Positions 1 to 64,000 of a DNA stretch of 64,000 nt are shown here, in pieces. The notes under the pieces are model-generated. The model worked only from the letters and a program-made list of their open reading frames with translations, searched no databases and was not told the origin of the DNA. Where the stretch lies: contig CAIOIC010000028.1 in the NCBI GenBank assembly GCA_903858275.1, forward strand, positions 93,173-157,172, written 5' to 3'. How positions within the stretch are numbered: the first letter of the stretch is position 1; each line of letters starts with the position of its first letter. The stretch is from an uncultured Verrucomicrobia subdivision 3 bacterium. Lineage in GTDB: Bacteria; Verrucomicrobiota; Verrucomicrobiia; Limisphaerales; UBA11358. The translations under genes were made by a program, and so were the position numbers.

Positions 1-563
1 TTGCGCTGGAACGGATCGAATCCGGCAACGTCGTCAGCGGTTGGAAAGATTCCTTCGCCTCGTCCGGCGCCAGCCTGGCGCTGATGCACTCGGCCACTGT
101 GCCGCCGCACGGTTGCTTCAAGGATGTGCGGATGCGAATGGTTACCGGTCGTGTGGAACTCGTCTGGCAGCGCGTCTGGAGCATCGGCGGCGACACTGGT
201 TGGTATTACGGCAACTGGCTCTGGGCGCTGCGCGGCCTGTTCGACAAAATGGTCGGCGGCGTGGGCCTGAACCGCGGCCGCACGCATGTCAACGATATCG
301 AGGTGGGCGACGCGCTGGATTTCTGGCGGGTGCTGGTGGCGGACAAGCAGGCCAGACGCCTCTTGCTCTTCGCCGAAATGCGTCTGCCTGGCGAAGCGTG
401 GCTTGAGTTTCAGATTGTCCCGACCAAGGACGGCGACCAGCTCATCCAGACCGCCACGTTCCGCCCGCGCGGCGTTTCCGGCCGGCTTTACTGGTATGCC
501 CTGCTGCCGCTGCACTATTTCGTTTTCAACGGCATGATCGATGCGCTGAGCCTGCCAGATTGA
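1..563 (+). CDS. DUF2867-like domain protein, C-terminal part (5' end lies outside the window)
   Basis: Frame 3 is open from the window edge to the stop at 561-563. The translation (WSIGGDTGWYYGNWLWALRG...FWRV...AWLEFQI...YWYALLPLHYFVF) resembles the DUF2867 domain found at the C-terminus of SDR-like proteins. Confidence 0.6.
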   Translation, partial: ALERIESGNVVSGWKDSFASSGASLALMHSATVPPHGCFKDVRMRMVTGRVELVWQRVWSIGGDTGWYYGNWLWALRGLFDKMVGGVGLNRGRTHVNDIEVGDALDFWRVLVADKQARRLLLFAEMRLPGEAWLEFQIVPTKDGDQLIQTATFRPRGVSGRLYWYALLPLHYFVFNGMIDALSLPD

Positions 564-680
564 CCGCGAAAGACGCCAGCTGCGCGAACAATTCCAAAAC
601 GAATTTTTCCTTTCGCATATTTGGCGGGTTTCGCGGGGGAAATTCATTTGTGATTTTTTTATGCGTGTTTGATCTGGGGC

Positions 681-720
681 AATAAAAAACGCCCCGCTGG
701 TTGCAGCGGGGCGTTTGCGA
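681..720. terminator. Bidirectional rho-independent terminator between convergent genes
   Basis: 10-bp GC-rich stem CGCCCCGCTG (690-699) / CAGCGGGGCG (704-713) with a 4-nt loop. It is flanked by an A-run (682-689) and TTTG, so the minus-strand reading gives a hairpin followed by TTTTTTATT. Confidence 0.75.
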
Positions 721-734
721 TTTAAGGGATTAAA

Positions 735-1004
735 TTATTTGTCTTTCTTTTTGGCATGGGGCGGGAAGGCTTTGGCCCAGGCAGCCTTGTCGGCTTCGGA
801 CATGGCGGCTTTTTCTTTTTCGTCGAGCTTGCCGTTCTTGTCGGCATCGTATTTGGTCAGCATGTCGGTCTGAAGTTGCTTCTGTTCAGGCGTCAGTTCC
901 TTTTTGGCATGTTTTTTAACGGCAGCGTCTTCCGCTTGAACGGTGAGGACGGTGGCGCAGAGCAGCGCAGCGGCTGCGAGGATCAGTTTTTTCATATTTT
1001 TCAA
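735..1004 (-). CDS. Small secreted EF-hand protein (89 aa)
   Basis: Signal peptide MKNMKKLILAAAALLCATVLTVQA. Canonical 12-residue EF-hand loop DADKNGKLDEKE (aa 53-64, nt 813-848). Lys-rich tail. Confidence 0.7.
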   Translation of the reverse strand: MKNMKKLILAAAALLCATVLTVQAEDAAVKKHAKKELTPEQKQLQTDMLTKYDADKNGKLDEKEKAAMSEADKAAWAKAFPPHAKKKDK

Positions 1005-1182
1005 TATATTTGTTTTCGATGTTTATTTTGGACTACGGGTAGACAGACGATAAAGGAAGCGGTGCCGGTTACAAGTATTTTGCCATTGGCGGCGGCTCCC
1101 CTTGGGCGGGCGGCGTTTTTCTACCCTGCGCCGGCCCGCCGGCGGTCGTTTCCTTCCGCCTCGTCGGTGTTTGGGGCGCCGG

Positions 1183-3270
1183 TTATTTCGCCGCGCGGTC
1201 GAGCGCGTCGAGGATGGTGTTGGGCGTCAGCACATCCGGCAGGACGATGGCGTTGGCGGTGGGATTCTTGGGGTAAACGAGGACCAGGGGCACCCCGGCG
1301 CGGTTGAAGTGATTGAGTTCCGAGGTGATGGAGTCAGGGAAATGCGTGTAATCCGCGAGCAGCGCGATGGCGTTGAGTGCCTTGATTTTCGCTGCCACGG
1401 AGGGGATTTCGATGCTGGTGCGCTTGTTGACCTGGCAGGTGAGACACCAGTCGGCGGTGAAATCCACCAGCACGGGCCGGCCGGCGGCGCGTGCCTTGGC
1501 CAGCGCCTCGGGGCTCCACGCTTCCCACGCGATGCCGTCGCGGTCGTGCGTCAGGTGGGCGGCATTTTGCGGCGGGAGCGGCTGGCGCCAGCGCAGCTGG
1601 CTTTCCAGCACAAAAACGTAGGCGATGATCAGCAATGCCAAGGTGCTGATGGTGGCAAATAATCTGAACTTCCGGCCGCGCTGGACGAATTCGCCGAAAA
1701 ACCACGCGGCGAACGCCAGCAGCACCAGAAACACGCCCAGCCACAGCACGCGCTCGCCGTAACTTTCGGCGGCGAGGTTGAACAGCCAGACCACGGTCAG
1801 CATCATCGGAAACGCCATGGCCATCTTGAATTTTTCCATCCACGCGCCGGGCTTGGGCAGGAATTTCAGCCACGACGGGTTCCAGCTCAGGAGCACGTAA
1901 GGCGACGCGAGGCCGGCGGCCACGGCGGCGAAAATCAGCAGGATGACCACCGCGCTTTGGGCGAACGCGAAGCCGAGGGCGATGCTTAAAAACGGCGCCG
2001 TGCAGGGCGTGGCCAGCGCCGTGGCCAGTACGCCGTTGAAAAAGGCGCCCGCCGCGCCTTGCTTGGAGGAAAGATTGCTCGCGGTGTCCATGGCGCCGCC
2101 GTGGAGCGTCACTTCAAACAGGCCGTAGAGATTCAGCGCCACCAGCGTGACGAGCGAGACGAGGCAGACGAGAAAAATCGGATTGCCGAACTGCATGCCC
2201 CAGCCGGCCTTGTGCCCGGCGGCCTTGACGCCGATCACCACCGCCGCCAGCACGAGGAAGGAGGCGAGCACGCCCAGCGCATAAACCAGCCCCAGCATCC
2301 GGACGTGGCGCGGTTCGCTCCGCGCTTCATTCACGAAGCCGAGAATTTTCAGCGCGATGACCGGCAGCACGCAGGGCATGATGTTCAGGATGAGGCCGCC
2401 GATGAAGGCGTAAATGAGCATCCGCCACAGGGGCTCGGTGCTTTGCGGCGGGGCGAAGCTGGCCGCGACGGGCGTGGAACTGATGGCGGTTTTGCCTTCG
2501 ACCGCGCCCTCGGTGGTGATGAACACGCCGGAAATATCCAGCGGCCAGTCGCCGGCGGATTTTTTCACAATCTTGCGCAGATGGATTTCTCCCGCCGGGG
2601 CCGCGAGCAATTCCGTTGCGCCTTGGATTTCCAAATTGTCATAGGCGGTGGGGAAGAAGTCAGCGCCCGTCGCCTTGCCCGGCCATTGCAAATTGAGGCT
2701 GCGGGTTTTGTCGTTTGTGGATTGTTCCCACCAGGCCTTGGCGGAAAAATTTCCGGCAATCGCTGGAACCTTGGCCTGCCAGGATTTGAGCTGCGCGGAG
2801 TCGGCGGAAGGCTTGGTTTCGCTGCCGGCGGTCAAGGTGCCTTTGATTTCCGCGCTGGCGGGAATGCAGGAATCCTTGCATTCCAGCCAGGAGACTTTGG
2901 CGGCAAGATTCAACAGGCCGGGCGGGACGCCTTTGTCGAGCTTGAGCGGCACGAGCAGGACGACTTCGTTTTCGTAGCCGTAGGTGGTGACCTCGGCGGG
3001 CGGGAGTTTTTGTGGCAGCGGCCACTGGATGTTGCCGGCGGTCACGCCGGGCGGCAACTGCCACTTGATCTCGGTGGCCTGCCCGGCATCGCCGGGGTTT
3101 TTCCAATAAGTGTGCCAGCCGGATTCCATTTTCAGCTGCACGCCGACGATCATCGTTTCGCCGGTTTTCGCGGCGGCGGGCAGGAGCAGCTTCACCTCGG
3201 TGTGGGCGGCGCTGGCGGTGTTCAAAGCCAGCATCAGAGAGGCGAGCAGAAAGAAGTTTCGCGCGGTCAT
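1183..3270 (-). CDS. dsbD: Thiol:disulfide interchange protein DsbD (DipZ family)
   Basis: 695 aa. N-terminal periplasmic domain, multi-TM core with the MPCVLP and TPCTAPF Cys motifs, and a C-terminal thioredoxin domain with WCLTCQ. Confidence 0.9.
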   Translation of the reverse strand: MTARNFFLLASLMLALNTASAAHTEVKLLLPAAAKTGETMIVGVQLKMESGWHTYWKNPGDAGQATEIKWQLPPGVTAGNIQWPLPQKLPPAEVTTYGYENEVVLLVPLKLDKGVPPGLLNLAAKVSWLECKDSCIPASAEIKGTLTAGSETKPSADSAQLKSWQAKVPAIAGNFSAKAWWEQSTNDKTRSLNLQWPGKATGADFFPTAYDNLEIQGATELLAAPAGEIHLRKIVKKSAGDWPLDISGVFITTEGAVEGKTAISSTPVAASFAPPQSTEPLWRMLIYAFIGGLILNIMPCVLPVIALKILGFVNEARSEPRHVRMLGLVYALGVLASFLVLAAVVIGVKAAGHKAGWGMQFGNPIFLVCLVSLVTLVALNLYGLFEVTLHGGAMDTASNLSSKQGAAGAFFNGVLATALATPCTAPFLSIALGFAFAQSAVVILLIFAAVAAGLASPYVLLSWNPSWLKFLPKPGAWMEKFKMAMAFPMMLTVVWLFNLAAESYGERVLWLGVFLVLLAFAAWFFGEFVQRGRKFRLFATISTLALLIIAYVFVLESQLRWRQPLPPQNAAHLTHDRDGIAWEAWSPEALAKARAAGRPVLVDFTADWCLTCQVNKRTSIEIPSVAAKIKALNAIALLADYTHFPDSITSELNHFNRAGVPLVLVYPKNPTANAIVLPDVLTPNTILDALDRAAK

Positions 3271-3311
3271 GATATTTTGTTTGTTCTGATTAATGATGTT
3301 TTAACCGTGGT

Positions 3312-6300
3312 TCAGGGGGCGACTTGCAACCGATAGAATCGGCCGTTGGATTTGGTGTTATCGCTCATCTGGCAATGGCCGCTGGCATCGGCGGTGTTGG
3401 TGGAAACATTAAACCAAATTGCGAGGTCGTCTGTGGCTTGCAAAATGTAATTGGCCCCCGGCGTGCCGGTGCATGTCAGCACAAAGCTGGCGCTTTGGGG
3501 AGAACTGATTTTTGAACTGACGCCGGAGCTGGTGCTCGCGCTGATTTGGAGCACCGGCGGGGCGGAAACGATGGCTTTTGCCGATACGCCCGCGCTTGGA
3601 AGGGAATTAGCCTTCACCGTATTTCCATTGTGCTCGTCATCGTCGGAAGAGCGCTTGGCGACCACTTTCAGAACGGCGTTGGAACTGGTAACCGTGGCAC
3701 CCGGATTCTTGACCGTCAAGGCATACGACCCGGCATTGCTGGTCCGAACATTGGTGATGGTCAGCACGTTGGAGAACGAACCGGAAATGTTTCCCCCGTT
3801 GGTGAGCGCCACGCCGTCCTTTAACCACTGGTAGGTGAATGGTGCCGTGCCGGAAACCGCCGCGCGGAACACGGTGGTCGTTCCGTTAGTTGCCGTCCGG
3901 CTGCCTGCCTGCAACGTGAACACCGGCGGCAACCAGACCGTCAGGGTGGCGTTGGCACTCGTGACGCTGCCCGCTAGATTTGTGACCACCACCGAATAAG
4001 CTGCGGCGTCCGTCATTTTGGCGCTGGCGATGGTGTAGGTGAAATTCGTGGCGTTGGCAATGGCCACGCCGGCTTTGCGCCACTGGTAGCGCAGCGTTTC
4101 CGTGCCGGTGGCGGCGACGCTGAATGTCACGGCGTTGCTCGCCAGGATCCCCTGGTTTGCGGGTTGTGTGATGATGGCTGGCGGCACGATCACGGCAAGC
4201 GATGCGTTGGTGCTGGTGGCGCTGCCAGCCACGTTGCTGGCGGTCAGGCCATAGGCGCCGTTGTCATTGGTCGTGAGATTGGCGACCGTCAGCACGTTGG
4301 AGAATGAACCGGAAATATTTCCGCCGTCGGTGAGCGCCACGCCGTCCTTGAACCATTGGTAGCTGAACGGCGCGGTGCCGGAGACGATCGCGCGGAAAAC
4401 GGTGTTCGTGCCGGACTTCGCCCAGCGGCTCGCCGCCTGCACCGTGAACGCCGGTTTAATATTGACCGTCAGGGTGGCGTTGGAACTCGTGACGCTGCCT
4501 GCGAGATTTGTGACCACCACGGAATAAGCCGCGGCGTCCGTCGTCTTGGCGATCGCCAGCGAGAAGGCGGCGTTCGTGGCGTTGGCAATGGCCACGCCGG
4601 CTTTGCGCCACTGATAAAACAACTTCTCTGTGCCGCTGGTCGTCGCCGTGAACGTCACGGCGTTGCTCAAGGTGACGGATTGGTTCGTTGGTTGCGCGAT
4701 GATGGCCGGTGGCACGATTACGGCGAGCACGGCGTTGGTGCTGGTCGCGCTGCCGGCCACATTGTTGGCGGTCAGGTAATAGGCGCCGCTGTCATTCGTG
4801 ATGAGATTGGCGACCGTTAGCACGTTGGAAAGTGAGCCGGAGATATTTCCGCCGTCGGTGAGCGCCACGCCGTCTTTGAACCACTGGTAGCTGAACGGGG
4901 CGGTGCCGGAAATGGTCGCGCGGAAAACGGTGTTGGTGCCGGATTTCGCCCAGCGATTCGCGGCCTGCGCTGTGAACGCCGGTTTAATATTCACCGTCAA
5001 GGTGGCGTTGGAACTCGTGACGCTGCCCGCAAGATTTGTGACCACCACGGAATAAGCCGCGGCATCCGTTGTCTTGGCAATCGCCACTGAGAAGGCGGCG
5101 TTCGTGGCCCCGACAATCGCCACACCGGCTTTGCGCCATTGATACCGCAGCTGTTCCGTGCCGGTGGCGGCTACCGTGAACGTCGCGGCGTTGCTCAAGG
5201 TGACGGATTGGTTCGCCGGCTGCGTGATGATCGCCGGTGGCACGACCACTGTGAGCACGGCGTTGGTGCTGGTGGCGCTGCCGGCTACGTTGCTGGCGGT
5301 CAGGTAATAGGCACCGTTGTCATTCGTGATGAGATTGGCGACCGTTAGCACGTTGGAAAGTGAGCCGGAGATATTTCCGCCGTCAGCGAGCGCCACGCGG
5401 TCTTTGAACCACTGGTAGCTGAACGGGGCGGTGCCGGAAATGGTCGCGCGGAAAACGGTGTTGGTGCCGGATTTCGCCCAGCGGTTCGTTGCCTGCGCTG
5501 TGAACGCTGGCTTTACATTCACCGTCAGGGTGACGTTGGAACTCGTGACGCTGCCCGCGAGATTTGTGACCACCACGGAATAATTCGCTGCGTCCGTCGT
5601 CTTGGCTACCGCTAGCGAGAAGGTTGCGTTCGTGGCTCCGGCAATCGCCACGCCGGCTTTGCGCCATTGATAACGCAGCGTTTCTGTGCCAGTGGCGCTG
5701 ATGCTGAATGTCACAGCGTTGCTCAAGGTGACGGATTGACTGACCGGTTGGGTGGTGATGGCCGGCGGCACGAGCATGGTCAATGTGGCATTTCTGCTCG
5801 TGGCGCTGCCCACGGCGTTGCCGACGGTCACGGAATAATTGCCGGCCTCCGCCGCCGTCAGCCCGGAAAGTTTCAGGACGTTCGTGGTGGAGCCGGAAAT
5901 ATTCCCGCCCTCCGCGAGCGGCGAACCGTTTTTGAGCCACTGGAAATTCAGCGGCCCGCTGCCGGTGGCGGTCACGGCGAACGTGACGTTGGTTCCGATG
6001 ATGACCGCGCGGTTGGTCGGGTGTCCGGTGATGGCGGGTGGCGTGAAGACCGCCAGCTTGGCCACCGAACTGGTGATGCTTCCATAGATATTCGTGATGA
6101 TGACGGAGTAATTTCCGTTGTCGTTGGTCGAGACATTGGCGAGCGCAAGCGTGGGCAAAGTTGTGCCGGAAACCGTTGCGCCAATGATTAGGCCGCCTCC
6201 CGGCCGGACAGGCGGAACAGGCGGTTTCGGCATGCCCCACGGCGGCGGCGGAACCGACGGCGGAATGCTGGTGGTGGGGCCGCCATAAACGAGGGTGCCG

Positions 6301-9300
6301 TTGGTGAGAGGGGTTCCGTTTTTCAGCCACCGGTATGCCAGCGGGCCGGTGCCGGCGGCGGTGACGGTGAAGGTCGCCGTGTTGCTCACGGCAACATTCT
6401 GGCTGGCGGGCGGCATGATGATGATGGGCGAGGCGTTGATGGAAACATTTGCGTTCGCGCTGGTGACGATGCCGTAGGCATTGCTGACCACGACGGAATA
6501 AGTGTCCACTTCATTCGTTGTCAGCGCGGTAATGGTCAGGTTGGTGGTGGCGGAGCCGGAAATATTTCCGCCGTCCGCCAGCACGATGCCGTGCTGGAAC
6601 CATTGGTAGCTCAGCAGCCCGGTGCCGCTGGCGACCACGGCCAGATTGATCGTGCTGCCGAGTGCGCCGAATTGGTTGGCCGGTTGCGTGACGATGGCCG
6701 GCGGCAAGAGCACCGTGAGCACGGCGGCGGAACTTGTCGCGGTGCCGGCGGCATTGCTGACCACGACGGAATAGCTCGCGGCATCGGCAGCTGAAATGTT
6801 GTTGAGACTCAGTGTCGCCGCCGTCGCGCCGGCGAGGTTGGCGCTGTTTTTCTTCCATTGATAAGTCAGTGGCGCGGTGCCGCTGGCGGTTACGGTGAAC
6901 GAAACATTGCTGCCCGCCAGCGCCGTGACATCGGCGGGTGGCGTGTCAATCGTGGGTGGCACCAGCACCGTGAGGGCGGCGGAGGAACTGGCCGCGCTTC
7001 CGGCGATGTTGGTGACCACCACGGAATAATTACCGGCATCATTGGTGCTGACGGCGGAAAGGGTAAACAAATTGGAAACCGCACCGGCGATGGCGGCGCC
7101 GTTTTTCAACCATTGGAAGCTCAGCGGCGCGGTGCCGGCGGCGGTGGCGCTGAATGAAACTGGATTGCCCTGCACGACGCTGGTGCTGGCCGGAGCCGTG
7201 GTGATGGCGGGCGGCACCAGGACGGTCAGCGCGGCGGCGGCGCTGGTGGCGCTGCCGACGGCGTTGGTGACGGTGGCGGAATAACTCGCCGCGTCCGCCG
7301 CCGCAAGATTTGCCAGCGTCAGCGAGGCGGTGTTCGCGCCGGAGACATTGCCGCCGTTGGCGATGGCCGCGCCATTTTTCTTCCATTGATAAACCAGCGG
7401 CGCGGTGCCGCTGGCGGTGACGGTGAACGAAACATTGCTGCCGGCGATCAGTGTTGCGTCCGCCGGAGAAGTGATGATGGCGGGCGGCACGGAAACCGTG
7501 AGTGAAGCCGCCGGACTGGTGATGGTGCCGAGGCTGTTGCTGACGATCACGGAATAGCTGGCGGTCTCATTGGTGGTGACGGCGGAAAGAATCAGATTGG
7601 TCGTGCCGGCCCCGGAGACGTTCCCGCCGTCGGTGAGCGGAGAATTGTTTTTCAGCCAGAAATAGAACAGTGGGGCGGAACCGGCGGCGCTGACGGTGAA
7701 GCTGGCGTTCGCCCCGGCGACGACGGACAGATTGGCCGGCGGGGCGGTGATGGTCGGCGTGGCGACGATGGTGAGCGGCGCGACGGCGCTGGTCACGCTC
7801 CCGGCGGCGTTGGTGATGATCACGGAGTAATTGCCCGTGTCCGCCGCCGCCACGGCGGTGACGGTGAGCGCGCTGGTGGTGACGCCGGAATATTTTACGC
7901 CGTTGGCGATGGCTGCACCATTCTTGAGCCATTGATAGGCGAGCGGCGCGGAGCCGGTGGCGGTGACGGAGAAACTGGCGCTGACGCCGCCGGCGACGGC
8001 TTGCGCGGCCGGCTGGGTGGAGATCGTGGGTGGCACCAGCACCGTGAGGGCGGCGGAGGAACTGGCCGCGCTTCCGGCGATGTTGGTGACCACCACGGAA
8101 TAATTGGCGGCGTCATTGGTGCTGACGGCGGAAAGGGTGAGGACATTGGAAACCGCGCCGGGGATGGCGGCGCCGTTTTTTAACCATTGGAAGCTCAAGG
8201 GCGCGGTGCCGGCGGCGGTGGCGCTGAATGAAACTGGATTGCCCTGCACGACCGTCGCGTTGGTCGGCGCCGCCGTGATGGCGGGCGGCACCAGGACGGT
8301 CAGCGCGGCGGCGGCGCTGGTGGCGCTGCCGACGGCGTTGGTGACGGTGGCGGAATAACTCGCCGCGTCCGCCGCCGCAAGATTTGCCAGCGTCAGCGTG
8401 GCGGTGTTCGCGCCGGAGACGTTGCCGCCGTTGGCGATGGCACTGCCATTTTTCTTCCATTGATAAACCAGCGGTGCGGTGCCGCTGGCGGTGACGGTGA
8501 AAGTGACATTGCTGCCGGCAATCCGCGTAGCGTCCGCCGGTGAAGTGACGATGGCGGGCGGCACGGAAACCGTGAGCGCGGCGGCGGTGCTGGTGATGGT
8601 GCCGAGGCTGTTGCTGACGATCACGGAATAGCTGGCGGCGTCATTGGTGGTGACGGTGGAGAGAATCAGATTGGCCGTGCTGACGCCGGAAACATTGCCG
8701 CCGTTGGCGAGCGGGGAATTGTTTTTCAGCCAGAAATAGAACAGCGGCGCGGAACCGGCGGCGGTGACAGTGAAGCTGGCGCTGGCCCCGGCGACCACGG
8801 AAAGATTGGCGGGCGGGGTGGTGATGGTCGGCGTGGCGACAATGGTGAGCGGCGCAACCGCGCTGGTCACGCTGCCGGCGGCGTTGGTGATGACGACGGA
8901 GTAATTGCCCGTGTCCGCCGCGGCGGCGGCGGTGACGGTGAGTCCGCTGGTGGTGACGCCGGAATATTTTGCGCCGTTGGCGATGGCCGCGCCGTTTTTC
9001 AACCACTGATAGGCGAGCGGCGCAGAGCCGGTGGCGGTGACGGAGAAACTGGCGCTGACGCCGCTGGCCACAGCTTGTGCGGCGGGCTGGGCGGTGATGG
9101 TCGGTGGCAAAATCACCGTGAGCGCGGCGGCGGTGCTGGTGGCGGTGCCGACGCTGTTGCTGACGAGGACGGAATAATTTGCCGCGTCCGCCGCCGCCAC
9201 AGTGGTGAGGGTGAGCGTGGCGGTGGTGGCGCCGGCGATATTGCCGCCGTTGGCGAGCGGCGAATTATTTTTCAGCCAGAAATAGCCGAGCGGCGCGGTG

Positions 9301-9914
9301 CCGGAGGCGGTGGCGGTGAAGGTCGCGGTTTTTCCCGCGACGACATTGGTGGCGCTGGGGGCCTTGGTGATGGCCGGAGCCGTGGGCGTGGTGGTGCCGG
9401 TGATGGTGAGGGTGATGGTCTGCGAGAGCGTGGCGTTGCCGGGGCTGACCACGGTGACGGTGGTGGCATAGGTGCCGGCGGCGGTCGGCGTGCCGGTGAG
9501 AGTGCCGCCGATGGTTGTGGCATTGTTTACCCAGGAGGCGGTGAAGGTCAGTCCGGGTGGCAAAGTCGCAGTTGTGCTCTGGCCGTTCATCAGCAGAGTG
9601 GAGGTCACCGTGCCGGCGGACAGGAAAAAGTAATCATTCGCCGCCGCCTTGCTGCCGCCGCCGATGGAGACCGTGACGTTCTGGCTGAACGCCGTGCCCA
9701 CCGTGCCGCTGAACGTGCTGGGCGTGGTGTAGGTTGAGGTTGCGGCGGAAACCGCATCCACCGAGCCCAGCACCGCGCCGGTGCCGATGCCCCAGCGCAG
9801 GATGAAAGCGAAGGTGTTGCCGGTGGCCGGGTTGACGAGCATGGTCCGCACCAGCGGCAGCACCTGCAACAGGGCCGCTAGTATCACTGCCGGTTTTTGG
9901 AGGCGGATATGCAT
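3312..9914 (-). CDS. Giant secreted/surface protein with 21 tandem Ig-like (I-set type) domains (2200 aa)
   Basis: 6.6-kb ORF. Bipartite hydrophobic leader, then a He_PIG-like head (GTPTAAGTYATTVTV). I counted 21 modules of about 88-92 aa, each with a [YF][QFR]W strand motif and an NYSV-type motif. The C-terminal domain of about 85 aa ends FYRLQVAP. Confidence 0.9.
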   Translation of the reverse strand: MHIRLQKPAVILAALLQVLPLVRTMLVNPATGNTFAFILRWGIGTGAVLGSVDAVSAATSTYTTPSTFSGTVGTAFSQNVTVSIGGGSKAAANDYFFLSAGTVTSTLLMNGQSTTATLPPGLTFTASWVNNATTIGGTLTGTPTAAGTYATTVTVVSPGNATLSQTITLTITGTTTPTAPAITKAPSATNVVAGKTATFTATASGTAPLGYFWLKNNSPLANGGNIAGATTATLTLTTVAAADAANYSVLVSNSVGTATSTAAALTVILPPTITAQPAAQAVASGVSASFSVTATGSAPLAYQWLKNGAAIANGAKYSGVTTSGLTVTAAAAADTGNYSVVITNAAGSVTSAVAPLTIVATPTITTPPANLSVVAGASASFTVTAAGSAPLFYFWLKNNSPLANGGNVSGVSTANLILSTVTTNDAASYSVIVSNSLGTITSTAAALTVSVPPAIVTSPADATRIAGSNVTFTVTASGTAPLVYQWKKNGSAIANGGNVSGANTATLTLANLAAADAASYSATVTNAVGSATSAAAALTVLVPPAITAAPTNATVVQGNPVSFSATAAGTAPLSFQWLKNGAAIPGAVSNVLTLSAVSTNDAANYSVVVTNIAGSAASSSAALTVLVPPTISTQPAAQAVAGGVSASFSVTATGSAPLAYQWLKNGAAIANGVKYSGVTTSALTVTAVAAADTGNYSVIITNAAGSVTSAVAPLTIVATPTITAPPANLSVVAGANASFTVSAAGSAPLFYFWLKNNSPLTDGGNVSGAGTTNLILSAVTTNETASYSVIVSNSLGTITSPAASLTVSVPPAIITSPADATLIAGSNVSFTVTASGTAPLVYQWKKNGAAIANGGNVSGANTASLTLANLAAADAASYSATVTNAVGSATSAAAALTVLVPPAITTAPASTSVVQGNPVSFSATAAGTAPLSFQWLKNGAAIAGAVSNLFTLSAVSTNDAGNYSVVVTNIAGSAASSSAALTVLVPPTIDTPPADVTALAGSNVSFTVTASGTAPLTYQWKKNSANLAGATAATLSLNNISAADAASYSVVVSNAAGTATSSAAVLTVLLPPAIVTQPANQFGALGSTINLAVVASGTGLLSYQWFQHGIVLADGGNISGSATTNLTITALTTNEVDTYSVVVSNAYGIVTSANANVSINASPIIIMPPASQNVAVSNTATFTVTAAGTGPLAYRWLKNGTPLTNGTLVYGGPTTSIPPSVPPPPWGMPKPPVPPVRPGGGLIIGATVSGTTLPTLALANVSTNDNGNYSVIITNIYGSITSSVAKLAVFTPPAITGHPTNRAVIIGTNVTFAVTATGSGPLNFQWLKNGSPLAEGGNISGSTTNVLKLSGLTAAEAGNYSVTVGNAVGSATSRNATLTMLVPPAITTQPVSQSVTLSNAVTFSISATGTETLRYQWRKAGVAIAGATNATFSLAVAKTTDAANYSVVVTNLAGSVTSSNVTLTVNVKPAFTAQATNRWAKSGTNTVFRATISGTAPFSYQWFKDRVALADGGNISGSLSNVLTVANLITNDNGAYYLTASNVAGSATSTNAVLTVVVPPAIITQPANQSVTLSNAATFTVAATGTEQLRYQWRKAGVAIVGATNAAFSVAIAKTTDAAAYSVVVTNLAGSVTSSNATLTVNIKPAFTAQAANRWAKSGTNTVFRATISGTAPFSYQWFKDGVALTDGGNISGSLSNVLTVANLITNDSGAYYLTANNVAGSATSTNAVLAVIVPPAIIAQPTNQSVTLSNAVTFTATTSGTEKLFYQWRKAGVAIANATNAAFSLAIAKTTDAAAYSVVVTNLAGSVTSSNATLTVNIKPAFTVQAASRWAKSGTNTVFRAIVSGTAPFSYQWFKDGVALTDGGNISGSFSNVLTVANLTTNDNGAYGLTASNVAGSATSTNASLAVIVPPAIITQPANQGILASNAVTFSVAATGTETLRYQWRKAGVAIANATNFTYTIASAKMTDAAAYSVVVTNLAGSVTSANATLTVWLPPVFTLQAGSRTATNGTTTVFRAAVSGTAPFTYQWLKDGVALTNGGNISGSFSNVLTITNVRTSNAGSYALTVKNPGATVTSSNAVLKVVAKRSSDDDEHNGNTVKANSLPSAGVSAKAIVSAPPVLQISASTSSGVSSKISSPQSASFVLTCTGTPGANYILQATDDLAIWFNVSTNTADASGHCQMSDNTKSNGRFYRLQVAP
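3657..5768 (-). repeat. Four tandem 528-bp units (two Ig domains each) inside the giant gene
   Basis: Each unit begins PPAI(I/T)(T/A)QP and contains LRYQWRKAGVAI plus FSYQWFKDGVAL domains. Unit boundaries read at 5768 and 3657 give exactly 4 x 528 nt. Antisense ORFs ending at 4820 and 5348 are offset by 528. Confidence 0.85.
6960..9107 (-). repeat. Tandem duplication of a 1074-bp four-Ig-domain block (2 copies: 6960-8033 and 8034-9107)
   Basis: The PPTI(T/S)(A/T)QPAAQAVA block starts read at 9107 and 8033, and the next PPTIDTPP starts at 6959. Near-identical shadow ORFs are offset by exactly 1074 (7039-7386 vs 8113-8460, 7567-7932 vs 8641-9006). Confidence 0.9.
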
Positions 9915-9926
9915 AAGGTTATCGGG

Positions 9927-11213
9927 TTAGGGCACGACCATCAGGCGGTAAAACAGGCTGGGCGCGCTCGGGTTGTTCGAAATGGTGATCGGTGTGGGCG
10001 TGGCGGTGGGCGGATAGTTCGTGAACACGCCCCAGTTGGTGCTGGCAAGGACACCGTTCGTCAGCACCGTGTTGGTGAGGCCGGCGATGGGCGTGAAAGT
10101 GAACTGAAATTGTGTGCCGCCCTGAATCGAACCGCCCACCATCGGCGGCAACGGATTCGTCACCACCAGGTTGGCGATGGCGCTGGTCACGCTGCCCGCG
10201 CTGTTGGTGAGGATGACGGTGTAGGCCCCGGCCTGGCAGGCGCGGAGGTTGGTGAAGGAGAGCGAGGCATTCGTTCCGCCGACAATGCTGGTGGTGATCA
10301 GGTTGGTGGTGATCCGCCATTGGTAGGCGAGGGCGGGGAAACCTCCGGCGGTGATGGCGAGGCTGCCGGAACCGCCGGCCACGTTGGTGAAACTGACGGG
10401 GGAATTGGTGATGACCGGCGGCTGCCAGACCGTGAGCGTGGCAAAGGAGCTGGTGACCGAGCCGGAGGAATTGGTGATGATGACCCGGTAATTACCGGTG
10501 TTCGTCAGCTGAATATTCGTCAGCGTGAGCGAGGTGTTCGTGGCGTTGAGCAGCGCGGTGTTGGTGTTGAAATACCACTGATAATGCAAGGGTGCAGTGC
10601 CGGCGGTGACGGTGAACGTGGCGTTGCTGCTGACGTTGTTGGTCAGGCTGACGGGTTGGTTGGTGATGACGGGGGGAGAACCGGCTGGTAAAATTGTTAT
10701 CCAAAAATTTGTTTCTACCACTAATGATAAATAAGTAATTATGACGTGAACATAGAGGTTGGTAACGGGTGTTGTTGGGGTTCCATAAATTGCTCCATAG
10801 ATTGGCTTGGGGGTACCGCCGATATTTAAGTCGTAAAATTTGAAGACTAAACCGGCAGGCATACAGCTTGTGGTTGAATTTCCGTTTAGTAACGCAGTAG
10901 AAACAACGCCCGACTTATTGGTGAGAACACAAAAAGCTCCAGAATTTCCACCGTTGTTTGTGATCGCCACGTTGTTAGTGAAGTAGATTCCAGCAGTTCC
11001 TGTAAAATTTGTTGAATTTGTAAAAATAACAGGCGCTGACGCTCCTGACACTGCATCCACTGCGCCCAGCGCGGCACCAGTGCCAATGCCCCAGCGGAGG
11101 ATAAACGCAAAGGTGTTGCCGGTGGCGGGGTTGATAAACAGGTTCCGCACCAGCGGCATGAGCTGCAAGGCTGCCGCCAGAAAAACCGGAAGTGTTTGGG
11201 TGAGTCTTTTCAT
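9927..11213 (-). CDS. Secreted Ig-like domain protein, short paralogue of the giant protein (428 aa)
   Basis: Same leader (LPLVRN..NPATGNTFAFILRWGIGTGAALGAVDAVSGA), a He_PIG-like head, two Ig-like modules (LHYQWYF, LAYQWRI) and a C-terminal domain ending FYRLMVVP. It stops 12 nt before the giant gene start. Confidence 0.85.
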   Translation of the reverse strand: MKRLTQTLPVFLAAALQLMPLVRNLFINPATGNTFAFILRWGIGTGAALGAVDAVSGASAPVIFTNSTNFTGTAGIYFTNNVAITNNGGNSGAFCVLTNKSGVVSTALLNGNSTTSCMPAGLVFKFYDLNIGGTPKPIYGAIYGTPTTPVTNLYVHVIITYLSLVVETNFWITILPAGSPPVITNQPVSLTNNVSSNATFTVTAGTAPLHYQWYFNTNTALLNATNTSLTLTNIQLTNTGNYRVIITNSSGSVTSSFATLTVWQPPVITNSPVSFTNVAGGSGSLAITAGGFPALAYQWRITTNLITTSIVGGTNASLSFTNLRACQAGAYTVILTNSAGSVTSAIANLVVTNPLPPMVGGSIQGGTQFQFTFTPIAGLTNTVLTNGVLASTNWGVFTNYPPTATPTPITISNNPSAPSLFYRLMVVP

Positions 11214-11324
11214 GGTCTATCAGTGCTTATTGTCTTCTGAATTACTTTTTGTTTTGGGGCTGGGGACAAAGAATCCCCGTTGGGATTCAAGCCCGCTCAC
11301 CCCGGCTTTTCAGGTCTGGATATT

Positions 11325-11543
11325 TTAGTTGCAACCGCAGCCGCCGCCGCCCACGCCGCGCCCGCCGCTGGCGGCCTCGCGGGAGAACCACATGTGCTCG
11401 ATCTGCGCCTGGCCCAGCGGATCGCGGTCAGCCCGCATGGTGTAGTCGGCCAGCGTTCCGCGCTGCCACGGTTTGACATTAGCACATCCACTCCCGATGA
11501 TAAGCAGGGGCAGTGCCAAGATGAGGAAAGCTTTGTATTTCAT
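11325..11543 (-). CDS. DUF4266-like lipoprotein (72 aa)
   Basis: Lipobox LIIGSGC, a VKPWQRGTLA core and a Gly-rich C-terminus ending GGGGCGCN, as I recall for DUF4266 family members. Confidence 0.75.
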   Translation of the reverse strand: MKYKAFLILALPLLIIGSGCANVKPWQRGTLADYTMRADRDPLGQAQIEHMWFSREAASGGRGVGGGGCGCN

Positions 11544-11548
11544 AGGTA

Positions 11549-12043
11549 TTATTTCAAAAGGGATTCAATTTCGCTGATGTATTCCTTGCGAGTGTCCTCA
11601 CCATGGAAACCATTGTGTAAAAATCGCACTTTGCCGGTGGCATCGAGGATGAAGGAGGTGGGCATGGTGGCCGGTTCCACGGCAGCCACGAGCTTCTGCT
11701 CGGCATCGCGCACGACGGTGAAGGAGACCGGATGTTTCGCCATGAAGGCGTCCATCTTGGACTTCTTGTCGTCCACATTCACGGCGAGCACGACCACGCG
11801 GTCGGCGTATTTCTTCTGGAGCTCGTCCAGCACCGGGAAGGACTTGGCGCAGGGCGTGCACCAGGAGGCCCAGAAATCCACGACGATGATTTTGCCTTTC
11901 AGCGCGTCGGGCAATTTGCCTTCCAGCTTGAAGCTGGCGAGGTCGGGCAGCGTGTCGCCGACCTTGAGGGCGGCGGACGCGGTGAAGAAGGTTCCGGCGA
12001 GCAGGGTCGCCACGGCGAATTTTTTAAGCAGGGATGTATTCAT
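11549..12043 (-). CDS. TlpA-family periplasmic thiol:disulfide oxidoreductase (164 aa)
   Basis: The start is taken at the internal ATG (12041-12043), giving MNTSLLKKFAVATLLAGTFFTASA as signal peptide. Active site FWASWCTPC. The longer track ORF (to 12763) is a shadow over apbE. Confidence 0.85.
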   Translation of the reverse strand: MNTSLLKKFAVATLLAGTFFTASAALKVGDTLPDLASFKLEGKLPDALKGKIIVVDFWASWCTPCAKSFPVLDELQKKYADRVVVLAVNVDDKKSKMDAFMAKHPVSFTVVRDAEQKLVAAVEPATMPTSFILDATGKVRFLHNGFHGEDTRKEYISEIESLLK

Positions 12044-13022
12044 GGAATTTACGGGAATAGAGTTTGGTGGTTTCAGTGGTGACGGCCCCGGCGGCGCCGG
12101 GATGGAGTTCGACGAGTTGCAAGCCCTCTTTCGCGCCGAGGATGCACACGCTGGTAGAAAGTAGACCGGCGATGGTGCAGCTCGGCGCGATGATGGACAC
12201 GGCCCGGCAATCGTTTTGTGCGGGATAGCCGGTGCGCGGGTCGAGGATGTGACCGTAGCGACGGCCGTTGATCTTGAAATTACGAAGATAGTCGCCGGAG
12301 GTGGCCACGGCATGGTCGGTGATGGCCACGCCGCCCCAGCATTTGCCGGGCGCGGTCGCGTCATCCAGGCCAATCCACCAGAATTTTTTCCCCGGCGCAT
12401 GGCCGCGCGCGCGCACGTCCTGGCCGAAATCCACCAGCACATTCGTGATGCCGCGCTGGATGGCCATGTTGATGACGCAATCCACGGCGTATTCCTTGCC
12501 GATGCCGCCAAGGTCGAGCGCCATGCCCGCCTGCGGCAAAAAGATGCCGCCGGCGCGGCGCTGGATCTTGTTCCAGCCCACGAGTTCGCGGGCGGCCTGG
12601 ATGTCGGCGTCCGTCGGGATGACGGGAGGATTGGCCTTCCAGTTCCACAATTTGATGAGCGGCAGCGCCGTCGGGTCAAACGAGCCGCGGGTGAAGAAAA
12701 ACAATTCCTGGCAGAGATTGAACAGCCGGTCGGTTTCGGGATCGGTTTCCACCCAATGTTCACCGGCAGCGGCGTTGATGCGGCCGATCAAACTGTCCGG
12801 AATGAACCGCGAATAGCGTGCTTCAAACTGCGCGACCCACGCCACGGCGTCGCGTTGAAAATCGCGGGCGACCGTGGCCGAAACGCCATGCAGCTTGATC
12901 TGGCATTGCGTGCTCATGGCCCGAAAGTCCAAACGATGCAGGCCGTTCTCGACCGTCGTCTGCGCGGATTGCATGACGCGGGCGATGACTTCGGCAGCTG
13001 TGTTGGAACTGGTCATTACCAT
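12024..13022 (-). CDS. apbE: FAD:protein FMN transferase (ApbE family)
   Basis: 332 aa with ApbE-like blocks (FDPTALPLIKLW, ALDLGGIGKEYAVD, ATSGDY..F..NG..YGHILDPRTG). Overlaps the flanking genes by 7 nt and 20 nt. Confidence 0.85.
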   Translation of the reverse strand: MVMTSSNTAAEVIARVMQSAQTTVENGLHRLDFRAMSTQCQIKLHGVSATVARDFQRDAVAWVAQFEARYSRFIPDSLIGRINAAAGEHWVETDPETDRLFNLCQELFFFTRGSFDPTALPLIKLWNWKANPPVIPTDADIQAARELVGWNKIQRRAGGIFLPQAGMALDLGGIGKEYAVDCVINMAIQRGITNVLVDFGQDVRARGHAPGKKFWWIGLDDATAPGKCWGGVAITDHAVATSGDYLRNFKINGRRYGHILDPRTGYPAQNDCRAVSIIAPSCTIAGLLSTSVCILGAKEGLQLVELHPGAAGAVTTETTKLYSRKFHEYIPA

Positions 13023-14239
13023 AAAATCGAGAGACCGACGGAAAAGACATTGGCCTTGGGATACATATCGGATGTGGTATTGTCCAAGCCCCTCATTTCA
13101 TAGCGATGATAACCAGCAATCACGCGTAGATGGTCGTTGATGATCACCGTGGCTTGCAGGCCGTAATCAATCGTGAACATGTTCGAGAGCCGGTAGTCGG
13201 ACGAATAATAGCCCGCGGGACTTGTCGTGAACGGCCCGGTGAAGGTGGTGGTGTAAAACGAGGCGGCGGATTGTTCGCTGAAGCGGAACATGGGTTCCAC
13301 CATGAGATGCTTGCCGAGCCATTGATGCCAGGTCAGGCCGACGGTATGGCTGAACACATCATAGGAGTCGTGATAAAAACGATAGGATCCCTCCAGGCTC
13401 GCATCGAGTGAATCGAAGTGATGCGTCAGCGAGGTGTAGAGGATTTGTTTGTTGCGATGCGCGGGCCGGCGTTCGGGCACGCCGATGTTGAAACCGGTGG
13501 GGAAAATGTCAGGATGATATTCCGCCAGCCGATAGGGATCGCTCATGTAGCCGGAATCATTGCCGATGGTGAAGGCGACATTGAGAATATCCTTGGGCGA
13601 CAGCAGTTGGGTGATGCCGACGATGCCATCGGTGGTATCTTTTCCGATCCAGGTTTTCTTGTCCGATTGGCGGATAGTGTCAAAGTTGTGCGAGACGCCG
13701 AGTTGTAGTGTGGTGTTCTTGTCGTTGAACTCATAAGCCTCGTTCAGCGAAATGCCGTAGGAGAGGTAATCGTGTTCTTTGCTCCAGGAAAAACCGGGAG
13801 TGAGGGTGTGACTCTTAATTTTCCAATCCAGCGCAATATTAGCTGCACGGCGGAGGTCGGGTTCGATTTTTTGAATGATGGCTTTACCGTCCAGACCGTG
13901 TGTGCCTGTTGGCGTGGCGCCGGAGACGCTATCATAAATCAGTTCGCCCTTGGCGATGATGGAATCAATGAGCTTCTGTTCGAAATAGACGGAGTGCGTC
14001 TCGATTTTCATCCGATTGCCATCCTCGTCGTAATAGCCGTAGCGGTAGTCCACATGGTTTTCCGCGCGGAGGAGCGACGGCAGGGTGAGGGTCATCCCCA
14101 GCGGCAGGAAGCGGCGCCATTGGCGCGCGATGTGCCAGGCCAAATTTGCCGCCGGAGTCGGTTGAGAAGAATGCAGTTTTTTCGTCATATATTTGCGCGG
14201 TTTTCTAAAAATCTGTCGTGAGCATAGCGGCCCGTCCAT
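13016..14239 (-). CDS. DUF3570-like protein, probable outer-membrane beta-barrel
   Basis: 407 aa, or 390 aa if it starts at MTKK (14188). Alternating beta-strand-like composition with many Y/G/D/S residues and a C-terminal aromatic end (GLSILW). Contains DSVSGAT at aa 103-109. Family call is from memory of the DUF3570/DUF4266/ApbE/thioredoxin synteny. Confidence 0.65.
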   Translation of the reverse strand: MDGPLCSRQIFRKPRKYMTKKLHSSQPTPAANLAWHIARQWRRFLPLGMTLTLPSLLRAENHVDYRYGYYDEDGNRMKIETHSVYFEQKLIDSIIAKGELIYDSVSGATPTGTHGLDGKAIIQKIEPDLRRAANIALDWKIKSHTLTPGFSWSKEHDYLSYGISLNEAYEFNDKNTTLQLGVSHNFDTIRQSDKKTWIGKDTTDGIVGITQLLSPKDILNVAFTIGNDSGYMSDPYRLAEYHPDIFPTGFNIGVPERRPAHRNKQILYTSLTHHFDSLDASLEGSYRFYHDSYDVFSHTVGLTWHQWLGKHLMVEPMFRFSEQSAASFYTTTFTGPFTTSPAGYYSSDYRLSNMFTIDYGLQATVIINDHLRVIAGYHRYEMRGLDNTTSDMYPKANVFSVGLSILW

Positions 14240-14296
14240 AAAAGAGACGGGTATGAAAGATTAAAAAATTTTTAAGTTGGCTGGCCGGTCGGCGGG

Positions 14297-15349
14297 TCAA
14301 ATCTGGAAGGATTGCGGCTGTTCCACCAGCGGCAGCCGGAGGCGGGCGATGTGATAATTTTTGCCGAGTCGGCGTTGGAAATGGATCTCCGGCTCGAGGC
14401 GCAGCAGCGCCGCCACCACGCGCAGGCCGAGGCCGAGCGTGGCTTCGGCATTGGCTGATTGGCGCACGCGGTTGGTCACGATCAGCACCGCCTGCTGCCG
14501 GTGCCGCCGGATGCGCACCGTGAAATCGCCTTCACCATGCTTGAGCGAATTGGTGAGCAGGGAATGGGCAATCTGCCGGACGTGGCGCGGATCGGCGGAT
14601 ACCCAGCAGTCCGGAATGGATTGCAGTTTGAACTGGCGCCCCTCTTCGGTGGCGAGCAGTTGAAAATCTTCCACCACTTCCGTGATGGTGGCGCCCAGAT
14701 TGAACACCGAGCGCGCGGCCAGCATCCGGCCCTGTTCGGCCCGGGCGATGAGCAGCGATTGATCAATGACGTGCGTGAGCCGGTGGAGTTCGCTCTCGAG
14801 TTCCTCCGCGAGCTCGGGGGCGATGCGGTCGCCGGCCTGCTCCACTTTCAGCCGGATGATGGCCAGCGGCGTGCGGAGTTCGTGCGCGACCTTGGCCGCG
14901 TAGGCGTTCATCTCGGCAAAGGATGCGTCCAGCCGCGCCAGCAGATCATTCAGTTGCCGGAGCAGGTCGCGAAATTCCAGATCCACTTCCGGCAGCGAAA
15001 TTGGTTCGCCGAGATTGCCGGGATTTTTTGCCTGCAGCTGCCGGTTCACGCTGGCGATGGGCCGCAGCGATTGCCGCGCCAGCCAGAAGCCGCCGGCGAC
15101 CGCCACCACCATCACCGGAATGAGCCACATCAGCGCGGTGTTCAGCACGGCATCAGAAATCTGGTGGACCTCCGCCTCGGTCAGGCTGTTGTGCAGCCGC
15201 CAGTCCGGCATTTCGGGATAAGTCCGGTTGCAGGCCTTCTCCAGCAGCTCGGATTCCAGCACCAGATGCAGGATGTGGGTGAACGCGATGGTCACCGTGG
15301 CGAAGCCGAGCGCGCCCCATAGCGTCAAACGTGTGCGCAGGGATTTCAT
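14297..15349 (-). CDS. Sensor histidine kinase (HAMP-HisKA-HATPase, CusS-like but with a short periplasmic loop)
   Basis: Two TM segments flank a loop of about 35-40 aa. H-box AKVAHELRTPLAII. C-terminal ATPase G-boxes (LGLGLRVV). Confidence 0.85.
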   Translation of the reverse strand: MKSLRTRLTLWGALGFATVTIAFTHILHLVLESELLEKACNRTYPEMPDWRLHNSLTEAEVHQISDAVLNTALMWLIPVMVVAVAGGFWLARQSLRPIASVNRQLQAKNPGNLGEPISLPEVDLEFRDLLRQLNDLLARLDASFAEMNAYAAKVAHELRTPLAIIRLKVEQAGDRIAPELAEELESELHRLTHVIDQSLLIARAEQGRMLAARSVFNLGATITEVVEDFQLLATEEGRQFKLQSIPDCWVSADPRHVRQIAHSLLTNSLKHGEGDFTVRIRRHRQQAVLIVTNRVRQSANAEATLGLGLRVVAALLRLEPEIHFQRRLGKNYHIARLRLPLVEQPQSFQI

Positions 15350-16026
15350 GCCGGCTCCTCCTCCCGCAGCGCAAAGCCAACGCCGCGCACCGTGTGGATG
15401 AGCGGCGGCCGGCTGGGCAGGTCGATTTTGCGGCGCAGCAATTTGATGTAAACATTCACAACATTGGTCTCGGAATCGAAATGCTGGTCCCAGACGTGCT
15501 CGATAATGGAGGTTTTGCTCACCGGCTTGGGCGAGGCGTTGATGAGAAATTCCAGCAGGGAAAATTCGCGCGGCGTCAGCTCGATCTTTTCCTCCCCGCG
15601 CTTGGCTTCGTGCGAGAGCAGATCCAGTTCCAGGTCGGCCACCCGGATGACGTTCGTCGTCTGCGGCCGCTGCCGCCGCAATACGGCGCGGAGCCGGGCG
15701 AGCAATTCCGCGATGGAAAAAGGTTTGGTCAGATAATCATCCGCGCCGGCATCCAGCCCGCGCACCTTGTCCTCGATGTCGTCGCGCGCCGTGAGGAAAA
15801 TGACCGGCGCGAGAATCTGCTTGCGCCGCAACAGCCGCACAACGGTGATGCCGTCCTTGTGCGGCATGCCGATGTCCAGCAGCAGCGCGTCATAGGTGTT
15901 CGATTCGGCCAGCCAGATCGCCTCGTCGCCATCATGGGCCACGTCCACCGCATAGCCCTCCGCCGCGAGCCCGGCCCGGACGTGCTCCGCTACTTTACGT
16001 TCATCTTCCGCTAGCAGGATGCGCAT
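15346..16026 (-). CDS. OmpR-family response regulator (CusR/heavy-metal type)
   Basis: The start is taken at the ATG at 16024-16026 (MRILLAEDE...). Receiver domain with DALLLDIGMP and ADDYLTKPF, plus a winged-helix C-terminus (IHTVRGVGF). 4-nt overlap with the kinase gene. Confidence 0.9.
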   Translation of the reverse strand: MRILLAEDERKVAEHVRAGLAAEGYAVDVAHDGDEAIWLAESNTYDALLLDIGMPHKDGITVVRLLRRKQILAPVIFLTARDDIEDKVRGLDAGADDYLTKPFSIAELLARLRAVLRRQRPQTTNVIRVADLELDLLSHEAKRGEEKIELTPREFSLLEFLINASPKPVSKTSIIEHVWDQHFDSETNVVNVYIKLLRRKIDLPSRPPLIHTVRGVGFALREEEPA

Positions 16027-16095
16027 GGATTTGTTAAGAACATAATCTGTGGCGGGGCAATTCACCATGGAAAAATGGAGCGTTGCCTGCTTCCC

Positions 16096-16135
16096 TGATT
16101 TCGGAGCGCGGGACTGTGTCCCGCCGCCTCTGGAA
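16096..16135 (+). repeat. Truncated third copy of the 110-nt repeat family (first hairpin only)
   Basis: GATTTCGGAGCGCGGGACTGTGTCCCGCCGCC aligns with GATTTGAAAACGGAGCGCGGGTCTGTGACCCGCAGCGG of the copies at 57250 and 58571. The stem GGGAC/GTCCC replaces GGGTC/GACCC. Confidence 0.6.
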
Positions 16136-16400
16136 AGTAGAAAAATGCGTGTAAAACCTTTGCGCCTTGGCGTGAGCCGGCCTTCCGGTTTCAGGGTTTC
16201 CGCTTTCTGCCTTTTGGATTTTTCCCTCGTCCCGACCGGCCTGCATTTTGGCCGGTTTCAGCGTAAAGCGGCGGTTAATGGTCTTGTGCGGAAAATAATC
16301 TTGTGGAAAAAGCCGCGCTCTCGGGAGTTGCGCGCGGGGCCGGAGTTTTCCGGTTCAGCCCCCGCCATTGAAACCAACCTGAAATAATTTCAAAAAGATG

Positions 16401-16428
16401 TTGCAATCAATTTTCAATTTGATATTTT
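16401..16428 (+). promoter_or_regulatory. Candidate sigma-70-type promoter for the rplB-led ribosomal operon
   Basis: TTGCAA (16401-16406), a 16-nt spacer, then TATTTT (16423-16428), about 125 nt upstream of the rplB ATG. Motif match only. Confidence 0.35.
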
Positions 16429-16555
16429 CCTCGCTCCTCGTCGTCCGTAAGGTCGGCTGGACAGCATGTTTGCGAACCGATAACTGATTCCCTCCTTGGG
16501 ACAGGATTGATGGCTCGCCAACTTCAAAAAGTTGCTGAAAAAAACTTTAGCTATT

Positions 16556-17410
16556 ATGCCCGTTAAAACATTTAGACCGCTGACGCCGTCCACGCGATAC
16601 ATCACCATCGCGGACTTTAGCGACATTACGAAGACGACGCCCGAGAAGTCGCTTGTGGAAATCCGCAAGAAGACCGGTGGCCGCAATATGTACGGCCGCG
16701 TCACCGCTCGCGGTATCGGCGGCGGTCACAAGCAGAAAATCCGCCTCGTCGATTTCAAGCGCAACAAGCATGGCGTCGAAGCCACGGTGTCCGCGATTGA
16801 ATACGATCCGATGCGCTCGGCGCGCCTGGCCCTCCTCGAATACAAGGACGGCGAGAAGCGCTACATCATCGCCCCGGTCGGCGTGACGGTGGGTCGCGTC
16901 ATTTCCAGCGGGCCGACGGCTCCGCCCGAAGTGGGCAACGCCCTCCCGCTCAAGTCGATTCCCGTCAGTTCGGCGATTCACAATTTGGAGCTGACCCCCG
17001 GCCGTGGCGGTCAGATCGTTCGTTCCGCCGGCGGCGCCGCGACGCTGATGTCGCGCGACGAAGGTTACGCGCAGATCCGCCTGCCTTCCGGTGAAATCCG
17101 CAAGGTCAACGAGGAATGCTATGCGACCATCGGTCAGGTCGGCAACACCGAGCACGAAAATGTGGTTTTGGGCAAGGCGGGGCGCACCCGTCATCGCGGT
17201 CATCGCGGTATCACCCGCGGTATGGCGCGCAACCCGGTGGACCATCCGAACGGCGGCGGTCAGGGTAAATCCAAGGGCGGCGGCGGCTGGCAGCAGCTCA
17301 TGTCCCCGTGGGGCAAGGTGGCCAAGGGTGGTAAAACCCGCGCCAAATATAAACAATCCAACCGTTTCATCGTGGTTCGCCGCAACGGGCTGCCGATCAA
17401 GACCAAGTAA
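16556..17410 (+). CDS. rplB: 50S ribosomal protein L2
   Basis: MPVKTFRPLTPSTRY start, with GGGHK, RNPVDHPNGGGQGK. Confidence 0.97.
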   Translation: MPVKTFRPLTPSTRYITIADFSDITKTTPEKSLVEIRKKTGGRNMYGRVTARGIGGGHKQKIRLVDFKRNKHGVEATVSAIEYDPMRSARLALLEYKDGEKRYIIAPVGVTVGRVISSGPTAPPEVGNALPLKSIPVSSAIHNLELTPGRGGQIVRSAGGAATLMSRDEGYAQIRLPSGEIRKVNEECYATIGQVGNTEHENVVLGKAGRTRHRGHRGITRGMARNPVDHPNGGGQGKSKGGGGWQQLMSPWGKVAKGGKTRAKYKQSNRFIVVRRNGLPIKTK

Positions 17411-17416
17411 AATTTT

Positions 17417-17698
17417 ATGGGACGTTCGATAAAAAAAGGTCCGTTTGTTGACGCTCGGCTGCTGGAAAAAGTCCAGAAAGCCAAAAGCGCCAACCAGAAG
17501 ACGCCGATTAAGACCTGGTCGCGCCGCTCGACGATTTCGCCGGAATTTGTCGGCCTGACGTTTGCGGTGCATAACGGCAAGGTGTTCAATCCGGTTTTTG
17601 TGACCGAAAACATGGTCGGTCACAAGCTGGGTGAATTTTCGCTGACGCGCACCTTCAAGAAACACGGTGCCCACACCGCCAAGGCGGAGGCCAAATAG
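17417..17698 (+). CDS. rpsS: 30S ribosomal protein S19
   Basis: [12 protein letters not shown]...[19 protein letters not shown]. Confidence 0.97.
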
Positions 17699-17703
17699 TT
17701 TTT

Positions 17704-18036
17704 ATGGAAGTTTTCGCCATTACCAAAAATATCCCGATGTCCGCGCAGAAGATGCGCGAAGTCGTCCGGCAGATCCAGGGCTTGCCGGCCTTGCAGGCCG
17801 AGCAGATTCTGGCCGTCGTGCCGCGCAAGGGCGCGCGCTTCGTCGCCAAGACGCTGCATTCGGCCATCGCCAATGCGGAGAACAACAACAAGCTGCGTCC
17901 CGAAACCTTGCGCATCAAGGAAGCGGTCGCCGGCACGGCCACGACGCTCAAGCGCTTTCAGCCGAAGGCGCGCGGCTCCGCCGGTCCGATCCTGAAGCGC
18001 CGTTGCCACATCAAAATCACTTTGTCCGACGAATAA
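17704..18036 (+). CDS. rplV: 50S ribosomal protein L22
   Basis: 110 aa, SAQKMREV...IANAENN...KRF.PKARG; conserved operon position. Confidence 0.95.
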
Positions 18037-18037
18037 T

Positions 18038-18712
18038 ATGGGCCAAAAGACCAATCCAATCGGTTTGCGCGTCGCGGTCAACAAAGACTGGCGCTCGAAG
18101 TGGTATGCTGACAAAAAAGAATTCAGCAAGCTGCTCACGGAAGACCGCGAGATTCGCGATCTGCTCAAGAAGAAGCTGGAATCGGCCTCGGTGCCGCGCA
18201 TCTTGATCGAGCGCGCCACAAATCGCTGCCGTGTGACCATCATGACCGCCCGTCCCGGTGTCGTCATCGGTCGCAAAGGCTCGGAAATCGACAAGCTCAA
18301 GGAAGAATTGAGCAAGAAGACCGGCAAGGAAGTCTACGTGGACATCGTCGAAATCAAGCAGCCCGAACTCGATGCGCAGTTGGTCGCGGAAAACATCGCG
18401 TTGCAGCTCGAGCGCCGCGTTTCGTTCCGCCGTGCGATGAAGAAGGCGCTTCAGACCGCCAAAGATTTCGGTGCCGAAGGCATCAAGGTGCGTGCCGCCG
18501 GACGTTTGGGTGGCGCGGAGTTGGCCCGCGTGGAAATGTATCACTGGGGCCGGGTGCCGTTGCACACGCTCCGCGCGAACATTGACTACGGTTTCGCGGA
18601 AGCCAGGACGGTTTACGGCAAGCTGGGCATCAAGTGCTGGATTTGCAGGGGCGACAACAAACCGGCCAAGAAAGTCGAAAACAAACCCGAAGCGGCAACC
18701 GTCGCGAGTTAA
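18038..18712 (+). CDS. rpsC: 30S ribosomal protein S3
   Basis: [12 protein letters not shown]...KH domain...GRLGGAE.AR.E. Confidence 0.97.
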
Positions 18713-18734
18713 TTTTTAAGAAAGTATTTTTGTT

Positions 18735-19157
18735 ATGGCAATGCAGCCGGATAAAGTAAAATATCGCAAAATGCACCGCGGCAGCCGCACGGGCATGGCG
18801 ATGACGGGCAACACCGTCGCGTTTGGCGAATATGGTTTGATGGCGCTGGAGCGCTGCTGGATGGACGGCAAGCAGCTGGAAGCCTGTCGCGTTGCCATCA
18901 CGCGCCACATGAAGCGCAAGGGCAAGATGTGGATCCGGGTGTTTCCGCAGAAGTCCTACACCAAGAAGCCGCTGGAAACGCGCATGGGTAAGGGCAAGGC
19001 GCCCCTCGAAGGCTGGGTGGCTGTCGTGCGCCCGGCGAACATTTTGTTTGAAGTGGACGGCGTCACCGAAGCCGAAGCGCGTGAATCCATGCGCTTGGCG
19101 GCGACGAAATTGCCGATCAAAACCAAGTTTATTTCACGTCATCAACACGTGAGCTGA
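18735..19157 (+). CDS. rplP: 50S ribosomal protein L16
   Basis: [14 protein letters not shown]...RMGKGKG..E.WVAVV.PG. Confidence 0.97.
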
Positions 19158-19161
19158 GACC

Positions 19162-19362
19162 ATGAAATTTGCTGAAATTAAAGACCTGACGCTGGCGGAA
19201 TTGGCGGCCAAGAGCCGCGACCTCCGGCATGAGATGTTCAACCTGCGCCTGCAACAGGCGAGCGCGCAGTTGGAGAAACCGGCACGCCTGCGCACGCTGC
19301 GCAAGGACATCGCCCGCGTCGAAACCCGTATTTCGGCCTTGAGCAACAAGGCGGCTAAATAA
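19162..19362 (+). CDS. rpmC: 50S ribosomal protein L29
   Basis: 66 aa, L..EL.....LR.E.FNLR.Q pattern; operon position. Confidence 0.93.
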   Translation: MKFAEIKDLTLAELAAKSRDLRHEMFNLRLQQASAQLEKPARLRTLRKDIARVETRISALSNKAAK

Positions 19363-19368
19363 TTTTGT

Positions 19369-19665
19369 ATGGCTGAAGCAACCAATAACGTGGCGGCCAC
19401 CGGCAAGCGCAAGCAGCGCGTCGGCGAAGTCGTCTCGAACAAGATGACCAAGACGATTGTGGTGCGCGTGGAACGCCGTTTCCCGCATCCGCAATACAAG
19501 AAGATCGTGACGTCCTATAAAAAGTTTTACGCGCACGACGAAAAGGCCGAGGCCAAGATGGGCGACACGGTGTGCATCGAGGAATCGCGCCCGTTGTCCA
19601 AGCTTAAGCGCTGGACGCTCATCAAGGTGGTTGAGCGCGCCCAGGAAACCGCAGTCGCAGCCTGA
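19369..19665 (+). CDS. rpsQ: 30S ribosomal protein S17
   Basis: [17 protein letters not shown]...HP.YKK......K..AHDE. Confidence 0.95.
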
Positions 19666-19674
19666 TAAAAGATT

Positions 19675-20040
19675 ATGTTGCAAATTCGTTCCAGTTTGGA
19701 TGTGGCGGACAACACCGGTGCCAAGGTGGCTTGGAACATCGGCGTGTTGGGTCGCAACCAGCGTTATGCCGGCATCGGCGACGTCATCAAGGTCCACATC
19801 AAGGAAGCCGCCCCGGATGGTTCGGTGAAAAAAGGCGAAGTGCATGATGCCGTCATCGTCCGCACCCGCCAGATCACCCGCCGCTCGGATGGTTCCTACC
19901 TGCGCTTTGACCGCAATGCCTGCGTCATCATCGACAAGGAAATGAATCCCAAAGGCACCCGCATTTTCGGCCCGGTCGCCCGCGAATTGCGCGAAAAGAA
20001 GTTCATGAAAATCATTTCACTCGCGCCCGAAGTCATTTGA
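19675..20040 (+). CDS. rplN: 50S ribosomal protein L14
   Basis: [15 protein letters not shown]... Confidence 0.97.
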
Positions 20041-20045
20041 AGGTT

Positions 20046-20285
20046 ATGTCAAAATTTCATGTTAAAAAAGGTGACCAGGTCACCGTTATCGCCGGCAAGG
20101 AAAAAGGCAAAAGCGGCAAGATTATCCATGTGCTGACGGAACAGCAGCGCGTCATTGTCGAGGGTTTGCAGATGGTCAAGAAGCACGTCAAGAAGAGCCA
20201 GCAGAACCCGAATGGCGCGATTCTTGACCGCGAAGGATCGATCCACATCTCGAATGTCAAAAAAGCGGAGGCGGTTGCCGCGTAA
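20046..20285 (+). CDS. rplX: 50S ribosomal protein L24
   Basis: [26 protein letters not shown]. The track ORF starts at TTG 20037, but ATG 20046 is preferred. Confidence 0.93.
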
Positions 20286-20319
20286 GCAATTGGTCACGGC
20301 CAATTCCGTGAGCTGAAAA

Positions 20320-20862
20320 ATGAAAGCCAGACTTTACAAAAAATATACCGACGAAGTGGTGCCGGCCCTGAAGACCAAGCACAACTTCAAGAACATCCAT
20401 CAGATTCCGAAGTTCGTTAAGATCGTCGTGAACATGGGTGTCAGCGCCTCCAACGAAAAGGGCGCCATTGAAGATGCGGCCAAGGATTTGAGCCAGCTGA
20501 CCGGCCGCAAGCCCGTCATCAGCAAGTCAAAGAAGGATGTGGCCAATTTCAAGCTCCGCAAAAACCAGCCCATCGGCTGCCGCGTGACGCTGCGGGGCGA
20601 CGCGATGTTTGAGTTTTTTGACCGCCTGGTGGCGGTTTCGCTGCCCCGGATCCGCGACTTCCGCGGTTTGTCCCCGCGCAAGTTTGACGGCCGCGGCAAC
20701 TACACGTTCGGCGTGCCGGACCAGACCATTTTCCCGGAAATTGAATTGGAAAAAATCAAGCGCCAGCAGGGCATGGATATCACGATTGTGACGACGGCGG
20801 TGACCGACGAGCAGGCGCGTGATTTGCTGAAATTCATGGGTTTTCCGTTCGCAGAAAAATAA
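20320..20862 (+). CDS. rplE: 50S ribosomal protein L5
   Basis: 180 aa, typical L5 blocks (PK..KIV.NMG, FRG...FDGRGNY.FG...Q..FPE). Confidence 0.97.
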   Translation: MKARLYKKYTDEVVPALKTKHNFKNIHQIPKFVKIVVNMGVSASNEKGAIEDAAKDLSQLTGRKPVISKSKKDVANFKLRKNQPIGCRVTLRGDAMFEFFDRLVAVSLPRIRDFRGLSPRKFDGRGNYTFGVPDQTIFPEIELEKIKRQQGMDITIVTTAVTDEQARDLLKFMGFPFAEK

Positions 20863-20868
20863 TTTGTT

Positions 20869-21138
20869 ATGGCCAAGAAATCCTGGATTGAGCGAAACAA
20901 TCGCAAAAAAGCAACCGTCAAGAAATTCGCCGCGATTCGCGCCGAGTTGAAGGCCAAGCGCGACTACGCCGGTCTGGCGAAGCTGCCGCGCGATGCCAGC
21001 CCGACGCGCGTGGTGAACCGTTGCGCGATGAGCGGCCGTCGCCGCGGCTTTTGGCGCAAGTTCGGCGTGTCGCGCCTGACGTTCCGCGAAGCGGCCTTGA
21101 ACGGCCTGATTCCCGGGGTGACGAAGGCCAGTTGGTAA
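20869..21138 (+). CDS. rpsN: 30S ribosomal protein S14 (long, non-zinc form)
   Basis: 89 aa, MAKKS.IERN.....V.K....R..L, ends [10 protein letters not shown]. No CxxC pairs. Confidence 0.95.
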
Positions 21139-21212
21139 AAATTTAATCGTGCTGGCTGTCGGTTCCGCACTGGGGTTGGAGCCGAAACGCAGGACGAAAA
21201 CAAAAAGAAAAA

Positions 21213-21599
21213 ATGAGCGATCCGATTTCCGACCTGTTGACGCGCATCCGCAATGCGGGTGCCGCGCAATTGCCCGTGGTGAACCTGCCGCATTCCCGCA
21301 TCAAGGAAAGCGTGGCGAAACTGCTGAAACAGCAGGGTTATGTCGCCGACGTTTCCGTTGCCGGCGATACCAAGAAGACCCTCACAATCGGCCTGAAATT
21401 TAACGGCAAGAAGAGTGTCATTGAAGGCCTTAAGCGCGTCAGCAAGCCCGGTTTGCGCCGCTATGTGGGTTCCACGGAAATTCCTCGCGTGCGCGGCGGA
21501 CTGGGCGTGGCGATTATCTCAACCTCGGAAGGTCTGTTGACCGACCAGCAGGCGCGCAAGAAAAACCTCGGCGGAGAATTACTCTGCTACATTTGGTAA
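21213..21599 (+). CDS. rpsH: 30S ribosomal protein S8
   Basis: MSDPISDLLTRIRNA.... Confidence 0.97.
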   Translation: MSDPISDLLTRIRNAGAAQLPVVNLPHSRIKESVAKLLKQQGYVADVSVAGDTKKTLTIGLKFNGKKSVIEGLKRVSKPGLRRYVGSTEIPRVRGGLGVAIISTSEGLLTDQQARKKNLGGELLCYIW

Positions 21600-21613
21600 C
21601 CATTTTTTAAGTT

Positions 21614-22150
21614 ATGTCTCGTATTGGAAAACAGCCGATTGCCATTCCCGCCCAGGTAAAGGTGGAAGTGAAGGGGCAGAACATCAAAGTTGAGGGGCCG
21701 AAAGGCAAGCTCAACTGGGAATTGCCCGCCCGCACCAGCCTCAAGGTGGAAGGCGACAAGATTGTCGTGAGCCGCGCGGGTGACGATGCGCAGTCCAAGG
21801 CGCTGCACGGCTTGAGCCGCGCGCTGGTCAATAACATGGTCAAGGGCGTTTCCGAAGGCTACGTCAAGAAGCTCGAAATTCAGGGCGTCGGTTTCAAGGC
21901 GGCCGTCGCCGGCAAAATTGTGAATCTGGCGCTCGGCTATTCGCACCCGATTAATTACAGCATTCCCGACCAGATCAAGGTCACCGTCGAGGAAAATACC
22001 AAGATTACGATTGAAGGGCCGGACAAGATGATGGTGGGCAAGGTGGCCTCGGAAATCCGCGCCTACTATCCGCCGGAGCCTTACAAGGGCAAGGGCGTCC
22101 GTTACGCCGGCGAACACGTCCAGCGCAAGGAAGGCAAGACGGTCCAATAA
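21614..22150 (+). CDS. rplF: 50S ribosomal protein L6
   Basis: MSRIGKQPI.IP..V.V......VEGPKG. Confidence 0.97.
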   Translation: MSRIGKQPIAIPAQVKVEVKGQNIKVEGPKGKLNWELPARTSLKVEGDKIVVSRAGDDAQSKALHGLSRALVNNMVKGVSEGYVKKLEIQGVGFKAAVAGKIVNLALGYSHPINYSIPDQIKVTVEENTKITIEGPDKMMVGKVASEIRAYYPPEPYKGKGVRYAGEHVQRKEGKTVQ

Positions 22151-22188
22151 TAATTTTAGTTCACGGCCAAGACCGTGGACCCACTGAG

Positions 22189-22554
22189 ATGAGAACCGAA
22201 AAAAAAATCAAGTTGAAGCAGCTCCGCCGCTGGCGCATTCGCAAGAAAGTCACCGGCACGTCCGCGCGCCCGCGCATGAGCGTCTGCTTCACGAACGAAA
22301 ATATTCATGTCCAGTTCATTGACGACGTTGCCAGCCAGACGCTGGCGGCGGTTTCGACGGTGAGCAAAAGTACGCCTAACCGCGAGCAGCTCGCGGCCAA
22401 CGTGACCAGCGCCAAGACGGTGGGTGCGCTCGCGGCCAAGGCGGCGATGGACAAGGGCATCAAGGCTGTGGTGTTTGACCGCGGCGGCAACCGTTTTAAC
22501 GGCAAGGTCAAGGCGCTGGCGGATGCCGCGCGTGAAGCCGGACTGCAATTTTAA
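22189..22554 (+). CDS. rplR: 50S ribosomal protein L18
   Basis: 121 aa, R.R.S...S...I..Q.IDD....TLA..S, FDRGG..F.G.V.A.AD.AREAGL.F. Confidence 0.96.
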   Translation: MRTEKKIKLKQLRRWRIRKKVTGTSARPRMSVCFTNENIHVQFIDDVASQTLAAVSTVSKSTPNREQLAANVTSAKTVGALAAKAAMDKGIKAVVFDRGGNRFNGKVKALADAAREAGLQF

Positions 22555-22574
22555 CCTGAACCGGAGAATTTATC

Positions 22575-23246
22575 GTGGCTGAAACTGAAAACATTCCTAG
22601 TGGCGAACAACAACCGCAGCCGGTGACGCAAGCGCCGGTCCCGGCGCCGGAAGCCAAGCGTGATTTCCGCGACCAGCGCGGCGGCCAGCGCGGCCGTGGC
22701 GGTCGTCCGGGTGGGCGCCGCCCGTCGGACGACAAAGGCGGCGATGACCTCGCGGAAAAGGTGGTCTTCATCAACCGCTCCTCGAAAGTCGTCAAAGGCG
22801 GACGCCGTTTCAAATTCAGCGCCCTCGTGGTGGTCGGCGACAAGAAGGGCCGCGTCGGCATTGCGCTCGGCAAGGCGTCGGAAGTGGCCGATGCCATCAA
22901 GCGCGGCGGCGAGCTCGCCCGCGCCAAGATGCAGTCGGTGTCGTTGAAAGACGCGACAATCCCGCACGAAATTTATACCGCCTACGGCGGCGCCAGGATT
23001 CTGTTGCGCCCCGCCTCGCCCGGCACGGGCATCATCGCCGGCAAGACGGTTCGCGCCGTTTTGGAATCCGCCGGGGTGAAGGACATTTTGACGAAATCGC
23101 TCGGCTCCAAGAACGCGGCGAACGTCGTGAAAGCCACCCTCAATGGATTGCTGTCTCTGCGCACCCGCGAGCAGATTTATCAGGGCCGTGGTTTGGAAAT
23201 TAAAAAAGTATCGGCCGCGAAGGCGCCTGAAGCGGTGGCGGCTTAA
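22575..23246 (+). CDS. rpsE: 30S ribosomal protein S5 with a low-complexity N-terminal extension of about 57 aa
   Basis: GTG start. The core reads EKVVFINRSSKVVKGGRRF.F.ALVVVGD..G.VG.G.GKA. The N-terminal Gln/Pro/Gly/Arg-rich segment is absent from typical S5 of about 165 aa. Confidence 0.95.
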   Translation: MAETENIPSGEQQPQPVTQAPVPAPEAKRDFRDQRGGQRGRGGRPGGRRPSDDKGGDDLAEKVVFINRSSKVVKGGRRFKFSALVVVGDKKGRVGIALGKASEVADAIKRGGELARAKMQSVSLKDATIPHEIYTAYGGARILLRPASPGTGIIAGKTVRAVLESAGVKDILTKSLGSKNAANVVKATLNGLLSLRTREQIYQGRGLEIKKVSAAKAPEAVAA

Positions 23247-23257
23247 CTTGAATTTTT

Positions 23258-23731
23258 ATGCGACTGCACAATCTTAAACCCCGTCCCGGATCCAAACACC
23301 GTCGCAAACGGCTTGGTCAGGGCGAATCCAGCGGCCGCGGCAAAACCGCCGGTCGCGGTGGCAAAGGCCAGACTGCGCGCTCCGGCAGCAGCATCCGTAT
23401 CGGTTTCGAAGGCGGTCAGATGCCGCTCATGCGCCGTATCCCGAAACGCGGTTTCAATAACGCCCAGTTCACCACGGCTTACAGCCCGGTGAATGTCGCC
23501 GATTTGAACCAGTTTGAAAACGGCGCCCGGGTGGACGAAACCGCCTTGCGTTCGGTTGGCTTGGCTAACGGTCCCCTGCTGGGCGTCAAGATTCTCGGCA
23601 CCGGCGAACTCACCAAAAAATTGACGGTGGTCGTCAGCGCCATTAGCGCCTCGGCCAAAACGAAGATCGAGGCCCGGGGCGGCTCGGTGGAAATCGTTGT
23701 CAAAAAATCTTCGGCTCCGGCCAAGAAATAA
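23258..23731 (+). CDS. rplO: 50S ribosomal protein L15
   Basis: MRLHNLKP.PGS...RKR.G.G..SG.GKT.GRG.KGQ. Confidence 0.96.
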   Translation: MRLHNLKPRPGSKHRRKRLGQGESSGRGKTAGRGGKGQTARSGSSIRIGFEGGQMPLMRRIPKRGFNNAQFTTAYSPVNVADLNQFENGARVDETALRSVGLANGPLLGVKILGTGELTKKLTVVVSAISASAKTKIEARGGSVEIVVKKSSAPAKK

Positions 23732-23743
23732 TTCGGCTGAAGC

Positions 23744-25132
23744 ATGTTTCGCTCCATCGCCAGCACCCTCGGTAATTGCTTCAAGATTCCGGAATTAAAA
23801 TCCCGGATTTTGTTTACGCTGGGCTTGTTGGCGGTTGTCCGCTTGCTCTCGGTCATCCGCATTCCCGGTCTGAATGGCGCGGCGCTGACCGAATACTTTG
23901 CGAAGCAGCAGGGCGATGGCGGGTTGCTCGGCATGTATAACACCTTTGCCGGTGGCGCGTTTGAGCATTGCGCGATTGGTTCGCTGGGCATCATGCCCTA
24001 CATCAGCGCCACCATCATCATCCAGTTGCTTACGGCCGTTATTCCGCGTTTGAGCAAAATGGTTCGTGAAGAAGGCGGGCGCACGAAAATCATCCAATAC
24101 GGACGTTATCTCACGGTGCTGCTCTGCATCGGTCAGGGTGTTTATTTTGCCAACAATTGGGCGCATCCCGAAACCGTGTTTCAGGGTTTTCAAGGGAATC
24201 TGGTGTTGATCGAGAATCACTACTGGTATCTGACGCAGGCGGTGCTGGTGATGACGGCGGGTACGATGTTATTGATGTGGCTCGGTGAGCAAATCACTGA
24301 GCGCGGCATTGGCAATGGTGTTTCCCTGGTCATTACCATCGGCATTCTGGCGCGGTTGCCGCGCGCTGTGACCGCCTTGAAGGATATGTTTTTCCCCGCC
24401 GGCGGCTCGGAAATGCAGCAGTATCACTTTGCCGGTTCGGGCTTGATGCTGGTGTTGCTCCTGGTGCTGGTCATCGGCGGCGTCATCGCTATCACCCAGG
24501 CGCAGCGGAAAATTCCGGTCCAATATGCCCAGCGCGCGGTCGGCCGTAAAATGTATGCCGGCGGCACGTCCTTCATGCCGTTGCGCGTGAATTACGCGGG
24601 CGTCATGCCCATCATTTTTGCCCAGTCCATTTTGATGTTTCCCCAGCCGGTCTGCAGCTGGCTCGCGCAGCATTCGCCTGGATTCATGCGCGATCCGTTC
24701 CAGTGGCTGAATTTGCAGTTGGGTTACGGCTCGGGCATTTATCTCGCGATTTACTCGCTGATGATTTTGTTCTTCTCGTATTTCTGGGTGGCGACGCAGT
24801 TCAACGAAATCCAGATCGCCGACGATTTGAAGAAGAACGGCGGCTATATTCCCGGCGTGCGTCCGGGGCAGGGCACGAGCGACTATCTGCACAATGCCAT
24901 GAGCCGCATCACGCTGGCGGGGGCCATTTTCCTGACGGTCATCGCGACGATTCCGATCATCCTCGGTCGCCAGATGAATATTCCGCCGGATGTGGCGCAG
25001 TTTTTCGGCGGCACGAGTATTTTGATCGCGGTCGGCGTCTTGTTGGACACGATGCGCCAGGTGGAATCGCATCTGATGATGCGCCACTACGACGGCTTTT
25101 TGAAAAAAGGCAAGATTCGCGGCCGGTTCTAA
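23744..25132 (+). CDS. secY: Preprotein translocase subunit SecY
   Basis: 462 aa, 10-TM pattern, GIMPYISA.II.QLL, GNG.SL.I; operon position. Confidence 0.97.
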   Translation: MFRSIASTLGNCFKIPELKSRILFTLGLLAVVRLLSVIRIPGLNGAALTEYFAKQQGDGGLLGMYNTFAGGAFEHCAIGSLGIMPYISATIIIQLLTAVIPRLSKMVREEGGRTKIIQYGRYLTVLLCIGQGVYFANNWAHPETVFQGFQGNLVLIENHYWYLTQAVLVMTAGTMLLMWLGEQITERGIGNGVSLVITIGILARLPRAVTALKDMFFPAGGSEMQQYHFAGSGLMLVLLLVLVIGGVIAITQAQRKIPVQYAQRAVGRKMYAGGTSFMPLRVNYAGVMPIIFAQSILMFPQPVCSWLAQHSPGFMRDPFQWLNLQLGYGSGIYLAIYSLMILFFSYFWVATQFNEIQIADDLKKNGGYIPGVRPGQGTSDYLHNAMSRITLAGAIFLTVIATIPIILGRQMNIPPDVAQFFGGTSILIAVGVLLDTMRQVESHLMMRHYDGFLKKGKIRGRF

Positions 25133-25138
25133 GATTTT

Positions 25139-25921
25139 GTGGCCGGAATAAAGCTCAAGTCAGCGGACGATTTGCAGTTGATGCGTCCGGCCGGTTGGGT
25201 GGCGGGGAAAGTTTTGGACGAGATCGCGGCGTTCATTCAGCCCGGGCTCACCACCCGGCAGATTGATAATTTTGCGGCGGAGCGGATCAAGAGTTACGAC
25301 GCCAAGAGCGCCTTTCTCGGGTATCGGAAATTTCCGTGCCACACGTGTCTGTCGGTGAACGACGAAGTGGTTCACGGTATCGCGTCGGAGCGTGAGTTGA
25401 AATTTGGCGACATCGTCAGCGTGGATGTTGGCGTGTTGTATAAGGGTTTTATCGGTGATACGGCTCGGACGGTGGCGGTGGGCGGATGCGGCGTCGCCGC
25501 GCAGCGGTTGCTGGACGTGACGGAGCAGTCGCTCTATCTGGGCATCGCGCAGGCTCGGCCGGGAAAACGGGTGCTGGATATTTCGCTGGCGGTTCAGCGG
25601 TATGTCGAGGCGAACGGTTTTGGCGTGGTGCGCGAATTTGTCGGTCACGGGGTGGGCCGGTCGATGCACGAAGAGCCGCAGGTGCCGAATTTTGACGAGG
25701 GCAGGAAGAACTCGCCGAAGTTGAAGCCGGGCATGACGATTGCCATCGAGCCGATGGTGAATGTTGGCCGTGCGGACGTAAAAATCCTGAAAGACGGCTG
25801 GACAGTGGTGACGCAAGATGGTTCACTATCTGCCCATTTTGAGCATACCGTCCTCGTTACGGACGGCGAACCGGAGATTTTGACATGGGCGAAAGTGCCT
25901 TCCGCGTCGAAGCCCGCGTGA
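25139..25921 (+). CDS. map: Type I methionine aminopeptidase
   Basis: GTG start. CHGIP-like VVHGI, D.V..D.G....G..GD...T, HG.G...HE.P, and E.T blocks. Confidence 0.95.
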   Translation: MAGIKLKSADDLQLMRPAGWVAGKVLDEIAAFIQPGLTTRQIDNFAAERIKSYDAKSAFLGYRKFPCHTCLSVNDEVVHGIASERELKFGDIVSVDVGVLYKGFIGDTARTVAVGGCGVAAQRLLDVTEQSLYLGIAQARPGKRVLDISLAVQRYVEANGFGVVREFVGHGVGRSMHEEPQVPNFDEGRKNSPKLKPGMTIAIEPMVNVGRADVKILKDGWTVVTQDGSLSAHFEHTVLVTDGEPEILTWAKVPSASKPA

Positions 25922-26106
25922 TCGCAGCGCTGCCCAATGGCACGTTTTGCGCGGAACTGGGCAACGGTCATCGCCTGACGGCGTTTGTGGCTGGGCGGGA
26001 CCAGAAGATTTTTGCCGGCGCGAATGCCGGTGACATAGTAAAGTTGCAATTGACGCCTTACGACTTGAGCGTGGGGCGTATTTTAGTCGAAACCAAAAAG
26101 ATTTAA
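25885..26106 (+). CDS. infA: Translation initiation factor IF-1 (divergent)
   Basis: 73 aa with the S1-fold pattern ...[15 protein letters not shown]...GD.V...L.PYDLS.GRI. Overlaps the map 3' end by 37 nt. Confidence 0.85.
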
Positions 26107-26108
26107 GC

Positions 26109-26222
26109 ATGAAAGTCCGAGCGTCAGTAAAAAAAATGTGTGAGCACTGTAAAATCGTGAAGCGTCGCGGAGTCATCCGCGTCCTTTGCACGAACAAACG
26201 CCACAAGCAACGTCAAGGTTAA
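26109..26222 (+). CDS. rpmJ: 50S ribosomal protein L36
   Basis: Hand translation gives [37 protein letters not shown] (37 aa). It is below the ORF-track length cutoff. Canonical L36 sequence and position. Confidence 0.95.
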
Positions 26223-26232
26223 TTAAAAATTT

Positions 26233-26628
26233 ATGGCACGCATCATTGGTGTAGAAATCCCCCCGGGCAAGCGCATTGATATCGCGCTCCGTTACATTTA
26301 CGGCATCGGCCCCGTCAACGCGAAGGAAGTTCTCGAGCGCGCGAACATCGATCCCTCCATCCGCGCGAAGGATTTGACTGAGGCGCAGCTCTCCCAGATC
26401 GTTCACGCGATTCAGGAAGGCAAGTATGTCATCGAAGGCGACCTGCGCCGCGAGCTTGGCATGAATCTCAAGCGTCTGCAGGGCATCCGCTGCTACCGTG
26501 GCGTCCGCCACCAGCGCAGCCTGCCGGTGCGCGGTCAGCGCACGCAGACCAACGCCCGCACGCGCAAAGGTCCGCGCAAGACGGTCGGCGTGCAGCGCAA
26601 TCCCAGTGCCAAAGCCGGTATCCATTAA
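26233..26628 (+). CDS. rpsM: 30S ribosomal protein S13
   Basis: MARIIGV.IP..K....AL..IYGIG. Confidence 0.97.
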
Positions 26629-26643
26629 TAACTGAATTTCATT

Positions 26644-27231
26644 ATGTCCGAAGAAAAGAAAAAACCTGCCGCGCCGAAAAAAGAAAAAATCGTGAAGGCT
26701 GATGCCGCCGCGGCCCCCGCCGCGCCCGCGGCCGAAGCCAAGCCGGCCAAGAAGGAAAAAATTGCGGCTCCGGCTGCCGACGCCGCTCCGGCTGAACCGG
26801 TCGTCATGGCCGCGCCGACCGCCGCCGAATTGCTCGGCGAAGATCCGAATGCCAAGAAGGTCGTCAAGGCCAAGCATGCCAAGAACATCGTTTCCGGCAT
26901 CGCGAACATTCTCGCTACGTTCAACAACACGCAGGTCACCATCACCGACGCGCAGGGTAACCTCATCGGCTGGTCCACGGCTGGCCGCGTCGGGTTCAAG
27001 GGTTCGCGCAAGAGCACCGCTTACGCTGCGCAGATGGTCGCCCAGGATGCCGCCCGCCAGGCGATGGCCCACGGCATGAAGGAAGTTGAAATCCGCGTCA
27101 AGGGTCCCGGCTCCGGCCGTGAATCCGCCATCCGCGCCTTGCAGGCCATTGGCCTGGAGATCAGCACCATCAAAGACGTCACGCCGGTGCCGCACAACGG
27201 CTGCCGCCCGCGCAAAAAACGCCGCGTGTAA
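26644..27231 (+). CDS. rpsK: 30S ribosomal protein S11 with an Ala/Pro/Lys-rich N-terminal extension of about 65 aa
   Basis: The core from [22 protein letters not shown] to CRPRKKRRV is canonical. The N-terminal [10 protein letters not shown]...[17 protein letters not shown] segment is extra. Confidence 0.95.
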
Positions 27232-27264
27232 TTCAACTCAATTTCAAATTTGAAATAAATATTT

Positions 27265-27873
27265 ATGGCTCGTTACACAGGTCCCCGCGTCCGCATCAGC
27301 CGCCGTTTCGGTATTCCGATTTTCGGCCCCACGAAATATCTCGAACGCCGCAACTACGGTCCCGGCGTCCACGGCCCGAAGTCGCGCCGCAAGACCACCG
27401 AATACGGTGAAGGCTTGATCGAGAAGCAGAAGCTCCGTTATTACTACGGGCTGATGGAGAAGCAGTTTCGTGGCGTCTATGAAAAGGCGAAAAACCGCCG
27501 TGGCGTCACCGGCGAAACGATGCTGCAGATTCTCGAGACCCGCTTGGACAACGTTGTTTTCCACCTCGGTTTCGGCAACACCCGCGCCGCCGCCCGCCAG
27601 ATGGTCAATCACGGGCACATCCAGGTTAACGGTCGCAAGGCCGCTATTGCCTCGTTCGCGCTCAAGGTGAACGACGTCGTCAGCGTCAAGAATCACAACG
27701 TCTCGAAGCAGCTGGCCACGAAGGGCCTGGAAGTTTCCGCCAGCCGCTCCGTGCCGGATTGGTTGTCCTTGAACAAGGAAGAGCTCAAGGGGGTCGTGAT
27801 GCGCATTCCGACGCGCGACGAGATCCAGCCCATTGCCAATGAGCAGGCCGTTGTCGAATTTTATTCCCGCTAA
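27265..27873 (+). CDS. rpsD: 30S ribosomal protein S4
   Basis: MARYTGP..R.SRR.G. Confidence 0.97.
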   Translation: MARYTGPRVRISRRFGIPIFGPTKYLERRNYGPGVHGPKSRRKTTEYGEGLIEKQKLRYYYGLMEKQFRGVYEKAKNRRGVTGETMLQILETRLDNVVFHLGFGNTRAAARQMVNHGHIQVNGRKAAIASFALKVNDVVSVKNHNVSKQLATKGLEVSASRSVPDWLSLNKEELKGVVMRIPTRDEIQPIANEQAVVEFYSR

Positions 27874-27963
27874 CCCGTAAACCAAAAAGACAATTACACG
27901 GGCGGTTCCGGCCGGGAATAAATTGTGCCGGACTCGCCAGATTAAAATTGTCGAAAGGAAAAT

Positions 27964-28977
27964 ATGCCAGTTCGTTTAGGTCGTTTTGAAATGCCCAAGC
28001 GGTTGCAGAAGGATGATGCTTCCGCCACCGAAAACTACGCCAAGTTCGTTGCCGACCCGTTTGAAACCGGTTACGGCCACACCATTGGCAACTCCCTCCG
28101 CCGCGTGCTGCTGTCCTCGCTCGAAGGCGCGGCCATCACCTCGTTGAAGGTGGACGGCGCGATGCATGAATTTGCCACGATTGACGGCGTCGCCGAAGAC
28201 GTGACGGATATCGTCTTGAACCTGAAGAAGGTCAAATTTAAAGCCCACACCCGCGACGAGCAGACACTGTTGCTTTCGGTGAACAAGGAGGGCAATGTCA
28301 CCGCCGCCGATATCCAGACCAACCAGAATATCGAGCTGGTGAATCCGGCCCAGCATATTTGCACGCTGGACAAGAAGAAGAAATTTGAGATGGAACTGAC
28401 AGTCAAGGTGGGCCGCGGTTTTTGCCCGAGCGACGAAAATAAGAAGCCCGGCCAGGCGATTGGCGTCGTGGCGATTGATTCCATTTTCTCGCCGGTGACC
28501 CGTGTGCGCTATGCGGTCGAGGCCGCGCGCGTCGGCAACCGCACCGATTATGACCGTCTGGTGCTGGAAGTTTGGACCGACGGACGCATCACGCCCGACG
28601 ACGCGTTGACCCAGGCGTCGGCGATCCTCGCGCATCACCTCGACGTGTTTGTCGGCTACGACAAGAACGCGGTGGAATTTGAAGAAGCCGCCGACAAGCA
28701 GGATGACGAGAAGGCCAAGCTCAAGAAATTGTTGAACATGAGCGTCAACGAGATTGAGCTGTCTGTCCGCGCCGCCAACTGCCTGAACAATGCGAACATC
28801 ACCACCGTTGGCCAGCTCGCGCTGAAGACCGAGCAGGAGATGCTCAAGTATCGCAACTTCGGCAAGAAATCGCTGAACGAAATCAAAGACAAACTGACGT
28901 CGCTCAACCTCTCCCTCGGCATGAATTTCGAGCCGGGACTGGTGGACGCGCCGAAGGAAGAAGTCAAAGCCAGCTAA
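27964..28977 (+). CDS. rpoA: DNA-directed RNA polymerase subunit alpha
   Basis: 337 aa, GHT.GN.LRR.LLSS..G.A, C-terminal domain ELSVRAANCL...I.T.G.L. Confidence 0.97.
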   Translation: MPVRLGRFEMPKRLQKDDASATENYAKFVADPFETGYGHTIGNSLRRVLLSSLEGAAITSLKVDGAMHEFATIDGVAEDVTDIVLNLKKVKFKAHTRDEQTLLLSVNKEGNVTAADIQTNQNIELVNPAQHICTLDKKKKFEMELTVKVGRGFCPSDENKKPGQAIGVVAIDSIFSPVTRVRYAVEAARVGNRTDYDRLVLEVWTDGRITPDDALTQASAILAHHLDVFVGYDKNAVEFEEAADKQDDEKAKLKKLLNMSVNEIELSVRAANCLNNANITTVGQLALKTEQEMLKYRNFGKKSLNEIKDKLTSLNLSLGMNFEPGLVDAPKEEVKAS

Positions 28978-28986
28978 GGAATTCCC

Positions 28987-29400
28987 ATGAGACATTTGAA
29001 GCGCACGGCCAAACTGGGCCGCACCTCGGAACATCGCAACGCGATGCTCGCAAACTTGGTTTGCAGCTTGATCGAACACAAGCGCGTGACGACCTCTTTG
29101 GCCAAGGCCAAGGCGGCCCGTTCCGTCGCGGAAAAGATGGTCACGCTCGGCAAGAAGGGCACGATTGCCCATCGCCGCCTGGCGGTTGCCCGGCTGCATC
29201 AGGAATCCGCCGCCAAGATTCTATTCAAGGAAATCGCGCCGGCATTCAAGGATCGCCGCAGCGGTTACACCCGCATCATCAAGCTTGGCCAGCGCCAGGG
29301 CGACGCCGCCCAGCTCGCCATTCTGGAATGGGTGGACACCGTGGTTCCCGCCGCGCCCGCTGCTCCGGCGGCCGAAGCCAAGCCGGAAGAGAAGAAGTAA
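28987..29400 (+). CDS. rplQ: 50S ribosomal protein L17 with a short Ala/Pro/Lys-rich C-terminal tail
   Basis: MRHLKRTAKLGRTSEHR.AML.NL. The tail reads [17 protein letters not shown]. Confidence 0.96.
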   Translation: MRHLKRTAKLGRTSEHRNAMLANLVCSLIEHKRVTTSLAKAKAARSVAEKMVTLGKKGTIAHRRLAVARLHQESAAKILFKEIAPAFKDRRSGYTRIIKLGQRQGDAAQLAILEWVDTVVPAAPAAPAAEAKPEEKK

Positions 29401-29416
29401 TTTAAGTTGAAACCTC

Positions 29417-29448
29417 AAGCCCGCTCGCCAGAGCGGGCTTTTTTGTTT
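29417..29448 (+). terminator. Rho-independent terminator of the alpha operon
   Basis: Stem AAGCCCGCTC (29417-29426) / GAGCGGGCTT (29431-29440), loop GCCA, followed by TTTTTGTTTT. Confidence 0.85.
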
Positions 29449-30147
29449 TAGAAAACTGTGTAGCCCAGCATACGGTTAGGCTGCAGTATTTGCAGCTTCA
29501 CTCCCAAAAGCAAACTGTGGGACCAGTTCCACGAGGTCGCGCGGTTCAGCCTCTGTCCCCCCGCACTGAGGGAAAATTTGGGGAATGGGTGGTGCGGTTT
29601 TTAAAAGCCGGAGAAACCCTGAAAGGATTGATCTCATCCAGCCCAAGGTTGGCCGCGCAGCGGATTACCCTGGGAAACCGGCCCCGCCCGTTCATCAACT
29701 CTCAAAGAGTTGTATCCAACAGCGAAATTGTCATCCTCGCGCCCTGCCTCAATCCCTCCCTCATCACCTTTCGCCTCGGCGCTCGGCTTCAGGATGATTT
29801 CACTGGACATATATGTACTTACAGTATACTATACATATCATTCGGCAGGCTTGGCCTTGGGGGGGGGCTGCCGCCGGACGATGGTGTCTCTGACACTGCC
29901 TTGCCGGTGGCGGGTGCGGTTTTCCATGCGGCGTGCGTGGCCGTTCTTTGACGTCTGGATTTTGTCCATCAGCCCGTTCTGGGTTGCCCGGGTGGAGTTT
30001 GCCCCCTTCGCCCGGCAACCTGGCAACCGCTGGTTGCTTTGCCGCAAAAAAACGCAGCGGCGCAAAGAAATTGCCGCTGACGCGGTTTCATGTTGAACCA
30101 AGTCTCCAAACGCAATCCAGCCGGTTAATTTTTGTGCCTTTTGCGCC

Positions 30148-30237
30148 TCTTGGCGTTCCTGGCGCCTTGGCGGTTTAAACTCAAATTCCGGTCGCAGGTT
30201 TATTTCGTGTAATCCGTGTATTTCGTGGTGAAAATTG
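30148..30237 (+). repeat. REP-like direct repeat, copy A (about 90 nt)
   Basis: TCTTGGCGTTCCTGGCGCCTTGGCGGTTTAAACTCA...GCAGGTTTATTTCGTGT...GTATTTCGTGGTGAAAATTG is nearly identical to copy B. Confidence 0.85.
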
Positions 30238-30403
30238 GTTTTTGCTTTGCCTTTGTCACCTTGGTGCAAAAACCCCCGGTTTTAAAAAGAGGGTGACAAA
30301 AAGGGCCAAAAGGCGCCCAAAAGTGCCACCTGACCTCCGCCCGATGAATATTTCCGCCCTTGGCGTCTTGGCGTGAGCTAGATTTCCAGTCTCGGGTCTC
30401 CGG

Positions 30404-30490
30404 TCTTGGCGTTCCTGGCGCCTTGGCGGTTTAAACTCAGCTTCCGATCGCAGGTTTATTTCGTGTGCCTGTATTTCGTGGTTGAAATTG
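30404..30490 (+). repeat. REP-like direct repeat, copy B (about 87 nt)
   Basis: Same sequence family as 30148-30237, with a 36-nt identical core TCTTGGCGTTCCTGGCGCCTTGGCGGTTTAAACTCA. Confidence 0.85.
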
Positions 30491-30522
30491 TGTTTCCGGT
30501 CGCGCCCCGCCGGAGCACTCCG

Positions 30523-32262
30523 TTACCGCTGCGGGCTCCGGCTTAACGGTTCGGCGTGCAAGCGCGCCAGTTGGTCCTGTTTCCATTCCGGGCGATTGCG
30601 CGGCACTCCCGCTGGGGCGTAGACCAGTTGCACATTGGCGTCCAACAGCAGCTTTTGCACTTGGAACGGGTCAACGGCCCGCGGCTGGATTTTGTTTTTT
30701 ATCGCCAGCGCGGCAATCACGCCGACGGCCTGGCCGTTCAGCATGGTGCTGGGTTGCAACCGGGTTGCGCCATTAGCCCGGCGTGATTGGGAAATATTTT
30801 TTTCGGCGGCAAGAAAACCGTCAAGGGATTCAGGGATGAAAGCCGGGAAGGGCAGTTGGAACGGTCCGGCACGCTTGCTATAAGGAAGTTTCGTCGTATT
30901 GGTCGAAACGGTTTCCAGACTAGCTTCCATGTCTCTTGGCGATCTGGCTCCATGGAAATCTTCGGAATAATCGTTCACCGCGATGGCGTCGGCAAAAAAC
31001 TTCGGTCCCTCGGCGCGGCTGATGTCGCTGCCCGTTAGGGTTTGAACGCCAATCATGCGGCGGCTTTCCCGGACGTAGGCGATGGGTGGCATGAGTTGCA
31101 AGAGGCGCTCGTAAGGTTTCAAAGACGGTCTTTCGCTGACAATGCGGGCGATTTGGTCGCGGTTATAGGGGGAATCGTAGCCTTCATCGTTCGCCACCGA
31201 CCAGGACAGTTTCAACTCGTGCTGCACATGATAGAGAAGCTGGAGCGTCACCAGTCGCATTTCGATTTCCTTGGTCCACCGCTGGGCCGGATCCACCAGG
31301 TCGCCGACGGTCATGCTCATGTCATTTTGGGGGATGTTCAGGTGCGTGCGCGTCGGGTTGTAATACGGCGCTGTATCTTTGCGCGAGGAATCAGGCATGC
31401 CGCGATACCAGGTCACTGTCCGCCAGGAAGTTTTTTCACCATAGAGATCGTCAAATCCCGGCTTCTGCTTGCTGTCGTCAGTCGCTTGAATGCGGTCAAA
31501 ATGTTTTTTTAATCTCGTCTCAGCATAACCGGGTGGCGGCGCGGTGATCTGCAATTCGGCGGGAATGCCGGCGGGATACTCTTTGATCACCGCCGTCCAG
31601 GTGTTGTCTTGAATGCGGGCTTTGAGGTCAATATTGTCGCTGGTGCTTTTGCCGATGCGATAACGCGCACCGGTCAGAGGCAGAACGTCGCCATATTCGG
31701 TGGCATCCACCAGGATGGCGCATTCGACGTGGTTGGTGACCGGGCCATTTGGCCGCACGCTTTCAACCTCCGCGCCCTGCACCAGATTGCCATTGCGGAA
31801 CACCTTCACGACATGCGACCGCAGGGAAACTTCAATATGCCCCGGCCCTTTTTGATTCACCTCCCGGATGAAGTCATACAGGATTTTTTGGGCGATTCTG
31901 GGTTCGACGGCGCACGAATTACTTTTGTAGTAGCAGGTGCCGACGGATTTTCCGAGTTTCTGATAAGTCTCCACGGCGCGCTCATAAAATTCGTGGTAAA
32001 TCCCTTGTTGGCGGATGATGGGGCCTTCATCCATTGAGGTCACACCGGCCGCATTCATCTGGCCGCCGATCCAATCCGTCTCATCCATCAGCAATACCGA
32101 ACATCCCAGGCGCGCCGCCTGCATGGCCGTTCCCCAGCCACCCGTGCCGGCCCCGGCAACGAGGAGGTCGCACTTGGCCGGCAATGGTTCCGCTTGGATT
32201 AATGCTGGAACGAAAACTGCCACCATTGTCATTAAGCGAATGGTTGATATTAGTGTTTTCAT
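30523..32262 (-). CDS. Secreted FAD-dependent oxidoreductase
   Basis: 579 aa. Signal peptide, then the dinucleotide-binding motif DLLVAGAGTGGWGTAMQAARLG. Confidence 0.75.
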   Translation of the reverse strand: MKTLISTIRLMTMVAVFVPALIQAEPLPAKCDLLVAGAGTGGWGTAMQAARLGCSVLLMDETDWIGGQMNAAGVTSMDEGPIIRQQGIYHEFYERAVETYQKLGKSVGTCYYKSNSCAVEPRIAQKILYDFIREVNQKGPGHIEVSLRSHVVKVFRNGNLVQGAEVESVRPNGPVTNHVECAILVDATEYGDVLPLTGARYRIGKSTSDNIDLKARIQDNTWTAVIKEYPAGIPAELQITAPPPGYAETRLKKHFDRIQATDDSKQKPGFDDLYGEKTSWRTVTWYRGMPDSSRKDTAPYYNPTRTHLNIPQNDMSMTVGDLVDPAQRWTKEIEMRLVTLQLLYHVQHELKLSWSVANDEGYDSPYNRDQIARIVSERPSLKPYERLLQLMPPIAYVRESRRMIGVQTLTGSDISRAEGPKFFADAIAVNDYSEDFHGARSPRDMEASLETVSTNTTKLPYSKRAGPFQLPFPAFIPESLDGFLAAEKNISQSRRANGATRLQPSTMLNGQAVGVIAALAIKNKIQPRAVDPFQVQKLLLDANVQLVYAPAGVPRNRPEWKQDQLARLHAEPLSRSPQR

Positions 32263-32444
32263 GGTGCAAGCGTCCGACTATGTATCGCGGTTGGGTGTTT
32301 TGTTGGTCAGGCTAGTTCAGAGTTTAAGCTATTGCCGTTTGGCTTGTAAACAATGGTGGGCATAATCCGTTTTCCTTATTTCGCGCAGCCAGAAACTATT
32401 GGGGCAAGCAAAGCGCGTTCGCTTTTCTTCACCTTGCTTAGAAA

Positions 32445-33425
32445 TCATTTGGGCCATGACCAGTATTTCAAATCGTCGCTCCAAGCTAAACCGATGCTTG
32501 CAAAATTGTCGAAGCCGCCGCGCCGGTCTTCCTCCGGGAAATCGGAGCCGTGGAAAAAAATCAGTGCTTTGCCTGCTGTCGGGTTTATGCGGAGATCCAG
32601 GACAAAGCCCGCGGTCAGCCGTCCCTGTGCCCATGGCCACGACTTTTGGCCGAGCGCAAGCAATCCTTCGTCGCGCCATTGCTTGAGGTCTTTTGACCGC
32701 TTTACGCCGATTCCATTGGCTGGCGAATGAAAGAGCACATATTCATCGCCGTCGCGGATTACGCAGGTGTTTTCGCCTGCGGGGGTTTGTCCGGCAAAGG
32801 TCCAATTCGTCAAATCCCGCGACCAGGATCTGCTCATGCCGTTCTGCTTGAAAAAGCACCACCACTTCCCCGGTTCCTCCGCATCGGTCAGCAAAAAAGG
32901 GTCAATCATTCGGCCCATTTTTTCGCGGGGCACGTCAGGGCCTTTGACGCGTAACAATTCTGGGTCGCTCCACGTTTCGAGATCCTTGCTTCGCATCATC
33001 CATATCCGCGCGGTGGCGTTGCCGTATTTTTCTCCGTTGGGCCGGGGATAGGTGCACAGGCATAGCACCCATTCGTCGCCATAACGGACGATGTTTCCCG
33101 GGCTGCAAAAATTGCGGTTGGGGTCGCGTGGTGTAAATGGCACTGGCTCGCTCCATGAAATTAAATCGCGGCTCTTGCTCCAGGCTGTGCGGGCATAGGG
33201 CTTTCCGCCGGCTTCGGTTTTTACCACCGTGAAAAACAACCTGAACCAGCCATCGTGATAAATCGCTGCCGGATCGCGAAAGGCCGTTGTGGCATCGCCG
33301 CGAAAGATAATAGGCGAATGAATCGCTGACAGGGCAAGGCGCTCAGTTGCGTGCAGTGCCATCAATGGCACTAGAAAAAGAAAGGCAAGGAATGTGGGGA
33401 AATATTTTCGGGATAAATTTTTCAT
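32445..33425 (-). CDS. Secreted glycoside hydrolase-like five-bladed beta-propeller protein (GH43-like)
   Basis: 326 aa. Signal peptide, then FRDPAAIYHDGWFRLFFT and repeated W-containing blade motifs. The family-level call is from memory only. Confidence 0.55.
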   Translation of the reverse strand: MKNLSRKYFPTFLAFLFLVPLMALHATERLALSAIHSPIIFRGDATTAFRDPAAIYHDGWFRLFFTVVKTEAGGKPYARTAWSKSRDLISWSEPVPFTPRDPNRNFCSPGNIVRYGDEWVLCLCTYPRPNGEKYGNATARIWMMRSKDLETWSDPELLRVKGPDVPREKMGRMIDPFLLTDAEEPGKWWCFFKQNGMSRSWSRDLTNWTFAGQTPAGENTCVIRDGDEYVLFHSPANGIGVKRSKDLKQWRDEGLLALGQKSWPWAQGRLTAGFVLDLRINPTAGKALIFFHGSDFPEEDRRGGFDNFASIGLAWSDDLKYWSWPK

Positions 33426-33472
33426 TGGCCGATTTAATCCAATTGTTCACCGGGGATTGGTCTGCCTGGCGT

Positions 33473-33736
33473 TCACCGAAACCAGAAGAACACGAACAGC
33501 ACCACCAGCAAGAGGGCCGTAAGCCACCAGACCCAATGGATGTCGCGCGGCTTGGTGCGCCCGCCAAATTCGTCCTTCACGAATTCTTCGTAGTCAAAAT
33601 CTTCGTCGGGAATGCCGAGGTTGTCCGCGTGGGCGGAATCCGACCAGCCGGTCTTTTCATCGGAGCCGCAGCCGGGGCAGGCTTTCGCCTTGGGTGGCAC
33701 GGTCGCGCCGCAGTTGGGGCAAATCACCGGCGGCAT
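33473..33736 (-). CDS. Zinc-ribbon protein with a C-terminal TM helix
   Basis: CPNCG...CPGCG pair at the N-terminus, an acidic linker, and WVWWLTALLLVVLFVFFWF. Lies 7 nt downstream of the carbonic anhydrase gene. Confidence 0.65.
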   Translation of the reverse strand: MPPVICPNCGATVPPKAKACPGCGSDEKTGWSDSAHADNLGIPDEDFDYEEFVKDEFGGRTKPRDIHWVWWLTALLLVVLFVFFWFR

Positions 33737-33743
33737 GGGCCAA

Positions 33744-34379
33744 TCAGCTTTCGTTCACCAGCGGCGTGAACTGCCGCGTTTCCGGGTCGTAGGCGAACAA
33801 TTCCGCCGTGGCGATTTTGAAAAACCAGCCGTGCAATCGCAGGGAGCCGTCCATGAGCCTTTCCTGCACGCAGGGATAACTGTGCAGGCTGTCGAGGCCG
33901 AATAAGACATTTTCCTCGGCGGCGGCGGTTTCTCTGGCTGCGCCGTGCAGGTGGGCGTAATCCTTTTTCAACGTCTCCAGCACCGGCGATGCCAGCTTCA
34001 GCCAGTCGCGCAAGTGGGGTGTGGATTCGCTTACCGGCTTGCTGTCGAGCAGCGCGGTGATGGCGCCGCACTGTGAATGGCCGCAGATGACGATGTCGCT
34101 GACCTTCAGCGTGTCCACGGCAAACTCGACGGCTGCGGCGGTGGAATTCGTGTCGCCGCGCACGTTGGCGGGCGGGACGATGTTGCCGACGTTTTTTACG
34201 ACAAACAGGTCGCCTGGTTTGCTCTGCGTGATCAACTCCGCCAGCACGCGTGAATCCGAGCAGGTGATGAAGAGCGTGTGCGGGTTCTGCCCATCCTGCG
34301 ACAGCTTGTGGAACAGCTTTCGGTAATTGCCGAACTCGTCCTTCTGGAACTTGTGAACGCCTTCGATGAGCCGTTGCAT
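33744..34379 (-). CDS. Beta-class carbonic anhydrase
   Basis: 211 aa with CSDSR, HS.CG and the typical beta-CA N-terminal helix. Confidence 0.88.
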   Translation of the reverse strand: MQRLIEGVHKFQKDEFGNYRKLFHKLSQDGQNPHTLFITCSDSRVLAELITQSKPGDLFVVKNVGNIVPPANVRGDTNSTAAAVEFAVDTLKVSDIVICGHSQCGAITALLDSKPVSESTPHLRDWLKLASPVLETLKKDYAHLHGAARETAAAEENVLFGLDSLHSYPCVQERLMDGSLRLHGWFFKIATAELFAYDPETRQFTPLVNES

Positions 34380-34470
34380 GGTTTAAAACAATAAATTAAC
34401 CAGGACACACACAAAAGGGGACGCGTTATTTCCTTTTCGTGTCATTTTGTGTGTTTCGTGGTTGTAAAAA

Positions 34471-34971
34471 TCATTGCGCCAGCGTTTTGTTCTTGGCGCG
34501 GGATTCTTCCATGAGCCGCACTTTGAACTTCCTCAATTCCTCCTGCAGCCGCGCATCGCCCACCGCGAGGATTTGCGCGGCGAGTATGCCCGCGTTGCGT
34601 CCGCCGCCGACGGCGACGGTCGCCACGGGAACGCCCGGCGGCATTTGGACAATGGCCAGGAGTGCGTCCATGCCTTCAAAAGCTTTGCCCAAAATCGGCA
34701 CGCCGATGACCGGCAGGGTGGTGAATGCCGCCGTGACGCCCGGCAGATGCGCCGCACCTCCCGCGCCGGCGATGATGACTTTCAGCCCGCGTTGGATCGC
34801 GGTGGAAACATATTCTTCCAGCCCATGCGGATCGCGGTGGGCGGAGATGACTTTGGCCTCGGAGCCGATGCCGAACTCTTTCAGCGCCTCGGCGGCGGCT
34901 TTCATGGTCGGCCAGTCCGAATCGCTGCCCATCAAAATACCAACGAGCGGTTTATCCGAAGTCGAATTCAT
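34471..34971 (-). CDS. purE: N5-carboxyaminoimidazole ribonucleotide mutase
   Basis: [30 protein letters not shown]. Confidence 0.93.
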
Positions 34972-35040
34972 GGCCGAAGTTTAGCGAAAGCCGGCCTAAA
35001 TGTCATCCTTCCAAAATTTTCTGCCATGGTGTCCAAATTG

Positions 35041-35112
35041 GGTGGGGCGAGCGTCCTCGCGAGCCGTCGTGAGCCTTGGATTTGAGCGGCTCGCGAGGAC
35101 GCTCGCCCCACC
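35041..35112. repeat. Perfect 26-bp inverted repeat (large hairpin) followed by a T-run
   Basis: GGTGGGGCGAGCGTCCTCGCGAGCCG (35041-35066) and its exact reverse complement (35087-35112) enclose a 20-nt loop, followed by GTTTTTTTAAA. Confidence 0.9.
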
Positions 35113-35184
35113 GTTTTTTTAAATTGGGACAATGCCAAATTTTCTCATTTCCTTTTCCGCGCCGCTGGCAGATAAGATGGAGTA

Positions 35185-36420
35185 GTGAGCGGCTGGCAAA
35201 AAATTTCCGGGTTTCTGGCGCTGCGCCGGAACACGTCGCTTTTGCTGATTGCCCTGGTGCTGGCGGGCACTGGCGAAAAACTCTGGCTCGGCTTCGCGCC
35301 CAAATACATCGAGGTGCTGGCGCACGACATCCTGTCGGCGGCACAAATCATTTTGGTCATCGGGATTTTCGATGCGCTGCAAACCCTGCTGGGTGCGCTT
35401 TATGCCTATCCCGGTGGCTGGCTCACCGACCATTGGGGGCAACGCAAATCGCTGCTGCTGTTCAGCTGCATTTCCATCGCCGGTTACGTTTTGGTTTTGG
35501 TCTGGCAGAGTTGGATTGCGTTGTTGCTCGGCTCGTTTTTATTTCTCGCGTGGAGCGCGTTGTCGTTGCCGGCGACCTTTTCCGTCATCGCCACATCGCT
35601 GCAAAGCCATCGCCACACGATGGGCGTCGGCGTGCAATCCCTGATCCGCCGCGTTCCGATGATGCTGGGTCCGCTGCTCGGCGGCTGGCTGCTCACGCGC
35701 TTCGGCTGGACGGACGGCGTGCGTTACGCGCTCGGATTGTGCATCGGCATGAGTCTGCTGACGGTGGCGTTTCAATGGTTCATGTTCGAGCCGGACGCGG
35801 TGCTGGGCAGTCCGGCGCCGCCACCGCGTCGTCCTGCCGATTCATTTCTCGGCGTCGTCAAATCCTTCACGCCCGCGTTGCGCGAATTGCTGGTCAGCGA
35901 CATCCTCATCCGCTTCTGCGAACGGATTCCGTATGCCTTCATCATCTTGTGGGCGATGAATTCGGGTGGCGTGACGCCGCAGCAGTTCGGTTATCTGATC
36001 GCCTTCGAGATGGTCACGGCGATGCTCTGTTACCTTCCCGTTGCGCATCTGGCGGACAAATACGGACGCCGTCCGTTCGTCCTGGCGACGTTTGGATTTT
36101 TCACGCTCTTCCCGCTGACGCTGATTTGGGCGCACGATTTCAAGTGGCTGGCATTGGCGTTTGTCGTGCGTGGGCTGAAGGAATTCGGCGAACCGGCGCG
36201 GAAGGCGCTCATCATTGGCGAGGCCGCACCGGAATTGCGCGCCCGGACTTACGGCGCGTATTATCTCATCCGCGATTGCACCGTGACCAGCGGCTCGTTT
36301 CTCGGCGCGTGGCTGTGGAGCCTCAGTCCGCAGGCGAATTTCATTGGCGCGGCCATCTGCGGCGGACTGGGAACGCTCTGGTTCTGGTGGTTTATTTATC
36401 GGAAGCAAAAGCATGGCTGA
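35185..36420 (+). CDS. MFS transporter
   Basis: 411 aa, about 12 hydrophobic segments, with a G.L.D..G.RK loop after TM2. Confidence 0.8.
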   Translation: MSGWQKISGFLALRRNTSLLLIALVLAGTGEKLWLGFAPKYIEVLAHDILSAAQIILVIGIFDALQTLLGALYAYPGGWLTDHWGQRKSLLLFSCISIAGYVLVLVWQSWIALLLGSFLFLAWSALSLPATFSVIATSLQSHRHTMGVGVQSLIRRVPMMLGPLLGGWLLTRFGWTDGVRYALGLCIGMSLLTVAFQWFMFEPDAVLGSPAPPPRRPADSFLGVVKSFTPALRELLVSDILIRFCERIPYAFIILWAMNSGGVTPQQFGYLIAFEMVTAMLCYLPVAHLADKYGRRPFVLATFGFFTLFPLTLIWAHDFKWLALAFVVRGLKEFGEPARKALIIGEAAPELRARTYGAYYLIRDCTVTSGSFLGAWLWSLSPQANFIGAAICGGLGTLWFWWFIYRKQKHG

Positions 36421-36763
36421 CAACTCCTTCAAAGACTTTGTCCTCGACCAGCTCGCGGCGCTGCCGGAAGTGCGGGCGCGGGCGATGTTTGGCGCGCACG
36501 GGCTTTATCAGGGCAGCCGTTTTTTTGCGATTCTGGATGAGGGCCGGCTCTTTTTCCGGACGGACGCGGGGAGCGCGGCGGATTATGCGGCGCGTGGGAT
36601 GGCGCCGTTCACTTATGAGCAGCGCGGCCGCACCGTCACGTTCCAATATCACGAAGTTCCGCCGGATGTCTTGGAAAGTGCGGCGGAACTGGTCGGGTGG
36701 GCGCAACGGGCGATTCAAGTGGCGGCGGCAAATTCAAAAAAGCCGGCCCGAAAATCGAAATGA
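36413..36763 (+). CDS. TfoX N-terminal domain protein
   Basis: The start is taken at ATG 36413, an 8-nt overlap with the MFS gene. FKDFVLDQL....V..R.MFG..GLY..G..FA pattern. Confidence 0.65.
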   Translation: MADNSFKDFVLDQLAALPEVRARAMFGAHGLYQGSRFFAILDEGRLFFRTDAGSAADYAARGMAPFTYEQRGRTVTFQYHEVPPDVLESAAELVGWAQRAIQVAAANSKKPARKSK

Positions 36764-36841
36764 AACAGCATTCCGGCGGCAGTCGGGTTTTTCAGGAAAA
36801 GAAATTTTTACTTTTGGCGGCGGCGGTATAGTTTTCCCCTC

Positions 36842-38302
36842 ATGGCCGTCCAAAATCTCATCGTCAAGGTGCAGAAGCGCAATCGCGCGCTGGTGAGGTT
36901 CGATGCTGACCATATTCGGAAGGCAATTTTCCGCGCGGCGGAATCCATCGGCGGTTTTCGAAGCGATTTTCTGCCGGGCATCAACGACCAGATTTTTCAG
37001 ACGCACAACACGGATCAAAGCCTGGCCACCTTCCTGGCGGATGCAGCCGTGGTCTGCCTGAATTCCAACCCGCATCATCTCATCTCCAATTTTCCGCCGA
37101 CGATTGAGACGATCCAGGACGAGGTGCTGCATGCGCTGCGCAGCTATGGTTTTCAAAATACGGCGGATGCCTACGAATGTTACCGCTGGGGCCGCCACTG
37201 GCTGCGCGAAGGGGCGCTGACGCAGGAGCAGTTCGTGGCTAATGGTTTTCCGGCGGATCGTATGTGGCGGACGCTGGAGGAAAACCGGCGGCTGGGTGTG
37301 GACACCGTGGCGCGGCTCAATGAAACCGTGTGCAGCGGTCGCATCAAGGCTGTTATCGAGGAGTCGCTGGCGCTTTATGAGGCGTCGCTGGACGAGGCGG
37401 CGAGGAAAATCATGGCGCGGCTGGGCGGGGTTGAACCGTTGCGGATGATCTGGATCAGCGGGCCGACTTCTTCCGGCAAGACGACGACGACCGTGAAGCT
37501 CACGCAGCGGCTGGAAAAAGCGGGGTTGAATTTTCTGATGCTGAATCTGGACGATTATTTCTGGTCGCTGGTGGAGCATCCGACGGACTGGCTCAACGAC
37601 CGGAATTACGAGACGCCCGAGGCGCTGGACTTTCAACTGCTGAACCAGCACCTGCGCGCCTTGCTGAACGGCGAAACCATTGAGAAGCCCGTTTTTAGTT
37701 TCAAGGAAGGCCGCCGCGTCGCCACCAAGGCGGTCAAGCTGGGGCGCGATCAGGTTTTGCTGCTCGACTGTCTGCATGGATTTTATCCGCCCATCACGGA
37801 AGGCATCCGCGCGGCGGCGCAGTTCCGATTGTTCATCGAGACGCAGAACGTGCTTTACGAAGGCGACGGCAGCGCGCTGCGGTTGACGCATTTCACCGAT
37901 GTGCGGCTTATCCGGCGGATGCTCCGCGACACGCATCATCGGAACCACAGTGCGCTGCGGACGATTTTACACTGGCATTACGTTCGCGAAGGCGAGTTGT
38001 TCAGCATCATTCCGCTCATGGGGCTGGCGGATCATGTCGTCAATAGTGGGTTTCCTTTTGACCTGCCTGCGCTGAAGCCGTTTTTTATCGGTGAAAAAAG
38101 CCTGTTGCCGCCCCCGGAAGCGCTGGCGGAATACGGTGGCTTTCTGGATGCCCGCATCCGCTTTGAGCGCGTTCGGGCTTTGCTTAAGTCGGTGGAAGGG
38201 TTCACGCCGGGGCAGGCGGGGGATTCCCAGTTTATTCCGGGCGACGCGGTCATTCGTGAATTCATCGGCGGTAGCACCATCAAAATCCCGCACAACGAAT
38301 AG
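36842..38302 (+). CDS. ATP-cone domain fused to a uridine-kinase/PRK-like P-loop kinase domain
   Basis: N-terminal VQKRNRALVRFDADHIRKAIFRAA (ATP-cone-like). Walker A ISGPTSSGKTTT. NLDDYF and ETPEA.D blocks like the uridine kinase family. Confidence 0.65.
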   Translation: MAVQNLIVKVQKRNRALVRFDADHIRKAIFRAAESIGGFRSDFLPGINDQIFQTHNTDQSLATFLADAAVVCLNSNPHHLISNFPPTIETIQDEVLHALRSYGFQNTADAYECYRWGRHWLREGALTQEQFVANGFPADRMWRTLEENRRLGVDTVARLNETVCSGRIKAVIEESLALYEASLDEAARKIMARLGGVEPLRMIWISGPTSSGKTTTTVKLTQRLEKAGLNFLMLNLDDYFWSLVEHPTDWLNDRNYETPEALDFQLLNQHLRALLNGETIEKPVFSFKEGRRVATKAVKLGRDQVLLLDCLHGFYPPITEGIRAAAQFRLFIETQNVLYEGDGSALRLTHFTDVRLIRRMLRDTHHRNHSALRTILHWHYVREGELFSIIPLMGLADHVVNSGFPFDLPALKPFFIGEKSLLPPPEALAEYGGFLDARIRFERVRALLKSVEGFTPGQAGDSQFIPGDAVIREFIGGSTIKIPHNE

Positions 38303-38415
38303 GCGTGTCTCGCATTCCATTTCGAAGGCCGGTTTGAAAGCGCGCACAAAAGACAGGCCAATAAATCTTGCCCTTTGGCCTTCATTAACTAAACTGTCCG
38401 ACCAAATTTTATTAT

Positions 38416-38763
38416 ATGAACATGAATCATTTTGCGGAAATTTTGGCGTTCGCCGCGCCGCCAGCCAACAGTCAGGGTGCGCAGCAACAGAACCCCATCA
38501 TGGCGTTCCTGCCGATGATCCTGCTCGTCGTCGTGTTTTATTTCATCCTTATCCGCCCGCAGCAGAAGCGCGCCAAGGAGCAGGCAAAAATGCTCTCTGC
38601 GCTCAAGTCCGGCGACAAAGTGATCACGTCCGCCGGCATCGTCGGCTCGGTGATTACCGTCAAGGATACGACCGTTTCCATCCGTTCCGCCGATTCGAAG
38701 TTTGAAGTCACCAAGGCTTCGGTGGTTCAGATTCTCGACGCCAGCACCCCGACCGAATCCTGA
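38416..38763 (+). CDS. yajC: Preprotein translocase subunit YajC
   Basis: TM helix followed by FYFILIRPQQKR.KE...M...L..GD.V.T..G..G. Confidence 0.9.
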   Translation: MNMNHFAEILAFAAPPANSQGAQQQNPIMAFLPMILLVVVFYFILIRPQQKRAKEQAKMLSALKSGDKVITSAGIVGSVITVKDTTVSIRSADSKFEVTKASVVQILDASTPTES

Positions 38764-38769
38764 TTCTTC

Positions 38770-41313
38770 ATGAAAAGCAATAATTTGAGCCGTTTCCTGC
38801 TCGTCATCGCGATCATCGCCTGGTCGCTGTATCAGGTCTATCCGCCTGCCTCGCGCAATTTGGTGGAGGAATTTTCCCGCCGCGCGCAAAATCAGGACGC
38901 GGTATTCAAGGATATTCTCGCGCGGACGGACGTATTCCAAAAGGCCGGCACCAACAACGAGTTTGTGGCGTTGCAAACCGCCACCGGCACGAACGATTTG
39001 CAGAAATACTTTCCGTTCATTCCCGCCAAGAACCAGCTTTACCCGAACACCTTCATCCTGAACAAGCTTCAGCGTGACGCGTCGGGCAAAATTAAATTGG
39101 GCCTGGATTTGCAGGGTGGCACGTCATTCCTCGTCGAGATGAACACGAATGTTTTGTTCTCGGCGGACACGAACAACATCCGCCAGCGCTCCGAAGTAAC
39201 CAGCGCCGCGTTGTCGCAGGCCGTCGAGGTGTTGCGCAAGCGCATTGACAGTTTTGGCGTGGCGGAGCCGGTCATCCAGTCTGCTGGCGGCAACCGCATC
39301 CTCATCCAGCTTCCCGGCCTTTCGCAGTCGGTCAAGGAAAGCGCCAAGGCGCAAATCCAGAAGACCGCATTTTTGGAATTCCGCATCGTGCACGAGCGCA
39401 GCAATGAAATTGTGGATGAGCGCACCGGCGAAATTCATGAGCCGGTGCCGGCGGGTTATGAATTGCTGAAACGCGTCGACCAGCTTCCGAACAACCAGAC
39501 CAAGGTTGAATATGTCGTGGTTCGCAAAAAGCCGGAAAACGGTCTTTCTGGCGACATCGTGAAAAGTTCGATGGTCGTTCGCGGCAACCTCGGCGAACCG
39601 CAGATTGATTTCACCCTCACCGCTGATGGCGCGGTTAAATTTGCCAAAACCACGCGCGAAAATATCAATCACCGCCTGGCTATCGTGCTGGACGGCGAAC
39701 TGTATTCCGCGCCGAATATTCAGGGCGAAATTCCTTCCGGCAACGGCCAGATCACCGGGCAGTTCACCATTGAGCAGGCGCAGGAACTGGCGAACGTGTT
39801 GCAGAATCCGCTGAAAGCGCCGTTGAAAATCGTCTATTCCAGCGATGTCGGCGCAACGCTCGGCAAAGACTCCATCCGCAGCGGCATCAAAGCTTCCGTT
39901 TACGGCGTCCTGTTCGTATCCGGCTTCATGCTGGTTTACTACCTCTTCGCCGGTCTGGCGGCCAATGTCGCGCTCATCACCAACATCATCATTTTGCTCG
40001 GCGTCATGTGTTCCGTCGGCACCACGTTCACGCTGCCCGGCATCGCCGGCGCCGTGCTCACCGTTGGTATGGCGGTGGATGCGAACGTGCTGATCTATGA
40101 ACGTATCCGTGAGGAACTGGGCAAGGGCAAATCGCTGAAAGGCGCGATTGACGCCGGTTACGCCCGCGCGTTCGGGACGATTTTCGATTCGCACGTCACC
40201 ACGCTGATTTCGTCCATCATTTTGATTTTCATGGGCACCGGTTCCATCAAGGGCTTCGGCGTGACGCTGACGATTGGCGTGGCCGCCAGCTTGTTCACGG
40301 CGCTGGTCGTGACGCGGATCATCTTCAATTTCCTCACCGACCGGAACCTGATCAAATCCCTGCCGATGATGCACATCATCCGCAGCACGAAGATTGATTT
40401 CATGAAGCTGGCGATGCCGCTGGCGATTGCCACCACGCTGTTCACGGTGGGCTCGATGGGCTACGGTTTCACGCGCGGTGAAAAATTGTTTGGCGTGGAT
40501 TTCCTCGGCGGCGATAGCACCCAGTTCACTTTTGCCCAGAAATATGACGAAAAAGACATCCGCGCCGTGCTGACGCCGATTGGCGAAAAAGACGCGCAAA
40601 TCCAGTATCAAAAGGGTGACAGCATGGAAACGCTGTCCATCACGACCGGCAGCGGTTCCTCGGAAAAAGTCGAGGCGTTGCTGATGGAAAAACTGCCGGC
40701 GGCGAAGTTCCACGTCATTGGCCGCCAGCAGGTCGGTGCTACGCTGGGCAAGGAAATTCAGCAATCAGCCATCGTTGCCTCGCTGATGGCGATGTTTGGT
40801 ATCTTGGTTTATGTCGCATTCCGCTACGAATTTTCCTTTGCCGTGGCGGCTGTCATCGCTGTGTTGCATGACGTCCTATTCACCATTGGCGCTTACTGCA
40901 TTGCCAATGCCGTTTCCGGCCGTCAGTTCAATGCCACGGTCGTCGCGGCGGTGCTGACCATCATCGGCTTTTCCATCAACGATAAGATCGTCATCTTCGA
41001 CCGGATCCGGGAAGACCTGAAGCTCGGTGTGCGCGGCACGTTCCGTGACATCGTCAACCAGGCGGTGAACCAGACGTTGAGCCGCACGATTATCACCAGC
41101 GGCACGGTGTTCCTTGCCACGATGTCGCTGTTCATCTGGGGCGGGGGCGTCATCAACGACTTCGCCTTCACCTTCCTGATCGGCATCATTGTCGGCACCT
41201 ATTCGTCCATCTACATTGCGAGCGTCATCGTCTTGAAGTGGCACAAGGGTGAACGCCCGGCCATCGGCGCCTCGCAGGTCACGGTGCAAAACGCGCCGAC
41301 GGCAAAAGTCTGA
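38770..41313 (+). CDS. secDF: Fused protein-export membrane protein SecDF
   Basis: 847 aa. SecD periplasmic domain (LGLDLQGG), then two 6-TM SecD/SecF modules. Confidence 0.93.
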   Translation: MKSNNLSRFLLVIAIIAWSLYQVYPPASRNLVEEFSRRAQNQDAVFKDILARTDVFQKAGTNNEFVALQTATGTNDLQKYFPFIPAKNQLYPNTFILNKLQRDASGKIKLGLDLQGGTSFLVEMNTNVLFSADTNNIRQRSEVTSAALSQAVEVLRKRIDSFGVAEPVIQSAGGNRILIQLPGLSQSVKESAKAQIQKTAFLEFRIVHERSNEIVDERTGEIHEPVPAGYELLKRVDQLPNNQTKVEYVVVRKKPENGLSGDIVKSSMVVRGNLGEPQIDFTLTADGAVKFAKTTRENINHRLAIVLDGELYSAPNIQGEIPSGNGQITGQFTIEQAQELANVLQNPLKAPLKIVYSSDVGATLGKDSIRSGIKASVYGVLFVSGFMLVYYLFAGLAANVALITNIIILLGVMCSVGTTFTLPGIAGAVLTVGMAVDANVLIYERIREELGKGKSLKGAIDAGYARAFGTIFDSHVTTLISSIILIFMGTGSIKGFGVTLTIGVAASLFTALVVTRIIFNFLTDRNLIKSLPMMHIIRSTKIDFMKLAMPLAIATTLFTVGSMGYGFTRGEKLFGVDFLGGDSTQFTFAQKYDEKDIRAVLTPIGEKDAQIQYQKGDSMETLSITTGSGSSEKVEALLMEKLPAAKFHVIGRQQVGATLGKEIQQSAIVASLMAMFGILVYVAFRYEFSFAVAAVIAVLHDVLFTIGAYCIANAVSGRQFNATVVAAVLTIIGFSINDKIVIFDRIREDLKLGVRGTFRDIVNQAVNQTLSRTIITSGTVFLATMSLFIWGGGVINDFAFTFLIGIIVGTYSSIYIASVIVLKWHKGERPAIGASQVTVQNAPTAKV

Positions 41314-41330
41314 TTCTCTGATTCAAGACC

Positions 41331-42323
41331 ATGCTCGGATTCATCGCCATTACCCCCTGGCATTGGGCGGGATTCCTTGTCTGCGTCTTTTTTTTCCTGG
41401 CGCTGGATCTCGGGGTGTTTCATCGCCACTCGCATGTCGTCAAATTCAAGGAGGCGCTGGGCTGGTCGATATTGTGGGTGACGCTGTCATTTGTCTTCGG
41501 ATTGCTCATTGGTCCGGCGTTTATTTCCGGCTGGGAAAAGCAGGATTCCATTGAGTTTATCACCGGTTACATCATCGAGTTGTCCCTCTCGATGGACAAC
41601 GTCTTCGTCATCGCGCTCATCTTCACCTACTTTCGCGTGGCGCCGCAATATCAGCATCGCGTGCTGTTCTGGGGCATTCTCGGTGCGCTGCTGATGCGCG
41701 GCGCAATGATCCTCGCTGGCGCGGCGCTCATCCAAAAATTTCAGTGGACGCTCTATCTCTTCGGCGCGTTCCTCGTCTTCACCGGCGTGAAAATGCTGTT
41801 CACCGATGACGAAGGGGTGGAGCCGGAAAAAAATCCCGTCATCCGCCTGGCGCGGAAAATCTTTCCCGTGTCCGATGAACTGCACGGCGAAAAATTTGTC
41901 GTCCGCGTGAAGGGCCGGACGATGCTCACCACCCTGGCGCTGGTGTTGATCATGGTGGAGACGACCGATTTGGTGTTCGCGCTCGACTCCATCCCGGCGA
42001 TTTTTGCCGTGACCACCAAGCCGTTCATCGTTTTCACCTCGAACGTCTTTGCCATTCTCGGCCTGCGCTCGCTGTATTTCGTGCTGGCCGGCGCCATTCA
42101 GTATTTCCGTTACCTCAAGATCGGGCTGTCGGTGGTGCTGGTCTTCATCGGGATCAAAATGCTGGTGGATCCGCATCACCACGTCCCGGAAAAATGGTTC
42201 CAGATGGAAATCTCCACGCCGGTCTCGCTGCTCGTCGTCGCCGCGATCATCGCCACCTCCATTCTGCTTTCCATCACCGCCACGCGCCGCGAGCAAAAAG
42301 CTGCGCAAGGCCGGGCTAAATGA
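41331..42323 (+). CDS. TerC-family integral membrane protein
   Basis: 330 aa with the E.SLS.DN.FV and DS.PA repeats typical of TerC/Alx. Confidence 0.85.
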   Translation: MLGFIAITPWHWAGFLVCVFFFLALDLGVFHRHSHVVKFKEALGWSILWVTLSFVFGLLIGPAFISGWEKQDSIEFITGYIIELSLSMDNVFVIALIFTYFRVAPQYQHRVLFWGILGALLMRGAMILAGAALIQKFQWTLYLFGAFLVFTGVKMLFTDDEGVEPEKNPVIRLARKIFPVSDELHGEKFVVRVKGRTMLTTLALVLIMVETTDLVFALDSIPAIFAVTTKPFIVFTSNVFAILGLRSLYFVLAGAIQYFRYLKIGLSVVLVFIGIKMLVDPHHHVPEKWFQMEISTPVSLLVVAAIIATSILLSITATRREQKAAQGRAK

Positions 42324-44047
42324 AATTCCGCTGGACGCAGGCGCCGGCGCAGCCGCTGCTCGCTGGTCAATTGGCGACCCAACTGAAAATCTCCCCGCTG
42401 CTGGCGCAATGCCTCCTCAACCGCGGCTTCAGCGAACCGTCCGCCATCGAAAACTTTTTAACGCCGCGCCTCAAAAACCTGGCCGACCCGTTTTTGCTGC
42501 CGAACATGGCGGCCGCTGTGGACCGGTTGCTGCTGGCCCTCGAACGCGCTGAATCGCTCGTCATCTTTGGCGATTACGATGTGGACGGCGTGACCTCCAC
42601 CACGCTCCTGCTGGAGGTGCTGCGCCAGCTGGGTTGGTCCGCCGATGCCTATTTGCCGAACCGGATGGATGAAGGTTACGGCTTGAGCCGCGATGGCGTG
42701 GAGAACTGTCTCAAAAAATTTCCCGTGAAACTGCTGCTCGCCGTGGACTGCGGTTCAACGGCGGTGGAAACCATCGCTTGGCTGCGGGAGCGCGGCGTGG
42801 AAGTTATCGTTCTGGATCACCATCAAGTTTCGAATCCTCCGCCCGCCGCCGTGGCGCTCGTGAATCCGCAGCTTCCAACTCCCAACTCCCAACTTCCATC
42901 TCCTTTTACCGAGCTCTGCTCCGCCGGTCTGGCGTTCAAACTGGCGCATGCGCTGGTCAAGCGCGGGCGCGAAACCGGCCTGCCCGGGGCGGCGGAATTT
43001 GATCTGAAACCGTTGCTGGATTTGGTCGCGCTCGGCACGATTGCGGATTTGGTTCCGCTCGTTGGTGAGAACCGGATTCTCGCCACCGCCGGTTTGGAGC
43101 GGTTGAACACCACGCAGCGCCCGGGAATTCTCGCGCTCAAGGAAGTCGCGCAGTCGCCGGAAAAACTCGGCACCCATGATGTCGGCTACCAGCTTGCGCC
43201 GCGTTTGAACGCCTCCGGCCGGCTCGAGACGGCGGAAGCCTCGCTGCATCTGCTGCTTGCGGAAACTGTGGAGGATGCGCTGCCGCTGGCGCAAAATCTC
43301 GACGCCCGGAACCGCGAGCGCCAGACCATCGAGCGCAGCATCACCGACGCCGTCGCCGGCGTGGTGCGCTCGAAATTCGACGCGCAGAAGGACTTTGTCA
43401 TCGTCGAGGGGGAATTGCTCTGGCACATCGGCGTCGTGGGTATCGTGGCTTCGCGCGTGCTGCAGGAATTTTACCGGCCGACCATCATCCTCGGCGGTGA
43501 TGCCGGAAACTGGCGCGGTTCTGGCCGCAGCATCGCGGGCTTTGACCTCGCTGCGGCTTTGCGCGAGTGCGACGACTTGCTTATAAAACATGGCGGCCAC
43601 GCCATGGCGGCGGGCTTGAGCATCGCGCCGGACCAGGTGGATGCGCTGCGGCAGCGTTTGAATGAAATTGCCCGGCGCCGGCTGCGCCCGGAGGATTTGC
43701 ACCCGCCCCTGCGGCTGGATGCCGAAGTCGGTTTGGCGGAGCTGACCTTGGATTCGCTCGCGGAGTTGGAAAAAATGAAACCGCTCGGGCAGGGGAATCC
43801 GCCGCTGCAGTTCTGCGCGCGGAACCTGGCGCACAAAAAACCGTTTCAGCGCATGGGCGCAAAAAAACAGCACCTCAAATTGTGGGTGACGGATGGCACG
43901 ACCACGCACGAGGCGGTCTGGTGGAATGTGGGGGAAGGTTTGCTGCCGGCCGGCCGGTTTGATTTGGCTTTTGCGCCGGATTTGAACGAGTTCAACGGCC
44001 GGACCGCGGTGCAACTGAAAGTTTTGGACTGGCGGCCGGCCGGTTAG
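42320..44047 (+). CDS. recJ: Single-stranded-DNA-specific exonuclease RecJ
   Basis: 575 aa. DHH motifs (GDYDVDG, VDCG, LDHH) and DHHA1 (GGH..AAG). ATGA overlap with the terC-like gene. Confidence 0.93.
   Translation: MKFRWTQAPAQPLLAGQLATQLKISPLLAQCLLNRGFSEPSAIENFLTPRLKNLADPFLLPNMAAAVDRLLLALERAESLVIFGDYDVDGVTSTTLLLEVLRQLGWSADAYLPNRMDEGYGLSRDGVENCLKKFPVKLLLAVDCGSTAVETIAWLRERGVEVIVLDHHQVSNPPPAAVALVNPQLPTPNSQLPSPFTELCSAGLAFKLAHALVKRGRETGLPGAAEFDLKPLLDLVALGTIADLVPLVGENRILATAGLERLNTTQRPGILALKEVAQSPEKLGTHDVGYQLAPRLNASGRLETAEASLHLLLAETVEDALPLAQNLDARNRERQTIERSITDAVAGVVRSKFDAQKDFVIVEGELLWHIGVVGIVASRVLQEFYRPTIILGGDAGNWRGSGRSIAGFDLAAALRECDDLLIKHGGHAMAAGLSIAPDQVDALRQRLNEIARRRLRPEDLHPPLRLDAEVGLAELTLDSLAELEKMKPLGQGNPPLQFCARNLAHKKPFQRMGAKKQHLKLWVTDGTTTHEAVWWNVGEGLLPAGRFDLAFAPDLNEFNGRTAVQLKVLDWRPAG
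42875..42898 (+). repeat. Heptanucleotide tandem repeat (CCAACTC)x3.4 inside recJ
   Basis: CCAACTC CCAACTC CCAACTT CCA. It is 21 nt = 7 codons, read in frame as PTPNSQLP. Confidence 0.9.
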
Positions 44048-44080
44048 TTTCATGTCCGAGGTCGGGAAAAATGCGCCGCT

Positions 44081-44118
44081 TTGGACTTTAGACTTCGGAC
44101 CTTGGACTTTAGACTTCG
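44081..44118 (+). repeat. Heptanucleotide-based tandem repeat (21-nt unit x2) abutting the ispD start
   Basis: TTGGACT TTAGACT TCGGACC TTGGACT TTAGACT TCG, ending 3 nt before the ATG at 44122. Confidence 0.9.
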
Positions 44119-44121
44119 CCT

Positions 44122-44805
44122 ATGACATCAGCAATCATCGTCGCCGCTGGCAAAGGCACGCGCATGGGCGCGGGCGTGGACAAGCTCTGGCTTGAGGTCG
44201 CCGGTCGTCCGGTCATCGCCCACACCTGGCAGCGGTTCAACGCCGCGGCTTGCGTGGATGAAATCATTCTCGTCGTGCGCGACGGCATGCAGCCGCATTT
44301 CGCGGAACTCGCGGGAAAATATCGTTTTCAGAAACCGTTCCGGCTCGTGGCGGGCGGCGCGGAACGTCAGGACTCGGTCTGGAATGGGCTGGAAGCGCTT
44401 TCGCCGAAGACGGAAATCGTCGCCATTCAAGATGCAGCCCGGCCTTGCACCTCGGAGGATTTGATTGCGGCCACCATCCAGGCCGCACGTGAGACCGGGG
44501 CGGCGGTCGCCGCCCGGCCGGTCACGGATACGATCAAGGAAACCACCGATGGTAAAGTGATTTCGCGCACGGTGGACCGCTCCAAATTGTGGTCGGTGCA
44601 GACGCCGCAGACATTTCGGGTGGCAGTCATCCGCCGGGCGATTTCATCGGCGCGTGAGAAGAAACAGGTTCTCACTGACGACACCGCCGCTTGCGAACTC
44701 ATTGGTCAGCCGGTGCGGCTGGTGAAAAGCCCCACGCCTAATCCGAAGGTGACGGTGCCGGCGGATCTGCCGTTCGTCGAATCGCTGTTGCGGTCAGCGG
44801 CTTGA
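44122..44805 (+). CDS. ispD: 2-C-methyl-D-erythritol 4-phosphate cytidylyltransferase
   Basis: IIVAAGKGTRMG...DK, GG..RQDSV..GL, VQTPQ.F. Confidence 0.93.
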   Translation: MTSAIIVAAGKGTRMGAGVDKLWLEVAGRPVIAHTWQRFNAAACVDEIILVVRDGMQPHFAELAGKYRFQKPFRLVAGGAERQDSVWNGLEALSPKTEIVAIQDAARPCTSEDLIAATIQAARETGAAVAARPVTDTIKETTDGKVISRTVDRSKLWSVQTPQTFRVAVIRRAISSAREKKQVLTDDTAACELIGQPVRLVKSPTPNPKVTVPADLPFVESLLRSAA

Positions 44806-46137
44806 ATGGTTCAAACTGTTTACATGAAACGCCGTTTCATCTTTGGTCTGGTGCTCATTACGCTGCTGCTCAATCTCGCGGTGGGCGCGAAGATTTTCAT
44901 GAGCGTCGCCCGCCCGGCGAACGGCGAGGACGAAATTCAGGCCAATGTTGATTTGTTCACGGATGCAATCCGGAAAATCCGCAAGGAGTATGTGGATGGC
45001 AAGGATCTCACTTACCAGCAGCTGGTCTATTCCGCGCTCAAGGGCGCGGTCAGCAAGCTCGATCCGCACAGTGAATTTCTCAACGCGGATTCTTTTCATC
45101 AATTGCAGGATGACACCGAAGGTCAGTTCGGCGGGCTGGGCCTGGTGGTGGCGCTCAAAGGTGGCTATGTCACGGTCGTTTCACCCATGTCGGACACGCC
45201 CGGATTTCGCGCGGGCATTCTTGCGGGCGACCGCATCGTCAAAGTCGAAGGCAAATCGGTGGAGAAACAATCGCTTTCCGACGTGGTCAAACAATTGCGC
45301 GGCGAGCCGGGTTCATCCGTGACCATCACCATCGAGCGTCCGTCCACCGGCGCGTCGAAAAGTTATACGCTGAAGCGCGCCGTCATTCAGGTGACGATGG
45401 TCAAGGATATCAACGGACAAAAAGAATTTCCGGTTGATACCAACCAGGTTGGCTATGTTCACATCACCCAATTTGGCGACAAAACCGGCGAGGAACTGGA
45501 AGTGGCGCTGAGCCGGTTCAAGCAGCAGGGATTGAAGGGACTCATCCTCGACCTGCGCTGGAATCCCGGCGGATTGATGGAAGAGGCGGTGGCGGTTTCG
45601 CAGAAATTCTTGCCGCGCGGACAACTGGTGGTTTCCACCGAAGGTCGGCGCTCGGTGGACAAGTTTTATGCCAAAGGCAGCGGCGACAAGTTGAAAAATA
45701 TTCCCATGGTGGTGCTGGTGAACCTGGGCACGGCCAGCGCGGCGGAGATTGTCAGCGGCTGTTTGCAGGATTTGCATCGCGCGGTGGTGCTGGGGGAGAA
45801 GACTTTTGGCAAAGGGTCGGTGCAGATGGTTTTTCCGCTTGAGGATGGCTCCGCGCTCAAGCTGACCGTCGCCAAATATTACACGCCCAGCCACAAGGTC
45901 ATTCATCAGCACGGCATCACGCCGGATATTTTGGTGCCGGTCACGGATTCCGAGGAGGCGGCGGTGCTGCTGCAACGTTCGCCGGGCGGGGTCGAGACGC
46001 TGCCGGAACGTGATCGCGCTGCGGTGAAGGCCATCCATGATGAACAGCTTGAGCGGGCGCAAGATTTGCTCAAAGGCCTGATAATTTTCCATAAAATGAG
46101 CGAGCCGGTTCAGTCCAAGAAAATGGCGGCGAAATAG
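44806..46137 (+). CDS. C-terminal processing peptidase (S41 family)
   Basis: 443 aa. TM anchor, PDZ domain (GI..GD.I..V.G) and the S41 catalytic block (LVN..TASAAEI, GKGSVQ). Alternative start at 44824. Confidence 0.9.
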   Translation: MVQTVYMKRRFIFGLVLITLLLNLAVGAKIFMSVARPANGEDEIQANVDLFTDAIRKIRKEYVDGKDLTYQQLVYSALKGAVSKLDPHSEFLNADSFHQLQDDTEGQFGGLGLVVALKGGYVTVVSPMSDTPGFRAGILAGDRIVKVEGKSVEKQSLSDVVKQLRGEPGSSVTITIERPSTGASKSYTLKRAVIQVTMVKDINGQKEFPVDTNQVGYVHITQFGDKTGEELEVALSRFKQQGLKGLILDLRWNPGGLMEEAVAVSQKFLPRGQLVVSTEGRRSVDKFYAKGSGDKLKNIPMVVLVNLGTASAAEIVSGCLQDLHRAVVLGEKTFGKGSVQMVFPLEDGSALKLTVAKYYTPSHKVIHQHGITPDILVPVTDSEEAAVLLQRSPGGVETLPERDRAAVKAIHDEQLERAQDLLKGLIIFHKMSEPVQSKKMAAK

Positions 46138-46217
46138 TGTGAACCTGCGCGGTCGTATGTTTGAGCCGGCCTCTGACTTGGTGGCATTTTACAATTTGCG
46201 CTGCGACTATTAACGAC

Positions 46218-47303
46218 ATGACCCTCCTCGCCATCGAAACTTCCTGCGATGAAACCAGCGCTGCTGTGGTGCGCGATGGTAAAGTCCTGTCCAACGTCGT
46301 TTTCTCGCAAATCAAACTGCATGCTGAATATGGCGGGGTGGTGCCGGAGCTCGCCGCGCGTGAGCATTTGAAAAATCTTTTGCCGGTTGCGCAGGCGGCG
46401 TTGAGTGAAGCGGGAATCTCTCCGGTGCAACTGGACGCTGTCGCTGCCACCCAGGGGCCGGGGCTGGGCATCGCTTTGCTTATCGGCTTCAAAGCCGCGC
46501 AGGCCGTGGCGTTTGCCCTTGACAAACCGTTCATGGGTATCAATCACCACGAAGCGCACCTGTATTCGCCATGGATTCATAGCGTTCCGGAAGTTGCTTC
46601 TCCCTCGCCCCTCGGAGGGGAGAGGGCTGGGGAGAGGGATGAACTATTACCATTCGCCGACTTCACTGACTTTCAGCCCAACCTCTCCCTCATCGTCAGC
46701 GGTGGCCATACCATGCTGGTGCTGGTCGAATCCGAGCTGAAGCACCGCGTGCTCGGCGGAACGATTGATGATGCGGCTGGCGAATGCTTCGATAAGACCG
46801 GCAAACTTATGGGCCTCGCCTATCCCGCCGGGCCGGCCATTGACCAGTTGGCGGAGCAGGGGAATCCGAAGGCTTACGACTTTCCACGCCCGCTGCTGCA
46901 CGACGCCAATGACGATTTTAGCTTCAGCGGATTGAAAACCTCGGTGCGCTATTTCATTCGCGATCACCCGACATTGCTCGATGACCAAAAGCAGATTTGC
47001 GACCTCTGCGCCAGCGTGCAGGCGGCCATTGTGGAAGTGCTCGTGAAGAAAACCATTCGTGCTGCCAAACGTGAAGGGGTTCGCTGCATCACCGCGTCCG
47101 GCGGCGTGACTTGCAATCGCGGTTTGCGGGCTGAATTGGAGCGCGCTTGTAAATCGAACGGCTTCGCCCTGCGCCTCGCCGAAAAGAATCTTTGCACCGA
47201 CAATGCCGCGATGATCGGCATTCTGGCCGAAAGAAAGCTGATGGCGAAAGCGCCGTTGCCCGCGCTCAGCGAGGAAATCCAGCCCGGCTGGCAGCTCGCA
47301 TAA
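46218..47303 (+). CDS. tsaD: tRNA N6-adenosine threonylcarbamoyltransferase TsaD, with an internal insertion
   Basis: The start is taken at MTLLAIETSCDETS. HH.E.H, VSGGHT and DDAAGE.FDK motifs are present. An extra segment, SPSPLGGERAGERDELLPFADF, lies between the His pair and VSGGHT. Confidence 0.93.
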   Translation: MTLLAIETSCDETSAAVVRDGKVLSNVVFSQIKLHAEYGGVVPELAAREHLKNLLPVAQAALSEAGISPVQLDAVAATQGPGLGIALLIGFKAAQAVAFALDKPFMGINHHEAHLYSPWIHSVPEVASPSPLGGERAGERDELLPFADFTDFQPNLSLIVSGGHTMLVLVESELKHRVLGGTIDDAAGECFDKTGKLMGLAYPAGPAIDQLAEQGNPKAYDFPRPLLHDANDDFSFSGLKTSVRYFIRDHPTLLDDQKQICDLCASVQAAIVEVLVKKTIRAAKREGVRCITASGGVTCNRGLRAELERACKSNGFALRLAEKNLCTDNAAMIGILAERKLMAKAPLPALSEEIQPGWQLA

Positions 47304-47349
47304 TTCAAAACCATTTGCTTAACGCCGTTCGCGGGTTCACATTGCCCGC

Positions 47350-48291
47350 ATGAAAGCAGCTGTTTGGCTCGTCCTGATTTTTTTTGCGACCGCGCTTCAT
47401 ATGCCCGCGCAGGATAACGCGGTTTCCTTGCCCGACTTGCTTCAAGGCCTGCAACAATTGGCGCAGGCGAATCTCGACACCAACCTGCTCAACGCCGTGC
47501 CGGAAGTGGATGACAAAGTGGTCCGGGATTTTTTCCGCCAAATCCAGTCGCGTTTCCAGGGCCGCTATGTCGTTGACCTTGCTGCCCTGCGGCAGACGGC
47601 GAAAGCGATCCTGCCCTTGCTGGAAAGCAGCGAGGACACCCAGCCCTACGCTGCATGGTTGAAAGCGCAGATGCCGTATCTGGAAGTGGCTGATGAAATC
47701 AATGTCACCATCCCGCCGCCGCCTGCCACGGCGACCGATCAAGCGCCTAAAGTTGTGCCGAATCCGCCGCCGCAGCAGGCGCGCGAGATTTGGGTCAAGA
47801 AAGTTGCCCGGGAGCCGTGGCCCCCGGCCGCCGGGAAATATGTGACGGAACTCAAGCCGGTGTTCGCCGCCCAAAAAGTCCCGGCACAACTGGTGTGGTT
47901 GGCGGAGGTGGAATCCTCCTTCGACCGGCGCGCGCAAAGTCCGGCGGGTGCGGCGGGCTTGTTTCAATTGATGCCGGCCACCGCTAAGCGATTTGGATTG
48001 TCTCTCTGGCCCTTTGACCAGCGTTTTCAGCCGTCGCCGAGCGCCACGGCCTCCGCGCAATACTTGAGGTTTCTCCACGACAAATTTGGCAGCTGGCGGC
48101 TGGCGCTCGCCGCCTATAACGCCGGTGAGGGCACGGTGCAAAAGCTGTTGACCCGCTATCACGCGAAAAGTTACGACCAGATTGCGACGCATCTGCCCGC
48201 CGAAACCCAGATGTATGTGCCGCGCGTGGAAGCGGTGGTGCTTCAGCGCGAGGGCGTGAAGCTCGAAGAGCTTTCCGCCTCGCAAAGTTGA
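47350..48291 (+). CDS. Lytic transglycosylase (SLT domain) protein
   Basis: Signal peptide. The catalytic block reads AEVESSF......S.AGA.GLFQLMP.TA....AYNAGEG. Confidence 0.88.
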   Translation: MKAAVWLVLIFFATALHMPAQDNAVSLPDLLQGLQQLAQANLDTNLLNAVPEVDDKVVRDFFRQIQSRFQGRYVVDLAALRQTAKAILPLLESSEDTQPYAAWLKAQMPYLEVADEINVTIPPPPATATDQAPKVVPNPPPQQAREIWVKKVAREPWPPAAGKYVTELKPVFAAQKVPAQLVWLAEVESSFDRRAQSPAGAAGLFQLMPATAKRFGLSLWPFDQRFQPSPSATASAQYLRFLHDKFGSWRLALAAYNAGEGTVQKLLTRYHAKSYDQIATHLPAETQMYVPRVEAVVLQREGVKLEELSASQS

Positions 48292-48336
48292 ATTGGTTTT
48301 TCCCGTTTGCCGCGAATTGCTACGCTCCGCGTGTTC

Positions 48337-50874
48337 ATGAACAATCGTTTGCCCATCTACGAAATCGAGCGCGACATCATTGCGCGGTTGCAAGGCGACC
48401 GGCGCTTGATTTTGTCCGCGCCGACCGGCTCTGGCAAATCCACTCAGGTGCCGCAGATGCTGTTAAAGCACGGCCTGCTCGGCGATGGGCAGGTTGTCGT
48501 GCTCCAGCCCCGCCGCCTCGCCGCCCGGTTGCTGGCCAAGCGCGTCGCATCGGAACTCGGTGTGAAACTCGGCGATGAGGTCGGCTACCAGATTCGCTTT
48601 GAGAATGTCACCTCGGCCAAAACGAAGATTCGCTTTGTCACCGAGGGCGTTTTGCTGCGGCAAATGATTGATGACCCGAAGTTGAAAGGTGTTTCCGCCC
48701 TCATCTTCGACGAATTTCACGAGCGGCATCTTTACGGCGATATCACGCTGGCGCAGGCGCTTGGTTTGCAGGAGCAATATCGCCCCGATTTGAAACTTGC
48801 CGTGATGTCGGCGACGTTGAATGCGGGGGAATTGGAAAAATATCTCGCGCCCTGTGTCACCTTGTCTTCCGCCGGCCGCACGTTTCCGGTGGAGGTGGAA
48901 TATTTGCCGCATCGGCTTGGCCTGAACGCGCCGCCGGTCTGGGAGATTGCGGCCGGAGAATTCTCCCGCTTTGTCAATTCGGGTGGCGAGGGTGATGTGC
49001 TGGTGTTTATGCCCGGCGGTTTTGAGATTTCGCAGACCATCGAAGCTGTCCGTTCCACCCGTGAGGCAAAGGGTTTTATTGTTTTGCCGCTGCACGGCGA
49101 ACTTCAGCCAAAAGATCAGGATGCCGCCGTGGCGCGTTACGACCGGCGCAAAGTCGTCGTGGCCACCAATGTCGCCGAGACCAGCATCACAATTGATGGT
49201 GTGCGACTGGTCATTGATTGTGGCCTCGCCCGCATTGCCCGCTACGATTCCAACCGCGGTATCAACACTCTGTTGATCGAAAAAATATCCCAGGCGAATG
49301 CCGATCAGCGAACCGGCCGGGCCGGTCGCACCGCGCCGGGAACCTGCGTCCGCCTTTGGTCCCGTGCGGAACACGATGAGCGGGTGCCGCACGAGATGCC
49401 GGAAATTCGCCGGCTCGATTTGTCGGAAGTCGTGCTGACCTTGAAGGCGGCCGGCGTGGAGGATTTACGGAAATTCCGGTGGCTGGAAAAGCCGGATGAA
49501 ATTTCCCTGACGCACGCGGAGGAGTTGCTGGAGGATCTGGGCGCGATCGGGCATGACCAGAAGATCACGCCGGTTGGCCGCAAGCTGCTGGCGTTTCCCC
49601 TGCACCCGCGTTATGCGCGAATGCTGCTGGCTGCGCAGGAATACGGCTGCGTGCATCAAGCCTGTCTCGTCGCGGCCCTCACGCAGGGTCGGGACCTGCT
49701 GCTGCGCAATTGTGGCAAGGAAGTGGATTCCGCGCGGGAAGATTTACTGGGTGAGAAGGCGGGTTCGGATTTTTGGATTCTGATGCGGGCATGGAGTTAT
49801 GCGTTCAACCATCAATTCCGTATCGACGCCTGCCGTAAGCTGGGTATCCACGCCGTCACGGCGAAACAAGTCGGGCCGTTGTTCGACCAATTTCTCCGCA
49901 TTGCCAGGGATGAAGGCCTTGATACGCGGCCCAATGAGGTGAAGGACGAGGCCTTGCAGAAATGCATCCTCATCGGTTTCAGCGACCGCGTGGCGCGGCG
50001 GCTGGACCAGGGAACGCTGCGAAGCGAACTGGTGCATGGCCGGCGCGGCGTGCTGGCGCGCGAGAGCAGGGTGCAGCACAGTCCGCTGTTTGTCGTGGCG
50101 GAAATCCGCGAGGTGGAAGGCCGTGACCGGGAAGTGAACACCATCCTGTCGCTGGCCACGGCGATTGAAGCCGACTGGCTGCGCGAGTTGTTCCCTGACG
50201 ACATCAAGCGCGAGGTGCAGGTCCAGTTCGATGCGCAGCAGAAACGGGTTTTGGCGGCGGAGCTGTTGCGGTTTCGCGATTTGGCTCTGGCGGCGAAGCG
50301 GATTGACCCGCCGCCCGCCGAAGCCGCGGCGCGCCTGCTGGCGGATGAAATCATTGCCGGACGTTTGCTGTTGCCGAATTGGGACCATCACGTCGAGCAA
50401 TGGCTGGCGCGGCTGGATTTGCTGTGCCAACAATGCGCGGACTTGCAGCTGCCCGCCATCACGGATGAAGACAAGAAACATATCATCGCCGAGTTGTGCC
50501 ATGGCGCGGTGAGCTTTAAGGACATCAAGGAGCGCGAGGTTAAACCGGTCGTGATGTCATGGCTCTCGCAGTCGCAGCGGGAGTTGCTGGATAAGCATGC
50601 GCCGGAGCGGCTCACGTTGCCCAACGGTCGGACACCGAAGGTGAATTACGAGCCGGGCAAGGTACCGTTCATTTCGCTGCGCATCCAGGAGCTTTACGAC
50701 GTGAACCAGACGCCGAAAATCGCGCTGGGCCGCGTGCCGGTGACGGTTCACATTCTGACGCCGGGCATGAAGCCGATTCAGGTGACGCAGGATCTGGCGA
50801 GTTTCTGGCGCGAGCATTATCCCAAAATCAAATCCGAGCTGGCGCGGAAATATCCGCGGCATTTATGGCGATGA
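48337..50874 (+). CDS. hrpB: ATP-dependent helicase HrpB
   Basis: The start is taken at ATG 48337. APTGSGKST, DEFHER, SATL, TNVAETS.TI, QRTGRAGR, plus an HrpB-type C-terminal domain. Confidence 0.92.
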   Translation: MNNRLPIYEIERDIIARLQGDRRLILSAPTGSGKSTQVPQMLLKHGLLGDGQVVVLQPRRLAARLLAKRVASELGVKLGDEVGYQIRFENVTSAKTKIRFVTEGVLLRQMIDDPKLKGVSALIFDEFHERHLYGDITLAQALGLQEQYRPDLKLAVMSATLNAGELEKYLAPCVTLSSAGRTFPVEVEYLPHRLGLNAPPVWEIAAGEFSRFVNSGGEGDVLVFMPGGFEISQTIEAVRSTREAKGFIVLPLHGELQPKDQDAAVARYDRRKVVVATNVAETSITIDGVRLVIDCGLARIARYDSNRGINTLLIEKISQANADQRTGRAGRTAPGTCVRLWSRAEHDERVPHEMPEIRRLDLSEVVLTLKAAGVEDLRKFRWLEKPDEISLTHAEELLEDLGAIGHDQKITPVGRKLLAFPLHPRYARMLLAAQEYGCVHQACLVAALTQGRDLLLRNCGKEVDSAREDLLGEKAGSDFWILMRAWSYAFNHQFRIDACRKLGIHAVTAKQVGPLFDQFLRIARDEGLDTRPNEVKDEALQKCILIGFSDRVARRLDQGTLRSELVHGRRGVLARESRVQHSPLFVVAEIREVEGRDREVNTILSLATAIEADWLRELFPDDIKREVQVQFDAQQKRVLAAELLRFRDLALAAKRIDPPPAEAAARLLADEIIAGRLLLPNWDHHVEQWLARLDLLCQQCADLQLPAITDEDKKHIIAELCHGAVSFKDIKEREVKPVVMSWLSQSQRELLDKHAPERLTLPNGRTPKVNYEPGKVPFISLRIQELYDVNQTPKIALGRVPVTVHILTPGMKPIQVTQDLASFWREHYPKIKSELARKYPRHLWR

Positions 50875-50902
50875 AGGCGTTTCAGCCGCGGAGTTCGGCT
50901 GA

Positions 50903-51556
50903 TCAAGGGCGGCGGGCCGGACGGTTGGTGTTTTCCAGCCAGGCTTTGAGGCGGGCGAGTTCGTCTTGAATTTGGGCCACATCCGTTTCCAGCTTTCTCC
51001 GGCGGGCGACTTCGGCGGCATCCGGCACTAGCGTTTTGATTTGTTTGGACAACACTTCGCTTACCGCCTTGATCAAGGCATTGCTCAAGACCGCATTCGC
51101 CTGTCGGTTATCGGTGGTTATCTTGTCTTCGATCCGTTTTTCCTGATGGTTCAATGCCTCTTCGATGCGCGCGGTGCAGTGATATATCAAGTTTATCTGG
51201 TTGGTGTGAAAACTTGATGCCTGGGAGTTTTGCGCCTGTCGGTCAGCATCTGCCGTCTGAAGCTGCGACTCAATCTGTTTGCCGACCGTCAGCAACAGAT
51301 ACAGCATGTTGGTATGAAAGAACAGCGCTGCGTCATGGTTCTTTTCAAAGTAGGAGCTGCTCATTTTGTCAATCGTGGGCGGCAGCGATTTCAGCTGCGA
51401 TTGCAACAACATCACTTGGCTGGCTTGCATTTGTTCGAGTTGGGCAAGCTTTTGTGAGAGGGCATCAATCTTCTGGCCGTTCAATTTTGTCTGTTTATCG
51501 CAGCCGCAAAGCAGGACTGCGCCACCGAGTGAGAATAAATAGATGTATTTTTTCAT
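50903..51556 (-). CDS. Coiled-coil lipoprotein, hypothetical
   Basis: The start is taken at MKKYIYLFSLGGAVLLCGC (lipobox). Gln/Leu-rich heptad-like sequence. Confidence 0.6.
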   Translation of the reverse strand: MKKYIYLFSLGGAVLLCGCDKQTKLNGQKIDALSQKLAQLEQMQASQVMLLQSQLKSLPPTIDKMSSSYFEKNHDAALFFHTNMLYLLLTVGKQIESQLQTADADRQAQNSQASSFHTNQINLIYHCTARIEEALNHQEKRIEDKITTDNRQANAVLSNALIKAVSEVLSKQIKTLVPDAAEVARRRKLETDVAQIQDELARLKAWLENTNRPARRP

Positions 51557-51726
51557 GTTGAACCATGGGAACGACTCAAGCATCCGCAAACGAAAGCCGC
51601 CGGTTTCAGCCTTCCGCTCGTTCCCGCACCATTTGCCTCATGGAACACCCTGCCACGATATTCGTCAACCGTCATTGGCAGACAAATTATTAGAATGAGT
51701 CCGCCGGGACTGCTATTCTCCGCCGT

Positions 51727-52230
51727 ATGAAAAGCATTGATGCGCTTTGTCCCAACTGCGGTTTGTGCTGCGACAGCACGCTGTTTGCGGATGTGGAATT
51801 ACGCGCAGGTGATGATGCGAAGCGGTTGAAACGACTCGGACTCACCTTGCATCAAAAGACTAAAACGAAGCTGGCGTTCAGCCAGCCTTGTGCATGTTTT
51901 GACGGGAAGCTTTGCCGAATTTACGCGGAGCGGCCGAAGCGCTGCGGTTTGTTCGAGTGCGGTTTGCTCAAGCGCGTGGAGGTCGGCGAGATGTCGGCGC
52001 ATGCCGCCTTGAAGAAAATAACCTCGGCAAAAAATCAGGCGGAGCAGGCGCGTGGTTTGCTGCGCTCGCTGGGGCAGCGGGATGAGCGGATGGCTTTGAC
52101 GCATCGCTATGCCGGGGTGATGGCGTCGCCGATGGATTTTTCAAAGCCCGAGGAGATGGAACTGCGCGGCGAATTGATGCTGGCGGTGAATGATTTGATG
52201 ACGCAGTTGCAGCGGGATTTTCTGCGCTGA
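51727..52230 (+). CDS. YkgJ-family cysteine-cluster protein (UPF0153)
   Basis: CPNCGLCCD at the N-terminus, plus the C.C.....C..Y..RP..C pattern. Confidence 0.75.
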   Translation: MKSIDALCPNCGLCCDSTLFADVELRAGDDAKRLKRLGLTLHQKTKTKLAFSQPCACFDGKLCRIYAERPKRCGLFECGLLKRVEVGEMSAHAALKKITSAKNQAEQARGLLRSLGQRDERMALTHRYAGVMASPMDFSKPEEMELRGELMLAVNDLMTQLQRDFLR

Positions 52231-52232
52231 TT

Positions 52233-54008
52233 TCACGCCATCCCGATGTCTTTTGAAATCTTCTCGGCGGAGTGGGGGTCCACCCATTTGACCAGATTGA
52301 CGAAGTTCACCAGCGCGGGGCTGTCGGCCTTGACCTTGTAGAGATTCCGCAGCGCCGCCACCACCTTGTTGTAGGTGGAGGCGTATTTCTCGTGCGTCAG
52401 GCGGTTGGCGAAGGTTTCCAAAATGGCGCGGGCGATCGGATCGGTCTGGCCGTTGGGCAGATACGGAAACAGGCAGTAAACGCGGACGAAAACCATCGGA
52501 TCGCTTTCGGTCAACACCAGCCAGCAGGCTTTCACTTCGTCCGTATCGTAGCGGCCGCCAATCCGTTTGCGGATGGCGGCGATGATCTCGACCGGCGTGG
52601 CGCGTCCGCTGATAAGATCTTTGATGTGATCCCAGGCGAGCTGGCGTTCGCGTTCCGGCGGGAGGTTGGTTTTTTCGTTGAGGCGGGAGATGATTTCCTC
52701 CAAACCAAGTTCCTTGGCGACCGCTTTGGCAAGTTTTTCCCCGTCTTCCTTGCGCAGCAGCCGGTCGGTGGCGGCGATGGCGCGGATGCAGGACTGCTGC
52801 ATGGTCGGATTGAAAAGCCGCAGGACGGCGGCCAGCGCGGCGGGCGTGGGCGCATTGCCCTGGGGAATCAAATGCTTGATGCACTCGATGGTCAGCGGGT
52901 CGATGTCGGAAAGTTTTTCCGCGCGGAACGCAAGGGTGTAGCGCAGCGTCCGGGCCAGTCCGCCGGGCTTGCCGATGTTGTTAATGACGGATTTGCGATA
53001 GTCAGACGCAATGACGAGCGCCAGCATGGCTTCGACCGACTGGATGAGTTTTTCATCCAGTGAATCGGAGTTGGCGGGAATGGCCAGTTGCTCGATGAGT
53101 GGCGGCAGGCGCTGGGCGAAAACCACGTCCGGCGATTCGGTGCTTTGATTTTCGTAGTAGTGCAGCAGTTCGAGAAAATAGGAAAGCCGCGCGAACGCAG
53201 TTTTCTGGCCGCGCGATTGTTCCGTGTTTTCGCGGCTCTGGCGGACTTTCTGATGCAGTGCTTTCAGCTCATTTTGCTTGTCGGCCACCACCTTCGGGTT
53301 TTGCTGGAGGACTTCGGCGAACTCCGGTTTGAACGCCAGCATGATTTCCTCCGCCTTCGGGCGTGGATTGAACTTCACGTCCGTGGTCACGTCCTTGAAA
53401 AAAATCAGTGCGGAGTCGCCGAATTCCCGGACGATGCGTTCGCGGGGCACCTGGCCTTTCACAAAACCGCGATTGGCCCTGGCGAAGGCGGGTGAGAAGA
53501 AGTTTTCCGGCTGGGCCAGCAGTGATTCCAGCAGTCCGGCTTCATATGGCGCGTCCAGTTTGAGCAGCGCCTCCACTTCCGGTTTGAACGCCGCCGCCAG
53601 GTCGCGCTTGACCTTGTCGAGCTGTTTGAGGAGGACGGGCTGGAGCAGCGAGTCGTCCATTTTCCCCTTGGACAGGCTGGCGCAGACTTCGTTGACGTGC
53701 TGATTGTGTTCTACTAATCGCGACACCACCACGCCGATATCATTGATGGGCAGGCGGCTGACGAGCGTCGCCAGCAGGTTCACCAGCTCCGTGTGGGATT
53801 TTTGGCGATGCTCAATGACGCGCTCCACCAGCAAGCGCAGCATTTTATTTTCCTGTTCCAGAATCGTGCGCTCGGTCTCCAACTGTTGCACGCGCAGCGT
53901 GAAGTCGTGCCAGTCCCGTTGCACTTCCTCCACGGACGCGACCGGACTGTTGCTGCTCTGGGGTTGTGACATGAGCACATCTTCCTCAATGAATGGAGTG
54001 TTTTTCAA
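52233..54008 (-). CDS. Large hypothetical protein, N-terminal coiled coil, all-helical composition
   Basis: 591-aa ORF (alternative start at 53972) with coding-like composition. I recognise no motif. Confidence 0.6.
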   Translation of the reverse strand: MKNTPFIEEDVLMSQPQSSNSPVASVEEVQRDWHDFTLRVQQLETERTILEQENKMLRLLVERVIEHRQKSHTELVNLLATLVSRLPINDIGVVVSRLVEHNQHVNEVCASLSKGKMDDSLLQPVLLKQLDKVKRDLAAAFKPEVEALLKLDAPYEAGLLESLLAQPENFFSPAFARANRGFVKGQVPRERIVREFGDSALIFFKDVTTDVKFNPRPKAEEIMLAFKPEFAEVLQQNPKVVADKQNELKALHQKVRQSRENTEQSRGQKTAFARLSYFLELLHYYENQSTESPDVVFAQRLPPLIEQLAIPANSDSLDEKLIQSVEAMLALVIASDYRKSVINNIGKPGGLARTLRYTLAFRAEKLSDIDPLTIECIKHLIPQGNAPTPAALAAVLRLFNPTMQQSCIRAIAATDRLLRKEDGEKLAKAVAKELGLEEIISRLNEKTNLPPERERQLAWDHIKDLISGRATPVEIIAAIRKRIGGRYDTDEVKACWLVLTESDPMVFVRVYCLFPYLPNGQTDPIARAILETFANRLTHEKYASTYNKVVAALRNLYKVKADSPALVNFVNLVKWVDPHSAEKISKDIGMA

Positions 54009-54146
54009 CTACTATTTTAAATTCAAACGGTGTAATTCGTCTGAATAAATCAGTGTAATTTGTTTCTGTGTTCACGATTTGTTTTAAATGGCGGAACGCC
54101 GTGGTGTTCGGTTGACAGTCAAGGTTGGCTGTTCCTATGCTTGAAA

Positions 54147-55430
54147 ATGTCAAATTCACAATTCCCCCGTCTAACGCGTTCGGACTCTAGCTGGTTGATG
54201 GCGGTGGTTCTCTTCCTGCTTGGATTTTCCGGGGCGGTGCCTGCGGTCGGAACGAATTGGGGTGATTGGGTTCCGGCCGGTATTTTGCCACCGTTGCCGG
54301 CCAGCGGTCCGGCATTGTGTGTGGGCGGTTTTCTTAAACCGGAGCAGGGGCGGCAAGTGCTCGCTGCTGCACTTAAAACCTTTCCCGATCGTGTTTCGTG
54401 GGATGCTTACGCGAATTATGTGCGCGAACGGATTCAGCAGGGTGCCGGATTGTCACCTTGGCCACGGCGTACGCCGTTGAATCCCATCCTCAGAAACCTT
54501 CGCGTGTTTGATGGATATACGGTTGAAAATATCGCGTTGGAGACCGTGCCGGGTTTTTGGGCTACGGGCAATTTGTATCGTCCCCTCGCCACGAATGCTT
54601 CATTTCCCGTCATCCTCGCGACGCATGGCCATATGAAGTCCGGTCAGGGACGCCTTGAAGAATATATGCAGCACCGCTGTGGCACGCTGGCGCGGATGGG
54701 GGCGGTGGTGTTTGCGATTGATATGTTCGGGCACGGAGAGACACTGGCGCAGTTGGGCACCAACACGCACCCGCATCCGTTTTCAATGACCATTCAGACC
54801 TGGGATAATATTCGAGCGATAGACTTTCTCCTGGCGCTTTCCGGCGCGGATCCAAAACGCGTCGGCGTGACCGGCGAATCCGGCGGCGGTACCCAATCGT
54901 TTTTGCTCACGGCGTTGGATTCCCGCGTGACGCTGTCCGTGCCGGTGGTGATGGTGTCGTCGTATTTCTTTGGCGGCTGCCTCTGTGAAAGCGGATATCC
55001 GATTCATCGTAGCGCTGATCATTTTGTCAATAACGCCATGATTGCTGCGCTGGCAGCGCCGCGGCCGATGTTGTTGGTTTCCGATGGCCAGGACTGGACG
55101 CAGCATGTGCCGGAGAACGAATATCCCTTTCTAAAAAAGATTTATGGCTACTTTGGAGCGGCGCAAAATGTCCGCAACGTGCATTTGCCGCTGGAAGCAC
55201 ACGATAACGGCCCGTCAAAACGCGCCGCCATGTATCGTTTTGTGGCGGAACATTTTGGATTAAACCTGAAGGCCGTGCTGGACGCGCGCGGGGAAATTGA
55301 CGAATCAAAAATCACGATTGAACCGCTGGAGGCTCTGCGAGTTTTTAATGAAACGAATCTGCGGCCGGCTTCCGCCGTTGGTGACGCTGCGGCGGTTGAG
55401 GGTTCGTTGCGAAAATTACAAGGCCGTTAG
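54147..55430 (+). CDS. Secreted alpha/beta hydrolase (acetyl-xylan-esterase / dienelactone-hydrolase-like)
   Basis: The start is taken at ATG 54147. Signal/anchor segment, then the nucleophile elbow GESGGG. Confidence 0.65.
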   Translation: MSNSQFPRLTRSDSSWLMAVVLFLLGFSGAVPAVGTNWGDWVPAGILPPLPASGPALCVGGFLKPEQGRQVLAAALKTFPDRVSWDAYANYVRERIQQGAGLSPWPRRTPLNPILRNLRVFDGYTVENIALETVPGFWATGNLYRPLATNASFPVILATHGHMKSGQGRLEEYMQHRCGTLARMGAVVFAIDMFGHGETLAQLGTNTHPHPFSMTIQTWDNIRAIDFLLALSGADPKRVGVTGESGGGTQSFLLTALDSRVTLSVPVVMVSSYFFGGCLCESGYPIHRSADHFVNNAMIAALAAPRPMLLVSDGQDWTQHVPENEYPFLKKIYGYFGAAQNVRNVHLPLEAHDNGPSKRAAMYRFVAEHFGLNLKAVLDARGEIDESKITIEPLEALRVFNETNLRPASAVGDAAAVEGSLRKLQGR

Positions 55431-55471
55431 TCGGATAATCCAAGCGGTTATGCGGTGATATGGCGTTGCCA

Positions 55472-55510
55472 TAAAAAAGACCGCGATTACTCGCGGTCTT
55501 TTGTGTTTTG
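55472..55510. terminator. Bidirectional rho-independent terminator
   Basis: AGACCGCGA (55478-55486) / TCGCGGTCT (55491-55499), loop TTAC, flanked by AAAAAA and TTTGTGTTTT. Lies between convergent genes. Confidence 0.8.
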
Positions 55511-55521
55511 AAACCGAAAAA

Positions 55522-56697
55522 TTATTTTACCAGCGTCCGGCAAAATTTGTCAATTCGCTCCAGACCTTTCTCGATGTTCGCCAGGCTGGTCGCGTAGCTC
55601 AACCGGATGTAATCGTCCGCGCCGAACGCGATGCCGGGCACGGCGGCGACTTTTTCCTGCTCCAGCAGCTTCGCGCAGAAATCGGCGGACTTGAGGCCGG
55701 TCTGGGAAATGTTCGGAAACAGATAGAACGCGCCCTTCGCGTTGACGCAGGAAATTCCGGGGATGGAATTTAGCTTTGCGTGCGCGAACCGGCGGCGCTT
55801 GTCAAATTCCACGAGCCACGTCTTCAGGTGGTCTTGCGGGCCGGTGAGCGCGGCGACGCCGCCCTTTTGCGCGAAGGAAGTCGGGTTGCTCGTGCTGTGC
55901 GATTGCACGGCATCAATGGCTTTGGCGATTGGCTCCGGCGCGGCGAGGAAACCCAGGCGCCAGCCCGTCATGGAATACGCCTTTGCCAGGCCGTGGACGA
56001 TGATGGTGTGGTCGTAATGCGCCTGCGAGAAGCTCGCGACGCTCTTGACCTTCGCGCCATCATAGAGCAGGTGCTCGTAAATCTCGTCGCTCATGATGAG
56101 CACTCCCTTTTCGACGCAGATGTCGCCGAGCGTCTTGGTTTCTTCCGGCGTGTAAACGGAGCCCGTCGGATTGCTCGGAGAATTGAGAATAAAAAGTCTG
56201 GTCTGTGGAGTAATGGCCCGCCGCAAGGCCTCCGGCGTGACCTTGAATTCCGTCTGGTCGCTTGTCTGCAAAATCACCGGCTTGGCGCCCGCGAGCTTCA
56301 CCATTTCGGGATAGCTCAGCCAATATGGCGCGGGAATGATGACTTCGTCGCCCGGCTCGCAGGTGGCGAGAATGACGTTGTAGCAGGAATGTTTGCCGCC
56401 GCAGGAGACGATGATTTGCGAAGGCTTGTAGGTGAGGCCGTTCTCGTTTTTGAATTTGGCGGCGATGGCTTCGCGCAGTTCGGGTATGCCGCTGCTGGGC
56501 GTGTATTTCGTGAAGCCGGCGGCGAGCGCCTTGGCGCAGGCATCCTTGATGTGCTGCGGCGTGTCGAAATCGGGTTCGCCGGCACCGAAGCCGACGACGT
56601 CTTCGCCGGCGGCTTTCATGGCTTTGGCTTTGGCGTCAATGGCCAGCGTGAGTGAGGGCGACAGTGAGGCGGCGCGTTGGGAGATTTTGTAGTTCAT
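55522..56697 (-). CDS. Pyridoxal-phosphate-dependent (aspartate) aminotransferase, class I
   Basis: 391 aa. GEPDF.TP, NSPSNPTG, and SFSKAYSMTGWR-like (GLAKAYSMTGWRLG) blocks. Confidence 0.9.
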   Translation of the reverse strand: MNYKISQRAASLSPSLTLAIDAKAKAMKAAGEDVVGFGAGEPDFDTPQHIKDACAKALAAGFTKYTPSSGIPELREAIAAKFKNENGLTYKPSQIIVSCGGKHSCYNVILATCEPGDEVIIPAPYWLSYPEMVKLAGAKPVILQTSDQTEFKVTPEALRRAITPQTRLFILNSPSNPTGSVYTPEETKTLGDICVEKGVLIMSDEIYEHLLYDGAKVKSVASFSQAHYDHTIIVHGLAKAYSMTGWRLGFLAAPEPIAKAIDAVQSHSTSNPTSFAQKGGVAALTGPQDHLKTWLVEFDKRRRFAHAKLNSIPGISCVNAKGAFYLFPNISQTGLKSADFCAKLLEQEKVAAVPGIAFGADDYIRLSYATSLANIEKGLERIDKFCRTLVK

Positions 56698-56781
56698 AAA
56701 TTTAGGCGGCAGAAAGAATAAATCGAACGGTCTTCAGTGCAAGTAAGGAAATTCTTTTTGATTTGGTGGGTAGGGAAAGTT

Positions 56782-57150
56782 TCAAACCTTTTCCGTGCTT
56801 TTTGCGGCTTCGATGAGGTTCCAGAACTTGGGGTTTTCCTGCAAAGCTTGGTCTTCGCCGACCTTGATGCCCGAGCGGAAGAAGAAATCCTTCAATGTGT
56901 GCCGGCTCAGGATGCGGTGGACGAGCACGCCGAGCGCGTGGCGTTCAAAATAAACCCGGTAATCGCCCAGGCGGAACCGGTGCAGGATGTGGCCGTCGCT
57001 TTCGAGCTTGCCGAAATCCTCCAGCTCGCTGCCGATGACGTGCTGCGGCAGGCCGCGGAAATCGCCAAGGATCTGGAGCTGCAAATCCTTGGGCATCCGC
57101 GCGAGTTCAGACGCGGCGGTGGGCGTGAAGATGATTTGAAACGTGTTCAT
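56782..57150 (-). CDS. RelE/ParE-family toxin-like protein with a C-terminal extension of about 35 aa
   Basis: The start is taken at ATG 57148-57150. FTPTAASELARMPKDLQLQILGDF...RFRLGDYRVYFE...VLVHRILSRH matches the ParE/RelE pattern. Confidence 0.65.
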   Translation of the reverse strand: MNTFQIIFTPTAASELARMPKDLQLQILGDFRGLPQHVIGSELEDFGKLESDGHILHRFRLGDYRVYFERHALGVLVHRILSRHTLKDFFFRSGIKVGEDQALQENPKFWNLIEAAKSTEKV

Positions 57151-57249
57151 TTTTACCAAAACTCAGCGTTTCGACAATTTGCTTTGCCGGCAACGCTGCT
57201 CGTCAATGGAAGAATTCTATAAGACGACGGATAATAATCAAGTCATCGG

Positions 57250-57359
57250 GTAGTATCCCCATTTGAAAGCGGAGCGCGGGTCTGTGACCCGCAGCGGTTT
57301 GAATTGAAGGGAGTCGTGCGGCGGCTCACCGGGCCGCGCTCCAAAATCAAGACATCACC
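57250..57359 (+). repeat. 110-nt structured repeat, copy 1
   Basis: Gap-free alignment with 58571-58680 gives 93/110 identical by my count. It contains the hairpin GGGTC-TGT-GACCC and a closing pair GGAGCGC / GCGCTCC. Confidence 0.85.
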
Positions 57360-57457
57360 AGCCGTCGGACTGAACCTTGGCAACGGCGGGAAAATCTTGG
57401 TTTCCTCCCGCCTTCACGGCTTGCTTCGGCGTGGCTTGCTGTGGCTAAATAACCGTC

Positions 57458-58144
57458 ATGAGCACCGCCCCTCTCACTCCCGCCCAGCTTGCCGCGTATA
57501 TTGACCACACGCTGCTCCCGCCGGACGCCTCGCTCGCGCAGATTGAACAGCTCTGCGCCGAGGCGCGGGGCCACGGTTTTTTTTCCGTCTGTGTCAACGG
57601 CTCATGGGTCGTCTCCGCTCGGCACTTTCTCGACGGCACGGATGTGAAGGTCGCCACCGTCGTCGGCTTTCCGCTGGGCGCGATGAGCGGCGATGTGAAG
57701 CGCTACGAAACCGAGGTGGCCATTGATGATGGCGCGCACGAGATTGACGTGGTGCTGAACCTCGCGCGGCTCAAGGCGGGCGAGGATAAATACGTTTTCC
57801 GCGAACTCGTGGATGTGGTGGAGGCCGCCGATGAACGCACCGTGAAAGTGATTTTGGAAACCTGCCTGTTGACGGACGAGGAAAAAGTCCGCGCCTGCCT
57901 GCTCGTCGTGGATAGCGGCGCGCAGTTTGTGAAAACTTCCACCGGTTTTAGCACCGCTGGCGCGACGATTGCCGATGTGAAGCTGATGCGCGAAACCGTT
58001 GGGCCGAAATTCGGCGTGAAAGCCTCCGGCGGTGTCCGCGATGCGCAGACGGCGCTGGCACTGATTGCCGCCGGGGCGACGCGGTTGGGCACATCTTCCG
58101 GCATTGCGATTGTGAACGGGCTGGCTGGCGGCGGGAGTTATTGA
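57458..58144 (+). CDS. deoC: Deoxyribose-phosphate aldolase
   Basis: IDHT.L, VCV, EID.V.N, VKVI.ET, KTSTGF blocks. Confidence 0.93.
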   Translation: MSTAPLTPAQLAAYIDHTLLPPDASLAQIEQLCAEARGHGFFSVCVNGSWVVSARHFLDGTDVKVATVVGFPLGAMSGDVKRYETEVAIDDGAHEIDVVLNLARLKAGEDKYVFRELVDVVEAADERTVKVILETCLLTDEEKVRACLLVVDSGAQFVKTSTGFSTAGATIADVKLMRETVGPKFGVKASGGVRDAQTALALIAAGATRLGTSSGIAIVNGLAGGGSY

Positions 58145-58187
58145 TTGATAACCATCGCCTTGGGTGGCGGGAGGTCTACCGGCATTA

Positions 58188-58490
58188 TCAATCAACAATT
58201 TCCGTATGTTCCCTCACCTTGGGTTCGATGAGGAGTTCCGCATCCGAAGATTGATAGCTATGGTAGCTCAAGATGCTTTCCGGATGTTCCCGCACCCGAA
58301 AGGTGATTTTGATGCGTTGGTCACAGTCGCAGACCAATAAAAAATCTGCTTCGAAAATCCGCTCCAGTCCACTTTCCAGTTGTTGTTCCTTGACGCACTT
58401 GAAGTCCAACGTCCGGGTCGGTCCCACATGCAGCTTGTAGCAATTCTTGCACTTGTAGTGGTAAGAATCGATTTGTATTGGCGTGATCAT
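58188..58490 (-). CDS. Hypothetical 100-aa Cys-containing protein (CxxC ... CxC), lower GC than neighbours
   Basis: ORF with CKNC (aa 14-17) and CDCD (aa 54-57). About 48% GC over five 60-nt lines counted by hand, versus about 60% in flanking genes. No recognised family. Confidence 0.45.
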   Translation of the reverse strand: MITPIQIDSYHYKCKNCYKLHVGPTRTLDFKCVKEQQLESGLERIFEADFLLVCDCDQRIKITFRVREHPESILSYHSYQSSDAELLIEPKVREHTEIVD

Positions 58491-58570
58491 TATCGTTCAC
58501 CTCATCCAATCTCCAACCCCATTTTACCGTCTCCCAGTTGATGGATTCTGTCAAGCGGTGCCCATTACGC

Positions 58571-58680
58571 GTAGTGTCCCGATTTGAAAACGGAGCGCGG
58601 GTCTGTGACCCGCAGCGGATTGATTTGCAGGGGGACGTGTTGCGGCTTACAGAGCTGCGCTCCGAAATTAGGACATCACC
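58571..58680 (+). repeat. 110-nt structured repeat, copy 2
   Basis: See copy 1. Same orientation, 85% identity, no indels. Confidence 0.85.
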
Positions 58681-58705
58681 CATTTACGACTGAATGCCCT
58701 TCGCT

Positions 58706-61700
58706 TCAATCTTCCGCAAAAAGATATTCCAGATCCGTTGCCGTGAGGCTGCGGGCAAAACCTTCTTCCCCGAGCACGTCGGCGATCGTCTGCGCCTTGC
58801 TCTGCTGCAGTTCCCAGATTTTTTCCTCCACCGTGCCGGGCGCGATGAGGCGGTAGGCGTTCACCGTCTGCGTCTGGCCGATGCGGTGCGAGCGGTCGAT
58901 GGCCTGCGCCTCCACCGCCGGGTTCCACCACGGATCGTAAAGCACCACATAGCTGGCATTCGTCAGGTTCAGGCCGGTTCCCGCCGCGCGCAAACTCAGG
59001 AGGAACACGCTCCCGCCGGTGTCTTTCTGGAAATCGTTGACGACCGACTGCCGGTCCTTGGTCTGGCCGGTGAGGATGTGCGTGCGGATGTTGCGGGCGT
59101 GGCATTCCTTTTCGAGAATGTTCAGCATCTGCACGAACTGCGAGAACACGAGCACCTTCTGCCCTTCGGCCACCAGCGAATCGAGCAATTCAAATAAAGT
59201 ATCCGTCTTGCCGGAAGCCGTGTCGCTGCCGACGAGCGACGGATGGCAGCACACCTGCCGCAACCGCGTGAGCGCGGCGAGCACATGCATCTTGCTCTTG
59301 TTGAGCCCTTGCGTGGCCACGGCTTGCTCGATGGTTTCGCGGCTGCGGCGGAGTTCGGCGAGATACAATTTCCGCTGCTCGTCGCCGAGCGGGCAATCGC
59401 GCCGCTCCTCGATGCGGTCGGGCAGATCCTTCGCCACATGCTTCTTCAAGCGGCGCAGTAGCAGCGGGCGCAGCTTGGCGGAAAGTTTGCGGCGCGCGAT
59501 GCGCTGGACGGACTCGGCGTTTTCGCCGCCCTTCGGCTCGTAGGTGTCGAGGAATTGTTCCTGGTTGCCGAGATAATTCGGCTGGATGAAATCCACGATG
59601 CTCCACAAGTCCAGCAGCCGGTTTTCCAGCGGCGTGCCGGTGAGCGCGATTTTGTTTTCGCACTTCAGCTGCTTCACCGACTGCGTGACCTGCGCGCCGG
59701 GATTCTTGATGAACTGCGCCTCGTCCAGAATGACGGCGCGGAAGGCGAACTTGTGAAATTCCTCCAGGTCGCGCCGGAGCAGCGCGTAGTTGGTGACGAT
59801 GATGTCGTGTTCGGGTATCTGCTTGCGCAAATTGTGACGCGCGGCGCCGCTCTCGAGCACGAGCACCTTCATGCCGGGCGTGAACTTTTCTGCCTCGCGC
59901 CGCCAGTTGTGCAGCACGGATGCCGGGCAGATGACGAGCGATGGCTTGGGATTCTTCGTGTTGCGTTCCTTGAGCCATGCGAGCCAGGTCAGCGTCTGGA
60001 GCGTTTTGCCGAGGCCCATGTCGTCAGCCAGGATGCCGCCGAGCCGGACCTGCACGAGGTGCACCAGGAAATCAAAGCCGTCCTTCTGATAGGGGCGGAG
60101 TTCCGCCTGCAGGCATTTGGGCAGGTTCGCGGATGGAACGCCTTTGAAATCGCGGACGCGGTCGCGCAAGGCCTGCGCCTCCGGCGAATCGACGAAGCGC
60201 TGCAAGCCGTCCTCGTCCAGATGCGCGACGTGTTCGAGGCCGACTTTTTGCGGCACGGCAATTAAACCGTCCACGCCCATGTCCGCCATCGCTTCGTGCG
60301 CGCCCTGCACGGCGTTCGTGTCGAGCTCCACCCAGCCGGCATTCGGCAATTTCACAAAACGGCTCGTCGCGGCCGCGAGGCGTTCGAGGTCGGATTTGGA
60401 AAGCTTCATGCCTTCCGCTTCCCACTCGGCGGAAACCGCGAGCCAGTCAATGCCGCTGCCCTTCACGACGAGGCGCGGCTTGAGCCGGTGCGGCGTGAGG
60501 AACAGCCGGTGGAACGCGGCGTTGCCCAGAAATTCCGCTTCCGTCGGTTTCGCGGCCCATGCCTCGGCGAGCGAGCCGAGGAAATTTTCATTCGCATCGC
60601 CGATCCATAAGCCCGGTTCCTGCATGAACCAGTCGAGTTTGCGCAGCCATTGCACCGCCGGTTCGAGGCGCGGGTCGTCGAGGATTTCCGGTTTTTCGCC
60701 CGGCTTGATCATCCGGTTGTGCGGCACCCATTCATGGCTGTTCCAGACCCAGGTGCTCTTGTCGCGTTCGCTTTTCGCGAGCAGCCGCAATTGCACCGTG
60801 TCGTCCAGCAGCTCGAATACGAACTGCGGCGCGGCGGCGTGCGCCACGCAGAGCTGCTCCCAGTCCACGCCGTGATTGGCCTGCGACTTGCGCAAATGCA
60901 GCAGCAACCGGTGGCTGAGCTTGCGCACGGGCACGGAGGGTTTCTGCGCCAGATATTTCAGCACGCCGGTCGGCGGCGCGTTGCGCAGCAGGAAAAATTC
61001 GTTGCCCACGAGCGCCACCGGCGACTGGCGGTTGAAAAACTTCGCTTCCGCCACGGAATGATTCAGGCCGTCCGGCAGCAGGATGCGGTGCGTGAAGGAC
61101 AGTTCCTTGTCGCCGTTTTCCAGATGCGGTGCGAGGGCGACGATGTGGCCGTGGAAGAACAGCGGCTGGCCGTTCGCGGCGGATTCGAGGCGGTTGGTGT
61201 GGCCCCAGCGCGCGAGCCATTGGAGCAGTTCGGCATCGGCCAGTAGCAGCGTCGTCTCGTTGCTGGCCCGCTCGCGGTGCGTGTCGTAAATCCACTGGAT
61301 GAACTCCCAGTCCCACGGCGTGAACAGCTCCTGCTCATGCGCGGCGCGGACGACGAGGTCCACCAAATCGTGTAGCGAACGGGCTTTTTCGCCGGTGCGC
61401 GGGCGGAGCAGGAGAAATTGCACCGCCAGCCGGAAGCGCGCCGGTTCCTGGGCATCCGGTTGCGGCTTGCAGACCACGCGGAGCGTGGCGCGCGGCGTGT
61501 CCAGGTGCAGTGGGGTGGGCGGCGAGAGCCAGTTTTCCAATTCCTTCACCAGCCGCAGTTCCTGTTCGGCTTCCTCGGCGCGGGCGAAACGGTCAAGGCT
61601 CGCGTGCGGCTGCAATTCCGGCGGCACGGAGCGCTTGGCGCGCAAAAAGAGAAACGCCAGTTCCTCCAGCCGGGCCTTGCCGGTGGTCGCGAGCATCTTC

Positions 61701-62002
61701 AGCCACCAGTCGGTCGCGGGAAAATCGCGGCGGGAGAGCGAGAGCTTTTCGAAATAGTCCTCCAGCAGCAGCCAGGCTCTCTGGGAATCCGGGCAGCCGG
61801 CGAAGCCGCGCAGGATTTCCTCGCGCTCGGAAACCGTGTTCTTCGAATCCGACAGCTCGCGCCGCAGGTCGGCAAAGGCGCCGTAAGTCTGCGACAACAC
61901 CTTGTTGTTCGCGTCGTATTTGTTCGCGCCGCTGCGGGGCGAACCGTTTCCATTATTGGCAGGCGTTCTCGGCATCTGGGCAAAATAACTAGGTTCTATC
62001 AT
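58706..62002 (-). CDS. SNF2-family helicase with a long N-terminal accessory region (1098 aa)
   Basis: The start is taken at ATG 62000-62002, in frame ((62002-58706+1)/3 = 1099 codons). Helicase motifs LADDMGLGKT, DEAQ.IKN, TGTP.ENR, LSL.A.G.GLNL, QA.DR.HRIGQ. The track ORF extension to 62839 is antisense to asd. Confidence 0.88.
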   Translation of the reverse strand: MIEPSYFAQMPRTPANNGNGSPRSGANKYDANNKVLSQTYGAFADLRRELSDSKNTVSEREEILRGFAGCPDSQRAWLLLEDYFEKLSLSRRDFPATDWWLKMLATTGKARLEELAFLFLRAKRSVPPELQPHASLDRFARAEEAEQELRLVKELENWLSPPTPLHLDTPRATLRVVCKPQPDAQEPARFRLAVQFLLLRPRTGEKARSLHDLVDLVVRAAHEQELFTPWDWEFIQWIYDTHRERASNETTLLLADAELLQWLARWGHTNRLESAANGQPLFFHGHIVALAPHLENGDKELSFTHRILLPDGLNHSVAEAKFFNRQSPVALVGNEFFLLRNAPPTGVLKYLAQKPSVPVRKLSHRLLLHLRKSQANHGVDWEQLCVAHAAAPQFVFELLDDTVQLRLLAKSERDKSTWVWNSHEWVPHNRMIKPGEKPEILDDPRLEPAVQWLRKLDWFMQEPGLWIGDANENFLGSLAEAWAAKPTEAEFLGNAAFHRLFLTPHRLKPRLVVKGSGIDWLAVSAEWEAEGMKLSKSDLERLAAATSRFVKLPNAGWVELDTNAVQGAHEAMADMGVDGLIAVPQKVGLEHVAHLDEDGLQRFVDSPEAQALRDRVRDFKGVPSANLPKCLQAELRPYQKDGFDFLVHLVQVRLGGILADDMGLGKTLQTLTWLAWLKERNTKNPKPSLVICPASVLHNWRREAEKFTPGMKVLVLESGAARHNLRKQIPEHDIIVTNYALLRRDLEEFHKFAFRAVILDEAQFIKNPGAQVTQSVKQLKCENKIALTGTPLENRLLDLWSIVDFIQPNYLGNQEQFLDTYEPKGGENAESVQRIARRKLSAKLRPLLLRRLKKHVAKDLPDRIEERRDCPLGDEQRKLYLAELRRSRETIEQAVATQGLNKSKMHVLAALTRLRQVCCHPSLVGSDTASGKTDTLFELLDSLVAEGQKVLVFSQFVQMLNILEKECHARNIRTHILTGQTKDRQSVVNDFQKDTGGSVFLLSLRAAGTGLNLTNASYVVLYDPWWNPAVEAQAIDRSHRIGQTQTVNAYRLIAPGTVEEKIWELQQSKAQTIADVLGEEGFARSLTATDLEYLFAED

Positions 62003-62070
62003 TTCGACAGAACCCGCCTTGCCGGTCAATCGTAAAGAAAAAGTTTTTTGGTCGGGTGCTGGCGGCGCGA

Positions 62071-62098
62071 TTGACGCAGGCGGTTTTTTTGCTAGATT
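62071..62098 (+). promoter_or_regulatory. Candidate sigma-70-type promoter for asd (would give a very short leader)
   Basis: TTGACG (62071-62076), a 16-nt spacer, then TAGATT (62093-62098). The asd ATG is at 62111. Confidence 0.4.
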
Positions 62099-62110
62099 AT
62101 CCGGCCATTT

Positions 62111-63115
62111 ATGAACCGTAATCCTCACGTCGCAATTGTCGGTGCCACTGGCGCAGTCGGCATCGAGATGATCAAGACCCTTGAAAAGCGGAATTTCCCC
62201 GTGGGCAAGCTGACTTTGCTCGCCTCCGCCCGCTCGGTCGGGAAGAAATTGAAGTTCAAAGGGCAGGACATCACCGTGACGGAGCTGACGAAGGATTCGT
62301 TCAAAGGCATCGACATCGCGCTCTTCAGCGCGGGCGGCGGCATCTCGAAGGAATTCGCGCCCATCGCGGCCAGGGCCGGCTGCGTGGTCGTGGATAATTC
62401 CAGCGCGTTTCGTCAGGATCCGGACGTGCCGCTCGTTGTGCCCGAAATCAACGCTGCCGACGTGAAGCAACATAAGGGCATCATCGCCAACCCGAATTGC
62501 ACCACGGCCATCACGCTCATGGCGCTGTATCCGCTGCACCAGGCATTCGGCGTGAAGCGCATTTTTGCCTCCAGCTACCAGGCCGTCTCCGGCACCGGCG
62601 CGAAGGCGTTGGAAGAACTCGAACGCCAGGTGGAGCAGATCGTCGCCAAGCAGCCGGTGACGAAGGAAGTGTATCCGCACCAGATCGCGTTCAACGTGAT
62701 TCCGCATGTGGACTCGTTCTTGCCCACCGGCTACACCAAGGAAGAAATGAAGATGGAAAACGAAGGCCGCAAAATCATGCACCACGCGAACTTTCGCGCG
62801 AGCGTGACGTGTGTGCGGGTGCCGGTGTATCGTTCCCACTCCATTGCCGTGAGCGCGGAGTTTGAAAAGCCCGTGTCGCTCGAAGCGGCTCGCGCGGTCT
62901 TGAAAAAAGCCCCCGGTCTCGATGTGGTGGATGAGCCGGAAAATAAAAAATATCCGATGCCGCTGTTCACCTCCGAAAAATACAACTGCGAAGTCGGCCG
63001 TCTCCGTTTGGACTGCGCGCTGGATAATGGCCTGTGTTTTTGGGTTTCCGGCGATCAGTTGCTCAAGGGCGCGGCGCTCAACGCCGTGCAGATCGCGGAA
63101 GAGCTGGTGAAGTAA
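62111..63115 (+). CDS. asd: Aspartate-semialdehyde dehydrogenase
   Basis: 334 aa. VGATGAVG, NPNC.T and SYQA.SG.G blocks. Confidence 0.95.
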   Translation: MNRNPHVAIVGATGAVGIEMIKTLEKRNFPVGKLTLLASARSVGKKLKFKGQDITVTELTKDSFKGIDIALFSAGGGISKEFAPIAARAGCVVVDNSSAFRQDPDVPLVVPEINAADVKQHKGIIANPNCTTAITLMALYPLHQAFGVKRIFASSYQAVSGTGAKALEELERQVEQIVAKQPVTKEVYPHQIAFNVIPHVDSFLPTGYTKEEMKMENEGRKIMHHANFRASVTCVRVPVYRSHSIAVSAEFEKPVSLEAARAVLKKAPGLDVVDEPENKKYPMPLFTSEKYNCEVGRLRLDCALDNGLCFWVSGDQLLKGAALNAVQIAEELVK

Positions 63116-63140
63116 AATCGACAGCGGAACTTTAAATCAG

Positions 63141-63186
63141 GAAGGCAGGAATTCCGGAAACGGATTTCTGCCTTCTTGTTTTCTTC
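63141..63186 (+). terminator. Probable terminator hairpin after asd
   Basis: GAAGGCAGGAAT (63141-63152) / ATTTCTGCCTTC (63164-63175) with one mismatch and an 11-nt loop, followed by TTGTTTTCTTC. Confidence 0.55.
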
Positions 63187-63493
63187 ATTACAGCGTTAAG
63201 AAAAACTGGAGCGTATCAGGTTGGCGGCGTGTTCTCCCGCACCCGTGATCCCTACCGCTGGGAGTAGGAAACAGCCGCTGGGTGGCGGCTTAAAATCCGT
63301 TGGTTAACCGGGCAGTTTGCCGCTTTCGTCTGGCCAGAAAACGGCGAACGCAACTCCCTCTCCTTGCGGGCCGGGGTGAGGGAGATCGCCGCCGATATGC
63401 TTAATTAGGAGGGTGGCAATTTAGGAAATAGATTCCTGCCTTCTTGCTTTCCTTATTTAATTCTTGGCGGCCTTGGCGTCTTGGTGGTTTAAA

Positions 63494-63919
63494 TTACGGC
63501 TTGCCCGCCGATTTGGTGTAGGCGCTCATTAATTTGATGTTCGCCTCCTTGGCCAGGTCCATGACTTTGACGATGCTTTCCCATGGCGCTTTTTTATCGG
63601 CGCGCACGGCCAGCTTGGTGTCCGCCTTTTCCTTCACCGCCGCCAGCAGCCGGGCGCGCAGCTGATCCGGCGTCACCGGCAGGCTTTCCGCGCCGAATCG
63701 CAAGCCGCCTTTTTCATCAATGCTCACGACCAGCGGTGGGTTTTCGTTGGCGCCGGATTTCAGTGCCTGCGAGGATTCCGGCAGCGCCAGGCGCAGCGCC
63801 GGTTGCTGCTTGAAGGTCGTCGTCACCAGCAGGAAAATCACCAGCACGATGAGTACGTCAATCAGCGCGACGATGATGACGGCGGGCGCGGTGCGGCGTT
63901 TGTGAACGAGAAAGCGCAT
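63494..63919 (-). CDS. exbD: Biopolymer transport protein ExbD/TolR
   Basis: MRFLVHKRRTAPAVIIVALIDVLIVLVIFLLV TM anchor plus a periplasmic domain. The track start at 63937 lies inside the heptamer repeat, so ATG 63919 is preferred. Confidence 0.85.
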   Translation of the reverse strand: MRFLVHKRRTAPAVIIVALIDVLIVLVIFLLVTTTFKQQPALRLALPESSQALKSGANENPPLVVSIDEKGGLRFGAESLPVTPDQLRARLLAAVKEKADTKLAVRADKKAPWESIVKVMDLAKEANIKLMSAYTKSAGKP

Positions 63920-63932
63920 AATCAAGAAGGAA

Positions 63933-63967
63933 AACATTCAACATTTAACATCGAACATTCAACTCCC
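63933..63967 (-). repeat. Heptanucleotide tandem repeat (GAATGTT-like x5) directly upstream of, and overlapping, the first exbD ATG
   Basis: The plus strand reads AACATTC AACATTT AACATCG AACATTC AACTCCC. In gene orientation this is GGGAGTT GAATGTT CGATGTT AAATGTT GAATGTT. Confidence 0.9.
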
Positions 63968-64000
63968 AATGGAATTGCCCACGCCGGAACCTTGGATGTT

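Follow-up and report, generated by a model that had tools for sequence, protein, structure and literature searches.

The closest described relative of the locus analysed here is the gene cluster that was named "DsbD system" by Méheust et al. (2021, eLife; PMC8238504). Its core comprises the genes for ApbE, a DUF3570 protein, a thioredoxin and a DUF4266 protein, a set of four that was found in 543 clusters, whether or not accompanied by DsbD. In the same study, the DUF3570 protein of C. luteolum was flavinylated at [S/T]GA[S/T] by its own ApbE, even though in E. coli it was recovered in the insoluble fraction; for DUF4266, the authors described a secreted protein with a CXC motif (PMC8238504). 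According to the earlier note on this DNA, no function has been assigned to either DUF; this is outdated, since experiments have identified a DUF3570 protein as a substrate of ApbE. The note's view of an extracytoplasmic electron-transfer module is in line with how clusters of this type were interpreted by Méheust et al. (2021). The barrel fold, the absent signal peptide of ApbE and the Ig-repeat partner are not described by Méheust et al. (2021), and a two-component pair is not mentioned there. These features, including the position of the flavin site in the outer half of the barrel, the N-module of the Ig-repeat proteins and the presence of the pair in approximately 70% of the loci, were not found in the literature that we searched.

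Gene order and limits of the unit

The window, i.e. the whole stretch of 64,000 nucleotides that was analysed, contains nine minus-strand genes that form one unit (Table 1). They encode, in this order, a response regulator (RR), a histidine kinase (HK), DUF3570, ApbE, a TlpA-like thioredoxin (Trx), DUF4266, the two Ig-repeat proteins IgS and IgL, and DsbD. We regard this locus as probably a version, found in Verrucomicrobia subdivision 3, of the flavin/thiol electron-transfer system of the envelope in which DUF3570 is linked to DsbD.

Table 1. Features of the unit and its flanks in the window.
Feature	Position	Strand	Remarks
Putative promoter-like element 5' of the regulator	16027..16100	-	
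OmpR-family response regulator	15346..16026	-	Pfam Response_reg 3e-29, Trans_reg_C 2e-25
Sensor histidine kinase, ~38-aa periplasmic loop	14297..15349	-	Pfam HAMP, HisKA, HATPase_c
DUF3570, predicted 16-strand outer-membrane β-barrel, predicted ApbE substrate	13016..14239	-	PF12094, 206 bits, 1e-60
Predicted flavinylation motif D-S-V-S-G-A-T, sole one in DUF3570	13913..13933	-	T109 of the ORF, T92 counted from M18
ApbE-family FAD:protein FMN transferase	12024..13022	-	PF02424, 9e-73, 245.5 bits vs cut-off 25.6
Exported TlpA/ResA-like thioredoxin	11549..12043	-	Pfam Redoxin, AhpC-TSA, Thioredoxin_8
WCTPC of the thioredoxin	11849-11863	-	
DUF4266 lipoprotein	11325..11543	-	PF14086, 4e-21; lipobox Cys20, Gly-rich tail ending C-G-C-N
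CGC of the DUF4266 tail	11331-11339	-	
IgS, 428-aa Ig-repeat protein	9927..11213	-	
N-module of IgS	11037-11213	-	residues 1-59, ending DAVSGAS (11037-11057)
IgL, 2200-aa Ig-repeat protein	3312..9914	-	
N-module of IgL, same type as in IgS	9738-9914	-	ending DAVSAAT
Three-domain DsbD, membrane electron importer	1183..3270	-	DsbD_N, DsbD_TM, Thioredoxin_7
Small EF-hand-like ORF, upstream of the hairpin	735-1004		
Terminator-like hairpin, first strong one 3' of the unit	687..716	-	13-bp stem, 9 GC pairs

The earlier note had proposed an operon of six genes at 11325-16026. The ORFs, coordinates and junctions of these genes were all reproduced (from RR to DUF4266: 4-nt overlap, 57-nt gap, 7-nt overlap, 20-nt overlap, 5-nt gap), and the operon-like packing stands, whereas the extent does not: the unit runs 10 kb beyond the six-gene block, down to position 1183, and also takes in IgS, IgL and DsbD with gaps of 12–111 nt. 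A hairpin scan found no intergenic minus-strand terminator between 16068 and 1183. The homologues suggest M18 (position 14188) as the likely start of DUF3570, so that the gap upstream of it would be 108 nt and not 57 nt. The true start of the regulator is ATGCGC at 16026, its start codon being kept across loci. When the upstream regions of 12 loci were aligned, a candidate promoter became visible in front of the regulator; most related loci have the consensus TTGACA(~17 nt)TGnTGAAT there, and the window itself has CAGGCA…TGGTGAAT.

The order DUF3570-ApbE-Trx-DUF4266 was found again in dozens of independent loci and is therefore not due to chance. The family calls of the earlier note for ApbE, DUF3570, DUF4266 and thioredoxin/Redoxin were supported by Pfam profile searches. 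The complete arrangement RR-HK-DUF3570-ApbE-Trx-DUF4266-IgS-IgL-DsbD recurs across loci L001-L080; IgS follows immediately 3' of DUF4266 in every case within the clade, and DsbD, here about 8 kb 3' of the core genes, is likewise situated downstream in many related loci. In a distant cluster (L083), genes for a cytochrome b561-like protein and a c-type cytochrome replace DsbD. Another locus (L005) harbors a cytochrome b gene as well as genes for rubrerythrin and a thioredoxin near the cluster, and a P-type ATPase gene at a distance of 10 kb. Judged from gene neighbourhood, the cytochromes near these two clusters may represent alternative electron inputs.

The predicted barrel and its flavin transferase

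The confident AlphaFold2 model of DUF3570 (pLDDT 93.5) is an outer-membrane β-barrel of 16 strands, and the protein carries one D-x-x-S-G-A-T site. Foldseek matched the model to PelB, BcsC, PgaA, FadL, Occ porins and OmpG (E about 1e-8, TM about 0.5). Besides the even strand number and this fold match, the protein displays two more hallmarks of outer-membrane β-barrels, namely a signal peptide, which is weakly hydrophobic (KD12 1.26), and an aromatic C-terminal residue (Trp). Across 83 homologues, the motif context YDSVSGATP has two invariant positions, G90 and P93, and two almost invariant ones, D86 and A91; a single flavinylation motif is the commonest state among the relatives. Where the flavin lies with respect to the membrane was deduced from the AlphaFold2 secondary structure together with the standard topology rules for outer-membrane proteins. 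In the model, turns of 2-4 residues occur on the side of the N- and C-termini and long loops on the opposite side, T92 is situated six residues ahead of loop 2, and 13 of 13 invariant columns fall into the predicted outer half of the barrel. The flavinylation site is likewise predicted to reside in this outer half.

The transferase matches FMN transferases in the PDB, for example 7esa at 4e-32, in an alignment that covers the segments HILDPRTGYP, TSGDY and LDLGGIGKEYAVD; the catalytic His is presumably the one within HILDP. No signal peptide was detected for ApbE, the N-terminus of which is not hydrophobic and the upstream frame of which is closed by a stop. A hydrophobic N-terminus was also absent from about 40 cluster-linked ApbEs (39 distinct ones including L011 and L012, plus L083), and in most of them the upstream frame is stop-closed as well. 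It must be mentioned that an extracytoplasmic location, conferred by a signal peptide or lipobox, is usual for ApbE but not strictly defining, and that cytosolic ApbEs are on record (PMC12052999). The enzyme might also reach the periplasm by a route that is invisible in the sequence.

Predicted thiol-active envelope proteins

The thioredoxin bears a signal peptide (MNTSLLKKFAVATLLAGTFFTASA, cut before A) and an MPTSF segment, i.e. the cis-Pro loop. Its NCBIfam scores, with ResA as the best match (100.9 vs cut-off 170) and TlpA lower (55.6 vs 230), remain under the equivalog cut-offs, hence the protein can be assigned only at the family level as a member of TlpA/ResA/CcmG. The alignment of DUF4266 orthologues comprises the lipobox and an invariant GGGGCGCN tail, and even a distant homologue retained GGCGCN.

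Ig-repeat partners

IgS and IgL share an N-module of ~59 aa with the terminal motif D-x-x-S-G/A-A-S/T. No Pfam or NCBIfam match at E up to 5 was obtained for either N-module. A search seeded on the N-module alone returned 68 loci, and all of those with enough upstream sequence have DUF4266 directly 5' or a DsbD_TM-like gene in between; the N-module was found only together with the DUF3570-type system. Among 95 orthologues, 61 carry the canonical motif and 13 more are canonical but for an exchange of G to A, with the D present in 92/95 and S/T at the acceptor position in 95/95. In the AlphaFold2 model of IgS, DAVSGAS is situated within low-confidence coil, and the same pattern fits a signal-peptidase I site. 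Judged from the motif, the N-module may end in a minimal "flavin-tag" for ApbE or else in a site for signal peptidase. Regarding the former, a 7-residue motif suffices for modification by ApbE (PMC12052999). The Ig-repeat proteins are likely to be lineage-specific surface partners of the DUF3570 machinery. Their N-module would either dock or target them to it or be flavinylated itself.

Alternatively, the Ig proteins could be secretion or anchoring clients with DUF3570 as their outer-membrane partner. The N-module would then be a long, conserved extended signal peptide that functionally resembles the ESPR of type V secreted proteins, and signal peptidase I would cut after S-x-A. It would look like an ApbE site by coincidence, and DUF3570 alone would make use of the thiol and flavin components. 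The -3/-1 rule fits this assumption, with S at -3 in 72/75 sequences, a free -2 position (G51, A20, R3, K1) and small residues at -1 (A68, S4, G2, V1). It is also consistent with the model of IgS, in which residues 1-60 form two low-confidence helices followed by coil and folded domains begin near residue 62, and with the appearance of the Ig proteins as very long β-rich rods, like type V passengers. However, the D at -6 (72/75) and the S/T at +1 (75/75, about evenly split) are not needed by the signal-peptidase rule, and they coincide with the conserved ends of the ApbE motif, in which an exchange of G to A still leaves about 50% flavinylation (PMC12052999). The residues Q17, P20, R23, R40 and W41 of the N-module are invariant, which is not the case in ordinary signal peptides. 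Moreover, neither N-module matched the ESPR family model (PF13018), just as other Pfam and NCBIfam models failed, so that any resemblance to ESPR could be functional only, and the examined DUF3570 loci outside the clade (L012, L081-L083) are devoid of an Ig partner. We therefore consider the secretion-client explanation unlikely, even if it deserves some weight.

Proposed electron route

Our preferred reading of the locus as a flavin/thiol electron-transfer system leads to the following scheme. T109 of DUF3570 would receive FMN from ApbE, probably while the protein is still in the cytoplasm and has yet to be exported by Sec. We know of no precedent for the cytoplasmic flavinylation of a Sec-exported barrel. 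Cytoplasmic thioredoxin would supply reducing equivalents that DsbD passes through the inner membrane, with the exported WCTPC thioredoxin as recipient. The latter may in turn reduce the C-G-C in which the flexible, Gly-rich tail of DUF4266 ends. This tail could reach the FMN held by the barrel and deliver two electrons, akin to the CGC shuttle arm of Erv2p, and the flavin in the conserved outer half would pass them on; their acceptor would be situated either at the outer membrane or further outside. Which way the electrons flow, what accepts them and what the unit does physiologically are inferences in this scheme.

A more far-reaching version, to which we give a rather small chance, is a haem-free conduit in which a cytoplasmic ApbE flavinylates both the 16-strand barrel and N-terminal flavin-tags of long Ig-repeat fibres at the surface, and electrons pass from DsbD via thioredoxin, CGC, barrel FMN and fibre FMN to extracellular acceptors. 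If true, this would be a novel type of extracellular electron transfer, with its flavoproteins as the first ApbE substrates to be modified ahead of export.

The two-component pair

The OmpR-type pair would turn the unit on upon some envelope signal. It is present in about 70% of the loci of the clade and absent from about 30%; in the few loci examined outside the clade no such pair was found, with L012 having a lone receiver domain and L083 a GerE-type regulator. The best NCBIfam match of the regulator is TIGR01387 (249.7 bits, under the cut-off of 279.2), followed by HprR (206.7 bits), whereas the kinase reached 119.3 bits with TIGR01386 (cut-off 292.55) in a match confined to its cytoplasmic part. 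Hence, CusRS/CopRS/HprRS are the closest curated subfamilies for both proteins, which also share the typical 4-nt gene overlap with them, but regulator and kinase stay under all curated cut-offs. Sensors of the CusRS/CopRS/HprRS type possess a periplasmic domain of about 150 aa, in contrast to the ~38-aa loop found here. The loop alignment displays a conserved YPxxPDWxLH and neither conserved Cys, Met or metal ligands nor a CusS-like sensor domain.

The second-best match to HprR is one argument for an envelope thiol oxidase or oxidant defence, in which the chain would, under an HprR-like regulator, serve to make disulfides or to use up O2, H2O2, HOCl or quinones on the cell surface, and not to drive a reduction outside the cell. 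The rubrerythrin and thioredoxin genes near the L005 cluster and the fact that the analogue Erv2p is a thiol oxidase point in the same direction. Nevertheless, the HprR score is far under the cut-off of 353, no methionine sulfoxide reductase or peroxidase is encoded within the unit, and DsbD imports reductant, which fits electron delivery better than disulfide formation, making this explanation improbable. Least probable of all is the handling of metals, which the earlier note had considered besides electron transfer and which the findings do not support. In this reading, the unit would deal with Cu, Ag or another thiophilic metal, with a CusRS-like pair as sensor, the DUF4266 CGC as ligand, the TlpA-like protein as reductant and the barrel as export or import channel. 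Although the best-matching NCBIfam subfamilies of regulator and kinase are heavy-metal ones, TlpA proteins assemble copper centres in other bacteria, CXC motifs can bind soft metals and the L005 cluster has the P-type ATPase in its wider surroundings, the sub-cut-off scores, the short loop lacking conserved Cys/Met, the dispensability of the pair in some loci and the lack of any metal transporter or pump, CopC/CopD or multicopper oxidase within the unit all speak against it, and the flavin transferase and flavinylated barrel would be left unexplained.

Comparison with known systems

The gene content corresponds to that of the system of Méheust et al. (2021): the locus holds ApbE, DUF3570 with the [S/T]GA[S/T] motif, a thioredoxin-like protein, DUF4266 with its C-terminal CXC and a co-located DsbD. 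It differs in that the tested Chlorobium DUF3570 has two flavinylation motifs whereas the protein here has one, that two Ig-repeat genes separate DsbD from the core, and that an OmpR-type two-component pair is situated upstream. A partner comparable to the Ig proteins has been reported in some Proteobacteria, where JDVT-CTERM surface-sorted proteins adjoin DUF4266/DUF3570/TlpA genes (Haft preprint, 10.1101/2023.06.07.544157). In both cases a lineage-specific sorted surface protein in the DUF3570 neighbourhood presumably acts with DUF3570, but the JDVT-CTERM partner uses a C-terminal Cys sorting signal and processing by a CPBP protease, whereas the partner here consists of an N-terminal module and Ig repeats.

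With the reductive DsbD/CcdA to TlpA/ResA/CcmG pathways of the envelope, the locus has in common a membrane DsbD and an exported CXXC thioredoxin with cis-Pro loop; the presumed client, however, is a CXC lipoprotein/flavoprotein and not an apocytochrome c or CuA site. In flavin sulfhydryl oxidases of the Erv2p/QSOX type, a flexible arm at the C-terminus carries a CGC that acts as a shuttle. By analogy, the C-G-C on a flexible tail beside a flavin could offer a chemical route for two-electron transfer from a dithiol to a flavin, but there is no kinship in sequence or fold, and here a β-barrel would carry the FMN in phosphoester linkage, with the CGC residing on a separate lipoprotein. Porin-cytochrome complexes of the MtrCAB type are outer-membrane electron conduits. 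The combination of an outer-membrane β-barrel, redox cofactors and a surface-exposed partner, supplied from the periplasm, would be shared with them, whereas the system here has no haems and would hold covalent FMN in the barrel itself, and its electron flow across the outer membrane is hypothetical.

Gene content and extent of the unit

The six minus-strand open reading frames of the earlier note lie at the positions claimed for them, every family call is backed by Pfam, and the overlaps and gaps between the genes match its description. The proposed six-gene operon stands with regard to this packing but not with regard to its extent, because the unit goes on along the same strand through the genes for a shorter and a longer Ig-repeat protein (IgS and IgL) and for DsbD. 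These downstream genes were taken from the pre-computed annotation of contigs carrying an identical DUF3570 protein and from our own domain checks.

Genes of the DUF3570 unit in the window, listed in the direction of transcription
Gene product	Position	Strand	Domain support	Spacing
OmpR-type regulator	15346-16026	-	Pfam Response_reg + Trans_reg_C	
Sensor kinase	14297-15349	-	Pfam HAMP, HisKA, HATPase_c	
DUF3570	13016-14239	-	Pfam DUF3570, 1e-60	
ApbE	12024-13022	-	Pfam ApbE, 9e-73	
Thioredoxin with WCTPC	11549-12043	-	Pfam Redoxin, AhpC-TSA, Thioredoxin_8	
DUF4266, C-terminal end CGCN	11325-11543	-	Pfam DUF4266, 4e-21	
IgS, 428-aa Ig-repeat protein	9927-11213	-		111-nt gap after DUF4266
IgL, 2200-aa Ig-repeat protein	3312-9914	-		12-nt gap after IgS
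DsbD, complete	1183-3270	-	DsbD_N, DsbD_TM, Thioredoxin_7	41-nt gap after IgL

The start of the regulator at 16026 (ATGCGC) is conserved across loci, and homologues suggest that the true start of DUF3570 is M18 (14188). No intergenic terminator-like hairpin was found on the minus strand from 16068 to 1183; the first strong one downstream (716-687, minus strand) comes behind a small EF-hand-like ORF. Since DsbD is encoded on the same strand and no intergenic terminator was found, the locus belongs to the "DsbD system" class. The small ORF (735-1004, minus strand), just downstream of dsbD, encodes an 89-aa exported protein whose DADKNGKLDEKE loop resembles an EF-hand. The hairpin at its 3' side (687-716, minus strand) is the only strong terminator hairpin of the region, and this gene may be the last one of the transcript.

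The rest of the window carries housekeeping genes (SecDF, RecJ, helicases), and no further flavinylation substrate was found there. The ribosomal-protein operon at 16532-23300 (+) begins at rplB (L2) and is not preceded by rpsJ, rplC, rplD or rplW; the usual place of these four genes is taken by the redox unit, in divergent orientation, and the same arrangement occurs in the related loci L001 and L006.

Relation to the published system and conservation

The window locus is a real and correctly annotated member of a published system. Of the 543 gene clusters counted in a survey (Méheust et al., eLife 2021, PMC8238504), 227 combine ApbE, DUF3570, DUF4266 and a thioredoxin-like protein with DsbD, and the other 316 have no DsbD in their vicinity. 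The same study demonstrated experimentally that the cognate ApbE flavinylates DUF3570 of Chlorobium luteolum, at two [S/T]GA[S/T] motifs, and proposed a hybrid thioredoxin/flavin system for transferring electrons from DsbD, its "function uncertain" (PMC8238504). The extracytoplasmic electron-transfer reading of the earlier note agrees with this proposal. Its statement that neither DUF has an assigned function is out of date, since the 2021 paper shows flavinylated DUF3570 and describes DUF4266 as a secreted CXC protein (PMC8238504). As the core of the system had been described, the finding as first written is not new. The DUF3570 system is widespread, with 1820 clusters at 50% identity in a representative search (E ≤ 0.001).

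Among the verrucomicrobial loci, the recurring order is [RR-HK]-DUF3570-ApbE-Trx-DUF4266-IgS-[IgL]-[DsbD] (RR, response regulator; HK, histidine kinase; Trx, TlpA-like exported thioredoxin), and all organism-named records of this order are from Verrucomicrobiae or subdivision 3. The four effector genes are syntenic in other genomes as well, and the order DUF3570-ApbE-Trx-DUF4266 is kept in the more distant loci L011 and L012. In a distant cluster, L083 (809-5850), the genes for ApbE, Redoxin, DUF4266 and DUF3570 are accompanied by those for a c-type cytochrome and a cytochrome b561-like protein. The arrangement is ApbE…Redoxin-DUF4266-DUF3570, the b561-like membrane protein and the 313-aa c-type cytochrome stand in place of DsbD, and the regulator is of the GerE type.

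DUF3570 as a predicted outer-membrane β-barrel

The AlphaFold2 model of DUF3570, computed from an 83-sequence alignment (pLDDT 93.5), consists of an N-terminal helix, corresponding to the signal peptide, and 16 long antiparallel strands. All PDB matches of a Foldseek search were outer-membrane barrels, among them PelB, BcsC, PgaA, FadL, Occ porins and OmpG (E about 1e-8 to 5e-9, TM up to 0.52), and the C-terminal residue is Trp. DUF3570 models as an outer-membrane β-barrel. The 2021 paper mentions neither a barrel nor a porin, and it found the recombinant protein mostly in the insoluble pellet (PMC8238504).

The turns on the N/C side of the modelled barrel comprise 2-4 residues and the opposite side bears the long loops (214-243, 307-336, 368-377); this opposite side is taken as the outside according to the usual topology rule for outer-membrane proteins (long loops = outside). 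The acceptor T92 (counted from M18, T109 in the ORF) belongs to a strand of 21 residues and precedes loop 2 by six residues; the 13 invariant columns (G90, P93, R113, D140, D170, G213, D217, R241, P242, R302, Q306, D331, R333) all map to the predicted outer half, including its loops. From this model we infer that the flavin site and the invariant residues are located in the outer half of the barrel.

Two further traits of the protein were considered and rejected. A single flavinylation motif is the commonest state among relatives and not an unusual trait (one motif in 109/117 close relatives; among representatives, one in 56 and two in 24). The apparent Tat signal (WRRFLPL) is not supported either, as the twin arginine is not conserved and orthologues read WQR or do without it.

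ApbE without signal peptide

The ApbE ORF of the window is not extendable upstream, and hydrophobicity is lacking at its N-terminus (MVMTSSNTAAEVIARVMQSAQ…). This also applies to 39 distinct N-termini of ApbEs encoded in DUF3570 clusters (51-100% identity to the window ApbE). Their Kyte-Doolittle averages over 12 residues peak mostly near 1, compared to 2.0-3.1 in the neighbouring exported proteins, and in 37 of them a stop closes the frame upstream. The ApbE of the distant L083 cluster also comes without a signal peptide. Judged by sequence, none of the 41 cluster-linked ApbEs examined appears to carry one. Cytosolic ApbEs are known (PMC12052999), and ApbE was able to flavinylate a DUF3570 that accumulated in the insoluble fraction of E. 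coli (PMC8238504). The simplest reading is that DUF3570 is flavinylated in the cytoplasm before export, which would be uncommon among exported substrates of ApbE.

Two-component control

Among distinct loci of the verrucomicrobial clade with enough upstream sequence, regulator and kinase lie directly upstream in 8, only the regulator in 3 and neither in 6, and at least the kinase is found in 5 further partial contigs. Hence, the pair accompanies the unit often, in ~70% of the loci, but is dispensable. The loci L008, L054 and L064 have a regulator without kinase upstream of DUF3570, and L008 (5333-6866) has two tandem regulator copies with ~73% identity to the window regulator. Locus L005 (3911-8379) has the orthologous pair 4 kb upstream, with cytochrome b (Ni_hydr_CYTB) and hydrolase genes between the pair and DUF3570; genes for rubrerythrin and a DUF2231 protein precede the pair, and another two-component pair is encoded behind the Ig gene.

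The earlier note had considered the pair to be of the heavy-metal type. This identity could not be upheld, as both proteins score below the curated cut-offs (regulator 249.7 versus 279.2, kinase 119.3 versus 292.55) and the periplasmic loop has only ~38 aa; the pair does not demonstrably sense metals. The kinase loop contains a conserved YPxxPDWxLH. A redox-sensing Cys in this loop was likewise rejected, since the Cys is not conserved and is Trp in more distant orthologues. Upstream of the regulator, most related loci share a TTGACA…TGnTGAAT element, at which the window itself reads CAGGCA…TGGTGAAT.

Ig-repeat partners and their N-module

IgS and IgL share an N-terminal stretch of ~59 aa, …LAAxLQxxPLxRN…AxILRWGxG…G.DAxS(G/A)A(S/T), here called the N-module. 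It could not be assigned to a known sorting signal, having no Pfam or NCBIfam match. A metagenome scan seeded on the N-module alone detected 68 loci, and wherever at least ~1 kb of upstream sequence exists, DUF4266, thioredoxin, ApbE and DUF3570 are encoded directly upstream of the module gene. The most distant loci have a DsbD_TM-like gene in front of the module gene, and 6 of 8 scanned module-bearing proteins from distant loci have Ig domains, the other 2 having no Pfam match. As the N-module loci coincide with the cluster, we regard the module as specific to the DUF3570 system and not as a general secretion signal. Scanning a genome collection with the N-module yielded only 4 loci owing to a narrow derived pattern, and a homologue search with the first 180 aa of IgS yielded 10 fragments only. 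The fold search with IgS found only generic I-set Ig strings (titin, PTPδ) and no redox clue.

The N-module of IgS ends in DAVSGAS, a complete minimal ApbE motif, and among window ORFs of at least 100 aa the strict motif occurs only in DUF3570 and IgS. Of 95 orthologues, 92 retain D and all have an acceptor S/T; the canonical motif is present in 61/95, and 13/95 more differ only by G to A. According to a review, seven residues suffice as ApbE motif, flexible termini work best, and G to A or A to V exchanges still allow ~50% flavinylation (PMC12052999). The end of the N-module is a candidate flavin tag, and we regard its flavinylation as possible but less likely than not. It may also be read as the site at which a long dedicated signal peptide is cleaved, with the Ig proteins as clients bearing such an extended signal. 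The motif pattern exactly fits signal-peptidase I (S at -3, free -2 including R or K, small -1), and residues 1-60 of IgS are modelled by AlphaFold2 as two low-confidence helices and coil before well-folded Ig domains. Two distant metagenome clusters, L073 and L075, encode an Ig N-module protein and have no ApbE gene between DUF3570 and thioredoxin; the N-module of L073 keeps …DAVSGAST.

The IgS/IgL region looks like a hypervariable, recombining surface cassette. L001 and L002, two loci from the same study, are 99.8% identical over 13.2 kb of flank, whereas L001:13200-13558 has no detectable similarity to L002 over ~360 nt, corresponding to the first β-sandwich domain of IgS (window ~10680-11040). 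The IgL proteins of the two loci also differ in length, with 2200 aa compared to 1043 aa in L002. Tandem Repeats Finder reports a 273-nt repeat period at 8567-9320 within IgL, its self-BLAST reveals kb-scale segments at 81-90% identity, and the repeat number varies between related contigs. Both proteins end in a ~60-aa β domain (9927-10139 in IgS, 3312-3500 in IgL) with the terminus …(R/L)FYRLxVxP; the FYR…P ending is conserved in orthologues and has no Pfam or NCBIfam match. This domain could serve in sorting or anchoring.

Proposed electron route and comparison with known systems

In the route that we propose, ApbE would load FMN onto T109 of DUF3570, a step shown at family level (PMC8238504) and presumably valid for the window protein. 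DsbD would import electrons to the exported WCTPC thioredoxin, which is established family chemistry and probably applies here. The thioredoxin would then reduce the CGC that DUF4266 carries on its Gly-rich tail; DUF4266 is a lipoprotein and probably anchored in the outer membrane, given its Ala at +2. This tail may reach the FMN held in the barrel, by analogy with Erv2p, whose CGC arm reaches its flavin. Speculatively, electrons might finally pass from the flavin in the conserved outer half to a surface or extracellular acceptor, possibly with participation of the Ig proteins. In the distant L083 cluster, another electron input is joined to the same output module; this favours a role in electron transfer. 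Rival readings of the unit are an oxidant-defence or thiol-oxidase purpose, metal handling, and the view of the Ig proteins as clients with an extended signal peptide.

Beyond the published core, four features set this variant apart: the predicted barrel architecture of DUF3570 with its outward-placed flavin site, cluster-linked ApbEs seemingly devoid of signal peptides, an Ig partner with a dedicated module and possibly a second flavinylation site, and frequent two-component control. The predicted barrel with its outer-half site, the apparently cytoplasmic ApbE, the Ig partner and the module motif turn "function uncertain" into specific and cheap experiments. A flavin at the cell surface, if true, would represent a non-haem route for electrons across the outer membrane. 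Moreover, one phylum always pairs the DUF3570 system with hypervariable Ig-repeat surface proteins carrying a dedicated N-module. In some Proteobacteria, JDVT-CTERM proteins are found in DUF3570/DUF4266/TlpA neighbourhoods (10.1101/2023.06.07.544157), and they provide a precedent for a lineage-specific surface partner, like the Ig proteins described here.

Follow-up and report, generated by a model that had tools for sequence, protein, structure and literature searches.

A single-site DUF3570 outer-membrane-type protein of a Limisphaerales bacterium as predicted flavinylation substrate of its adjacent ApbE

Outer-membrane beta-barrels that are associated with redox cofactors and possibly with surface-exposed partners, and that are fed from the periplasm, are known from the porin-cytochrome conduits of the MtrAB/MtrC type. 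NqrC and RnfG, the classical substrates of ApbE, carry the motif Dxx[S/T]GA[S/T], contain FMN_bind, a small domain held at the periplasmic side of the inner membrane, and serve in extracytosolic electron transfer. In Klebsiella pneumoniae, fumarate reductase receives its flavin from an ApbE that resides in the cytoplasm (review: PMC12052999). The described system closest to the locus presented here is the DsbD/DUF3570 system, which comprises ApbE, DUF3570, a thioredoxin-like protein, the CXC protein DUF4266 and DsbD (Méheust et al., eLife 2021, PMC8238504). [quoted passage not shown] The original prediction for the present locus called a covalently flavinylated outer-membrane-type protein unusual; the possibility is already recognised, since the abstract of PMC8238504 lists DUF3570 among the substrates of ApbE. 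The experimental demonstration for this family dates from 2021, and the motif found in the window is a correct rediscovery.

The window, i.e. the whole stretch of 64,000 nucleotides that was analysed, contains genes for ApbE, DUF3570, a thioredoxin-like protein, DUF4266 with its CXC motif and DsbD, all five encoded on the minus strand within 1183-14239. These genes, their upstream neighbours and the predicted modification site are:

15346..16068, minus strand: OmpR-type response regulator, directly upstream of DUF3570
14297..15349, minus strand: HAMP/HisKA histidine kinase, directly upstream of DUF3570
13016..14239, minus strand: DUF3570 gene, maximal ORF of 407 aa (PF12094, AF2 model, Foldseek)
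13913..13933, minus strand: predicted flavinylation site 1 of DUF3570, D103-S-V-S-G-A-T109 (sequence, family conservation, shuffles, published family experiment)
13913-13915, minus strand: codon of Thr109, the predicted FMN acceptor
12024..13022, minus strand: ApbE-family FAD:protein FMN transferase, 332 aa (PF02424 and PDB matches)
11549..12043, minus strand: secreted TlpA/ResA-like thiol:disulfide oxidoreductase, 164 aa (Redoxin, AhpC-TSA, Thioredoxin_8)
11325..11543, minus strand: small lipoprotein-like DUF4266 protein, 72 aa (PF14086, E 4e-21)
1183..3270, minus strand: DsbD, 695 aa, with DsbD_N, DsbD_TM and Thioredoxin_7 (precomputed Pfam on the identical contig)

Compared to the C. luteolum system of Méheust et al., the locus has in common PF12094, the first [S/T]GA[S/T] site, the adjacent apbE, a thioredoxin-fold protein, DUF4266 with a C-terminal CXC motif (here C-G-C-N) and DsbD, which is conserved at this position in related loci. 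The gene order DUF3570-ApbE-TlpA-DUF4266 differs from the order TlpA-DUF4266-DUF3570-ApbE in Gammaproteobacteria. The thioredoxin-fold protein has a Sec signal peptide, the active site W-C-T-P-C and a called start MNTSLLKK...; its ResA/TlpA NCBIfam matches fall below the cut-off, and its Pfam matches do not include the PF13899 of the published system, which is found on DsbD itself. Also in contrast to that system, a two-component system lies upstream. It recurs at this place in about 25 related loci and probably regulates the DUF3570 operon. The related-locus scan (80 loci) used the clade alignment A2, so that its sample is biased towards PVC bacteria.

The motif DSVSGAT is encoded by the reverse complement of 13913-13933 (GAT AGC GTC TCC GGC GCC ACG), and both its place on the DNA and its numbering as residues 103-109 in the original prediction were borne out for the maximal ORF. 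The true start is probably M18 (MTKKLH..., 14186-14188). Since the equivalent Met is the start in most homologues, the modified Thr would probably be residue 92 of the real precursor. Occurrence of the strict motif Dxx[ST]GA[ST] in this protein exceeds chance (P = 0.003, 20,000 composition-preserving shuffles). Moreover, the original prediction made conservation of the SGAT motif in homologues its touchstone, and the site proved to be strongly conserved: Y-D-x-[IV]-S-G-[AS]-[TS]-P-x-G is kept in 120/120 close homologues, while among 102 diverse 50%-cluster representatives G107 and P110 are invariant and position 109 is always S or T. The Pro that always follows the motif in DUF3570 sets it apart from the NqrC/RnfG comparison set.

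The window protein thus retains the first conserved [S/T]GA[S/T] site (S106-G-A-T109), whereas the family alignment revealed no counterpart of the second site of the tested C. luteolum protein. Proteins with two sites carry the second motif in an insertion that follows the position of window residues ~117-121, where the window protein has KAIIQKIEPD in a short loop and Methyloprofundus has QQVLSGASIRE. About 30 of the 102 diverse representatives possess the second site. Its home is loop L2, which is short here, and this explains the single site. Residues 319-329 (RFSEQSAASFY) were considered as a degenerate second site; they correspond instead to a general family motif, R-Y-Y-x-Q-S-A-A-D-F-Y, and this reading was rejected because the 102 representatives have Asp at the would-be acceptor position. 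The loops of the barrel thus hold QSAADFY as one of several conserved motifs, next to DPYR and SSDYRLS.

The DUF3570-like identity claimed for the protein is confirmed by its PF12094 match (E 1.1e-60, 206.1 bits, cut-off 25). This is its sole Pfam match, and no FMN_bind domain was found around the motif. The AF2 model is all beta, with a pLDDT of about 93 across residues 61-407, and DSSP output gave 16 main strands, connected alternately by turns of 2-4 residues and, on the opposite side, by long loops. Foldseek matches of the model were exclusively outer-membrane barrels (PgaA, PelB, FadL, OmpG, porins; TM 0.4-0.6), and the C-terminus (...SILW) ends in an aromatic residue. The protein is therefore predicted to be a 16-strand outer-membrane beta-barrel, as the label of outer-membrane-type protein in the original prediction had it. 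A structure prediction had been proposed as the means of locating the motif; judged from strand order in the model, Thr109 would lie near the tip of the extracellular hairpin L2. The substrate would thus be a beta-barrel of ~350 residues in the outer membrane, unrelated in fold to the FMN_bind domain of NqrC/RnfG. The signal region is atypical, conserved and weakly hydrophobic (...WRRFLPLGMTLTLPSLLRA|EN), and the mature protein is taken to begin at E60. Its W-R-R-F-L-P sequence and basic c-region raised the idea of Tat export of pre-flavinylated DUF3570. This was rejected because only 68/120 close homologues have RR at this position, variants including WQR, WRS, WQN and WPR.

The neighbouring enzyme matches PF02424 with 245.5 bits (cut-off 25.6) and the solved ApbE/Ftp/FmnB enzymes in the PDB at E 4e-32 to 1e-27. 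As claimed, the two genes overlap: the apbE start and the DUF3570 stop share 7 nt (ATGGTAA), which points to translational coupling, and both genes are adjacent in most related loci. The window enzyme keeps three residues of solved ApbEs, as His258 (general base), Ser242 and Thr290 (reference active-site residues: V. cholerae S241/H257/D285; FmnB S257/H273/D301). The conserved active-site Asp is absent, with Gly286 at the aligned position, whereas all solved ApbE/Ftp/FmnB enzymes have this Asp, among them those of T. maritima, T. pallidum, V. cholerae and L. monocytogenes. Gly occupies this position in 68/68 DUF3570-linked ApbEs examined; in these, Glu177 invariantly replaces the Gly of the IAKG loop and could substitute for the lost carboxylate. 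Furthermore, neither a signal peptide nor a lipobox was detected in the window ApbE (no hydrophobic stretch ahead of the domain; maximum Kyte-Doolittle score 0.8 over 12 residues). The enzyme lacks a signal peptide in 60/68 PVC loci as well, the other 8 being upstream ORF extensions. Both traits also occur in the DUF3570 operons of Thermochromatium tepidum and Methyloprofundus, and the notion that they are a peculiarity of the window clade was dropped. This ApbE subtype, with conserved His, Ser and Thr, is linked to DUF3570 in three phyla, the gammaproteobacterial operons included. The lack of a signal peptide and the change from Asp to Gly mark the DUF3570-linked ApbEs as a distinct subfamily, and both traits appear to be undescribed so far. 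The ApbE of K. pneumoniae likewise has no signal peptide. However, its substrate stays in the cytoplasm, while the window substrate carries a signal for export and folds as an outer-membrane barrel in the model, and the window enzyme additionally lacks the conserved Asp.

Judged by motif conservation and the published family experiment (PMC8238504), DUF3570 is well supported as the substrate of the overlapping apbE, in agreement with the original prediction. Very likely, Thr109 of DSVSGAT is the covalent FMN acceptor for the adjacent ApbE, and DUF3570 forms the outer-membrane end of a thiol-to-flavin chain. ApbE, encoded immediately downstream, would attach FMN to Thr109 through a phosphoester bond, presumably before export of DUF3570, since the enzyme has no signal peptide. 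Cytoplasmic reducing equivalents would cross the inner membrane via DsbD, a transmembrane electron transporter of the thiol-disulfide type and the presumed source of electrons here. The TlpA-like redoxin, through its CxxC site, and the CXC lipoprotein DUF4266 may relay them by thiol-disulfide exchange to the FMN on the DUF3570 barrel, which would hand the electrons to an extracytosolic acceptor. We infer this order of carriers after the model of Méheust et al. Because of Gly286 and the missing signal peptide, activity and compartment of the window ApbE enter the scheme as assumptions.

The original prediction held that only DUF3570 carries the motif. This is true for the six genes counted (response regulator, histidine kinase, DUF3570, ApbE, TlpA-like protein and DUF4266), but the operon continues, and the two Ig proteins encoded next downstream contain the canonical DAVSGAS and the variant DAVSAAT:

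9927..11213, minus strand: Ig_3-domain protein, 428 aa, with a conserved ~58-aa N-terminal helical-hairpin domain; candidate additional ApbE substrate
11037-11057, minus strand: codons of D53-A-V-S-G-A-S59, at the end of the N-terminal domain of the 428-aa protein
3312..9914, minus strand: giant Ig-repeat protein of 2200 aa that shares the N-terminal domain of the 428-aa protein
9738-9758, minus strand: codons of D53-A-V-S-A-A-T59, the motif variant of the giant protein

Unlike in the C. luteolum system, one to four such Ig-repeat proteins are inserted before DsbD in the window clade, and they follow DUF4266 in 59 of the 65 species loci with enough sequence. As components of the DUF3570 system, Ig-repeat proteins with a flavinylation-type motif appear to be undescribed so far. 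It is conceivable, if somewhat doubtful, that ApbE in this clade also or mainly flavinylates these proteins, providing a second flavin in trans for an outer-membrane or surface relay with DUF3570; this would extend flavinylation of DUF3570 and does not compete with it. The DAVSGAS motif stands out from shuffled sequences (P = 0.00075), and the giant paralogue likewise has its DAVSAAT from residue 53 onwards, with no other [ST]GA[ST] among its 2200 residues. The hairpin consensus ends in [D/H]-A-V-S-G-A-[S/T], and conservation within the domain is highest at the motif positions: across 82 aligned proteins, the terminal S/T is invariant (81/81), 74 proteins have the A, 68 the G (13 have A there) and 73 the S. 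About half of the proteins have His or Gln where the Asp is expected, which speaks against this reading. G-to-A and D-to-A changes still permit flavinylation of a model substrate (PMC12052999). A profile search with the N-domain in a set of 5.8 billion proteins yielded 11 fragments from a candidate list saturated by low-complexity words, and the 2/2 independent matches with long contigs again lay inside DUF3570 operons. Moreover, all 62 loci with N-domain proteins have a single-site DUF3570, and none of these proteins was found at two-site loci (Planctomycetota, Gammaproteobacteria), but this correlation is confounded by phylogeny and comes down to about three independent contrasts. A run of small residues ending a membrane helix could also serve packing or peptidase processing, and an N-in/C-in hairpin would implausibly place the Ig domains in the cytoplasm. 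The AlphaFold model of the 428-aa protein, built on a 13-row alignment, is poor beyond residue 55 (mean pLDDT 43). Still more tentative is the full scenario, in which Ig surface proteins of Verrucomicrobiota would be flavinylated before export by the signal-less, Asp-less ApbE, supply in trans the second flavin, which in other phyla sits in loop L2 of the barrel, and form an outer-membrane or cell-surface flavin relay. Such a relay would resemble porin-cytochrome conduits, but of thiols and flavins: the cofactor of DUF3570 would be covalent FMN instead of haem, the upstream carriers would be thiol-disulfide proteins, and the complex of barrel and Ig proteins is hypothetical.

We regard it as improbable that the motif is kept for structure or assembly of the barrel and stays unflavinylated here, the ApbE variant being inactive or serving, e.g., FAD hydrolysis or flavin trafficking. 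This idea would fit the loss of the Asp of the solved enzymes (Gly286 here) and the T. pallidum Ftp variant in PDB 4xdr, where Ala occupies the aligned position, and the signal-less enzyme and its outer-membrane substrate reside in separate compartments after export. However, the S/T that would accept the flavin has remained invariant over deep divergence, together with the G and the P after the motif, and the tie of the ApbE subtype to DUF3570 in three phyla, with its conserved His, Ser and Thr and its invariant Glu177, also speaks against it. In addition, expression without signal peptides in the E. coli cytoplasm sufficed for a cognate ApbE to flavinylate a member of the family (PMC8238504), and this fits modification before export. 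That DSVSGAT is a chance match in a protein containing Ser, Gly, Ala and Thr can practically be dismissed: the motif is short, with a four-residue core and seven residues overall, but the shuffle result, the adjacent apbE and the invariance of the site in more than 200 homologues oppose this reading, which the conservation already refutes.

Flavinylation of DUF3570 at Thr109 thus remains the favoured reading, and the window protein extends the flavinylated DUF3570 class to a Limisphaerales (Verrucomicrobiota) genome. As the DUF3570 of this clade naturally has a single site, it offers a simpler model than the two-site protein if the flavin is to be located and measured. The subfamily of ApbEs without signal peptide and without Asp raises the question in which compartment and by what mechanism an outer-membrane protein receives its flavin. 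Finally, if the Ig-repeat proteins are substrates, they would represent a new class of ApbE targets and give a first hint at the destination of the electrons of the DUF3570 system.

The original prediction placed an ApbE flavinylation motif in the DUF3570 protein and took this protein as the candidate substrate of the overlapping apbE product. The reverse complement of 13913-13933 indeed reads GAT AGC GTC TCC GGC GCC ACG (D-S-V-S-G-A-T), and the residue numbers 103-109 are correct for the maximal ORF, whose product scored 206 bits against Pfam DUF3570 (cut-off 25). Since the start of most homologues corresponds to M18 of this ORF (MTKKLH..., codon 14186-14188), the real precursor is probably 17 residues shorter. 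A chance match was excluded, the strict Dxx[ST]GA[ST] pattern appearing in 0.3% of composition-preserving shuffles of the protein. Overlap of the two genes was likewise affirmed, the apbE ATG and the DUF3570 stop codon sharing ATGGTAA. The operon and its neighbours comprise:

15346..16068, minus strand: OmpR-type response regulator
14297..15349, minus strand: HAMP/HisKA kinase
13016..14239, minus strand: DUF3570 protein (Pfam)
12024..13022, minus strand: ApbE-family FMN transferase (PF02424, 245 bits)
11549..12043, minus strand: secreted TlpA/ResA-like redoxin with WCTPC
11325..11543, minus strand: DUF4266 protein, 72 aa, lipoprotein-like signal, C-terminal CGCN
9927..11213, minus strand: Ig_3 protein, 428 aa, motif codons 11037-11057
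3312..9914, minus strand: Ig-repeat protein, 2200 aa, motif codons 9738-9758
1183..3270, minus strand: full-length DsbD

The nearest genomes to the window are Limisphaerales (Verrucomicrobia subdivision 3) MAGs. A divergent ribosomal-protein cluster (L2, S19, L22, S3, L16, ... SecY; 16532..20040 (+) and onward) adjoins the operon, an arrangement kept in a related Limisphaerales contig (L004).

DUF3570 was identified as a new ApbE substrate starting from orphan apbE genes (Méheust et al., eLife 2021; PMC8238504). In that study, co-expression of the C. luteolum protein and its cognate ApbE resulted in covalent flavinylation, the pair was active in E. coli with both proteins lacking signal peptides, and the flavin signal was abolished only when the serines of both conserved [S/T]GA[S/T] motifs were mutated. 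The published gene set consists of ApbE, DUF3570, a thioredoxin-like protein and DUF4266 (CXC), with or without DsbD, for which a DsbD-fed hybrid thiol/flavin electron-transfer path was proposed (PMC8238504). As every published component occurs in the window, the proposed enzyme-substrate pair is supported, but constitutes a rediscovery. The window protein is supported as a new, single-site Verrucomicrobial example of a known, experimentally validated flavinylated type.

Alignment of 120 close homologues (56-100% identity) revealed Y-D-x-[IV]-S-G-[AS]-[TS]-P-x-G in 120/120. Among 102 full-length proteins that each represent a 50%-identity cluster, with identity to the query down to ~29%, G107 and P110 were invariant; only T (in 60) or S (in 42) occurred at position 109, while position 103 was D in 75 and N in 23. 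By alignment, DSVSGAT is site 1 of the family. Site 2 of two-motif members lies 10-100 residues past site 1, in a variable insertion aligned just after window residues 117-121, where direct alignment sets KAIIQKIEPD of the window protein opposite QQVLSGASIRE of Methyloprofundus. The clade of the window protein is thereby single-site by nature. A distant representative, P0200 (415 aa), carries six [ST]GA[ST] motifs, namely site 1, four in the insertion of the predicted extracellular loop L2 and one farther downstream, and is possibly a multi-flavinylated barrel. The export-signal region (14063..14188, minus strand; residues 18-59) has an unusually conserved sequence, WRRxLPLGLxFxLPQLLRA|EN, and little hydrophobicity, the Kyte-Doolittle score peaking at 1.26; it is Tat-like, yet RR is present in just 68/120 homologues.

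The AlphaFold2 model built from the 120-sequence alignment is all-beta (mean pLDDT 84.8, ~93 over residues 61-407). Consistent with the suggested outer-membrane type, Foldseek against the PDB matched only outer-membrane barrels (PgaA, PelB, BcsC, FadL, OmpG, porins and TonB-dependent receptors; TM 0.4-0.6, ~10% identity), so that the predicted fold is a generic one with no specific solved relative. Reading of the DSSP string gave 16 main strands and a chain end at ...SILW, with turns of 2-4 residues at 92-93, 142-143, 172-175, 215-216, 276-279, 309-311 and 369-370 and longer loops on the opposite side, of which 231-260 and 324-353 comprise ~30 residues each. This arrangement is the one usual in such barrels, with short turns on the periplasmic side and long loops outside. 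The family-wide invariant motifs DPYR (234-237), R-x-x-x-Q-S-A-A-[D/S]-F-Y (319-329) and S-S-D-Y-R-L-S (346-352), situated in the two ~30-residue predicted external loops, may form a plug or bind the flavin. Thr109 was located in strand 3 (94-114), five residues short of the tip of the long predicted hairpin with strand 4 (120-141). Judged from strand order and given a periplasmic N-terminus, this proximity to the tip would make Thr109 extracellular and the flavin probably surface-side. Strand 3 is polar on both faces past residue 103, which fits a hairpin protruding beyond the membrane.

The window ApbE starts with MVMTSSNTAAEVIARVMQSAQTTVENGLHRLDFRAMST..., which includes no hydrophobic segment, and neither a signal peptide nor a lipobox was detected in it. 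A hydrophobic N-terminus is absent from the enzyme in 60/68 PVC-superphylum loci, the other 8 being ORF extensions back into the DUF3570 gene. Alignment with solved enzymes placed Gly286 at the Asp of A-D-x-L-[AS]-T (V. cholerae D285, FmnB D301), which corresponds to D284 in T. pallidum; PDB entry 4xdr of the T. pallidum protein has Ala at this position. In the I-A-K-G loop, Glu177 takes the place of Gly. The enzyme keeps Ser242, Thr290 and the general base His258. Gly286, Glu177 and Cys282 are invariant in 68/68 DUF3570-linked ApbEs. The active-site carboxylate may have been relocated. All of these features, the missing signal included, recur in the ApbEs that the DUF3570 operons of Thermochromatium tepidum and Methyloprofundus encode and are no local oddity, and signal-less DUF3570-linked ApbEs occur in Verrucomicrobiota, Planctomycetota and two Gammaproteobacteria. 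The signal-less enzymes with the Gly/Glu/Cys signature form a DUF3570-associated ApbE subfamily. A signal-less enzyme whose presumed substrate is an exported outer-membrane barrel implies flavinylation before export or another export route; the former is the simplest reading, because the family pair was active in E. coli without signal peptides. In one related locus (L029, Verrucomicrobia MAG CAIVQH010000054.1) DUF3570, TlpA, DUF4266 and an Ig protein with the N-domain, a ~58-aa N-terminal domain, occur in two tandem copies, with no apbE within its 21 kb. DUF3570 likewise lacks an adjoining apbE in three further loci (L034, L070, L079); ApbE can therefore be encoded elsewhere.

We consider it highly likely that ApbE attaches FMN to Thr109, and hold the electron pathway with lower confidence. 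ApbE would move FMN from FAD onto Thr109; through thiol-disulfide exchange, DsbD, the TlpA-like redoxin and DUF4266 would pass reducing equivalents along until they reach the flavin of the outer-membrane barrel, which would hand them to an external acceptor. That site 1 stays unmodified, the ApbE variant being inactive, is quite unlikely since the acceptor residue and the other catalytic residues of the enzyme are deeply conserved.

The main extension of this explanation, that the Ig-repeat proteins are additional ApbE substrates and partners, is tentative. One to four Ig-domain proteins follow DUF4266 in 59 of the 65 Verrucomicrobial species loci whose sequence runs on for 1.5 kb or more past this gene, the first beginning within 400 nt in 52 of those 59, and they persist in loci without the two-component system and DsbD. 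The N-domain has the consensus ...LAAxLQxxPLxR...AxILRWxxGxAAxxGxx[D/H]-A-V-S-G-A-[T/S]. Across 82 profile-aligned proteins the motif closes with T in 45 and S in 36 and with no other residue (81/81). Its S is kept in 73, its A in 74 and its G in 68, with A in place of G in 13, and it opens with D in 38, H in 32 and Q in 7. The 428-aa protein carries DAVSGAS (shuffle P = 0.00075). The 2200-aa protein has DAVSAAT at this position and no further [ST]GA[ST], with ~1.9 expected by chance; in a model substrate, ~50% flavinylation was left after G-to-A exchange and D-to-A effects were minor (PMC12052999). A low-depth AlphaFold model of the 428-aa protein, unreliable overall (pLDDT 43), contains a helical hairpin (residues 7-27 and 34-58, pLDDT 63-81) with the motif ending helix 2. 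Two independent N-domain profile matches with long contigs were both inside DUF3570 operons. DUF3570 is single-site in 62/62 loci with the N-domain, which was absent from the two-site loci of Humisphaera, T. tepidum and Methyloprofundus, a contrast that tracks phylogeny and reflects few independent events. No description of the N-domain or its motif was found in the searchable literature, Pfam or NCBIfam.

Both window Ig proteins and those of three related loci (L003-L005) share the conserved C-terminus F-Y-R-[LAV]-x-V-x-P (FYRLMVVP, FYRLQVAP), possibly a signal for sorting or docking. The giant gene (3312..9914, minus strand) encodes 2200 aa, whereas its counterpart at 15849-18980 of the otherwise identical metagenome contig L002 encodes 1043 aa with a gap. 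Either the number of repeats varies or the near-identical Ig repeats collapsed during assembly.

Beyond the known system, the Ig-protein motif, the signal-less, Asp-less ApbE subfamily and the probable surface-side flavin are the by-products worth following.

Follow-up and report, generated by a model that had tools for sequence, protein, structure and literature searches.

What is the 110-nt structured repeat that occurs twice between positions 57,250 and 58,680 of this verrucomicrobial sequence: a functional RNA or protein-binding element that controls the genes beside it, as the sequence-only reading suggested, or mobile DNA that has landed near them? Here we show that the repeat belongs to a new REP/REPIN-MITE-type family and is not a promoter-specific regulator. 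It is probably non-autonomous mobile DNA composed of two nested modules, a REP doublet inside a MITE-like shell. Throughout, the window refers to the whole stretch of 64,000 nucleotides analysed.

The two full copies, 57250-57359 and 58571-58680, align without gaps at 93 of 110 positions, which bears out the count first made by hand, and a repeat search of the window pairs 57247-57359 with 58568-58680 at 84%, a level of likeness that marks them as old insertions. The window contains exactly three instances of the 22-mer GGAGCGCGGGWCTGTGWCCCGC (at 16103, 57271 and 58592) against 0.00 expected from 100 shuffles, and R1, a covariance model built for the unit, recovers five units there and no more, at 30-45 bits, with the next match at 13 bits. 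Each full copy is a REP doublet, in which two inverted 25-nt units, GGAGCGCGGGTCTGTGACCCGCAGC, stand tail to tail around a 22-nt spacer, and the doublets of the window are nested within an outer shell with inverted ends GGYAKTGTCC-YR-ATTT. The features of the window are as follows.

16086..16127, plus strand: half-element, comprising a shell-end remnant CCTGCTTCCCTGATTTC and one REP unit GGAGCGCGGGACTGTGTCCCGCCGC (16103-16127); R1 39.2 bits
35023..35136, no strand assigned: related shell with ends GCCATGGTGTCCAAATT / AAATTGGGACAATGCC and an inner palindrome GGGGCGAGCGTCCTCGCGAGCCG plus its complement
57250..57270, plus strand: copy 1, left outer inverted end of the shell, GTAGTATCCCCATTTGAAAGC; two mismatches to the shell-end pattern GGTAGTGTCCYAATTTGAAA
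57271..57295, plus strand: copy 1, left REP unit GGAGCGCGGGTCTGTGACCCGCAGC; R1 45.1 bits, E 2.6e-09
57296..57317, plus strand: copy 1, spacer of 22 nt, in the short spacer class of 20-23 nt
57318..57342, minus strand: copy 1, right REP unit in inverted order, minus-strand sequence GGAGCGCGGCCCGGTGAGCCGCCGC; R1 32.4 bits
57343..57359, plus strand: copy 1, right outer inverted end of the shell, AAAATCAAGACATCACC
58562..58569, no strand assigned: copy 2, left target-site duplication, CCATTACG
58570..58591, plus strand: copy 2, left outer inverted end, CGTAGTGTCCCGATTTGAAAAC; predicted to fold onto 58664-58679
58592..58616, plus strand: copy 2, left REP unit; R1 45.1 bits
58617..58638, plus strand: copy 2, spacer of 22 nt, in the short spacer class
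58639..58663, minus strand: copy 2, right REP unit in inverted order, minus-strand sequence GGAGCGCAGCTCTGTAAGCCGCAAC; R1 30.5 bits
58664..58679, plus strand: copy 2, right outer inverted end, GAAATTAGGACATCAC
58680..58688, no strand assigned: copy 2, right target-site duplication, CCATTTACG, which is the left word CCATTACG with one additional T

Both structures first described for the repeat, a closing helix GGAGCGC/GCGCTCC and a hairpin GGGTC-TGT-GACCC, are present in the sequence. The minimum-energy fold joins the two arms of a whole copy into a single long hairpin; in copy 1 the left outer end (57250..57270) pairs with 57343-57359, and the fold of copy 2 has a z of -5.7. The small local hairpin is an alternative to this fold, yet the comparative data favour the local hairpin. 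The left unit of copy 1, whose sequence is the family consensus, forms it as GCGGGTC-TGT-GACCCGC, and the right unit carries a C10/G18 stem variant that keeps the local hairpin and leaves the left arm mismatched. The spacers of the two copies are mostly alike. At 16103 the GGGAC-TGT-GTCCC variant is present as previously reported, and no partner arm lies within 140 nt of the unit at 16103-16127. Because its flank, ATTTC followed by GGAGCGC, and its tail, CCGCCGC, agree with the right half of the full copies, this is an inverted half-element; the earlier statement that all three copies share one orientation was therefore wrong, as the 16103 copy runs opposite to copies 1 and 2.

Relatives of the repeat are numerous. 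The exact 22-mer is found at no fewer than 120 loci from at least 55 species-level assemblies; among the matches listed, nearly all assemblies are labelled Verrucomicrobiota and most carry the labels Limisphaerales, Pedosphaera or 'subdivision 3'. At up to 5 mismatches, the 120 loci and the window together (0.89 Mb) contain 216 units, against 0 after shuffling. The unit, an imperfect palindrome of 25 nt with a 7-bp, G+C-rich stem and a 3-nt loop, falls within the 20-40 nt of the generic REP definition, and 69 of 80 adjacent unit pairs are in the inverted '+-' order of REPIN-type doublets.

Comparison of these units reveals what selection sees. Across 85 distinct units, pairing is kept in 95% of cells, four of the seven stem pairs covary, and double changes fill 55 cells against 11.8 +/- 2.7 in shuffles (0/500 reached this number); controls slid along the sequence pair at only 30-45%. 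The compensatory stem change that the sequence-only reading had spotted in the window is thus one of many. At least ten Watson-Crick stem variants coexist, which points to a structural rather than a base-specific requirement. RNAalifold, given 48 doublets, chooses two local hairpins over the long one, and in 33 of 76 right arms the C10/G18 variant mismatches the left arm and leaves the local stem intact. The spacers behave differently from the arms. Their lengths are bimodal, at 20-23 nt and 53-62 nt (mode 56-57), whereas their sequences are no more alike between assemblies than chance would have it (identity 0.38 versus 0.36 shuffled); within an assembly the median is 0.44, with a few pairs at 0.70-0.80. 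Neither RNAalifold nor folding energies (mean z = -0.08) revealed conserved or excess structure in the spacers. Arm identity is 0.81-0.85, part of which reflects how copies were collected, by an exact match to the left arm. Selection acts on the local hairpins and on their spacing, and the spacer sequence is exempt from it.

The doublet has dispersed across genomes into unrelated sites, including coding sequences and a phage. Among 97 interior elements, 71 are extragenic, their neighbours on both sides being classifiable, and 26 lie inside ORFs; the copies are dispersed and mostly intergenic, as is typical of REPs. Sixty-nine neighbouring proteins fall into 89 Pfam families, each seen at most twice, and include no shared gene family, nuclease or transposase; the genes between neighbouring doublets encode acetate kinase, BMC shell proteins, PTAC, Fic, PIN and MsrB, again with no transposases. 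Many of the copies inside ORFs are read in frame as part of genuine proteins, among them an SNF2 helicase, GcvP, a MutY-like protein, a Mur ligase, a DAO oxidoreductase and restriction enzymes, and a phage structural operon carries one doublet on each side of its head-tail adaptor gene. Assembly contigs from lake metagenomes end at the unit, and the summed depth of its words is ~24x the flanking depth. Neither copy 1 nor copy 2 yielded an empty site; in a lake relative that is ~5% divergent, the copy-1 site is also occupied by an element. At locus L023, an orthologue of the ParE-like gene beside copy 1 has no doublet in the 199 nt present, a stretch of intergenic DNA too diverged to be called an empty site; the purE neighbourhood of L085 cannot be aligned, and the synteny of L003 and L038 stops at the gene.

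The shell proved to be a module in its own right. Its ends, GGYAKTGTCC-YR-ATTT, stand on both sides of seven elements as terminal inverted repeats. Perfect direct repeats of 8-9 bp flank four of the seven, one more has repeats that differ by a single-base indel and those of the remaining two are degenerate, so that the shell has the constant-length target-site duplications of a MITE. The window element at 35023-35136 is flanked by a perfect 9-bp repeat, AAATTTTCT, at 35014-35022 and 35137-35145; direct repeats likewise accompany the shell-type elements at L085 (AAAATCCG), L016 (GCCGGCCC) and L114 (CGTTCAGG). For copy 1, the flanking octamers GTCATCGG (57242-57249) and GCCGTCGG (57361-57368) are identical at 6/8 positions, at best a decayed target duplication. 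Two shells, at 35023-35136 and at L114, enclose a different inner palindrome, and the former, with its other interior and its 9-bp duplication, identifies the shell as a separate module that makes target-site duplications. Direct repeats of at least 5 nt around bare doublets do not exceed the re-paired control, and a weak 4-mer duplication signal around doublets traces to five shell-type copies. Target duplications accompany the shell and are absent around bare doublets.

Similar in several respects are bacterial MITEs whose interiors form hairpins, such as the Correia elements of Neisseria. Like them, the shell is non-coding, measures ~110 nt, bears terminal inverted repeats and target-site duplications, lies in intergenic DNA near gene starts and ends, and belongs to an element that folds over its entire length into a long hairpin. 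The shell differs from such MITEs in its target duplication of 8-9 bp and in its exchangeable interior, which can be a REP doublet or another palindrome family; to our knowledge, its ends are unrelated to known MITE ends.

How might the two modules move? We propose that the shell would be moved in trans by a DDE-type transposase and that the bare doublet would spread through an enzyme that recognizes hairpins in single-stranded DNA and leaves no duplication, which could be an HUH/Y1 RayT-like protein or another enzyme. No transposase gene adjoins shell-type ends in the window or the loci, and none could be linked to either the inner doublet or the outer shell. Effects on adjacent genes would be incidental to the landing site, as where copy 2 may act as a hairpin terminator or stabilizer at the 3' end of the SNF2 gene.

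The closest precedents are the GTAG- and CGTC-tagged REP dimers described by Di Nocera, De Gregorio and Rocco in 2013 (PMC3733652), which include families from the verrucomicrobium Opitutus terrae. Their units, 20-40 nt in length, consist of a stem of 6-9 bp bordered on one side by four unpaired nucleotides, and they occur mostly as inverted dimers, including 'heterodimers' whose arms differ by compensating stem changes. The spacers of tail-to-tail dimers differ in sequence and are nearly equal in length, some families are nested in longer palindromes, and in-frame intragenic copies are frequent, most of all in O. terrae (PMC3733652). All of these features recur in the family described here. 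Its tag, by contrast, is GGAG rather than GTAG or CGTC, which places it outside the GTAG superfamily, defined by an unpaired GTAG or one of its listed degenerate forms; nor does it belong to the CGTC superfamily, defined by an unpaired CGTC, an 8-9-bp stem that starts with A/T pairs and a 4-5-nt loop, as it has no CGTC and its G+C-rich stem measures 7 bp and its loop 3 nt. Neither the supplementary files of PMC3733652 nor the literature searched contain the unit string, and the peptides encoded by in-frame copies (GARVCDPQ, PERGSVTRS, LRVTDPRS, AAGHRPALR and CGSQTRAP) are absent from its table of intragenic REPs. Unlike the families in that study, a single 25-nt unit is common here to at least 55 species-level genomes.

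A second precedent, the REPIN-RAYT system of Pseudomonas and Enterobacteria (Bertels and Rainey 2011, PMC3116915), raises the strongest alternative to two nested mobile modules, namely that the doublets are canonical REPINs copied by a single-copy, highly conserved RayT, a Y1 HUH transposase. As in REPIN-RAYT, inverted REP hairpins surround a spacer in elements of ~70-110 nt, there is no target duplication, and persistence is long and mostly by vertical descent; the hundreds of copies per genome of that system are also to be expected here, given ~1 per 25 kb in the window (PMC3116915). A Y1_Tnp gene is indeed present in REP-bearing genomes, at L036 (assembly CAIYOY) and at L121, which is on the same contig as L023. 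Its homologues, named 'REP element-mobilizing transposase RayT' by JGI, are highly conserved (the best 120 of more than 7,900 matches share at least ~80% identity), and GGAG is one base off the GTAG tag of RAYT-associated REPs (PMC3733652). Against this stands the absence of the adjacency that defines the partnership. Even with 7 mismatches allowed, GGAG-family units are absent from the 3 kb on either side of the RayT gene in L121-L129, and they are absent from its flanks in L036, so that RayT lacks an adjoining GGAG unit at three independent kinds of locus for the only Y1 family found in these genomes, the one RayT family examined; the contexts of the homologues P0088 and P0027 contain no copy of the repeat. 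RayT is instead bracketed by private hairpins of another build, with a variable 7-8-bp stem, a 15-18-nt loop TAGC..CAA and CAACYCTKWMAGRGTTG, which are absent elsewhere in ~0.9 Mb of REP-bearing loci. Searches with tblastn and phmmer, using E. coli RAYT and IS608 TnpA sequences together with the L036 protein, found L036 only. The tag is a further difference, reading GGAG, with G at its second position, in 75 of 76 partner arms and T, which would give GTAG, in none. We therefore consider a canonical REPIN-RAYT pair unlikely. Where REPIN doublets that replicate as one unit would share their spacer among the copies of a genome and cluster around a master sequence (PMC3116915), spacers within a genome are here mostly unrelated and appear to form no such cluster, and those of the two window copies are mostly alike.

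In a bolder extension, which we hold as tentatively as the canonical pair, the GGAG hairpin pair would go beyond passive parasitism and be an ancient replicator or docking site on the scale of the phylum, its arms recognized by a conserved dimeric factor able to gauge how far apart they lie. Such a factor, if it exists, would account for near-invariant arms in at least 55 species, for strict spacers of ~22 or ~56-57 nt and for spacer sequences free to drift even within a genome. The best candidate could be the conserved single-copy RayT acting in trans, in a REPIN-RAYT partnership that has dispensed with its defining adjacency and uses a hairpin unlike RayT's own flanks; the pair could also land preferentially in the middle of palindromes in other elements, which would give rise to the nested shell.

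Could the host, rather than mobility, maintain the arms? Per-site functional selection might do so if the hairpin pair docked a conserved dimeric protein of the host, such as a nucleoid or topology protein by analogy with gyrase or IHF at E. coli BIMEs, or if RNA hairpins terminated or stabilized transcripts. The dissimilar spacers within genomes, with no master-sequence cluster as in classical REPINs, leave room for a host function of this kind, as does the combination of arms conserved across the assemblies with spacers random in sequence and fixed in length; the lack of a linked transposase points the same way, and at L044 doublets lie between the genes of a single operon. The arrangement around copy 2, missed by the sequence-only reading, is also suggestive. 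The copy begins ~25 nt past the stop of the SNF2 gene (58706) on the same strand, and on the minus strand its left arm followed by CTCCGTTTTC scores as terminator-like at 58614-58596, ~90-110 nt past that stop, the hairpin being followed by CTCCGUUUUC. The region contains 2 terminator-like sites against a shuffle mean of 2.4, and the combination of hairpin and CTCCGTTTTC is confined to the minus strand of the window's subfamily. Against a host function, most family members have no T-tract, and copies favour neither gene ends nor starts, nor one orientation over the other; they lie in frame in unrelated enzymes and in phage, and the coexisting stem variants speak for a structural requirement over a base-specific one. 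A role as a host-maintained cis element, which would be compatible with mobility, thus appears distinctly unlikely as the main explanation.

The weakest reading is the one from which this analysis set out, that of a promoter-proximal regulatory RNA or operator controlling the adjacent minus-strand genes; it has in its favour the covarying structure and the window copies themselves, all three of which lie 35-99 nt upstream of a minus-strand gene start (the gene distances first given hold, copy 1 preceding the ATG of deoC by 98 nt and the start of the ParE-like gene by 88-99 nt, and copy 2 preceding the 100-aa gene by 78 nt), but it is largely refuted by context statistics and very improbable, as the 71 extragenic copies in other genomes lie between 41 co-directional, 16 divergent and 14 convergent gene pairs, matching an intergenic background of 344, 91 and 97, units show no orientation bias relative to transcription (11 versus 8) and the 16103 copy is inverted, adjacent genes are unrelated, copies occur within coding sequences, and Rfam gives no match at the gathering threshold for the whole window and nothing relevant at E <= 10 for 57150-58750. 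The runs in which the stretch was found were lake DNA metagenomes only, with no RNA runs among them. The claim of fixed promoter-proximal placement thus fails. Of the earlier choice between a functional element and random debris, one half survives: the repeat is structured and is not debris, whereas a promoter-proximal regulator does not fit contexts that equal background. With no positional bias, the repeat is a generic REP-type element, an outcome that the sequence-only reading had itself allowed for. Readings of the repeat as an attC site, a dif/Xer site, a CRP site or an uptake sequence were also dropped, the core motifs or arrangements of these elements being absent.

Our preferred reading, a mobile REP doublet nested in a MITE-like shell, has a direct consequence for annotation: copies should be masked as repeat DNA and not be taken for promoters, small RNAs or operators of downstream genes. 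Comparable REP doublets of this phylum have been described since 2013, so the family adds to an established theme rather than starting a new one. It nonetheless offers a widely sampled case of a REP unit conserved over a large part of a phylum. It is also a clean case, both of selection on local hairpins and their spacing with the intervening sequence exempt, and of REP doublets nested in a second mobile shell, placed in frame in essential enzymes and carried by phage. The Verrucomicrobiota are a useful second system, beside Pseudomonas and the enterobacteria, in which to ask what maintains such repeats, a question that would become sharper still if the enzyme proves to be other than a neighbouring RayT.

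The repeat is real and beyond chance. We conclude that it belongs to a dispersed family of REP doublets and is nested here within a MITE-like shell. The sequence-only reading had described two copies of about 110 nt, a GGAGCGC/GCGCTCC helix around a GGGTC-TGT-GACCC hairpin and a GGGAC-TGT-GTCCC variant, and all of these are present: aligned without gaps, the two copies agree at 93 of 110 positions, and a repeat search of the window paired 57247-57359 with 58568-58680 at 84%. The 22-mer GGAGCGCGGGWCTGTGWCCCGC occurs three times (16103, 57271 and 58592), with none expected after shuffling. A covariance model of the 25-nt unit found exactly five units in the 64 kb, two inverted pairs and one singlet, at 30-45 bits, with every other match at 13 bits or below. 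The elements discussed here are:

57250-57359, copy 1, full doublet
58571-58680, copy 2, full doublet
16103-16127, singlet unit
35023-35136, 114-nt element with the same shell ends, between purE and an MFS gene

A full copy comprises an outer end, a 25-nt unit, a 22-nt spacer, an inverted 25-nt unit and a second outer end. The singlet had been read as a third copy oriented like the other two. Its junction of ATTTC with GGAGCGC and its tail, CCGCCGC, both match what the full copies typically have in their right-hand half, which makes the singlet a half-element running the opposite way. Elsewhere in the window, repeats with periods of 255/273/528 nt extend over a very long tract (3600-10700; families D1-D10 in the repeat scan) that is most likely a giant gene for a repetitive surface protein, and two 63-nt direct repeats (30148-30210 and 30404-30466; 95% identical, 256 nt apart) occupy a non-coding stretch.

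The best single-strand fold of a whole copy is one long hairpin (copy 2, -55.4 kcal/mol, z = -5.7), while an alternative gives each unit its own hairpin, with a 7-bp stem and 3-nt loop. The local hairpin is strongly supported by covariation, and the structure-preserving variation noticed in the window is genuine. In a set of 85 distinct units, pairing is kept in 95.1% of cells, against 83.8% in shuffles and 30-45% with slid partners, and 55 cells are changed on both sides, against 11.8 +/- 2.7 when shuffled (0 of 500 shuffles). Four of the seven stem pairs covary, and the coexisting stem variants include GGT/ACC, GCT/AGC, GGA/TCC, GGC/GCC, ACT/AGT, AGT/ACT and CCT/AGG. The right arm has C10/G18, against G10/C18 in the left, in 33 of 76 doublets, a difference that leaves each small hairpin intact and gives the long hairpin two mismatches. 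RNAalifold, applied to 48 long doublets, predicts the two small hairpins, with nothing between them.

Identity and folding of doublet parts
Spacer identity, between assemblies: 0.38
Spacer identity, shuffled control: 0.36
Spacer identity, within assembly: median 0.44, up to 0.80 in a few pairs
Right-arm identity: 0.81-0.85
Spacer folding: mean z-score -0.08

These values indicate that the arms and their spacing are conserved, unlike the intervening sequence. Because the search pattern selected the left arm, ascertainment accounts for part of the conservation of the arms; the right arm is free of that selection.

Scanning species-representative genomes with GGAGCGCGGGNCTGTGNCCCGC gave at least 120 loci from at least 55 assemblies. 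Nearly all listed loci bear the label Verrucomicrobiota, Limisphaerales, Pedosphaera or 'subdivision 3'; the few exceptions are assigned to Acidobacteriota, Bacteroidota or Proteobacteria, or have obviously wrong labels such as Klebsiella. Exact units occur in seven loci with one of these three phylum labels (L005, L086, L096, L018, L050, L101 and L115), with a perfect doublet in L005, and may reflect mis-binning or inter-phylum transfer. Across 0.89 Mb of fetched sequence, the loci and the window together, we counted 216 units with at most five mismatches, and none in shuffled sequence. Adjacent pairs are mostly inverted with GGAG ends outside, tail to tail (69 of 80), and spacers fall into two classes, 20-23 nt, to which the window copies belong, and 53-62 nt (mode 56-57). 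Five loci, four from one assembly (L066, L074, L113 and L117) plus L094, hold head-to-head dimers joined without a spacer (GCGCTCC abutting GGAGCGC), with stem variant CCT/AGG in the left unit, an arrangement unlike the common doublet.

Outside the doublet, additional inverted ends, GGYAKTGTCC-YR-ATTT, frame the window copies and those in L016, L030 and L085; doublets elsewhere mostly have unrelated flanks. Shell-type elements lie between direct repeats of 8-9 bp, and the pair around 35023-35136 is the window's clearest target-site duplication.

Direct repeats flanking shell-type elements
Window 35023-35136: AAATTTTCT, 9 bp, perfect on both sides
Locus L085: AAAATCCG
Locus L016: GCCGGCCC
Locus L114: CGTTCAGG
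Copy 2: CCATTACG / CCATTTACG
Copy 1: GTCATCGG / GCCGTCGG, 6/8

The element at 35023-35136 (within 35014-35145) and the one in L114 share the shell ends with the repeat and enclose another palindrome (GGGGCGAGCGTCCTCGCGAGCCG with its complement in the window). This makes the shell a MITE-like module in its own right, one that generates target duplications and whose interior can be exchanged. Other outer inverted repeats enclose doublets in L001 and L044, those around each L044 doublet being composed of CACGAAT-like words (TTAACCACGGATG...CACGAATG). Bare doublets favour C...G as immediate flanks, and direct repeats of 5 nt or longer beside them do not exceed a re-paired control.

The REP dimers described by Di Nocera et al. 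2013 (PMC3733652) are likewise tail to tail, with spacers similar in length and unlike in sequence; they include 'heterodimers' with compensating stem differences, nest inside longer palindromes and are frequently intragenic and in frame in the verrucomicrobium Opitutus terrae. The present family differs in its tag, GGAG rather than GTAG or CGTC. Its in-frame peptides are not in that paper's tables, nor is the unit string in its supplementary files or the literature searched, and comparison with Rfam, which had been suggested, matched no family.

A candidate mobilising enzyme is RayT, the JGI name for a Y1_Tnp family represented within one REP-bearing locus, L036 (Pfam E = 3.7e-23). Conservation among its homologues is remarkable: of more than 7,900 matches, the best 120 are at least about 80% identical. 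One homologue shares a 276-kb contig with locus L023. At the RayT loci examined (L036 2700-3420, L121 2650-3560 and L122-L129), none of this family's units lies within 3 kb of the gene, which is bracketed by private hairpins of different build, absent elsewhere from the fetched loci. The small hairpin CAACYCTKWMAGRGTTG always stands on each side; farther out is a larger one with a 7-8-bp stem that varies by genome with compensation (CCTAGGG, CCTGGGG, CCCGGCG) and a 15-18-nt loop starting TAGC and ending CAA. Thus, at the loci examined, this RayT family lacks the adjacency that defines REPIN-RAYT systems. In L122, a TTCGTG-rich tract after the RayT gene resembles the L044 outer repeats.

The sequence-only reading took the fixed promoter-proximal placement of the window copies, together with their conserved length and structure-preserving variation, to suggest a functional RNA or a protein-binding DNA element. 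That placement, upstream of three minus-strand genes, is not a family property. With genes called by a simple GC3-based caller that reproduced the window's obvious genes, the 71 classifiable extragenic copies divide into 41 flanked by co-directional genes, 16 by divergent and 14 by convergent ones, against 344/91/97 for the background of intergenic types. Singlets run with transcription in 11 cases and against it in 8 (asymmetric doublets, 4 and 5). The 69 complete neighbouring genes match 89 Pfam families, each at most twice and none a transposase or nuclease. In L044, two doublets (1780-1930 and 3850-4000) lie between microcompartment operon genes (BMC shell proteins, acetate kinase, PTAC). 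Elements are internal to ORFs in 26 of 97 cases, many in frame within real proteins whose Pfam domains span the insertion.

In-frame doublets and their host proteins
L071 4965-5068: SNF2 helicase, between motifs I and Ia
L070 2979-3038: glycine dehydrogenase
L060 3579-3650: MutY-like glycosylase
L111 3459-3563: Mur ligase
L017 6939-7011: DAO oxidoreductase
L093 2787-2856: restriction enzyme
L088 2843-2934: restriction enzyme

The unit is also present on six viral contigs. On one, from IMG/VR, two short-spacer doublets (L131 2870-3470) bracket the gene for the head-tail adaptor in a phage structural module, between major head and tail genes (PHROGs: major head protein, E = 3.5e-34; adaptor; tail protein), and a third unit lies on the same contig (L135). 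Such copies, inside ORFs and in viruses, show the element behaving as insertional, selfish DNA rather than as a dedicated regulator. Effects on neighbouring genes are possible; copy 2, for example, could serve as a putative 3' hairpin for the SNF2 gene.
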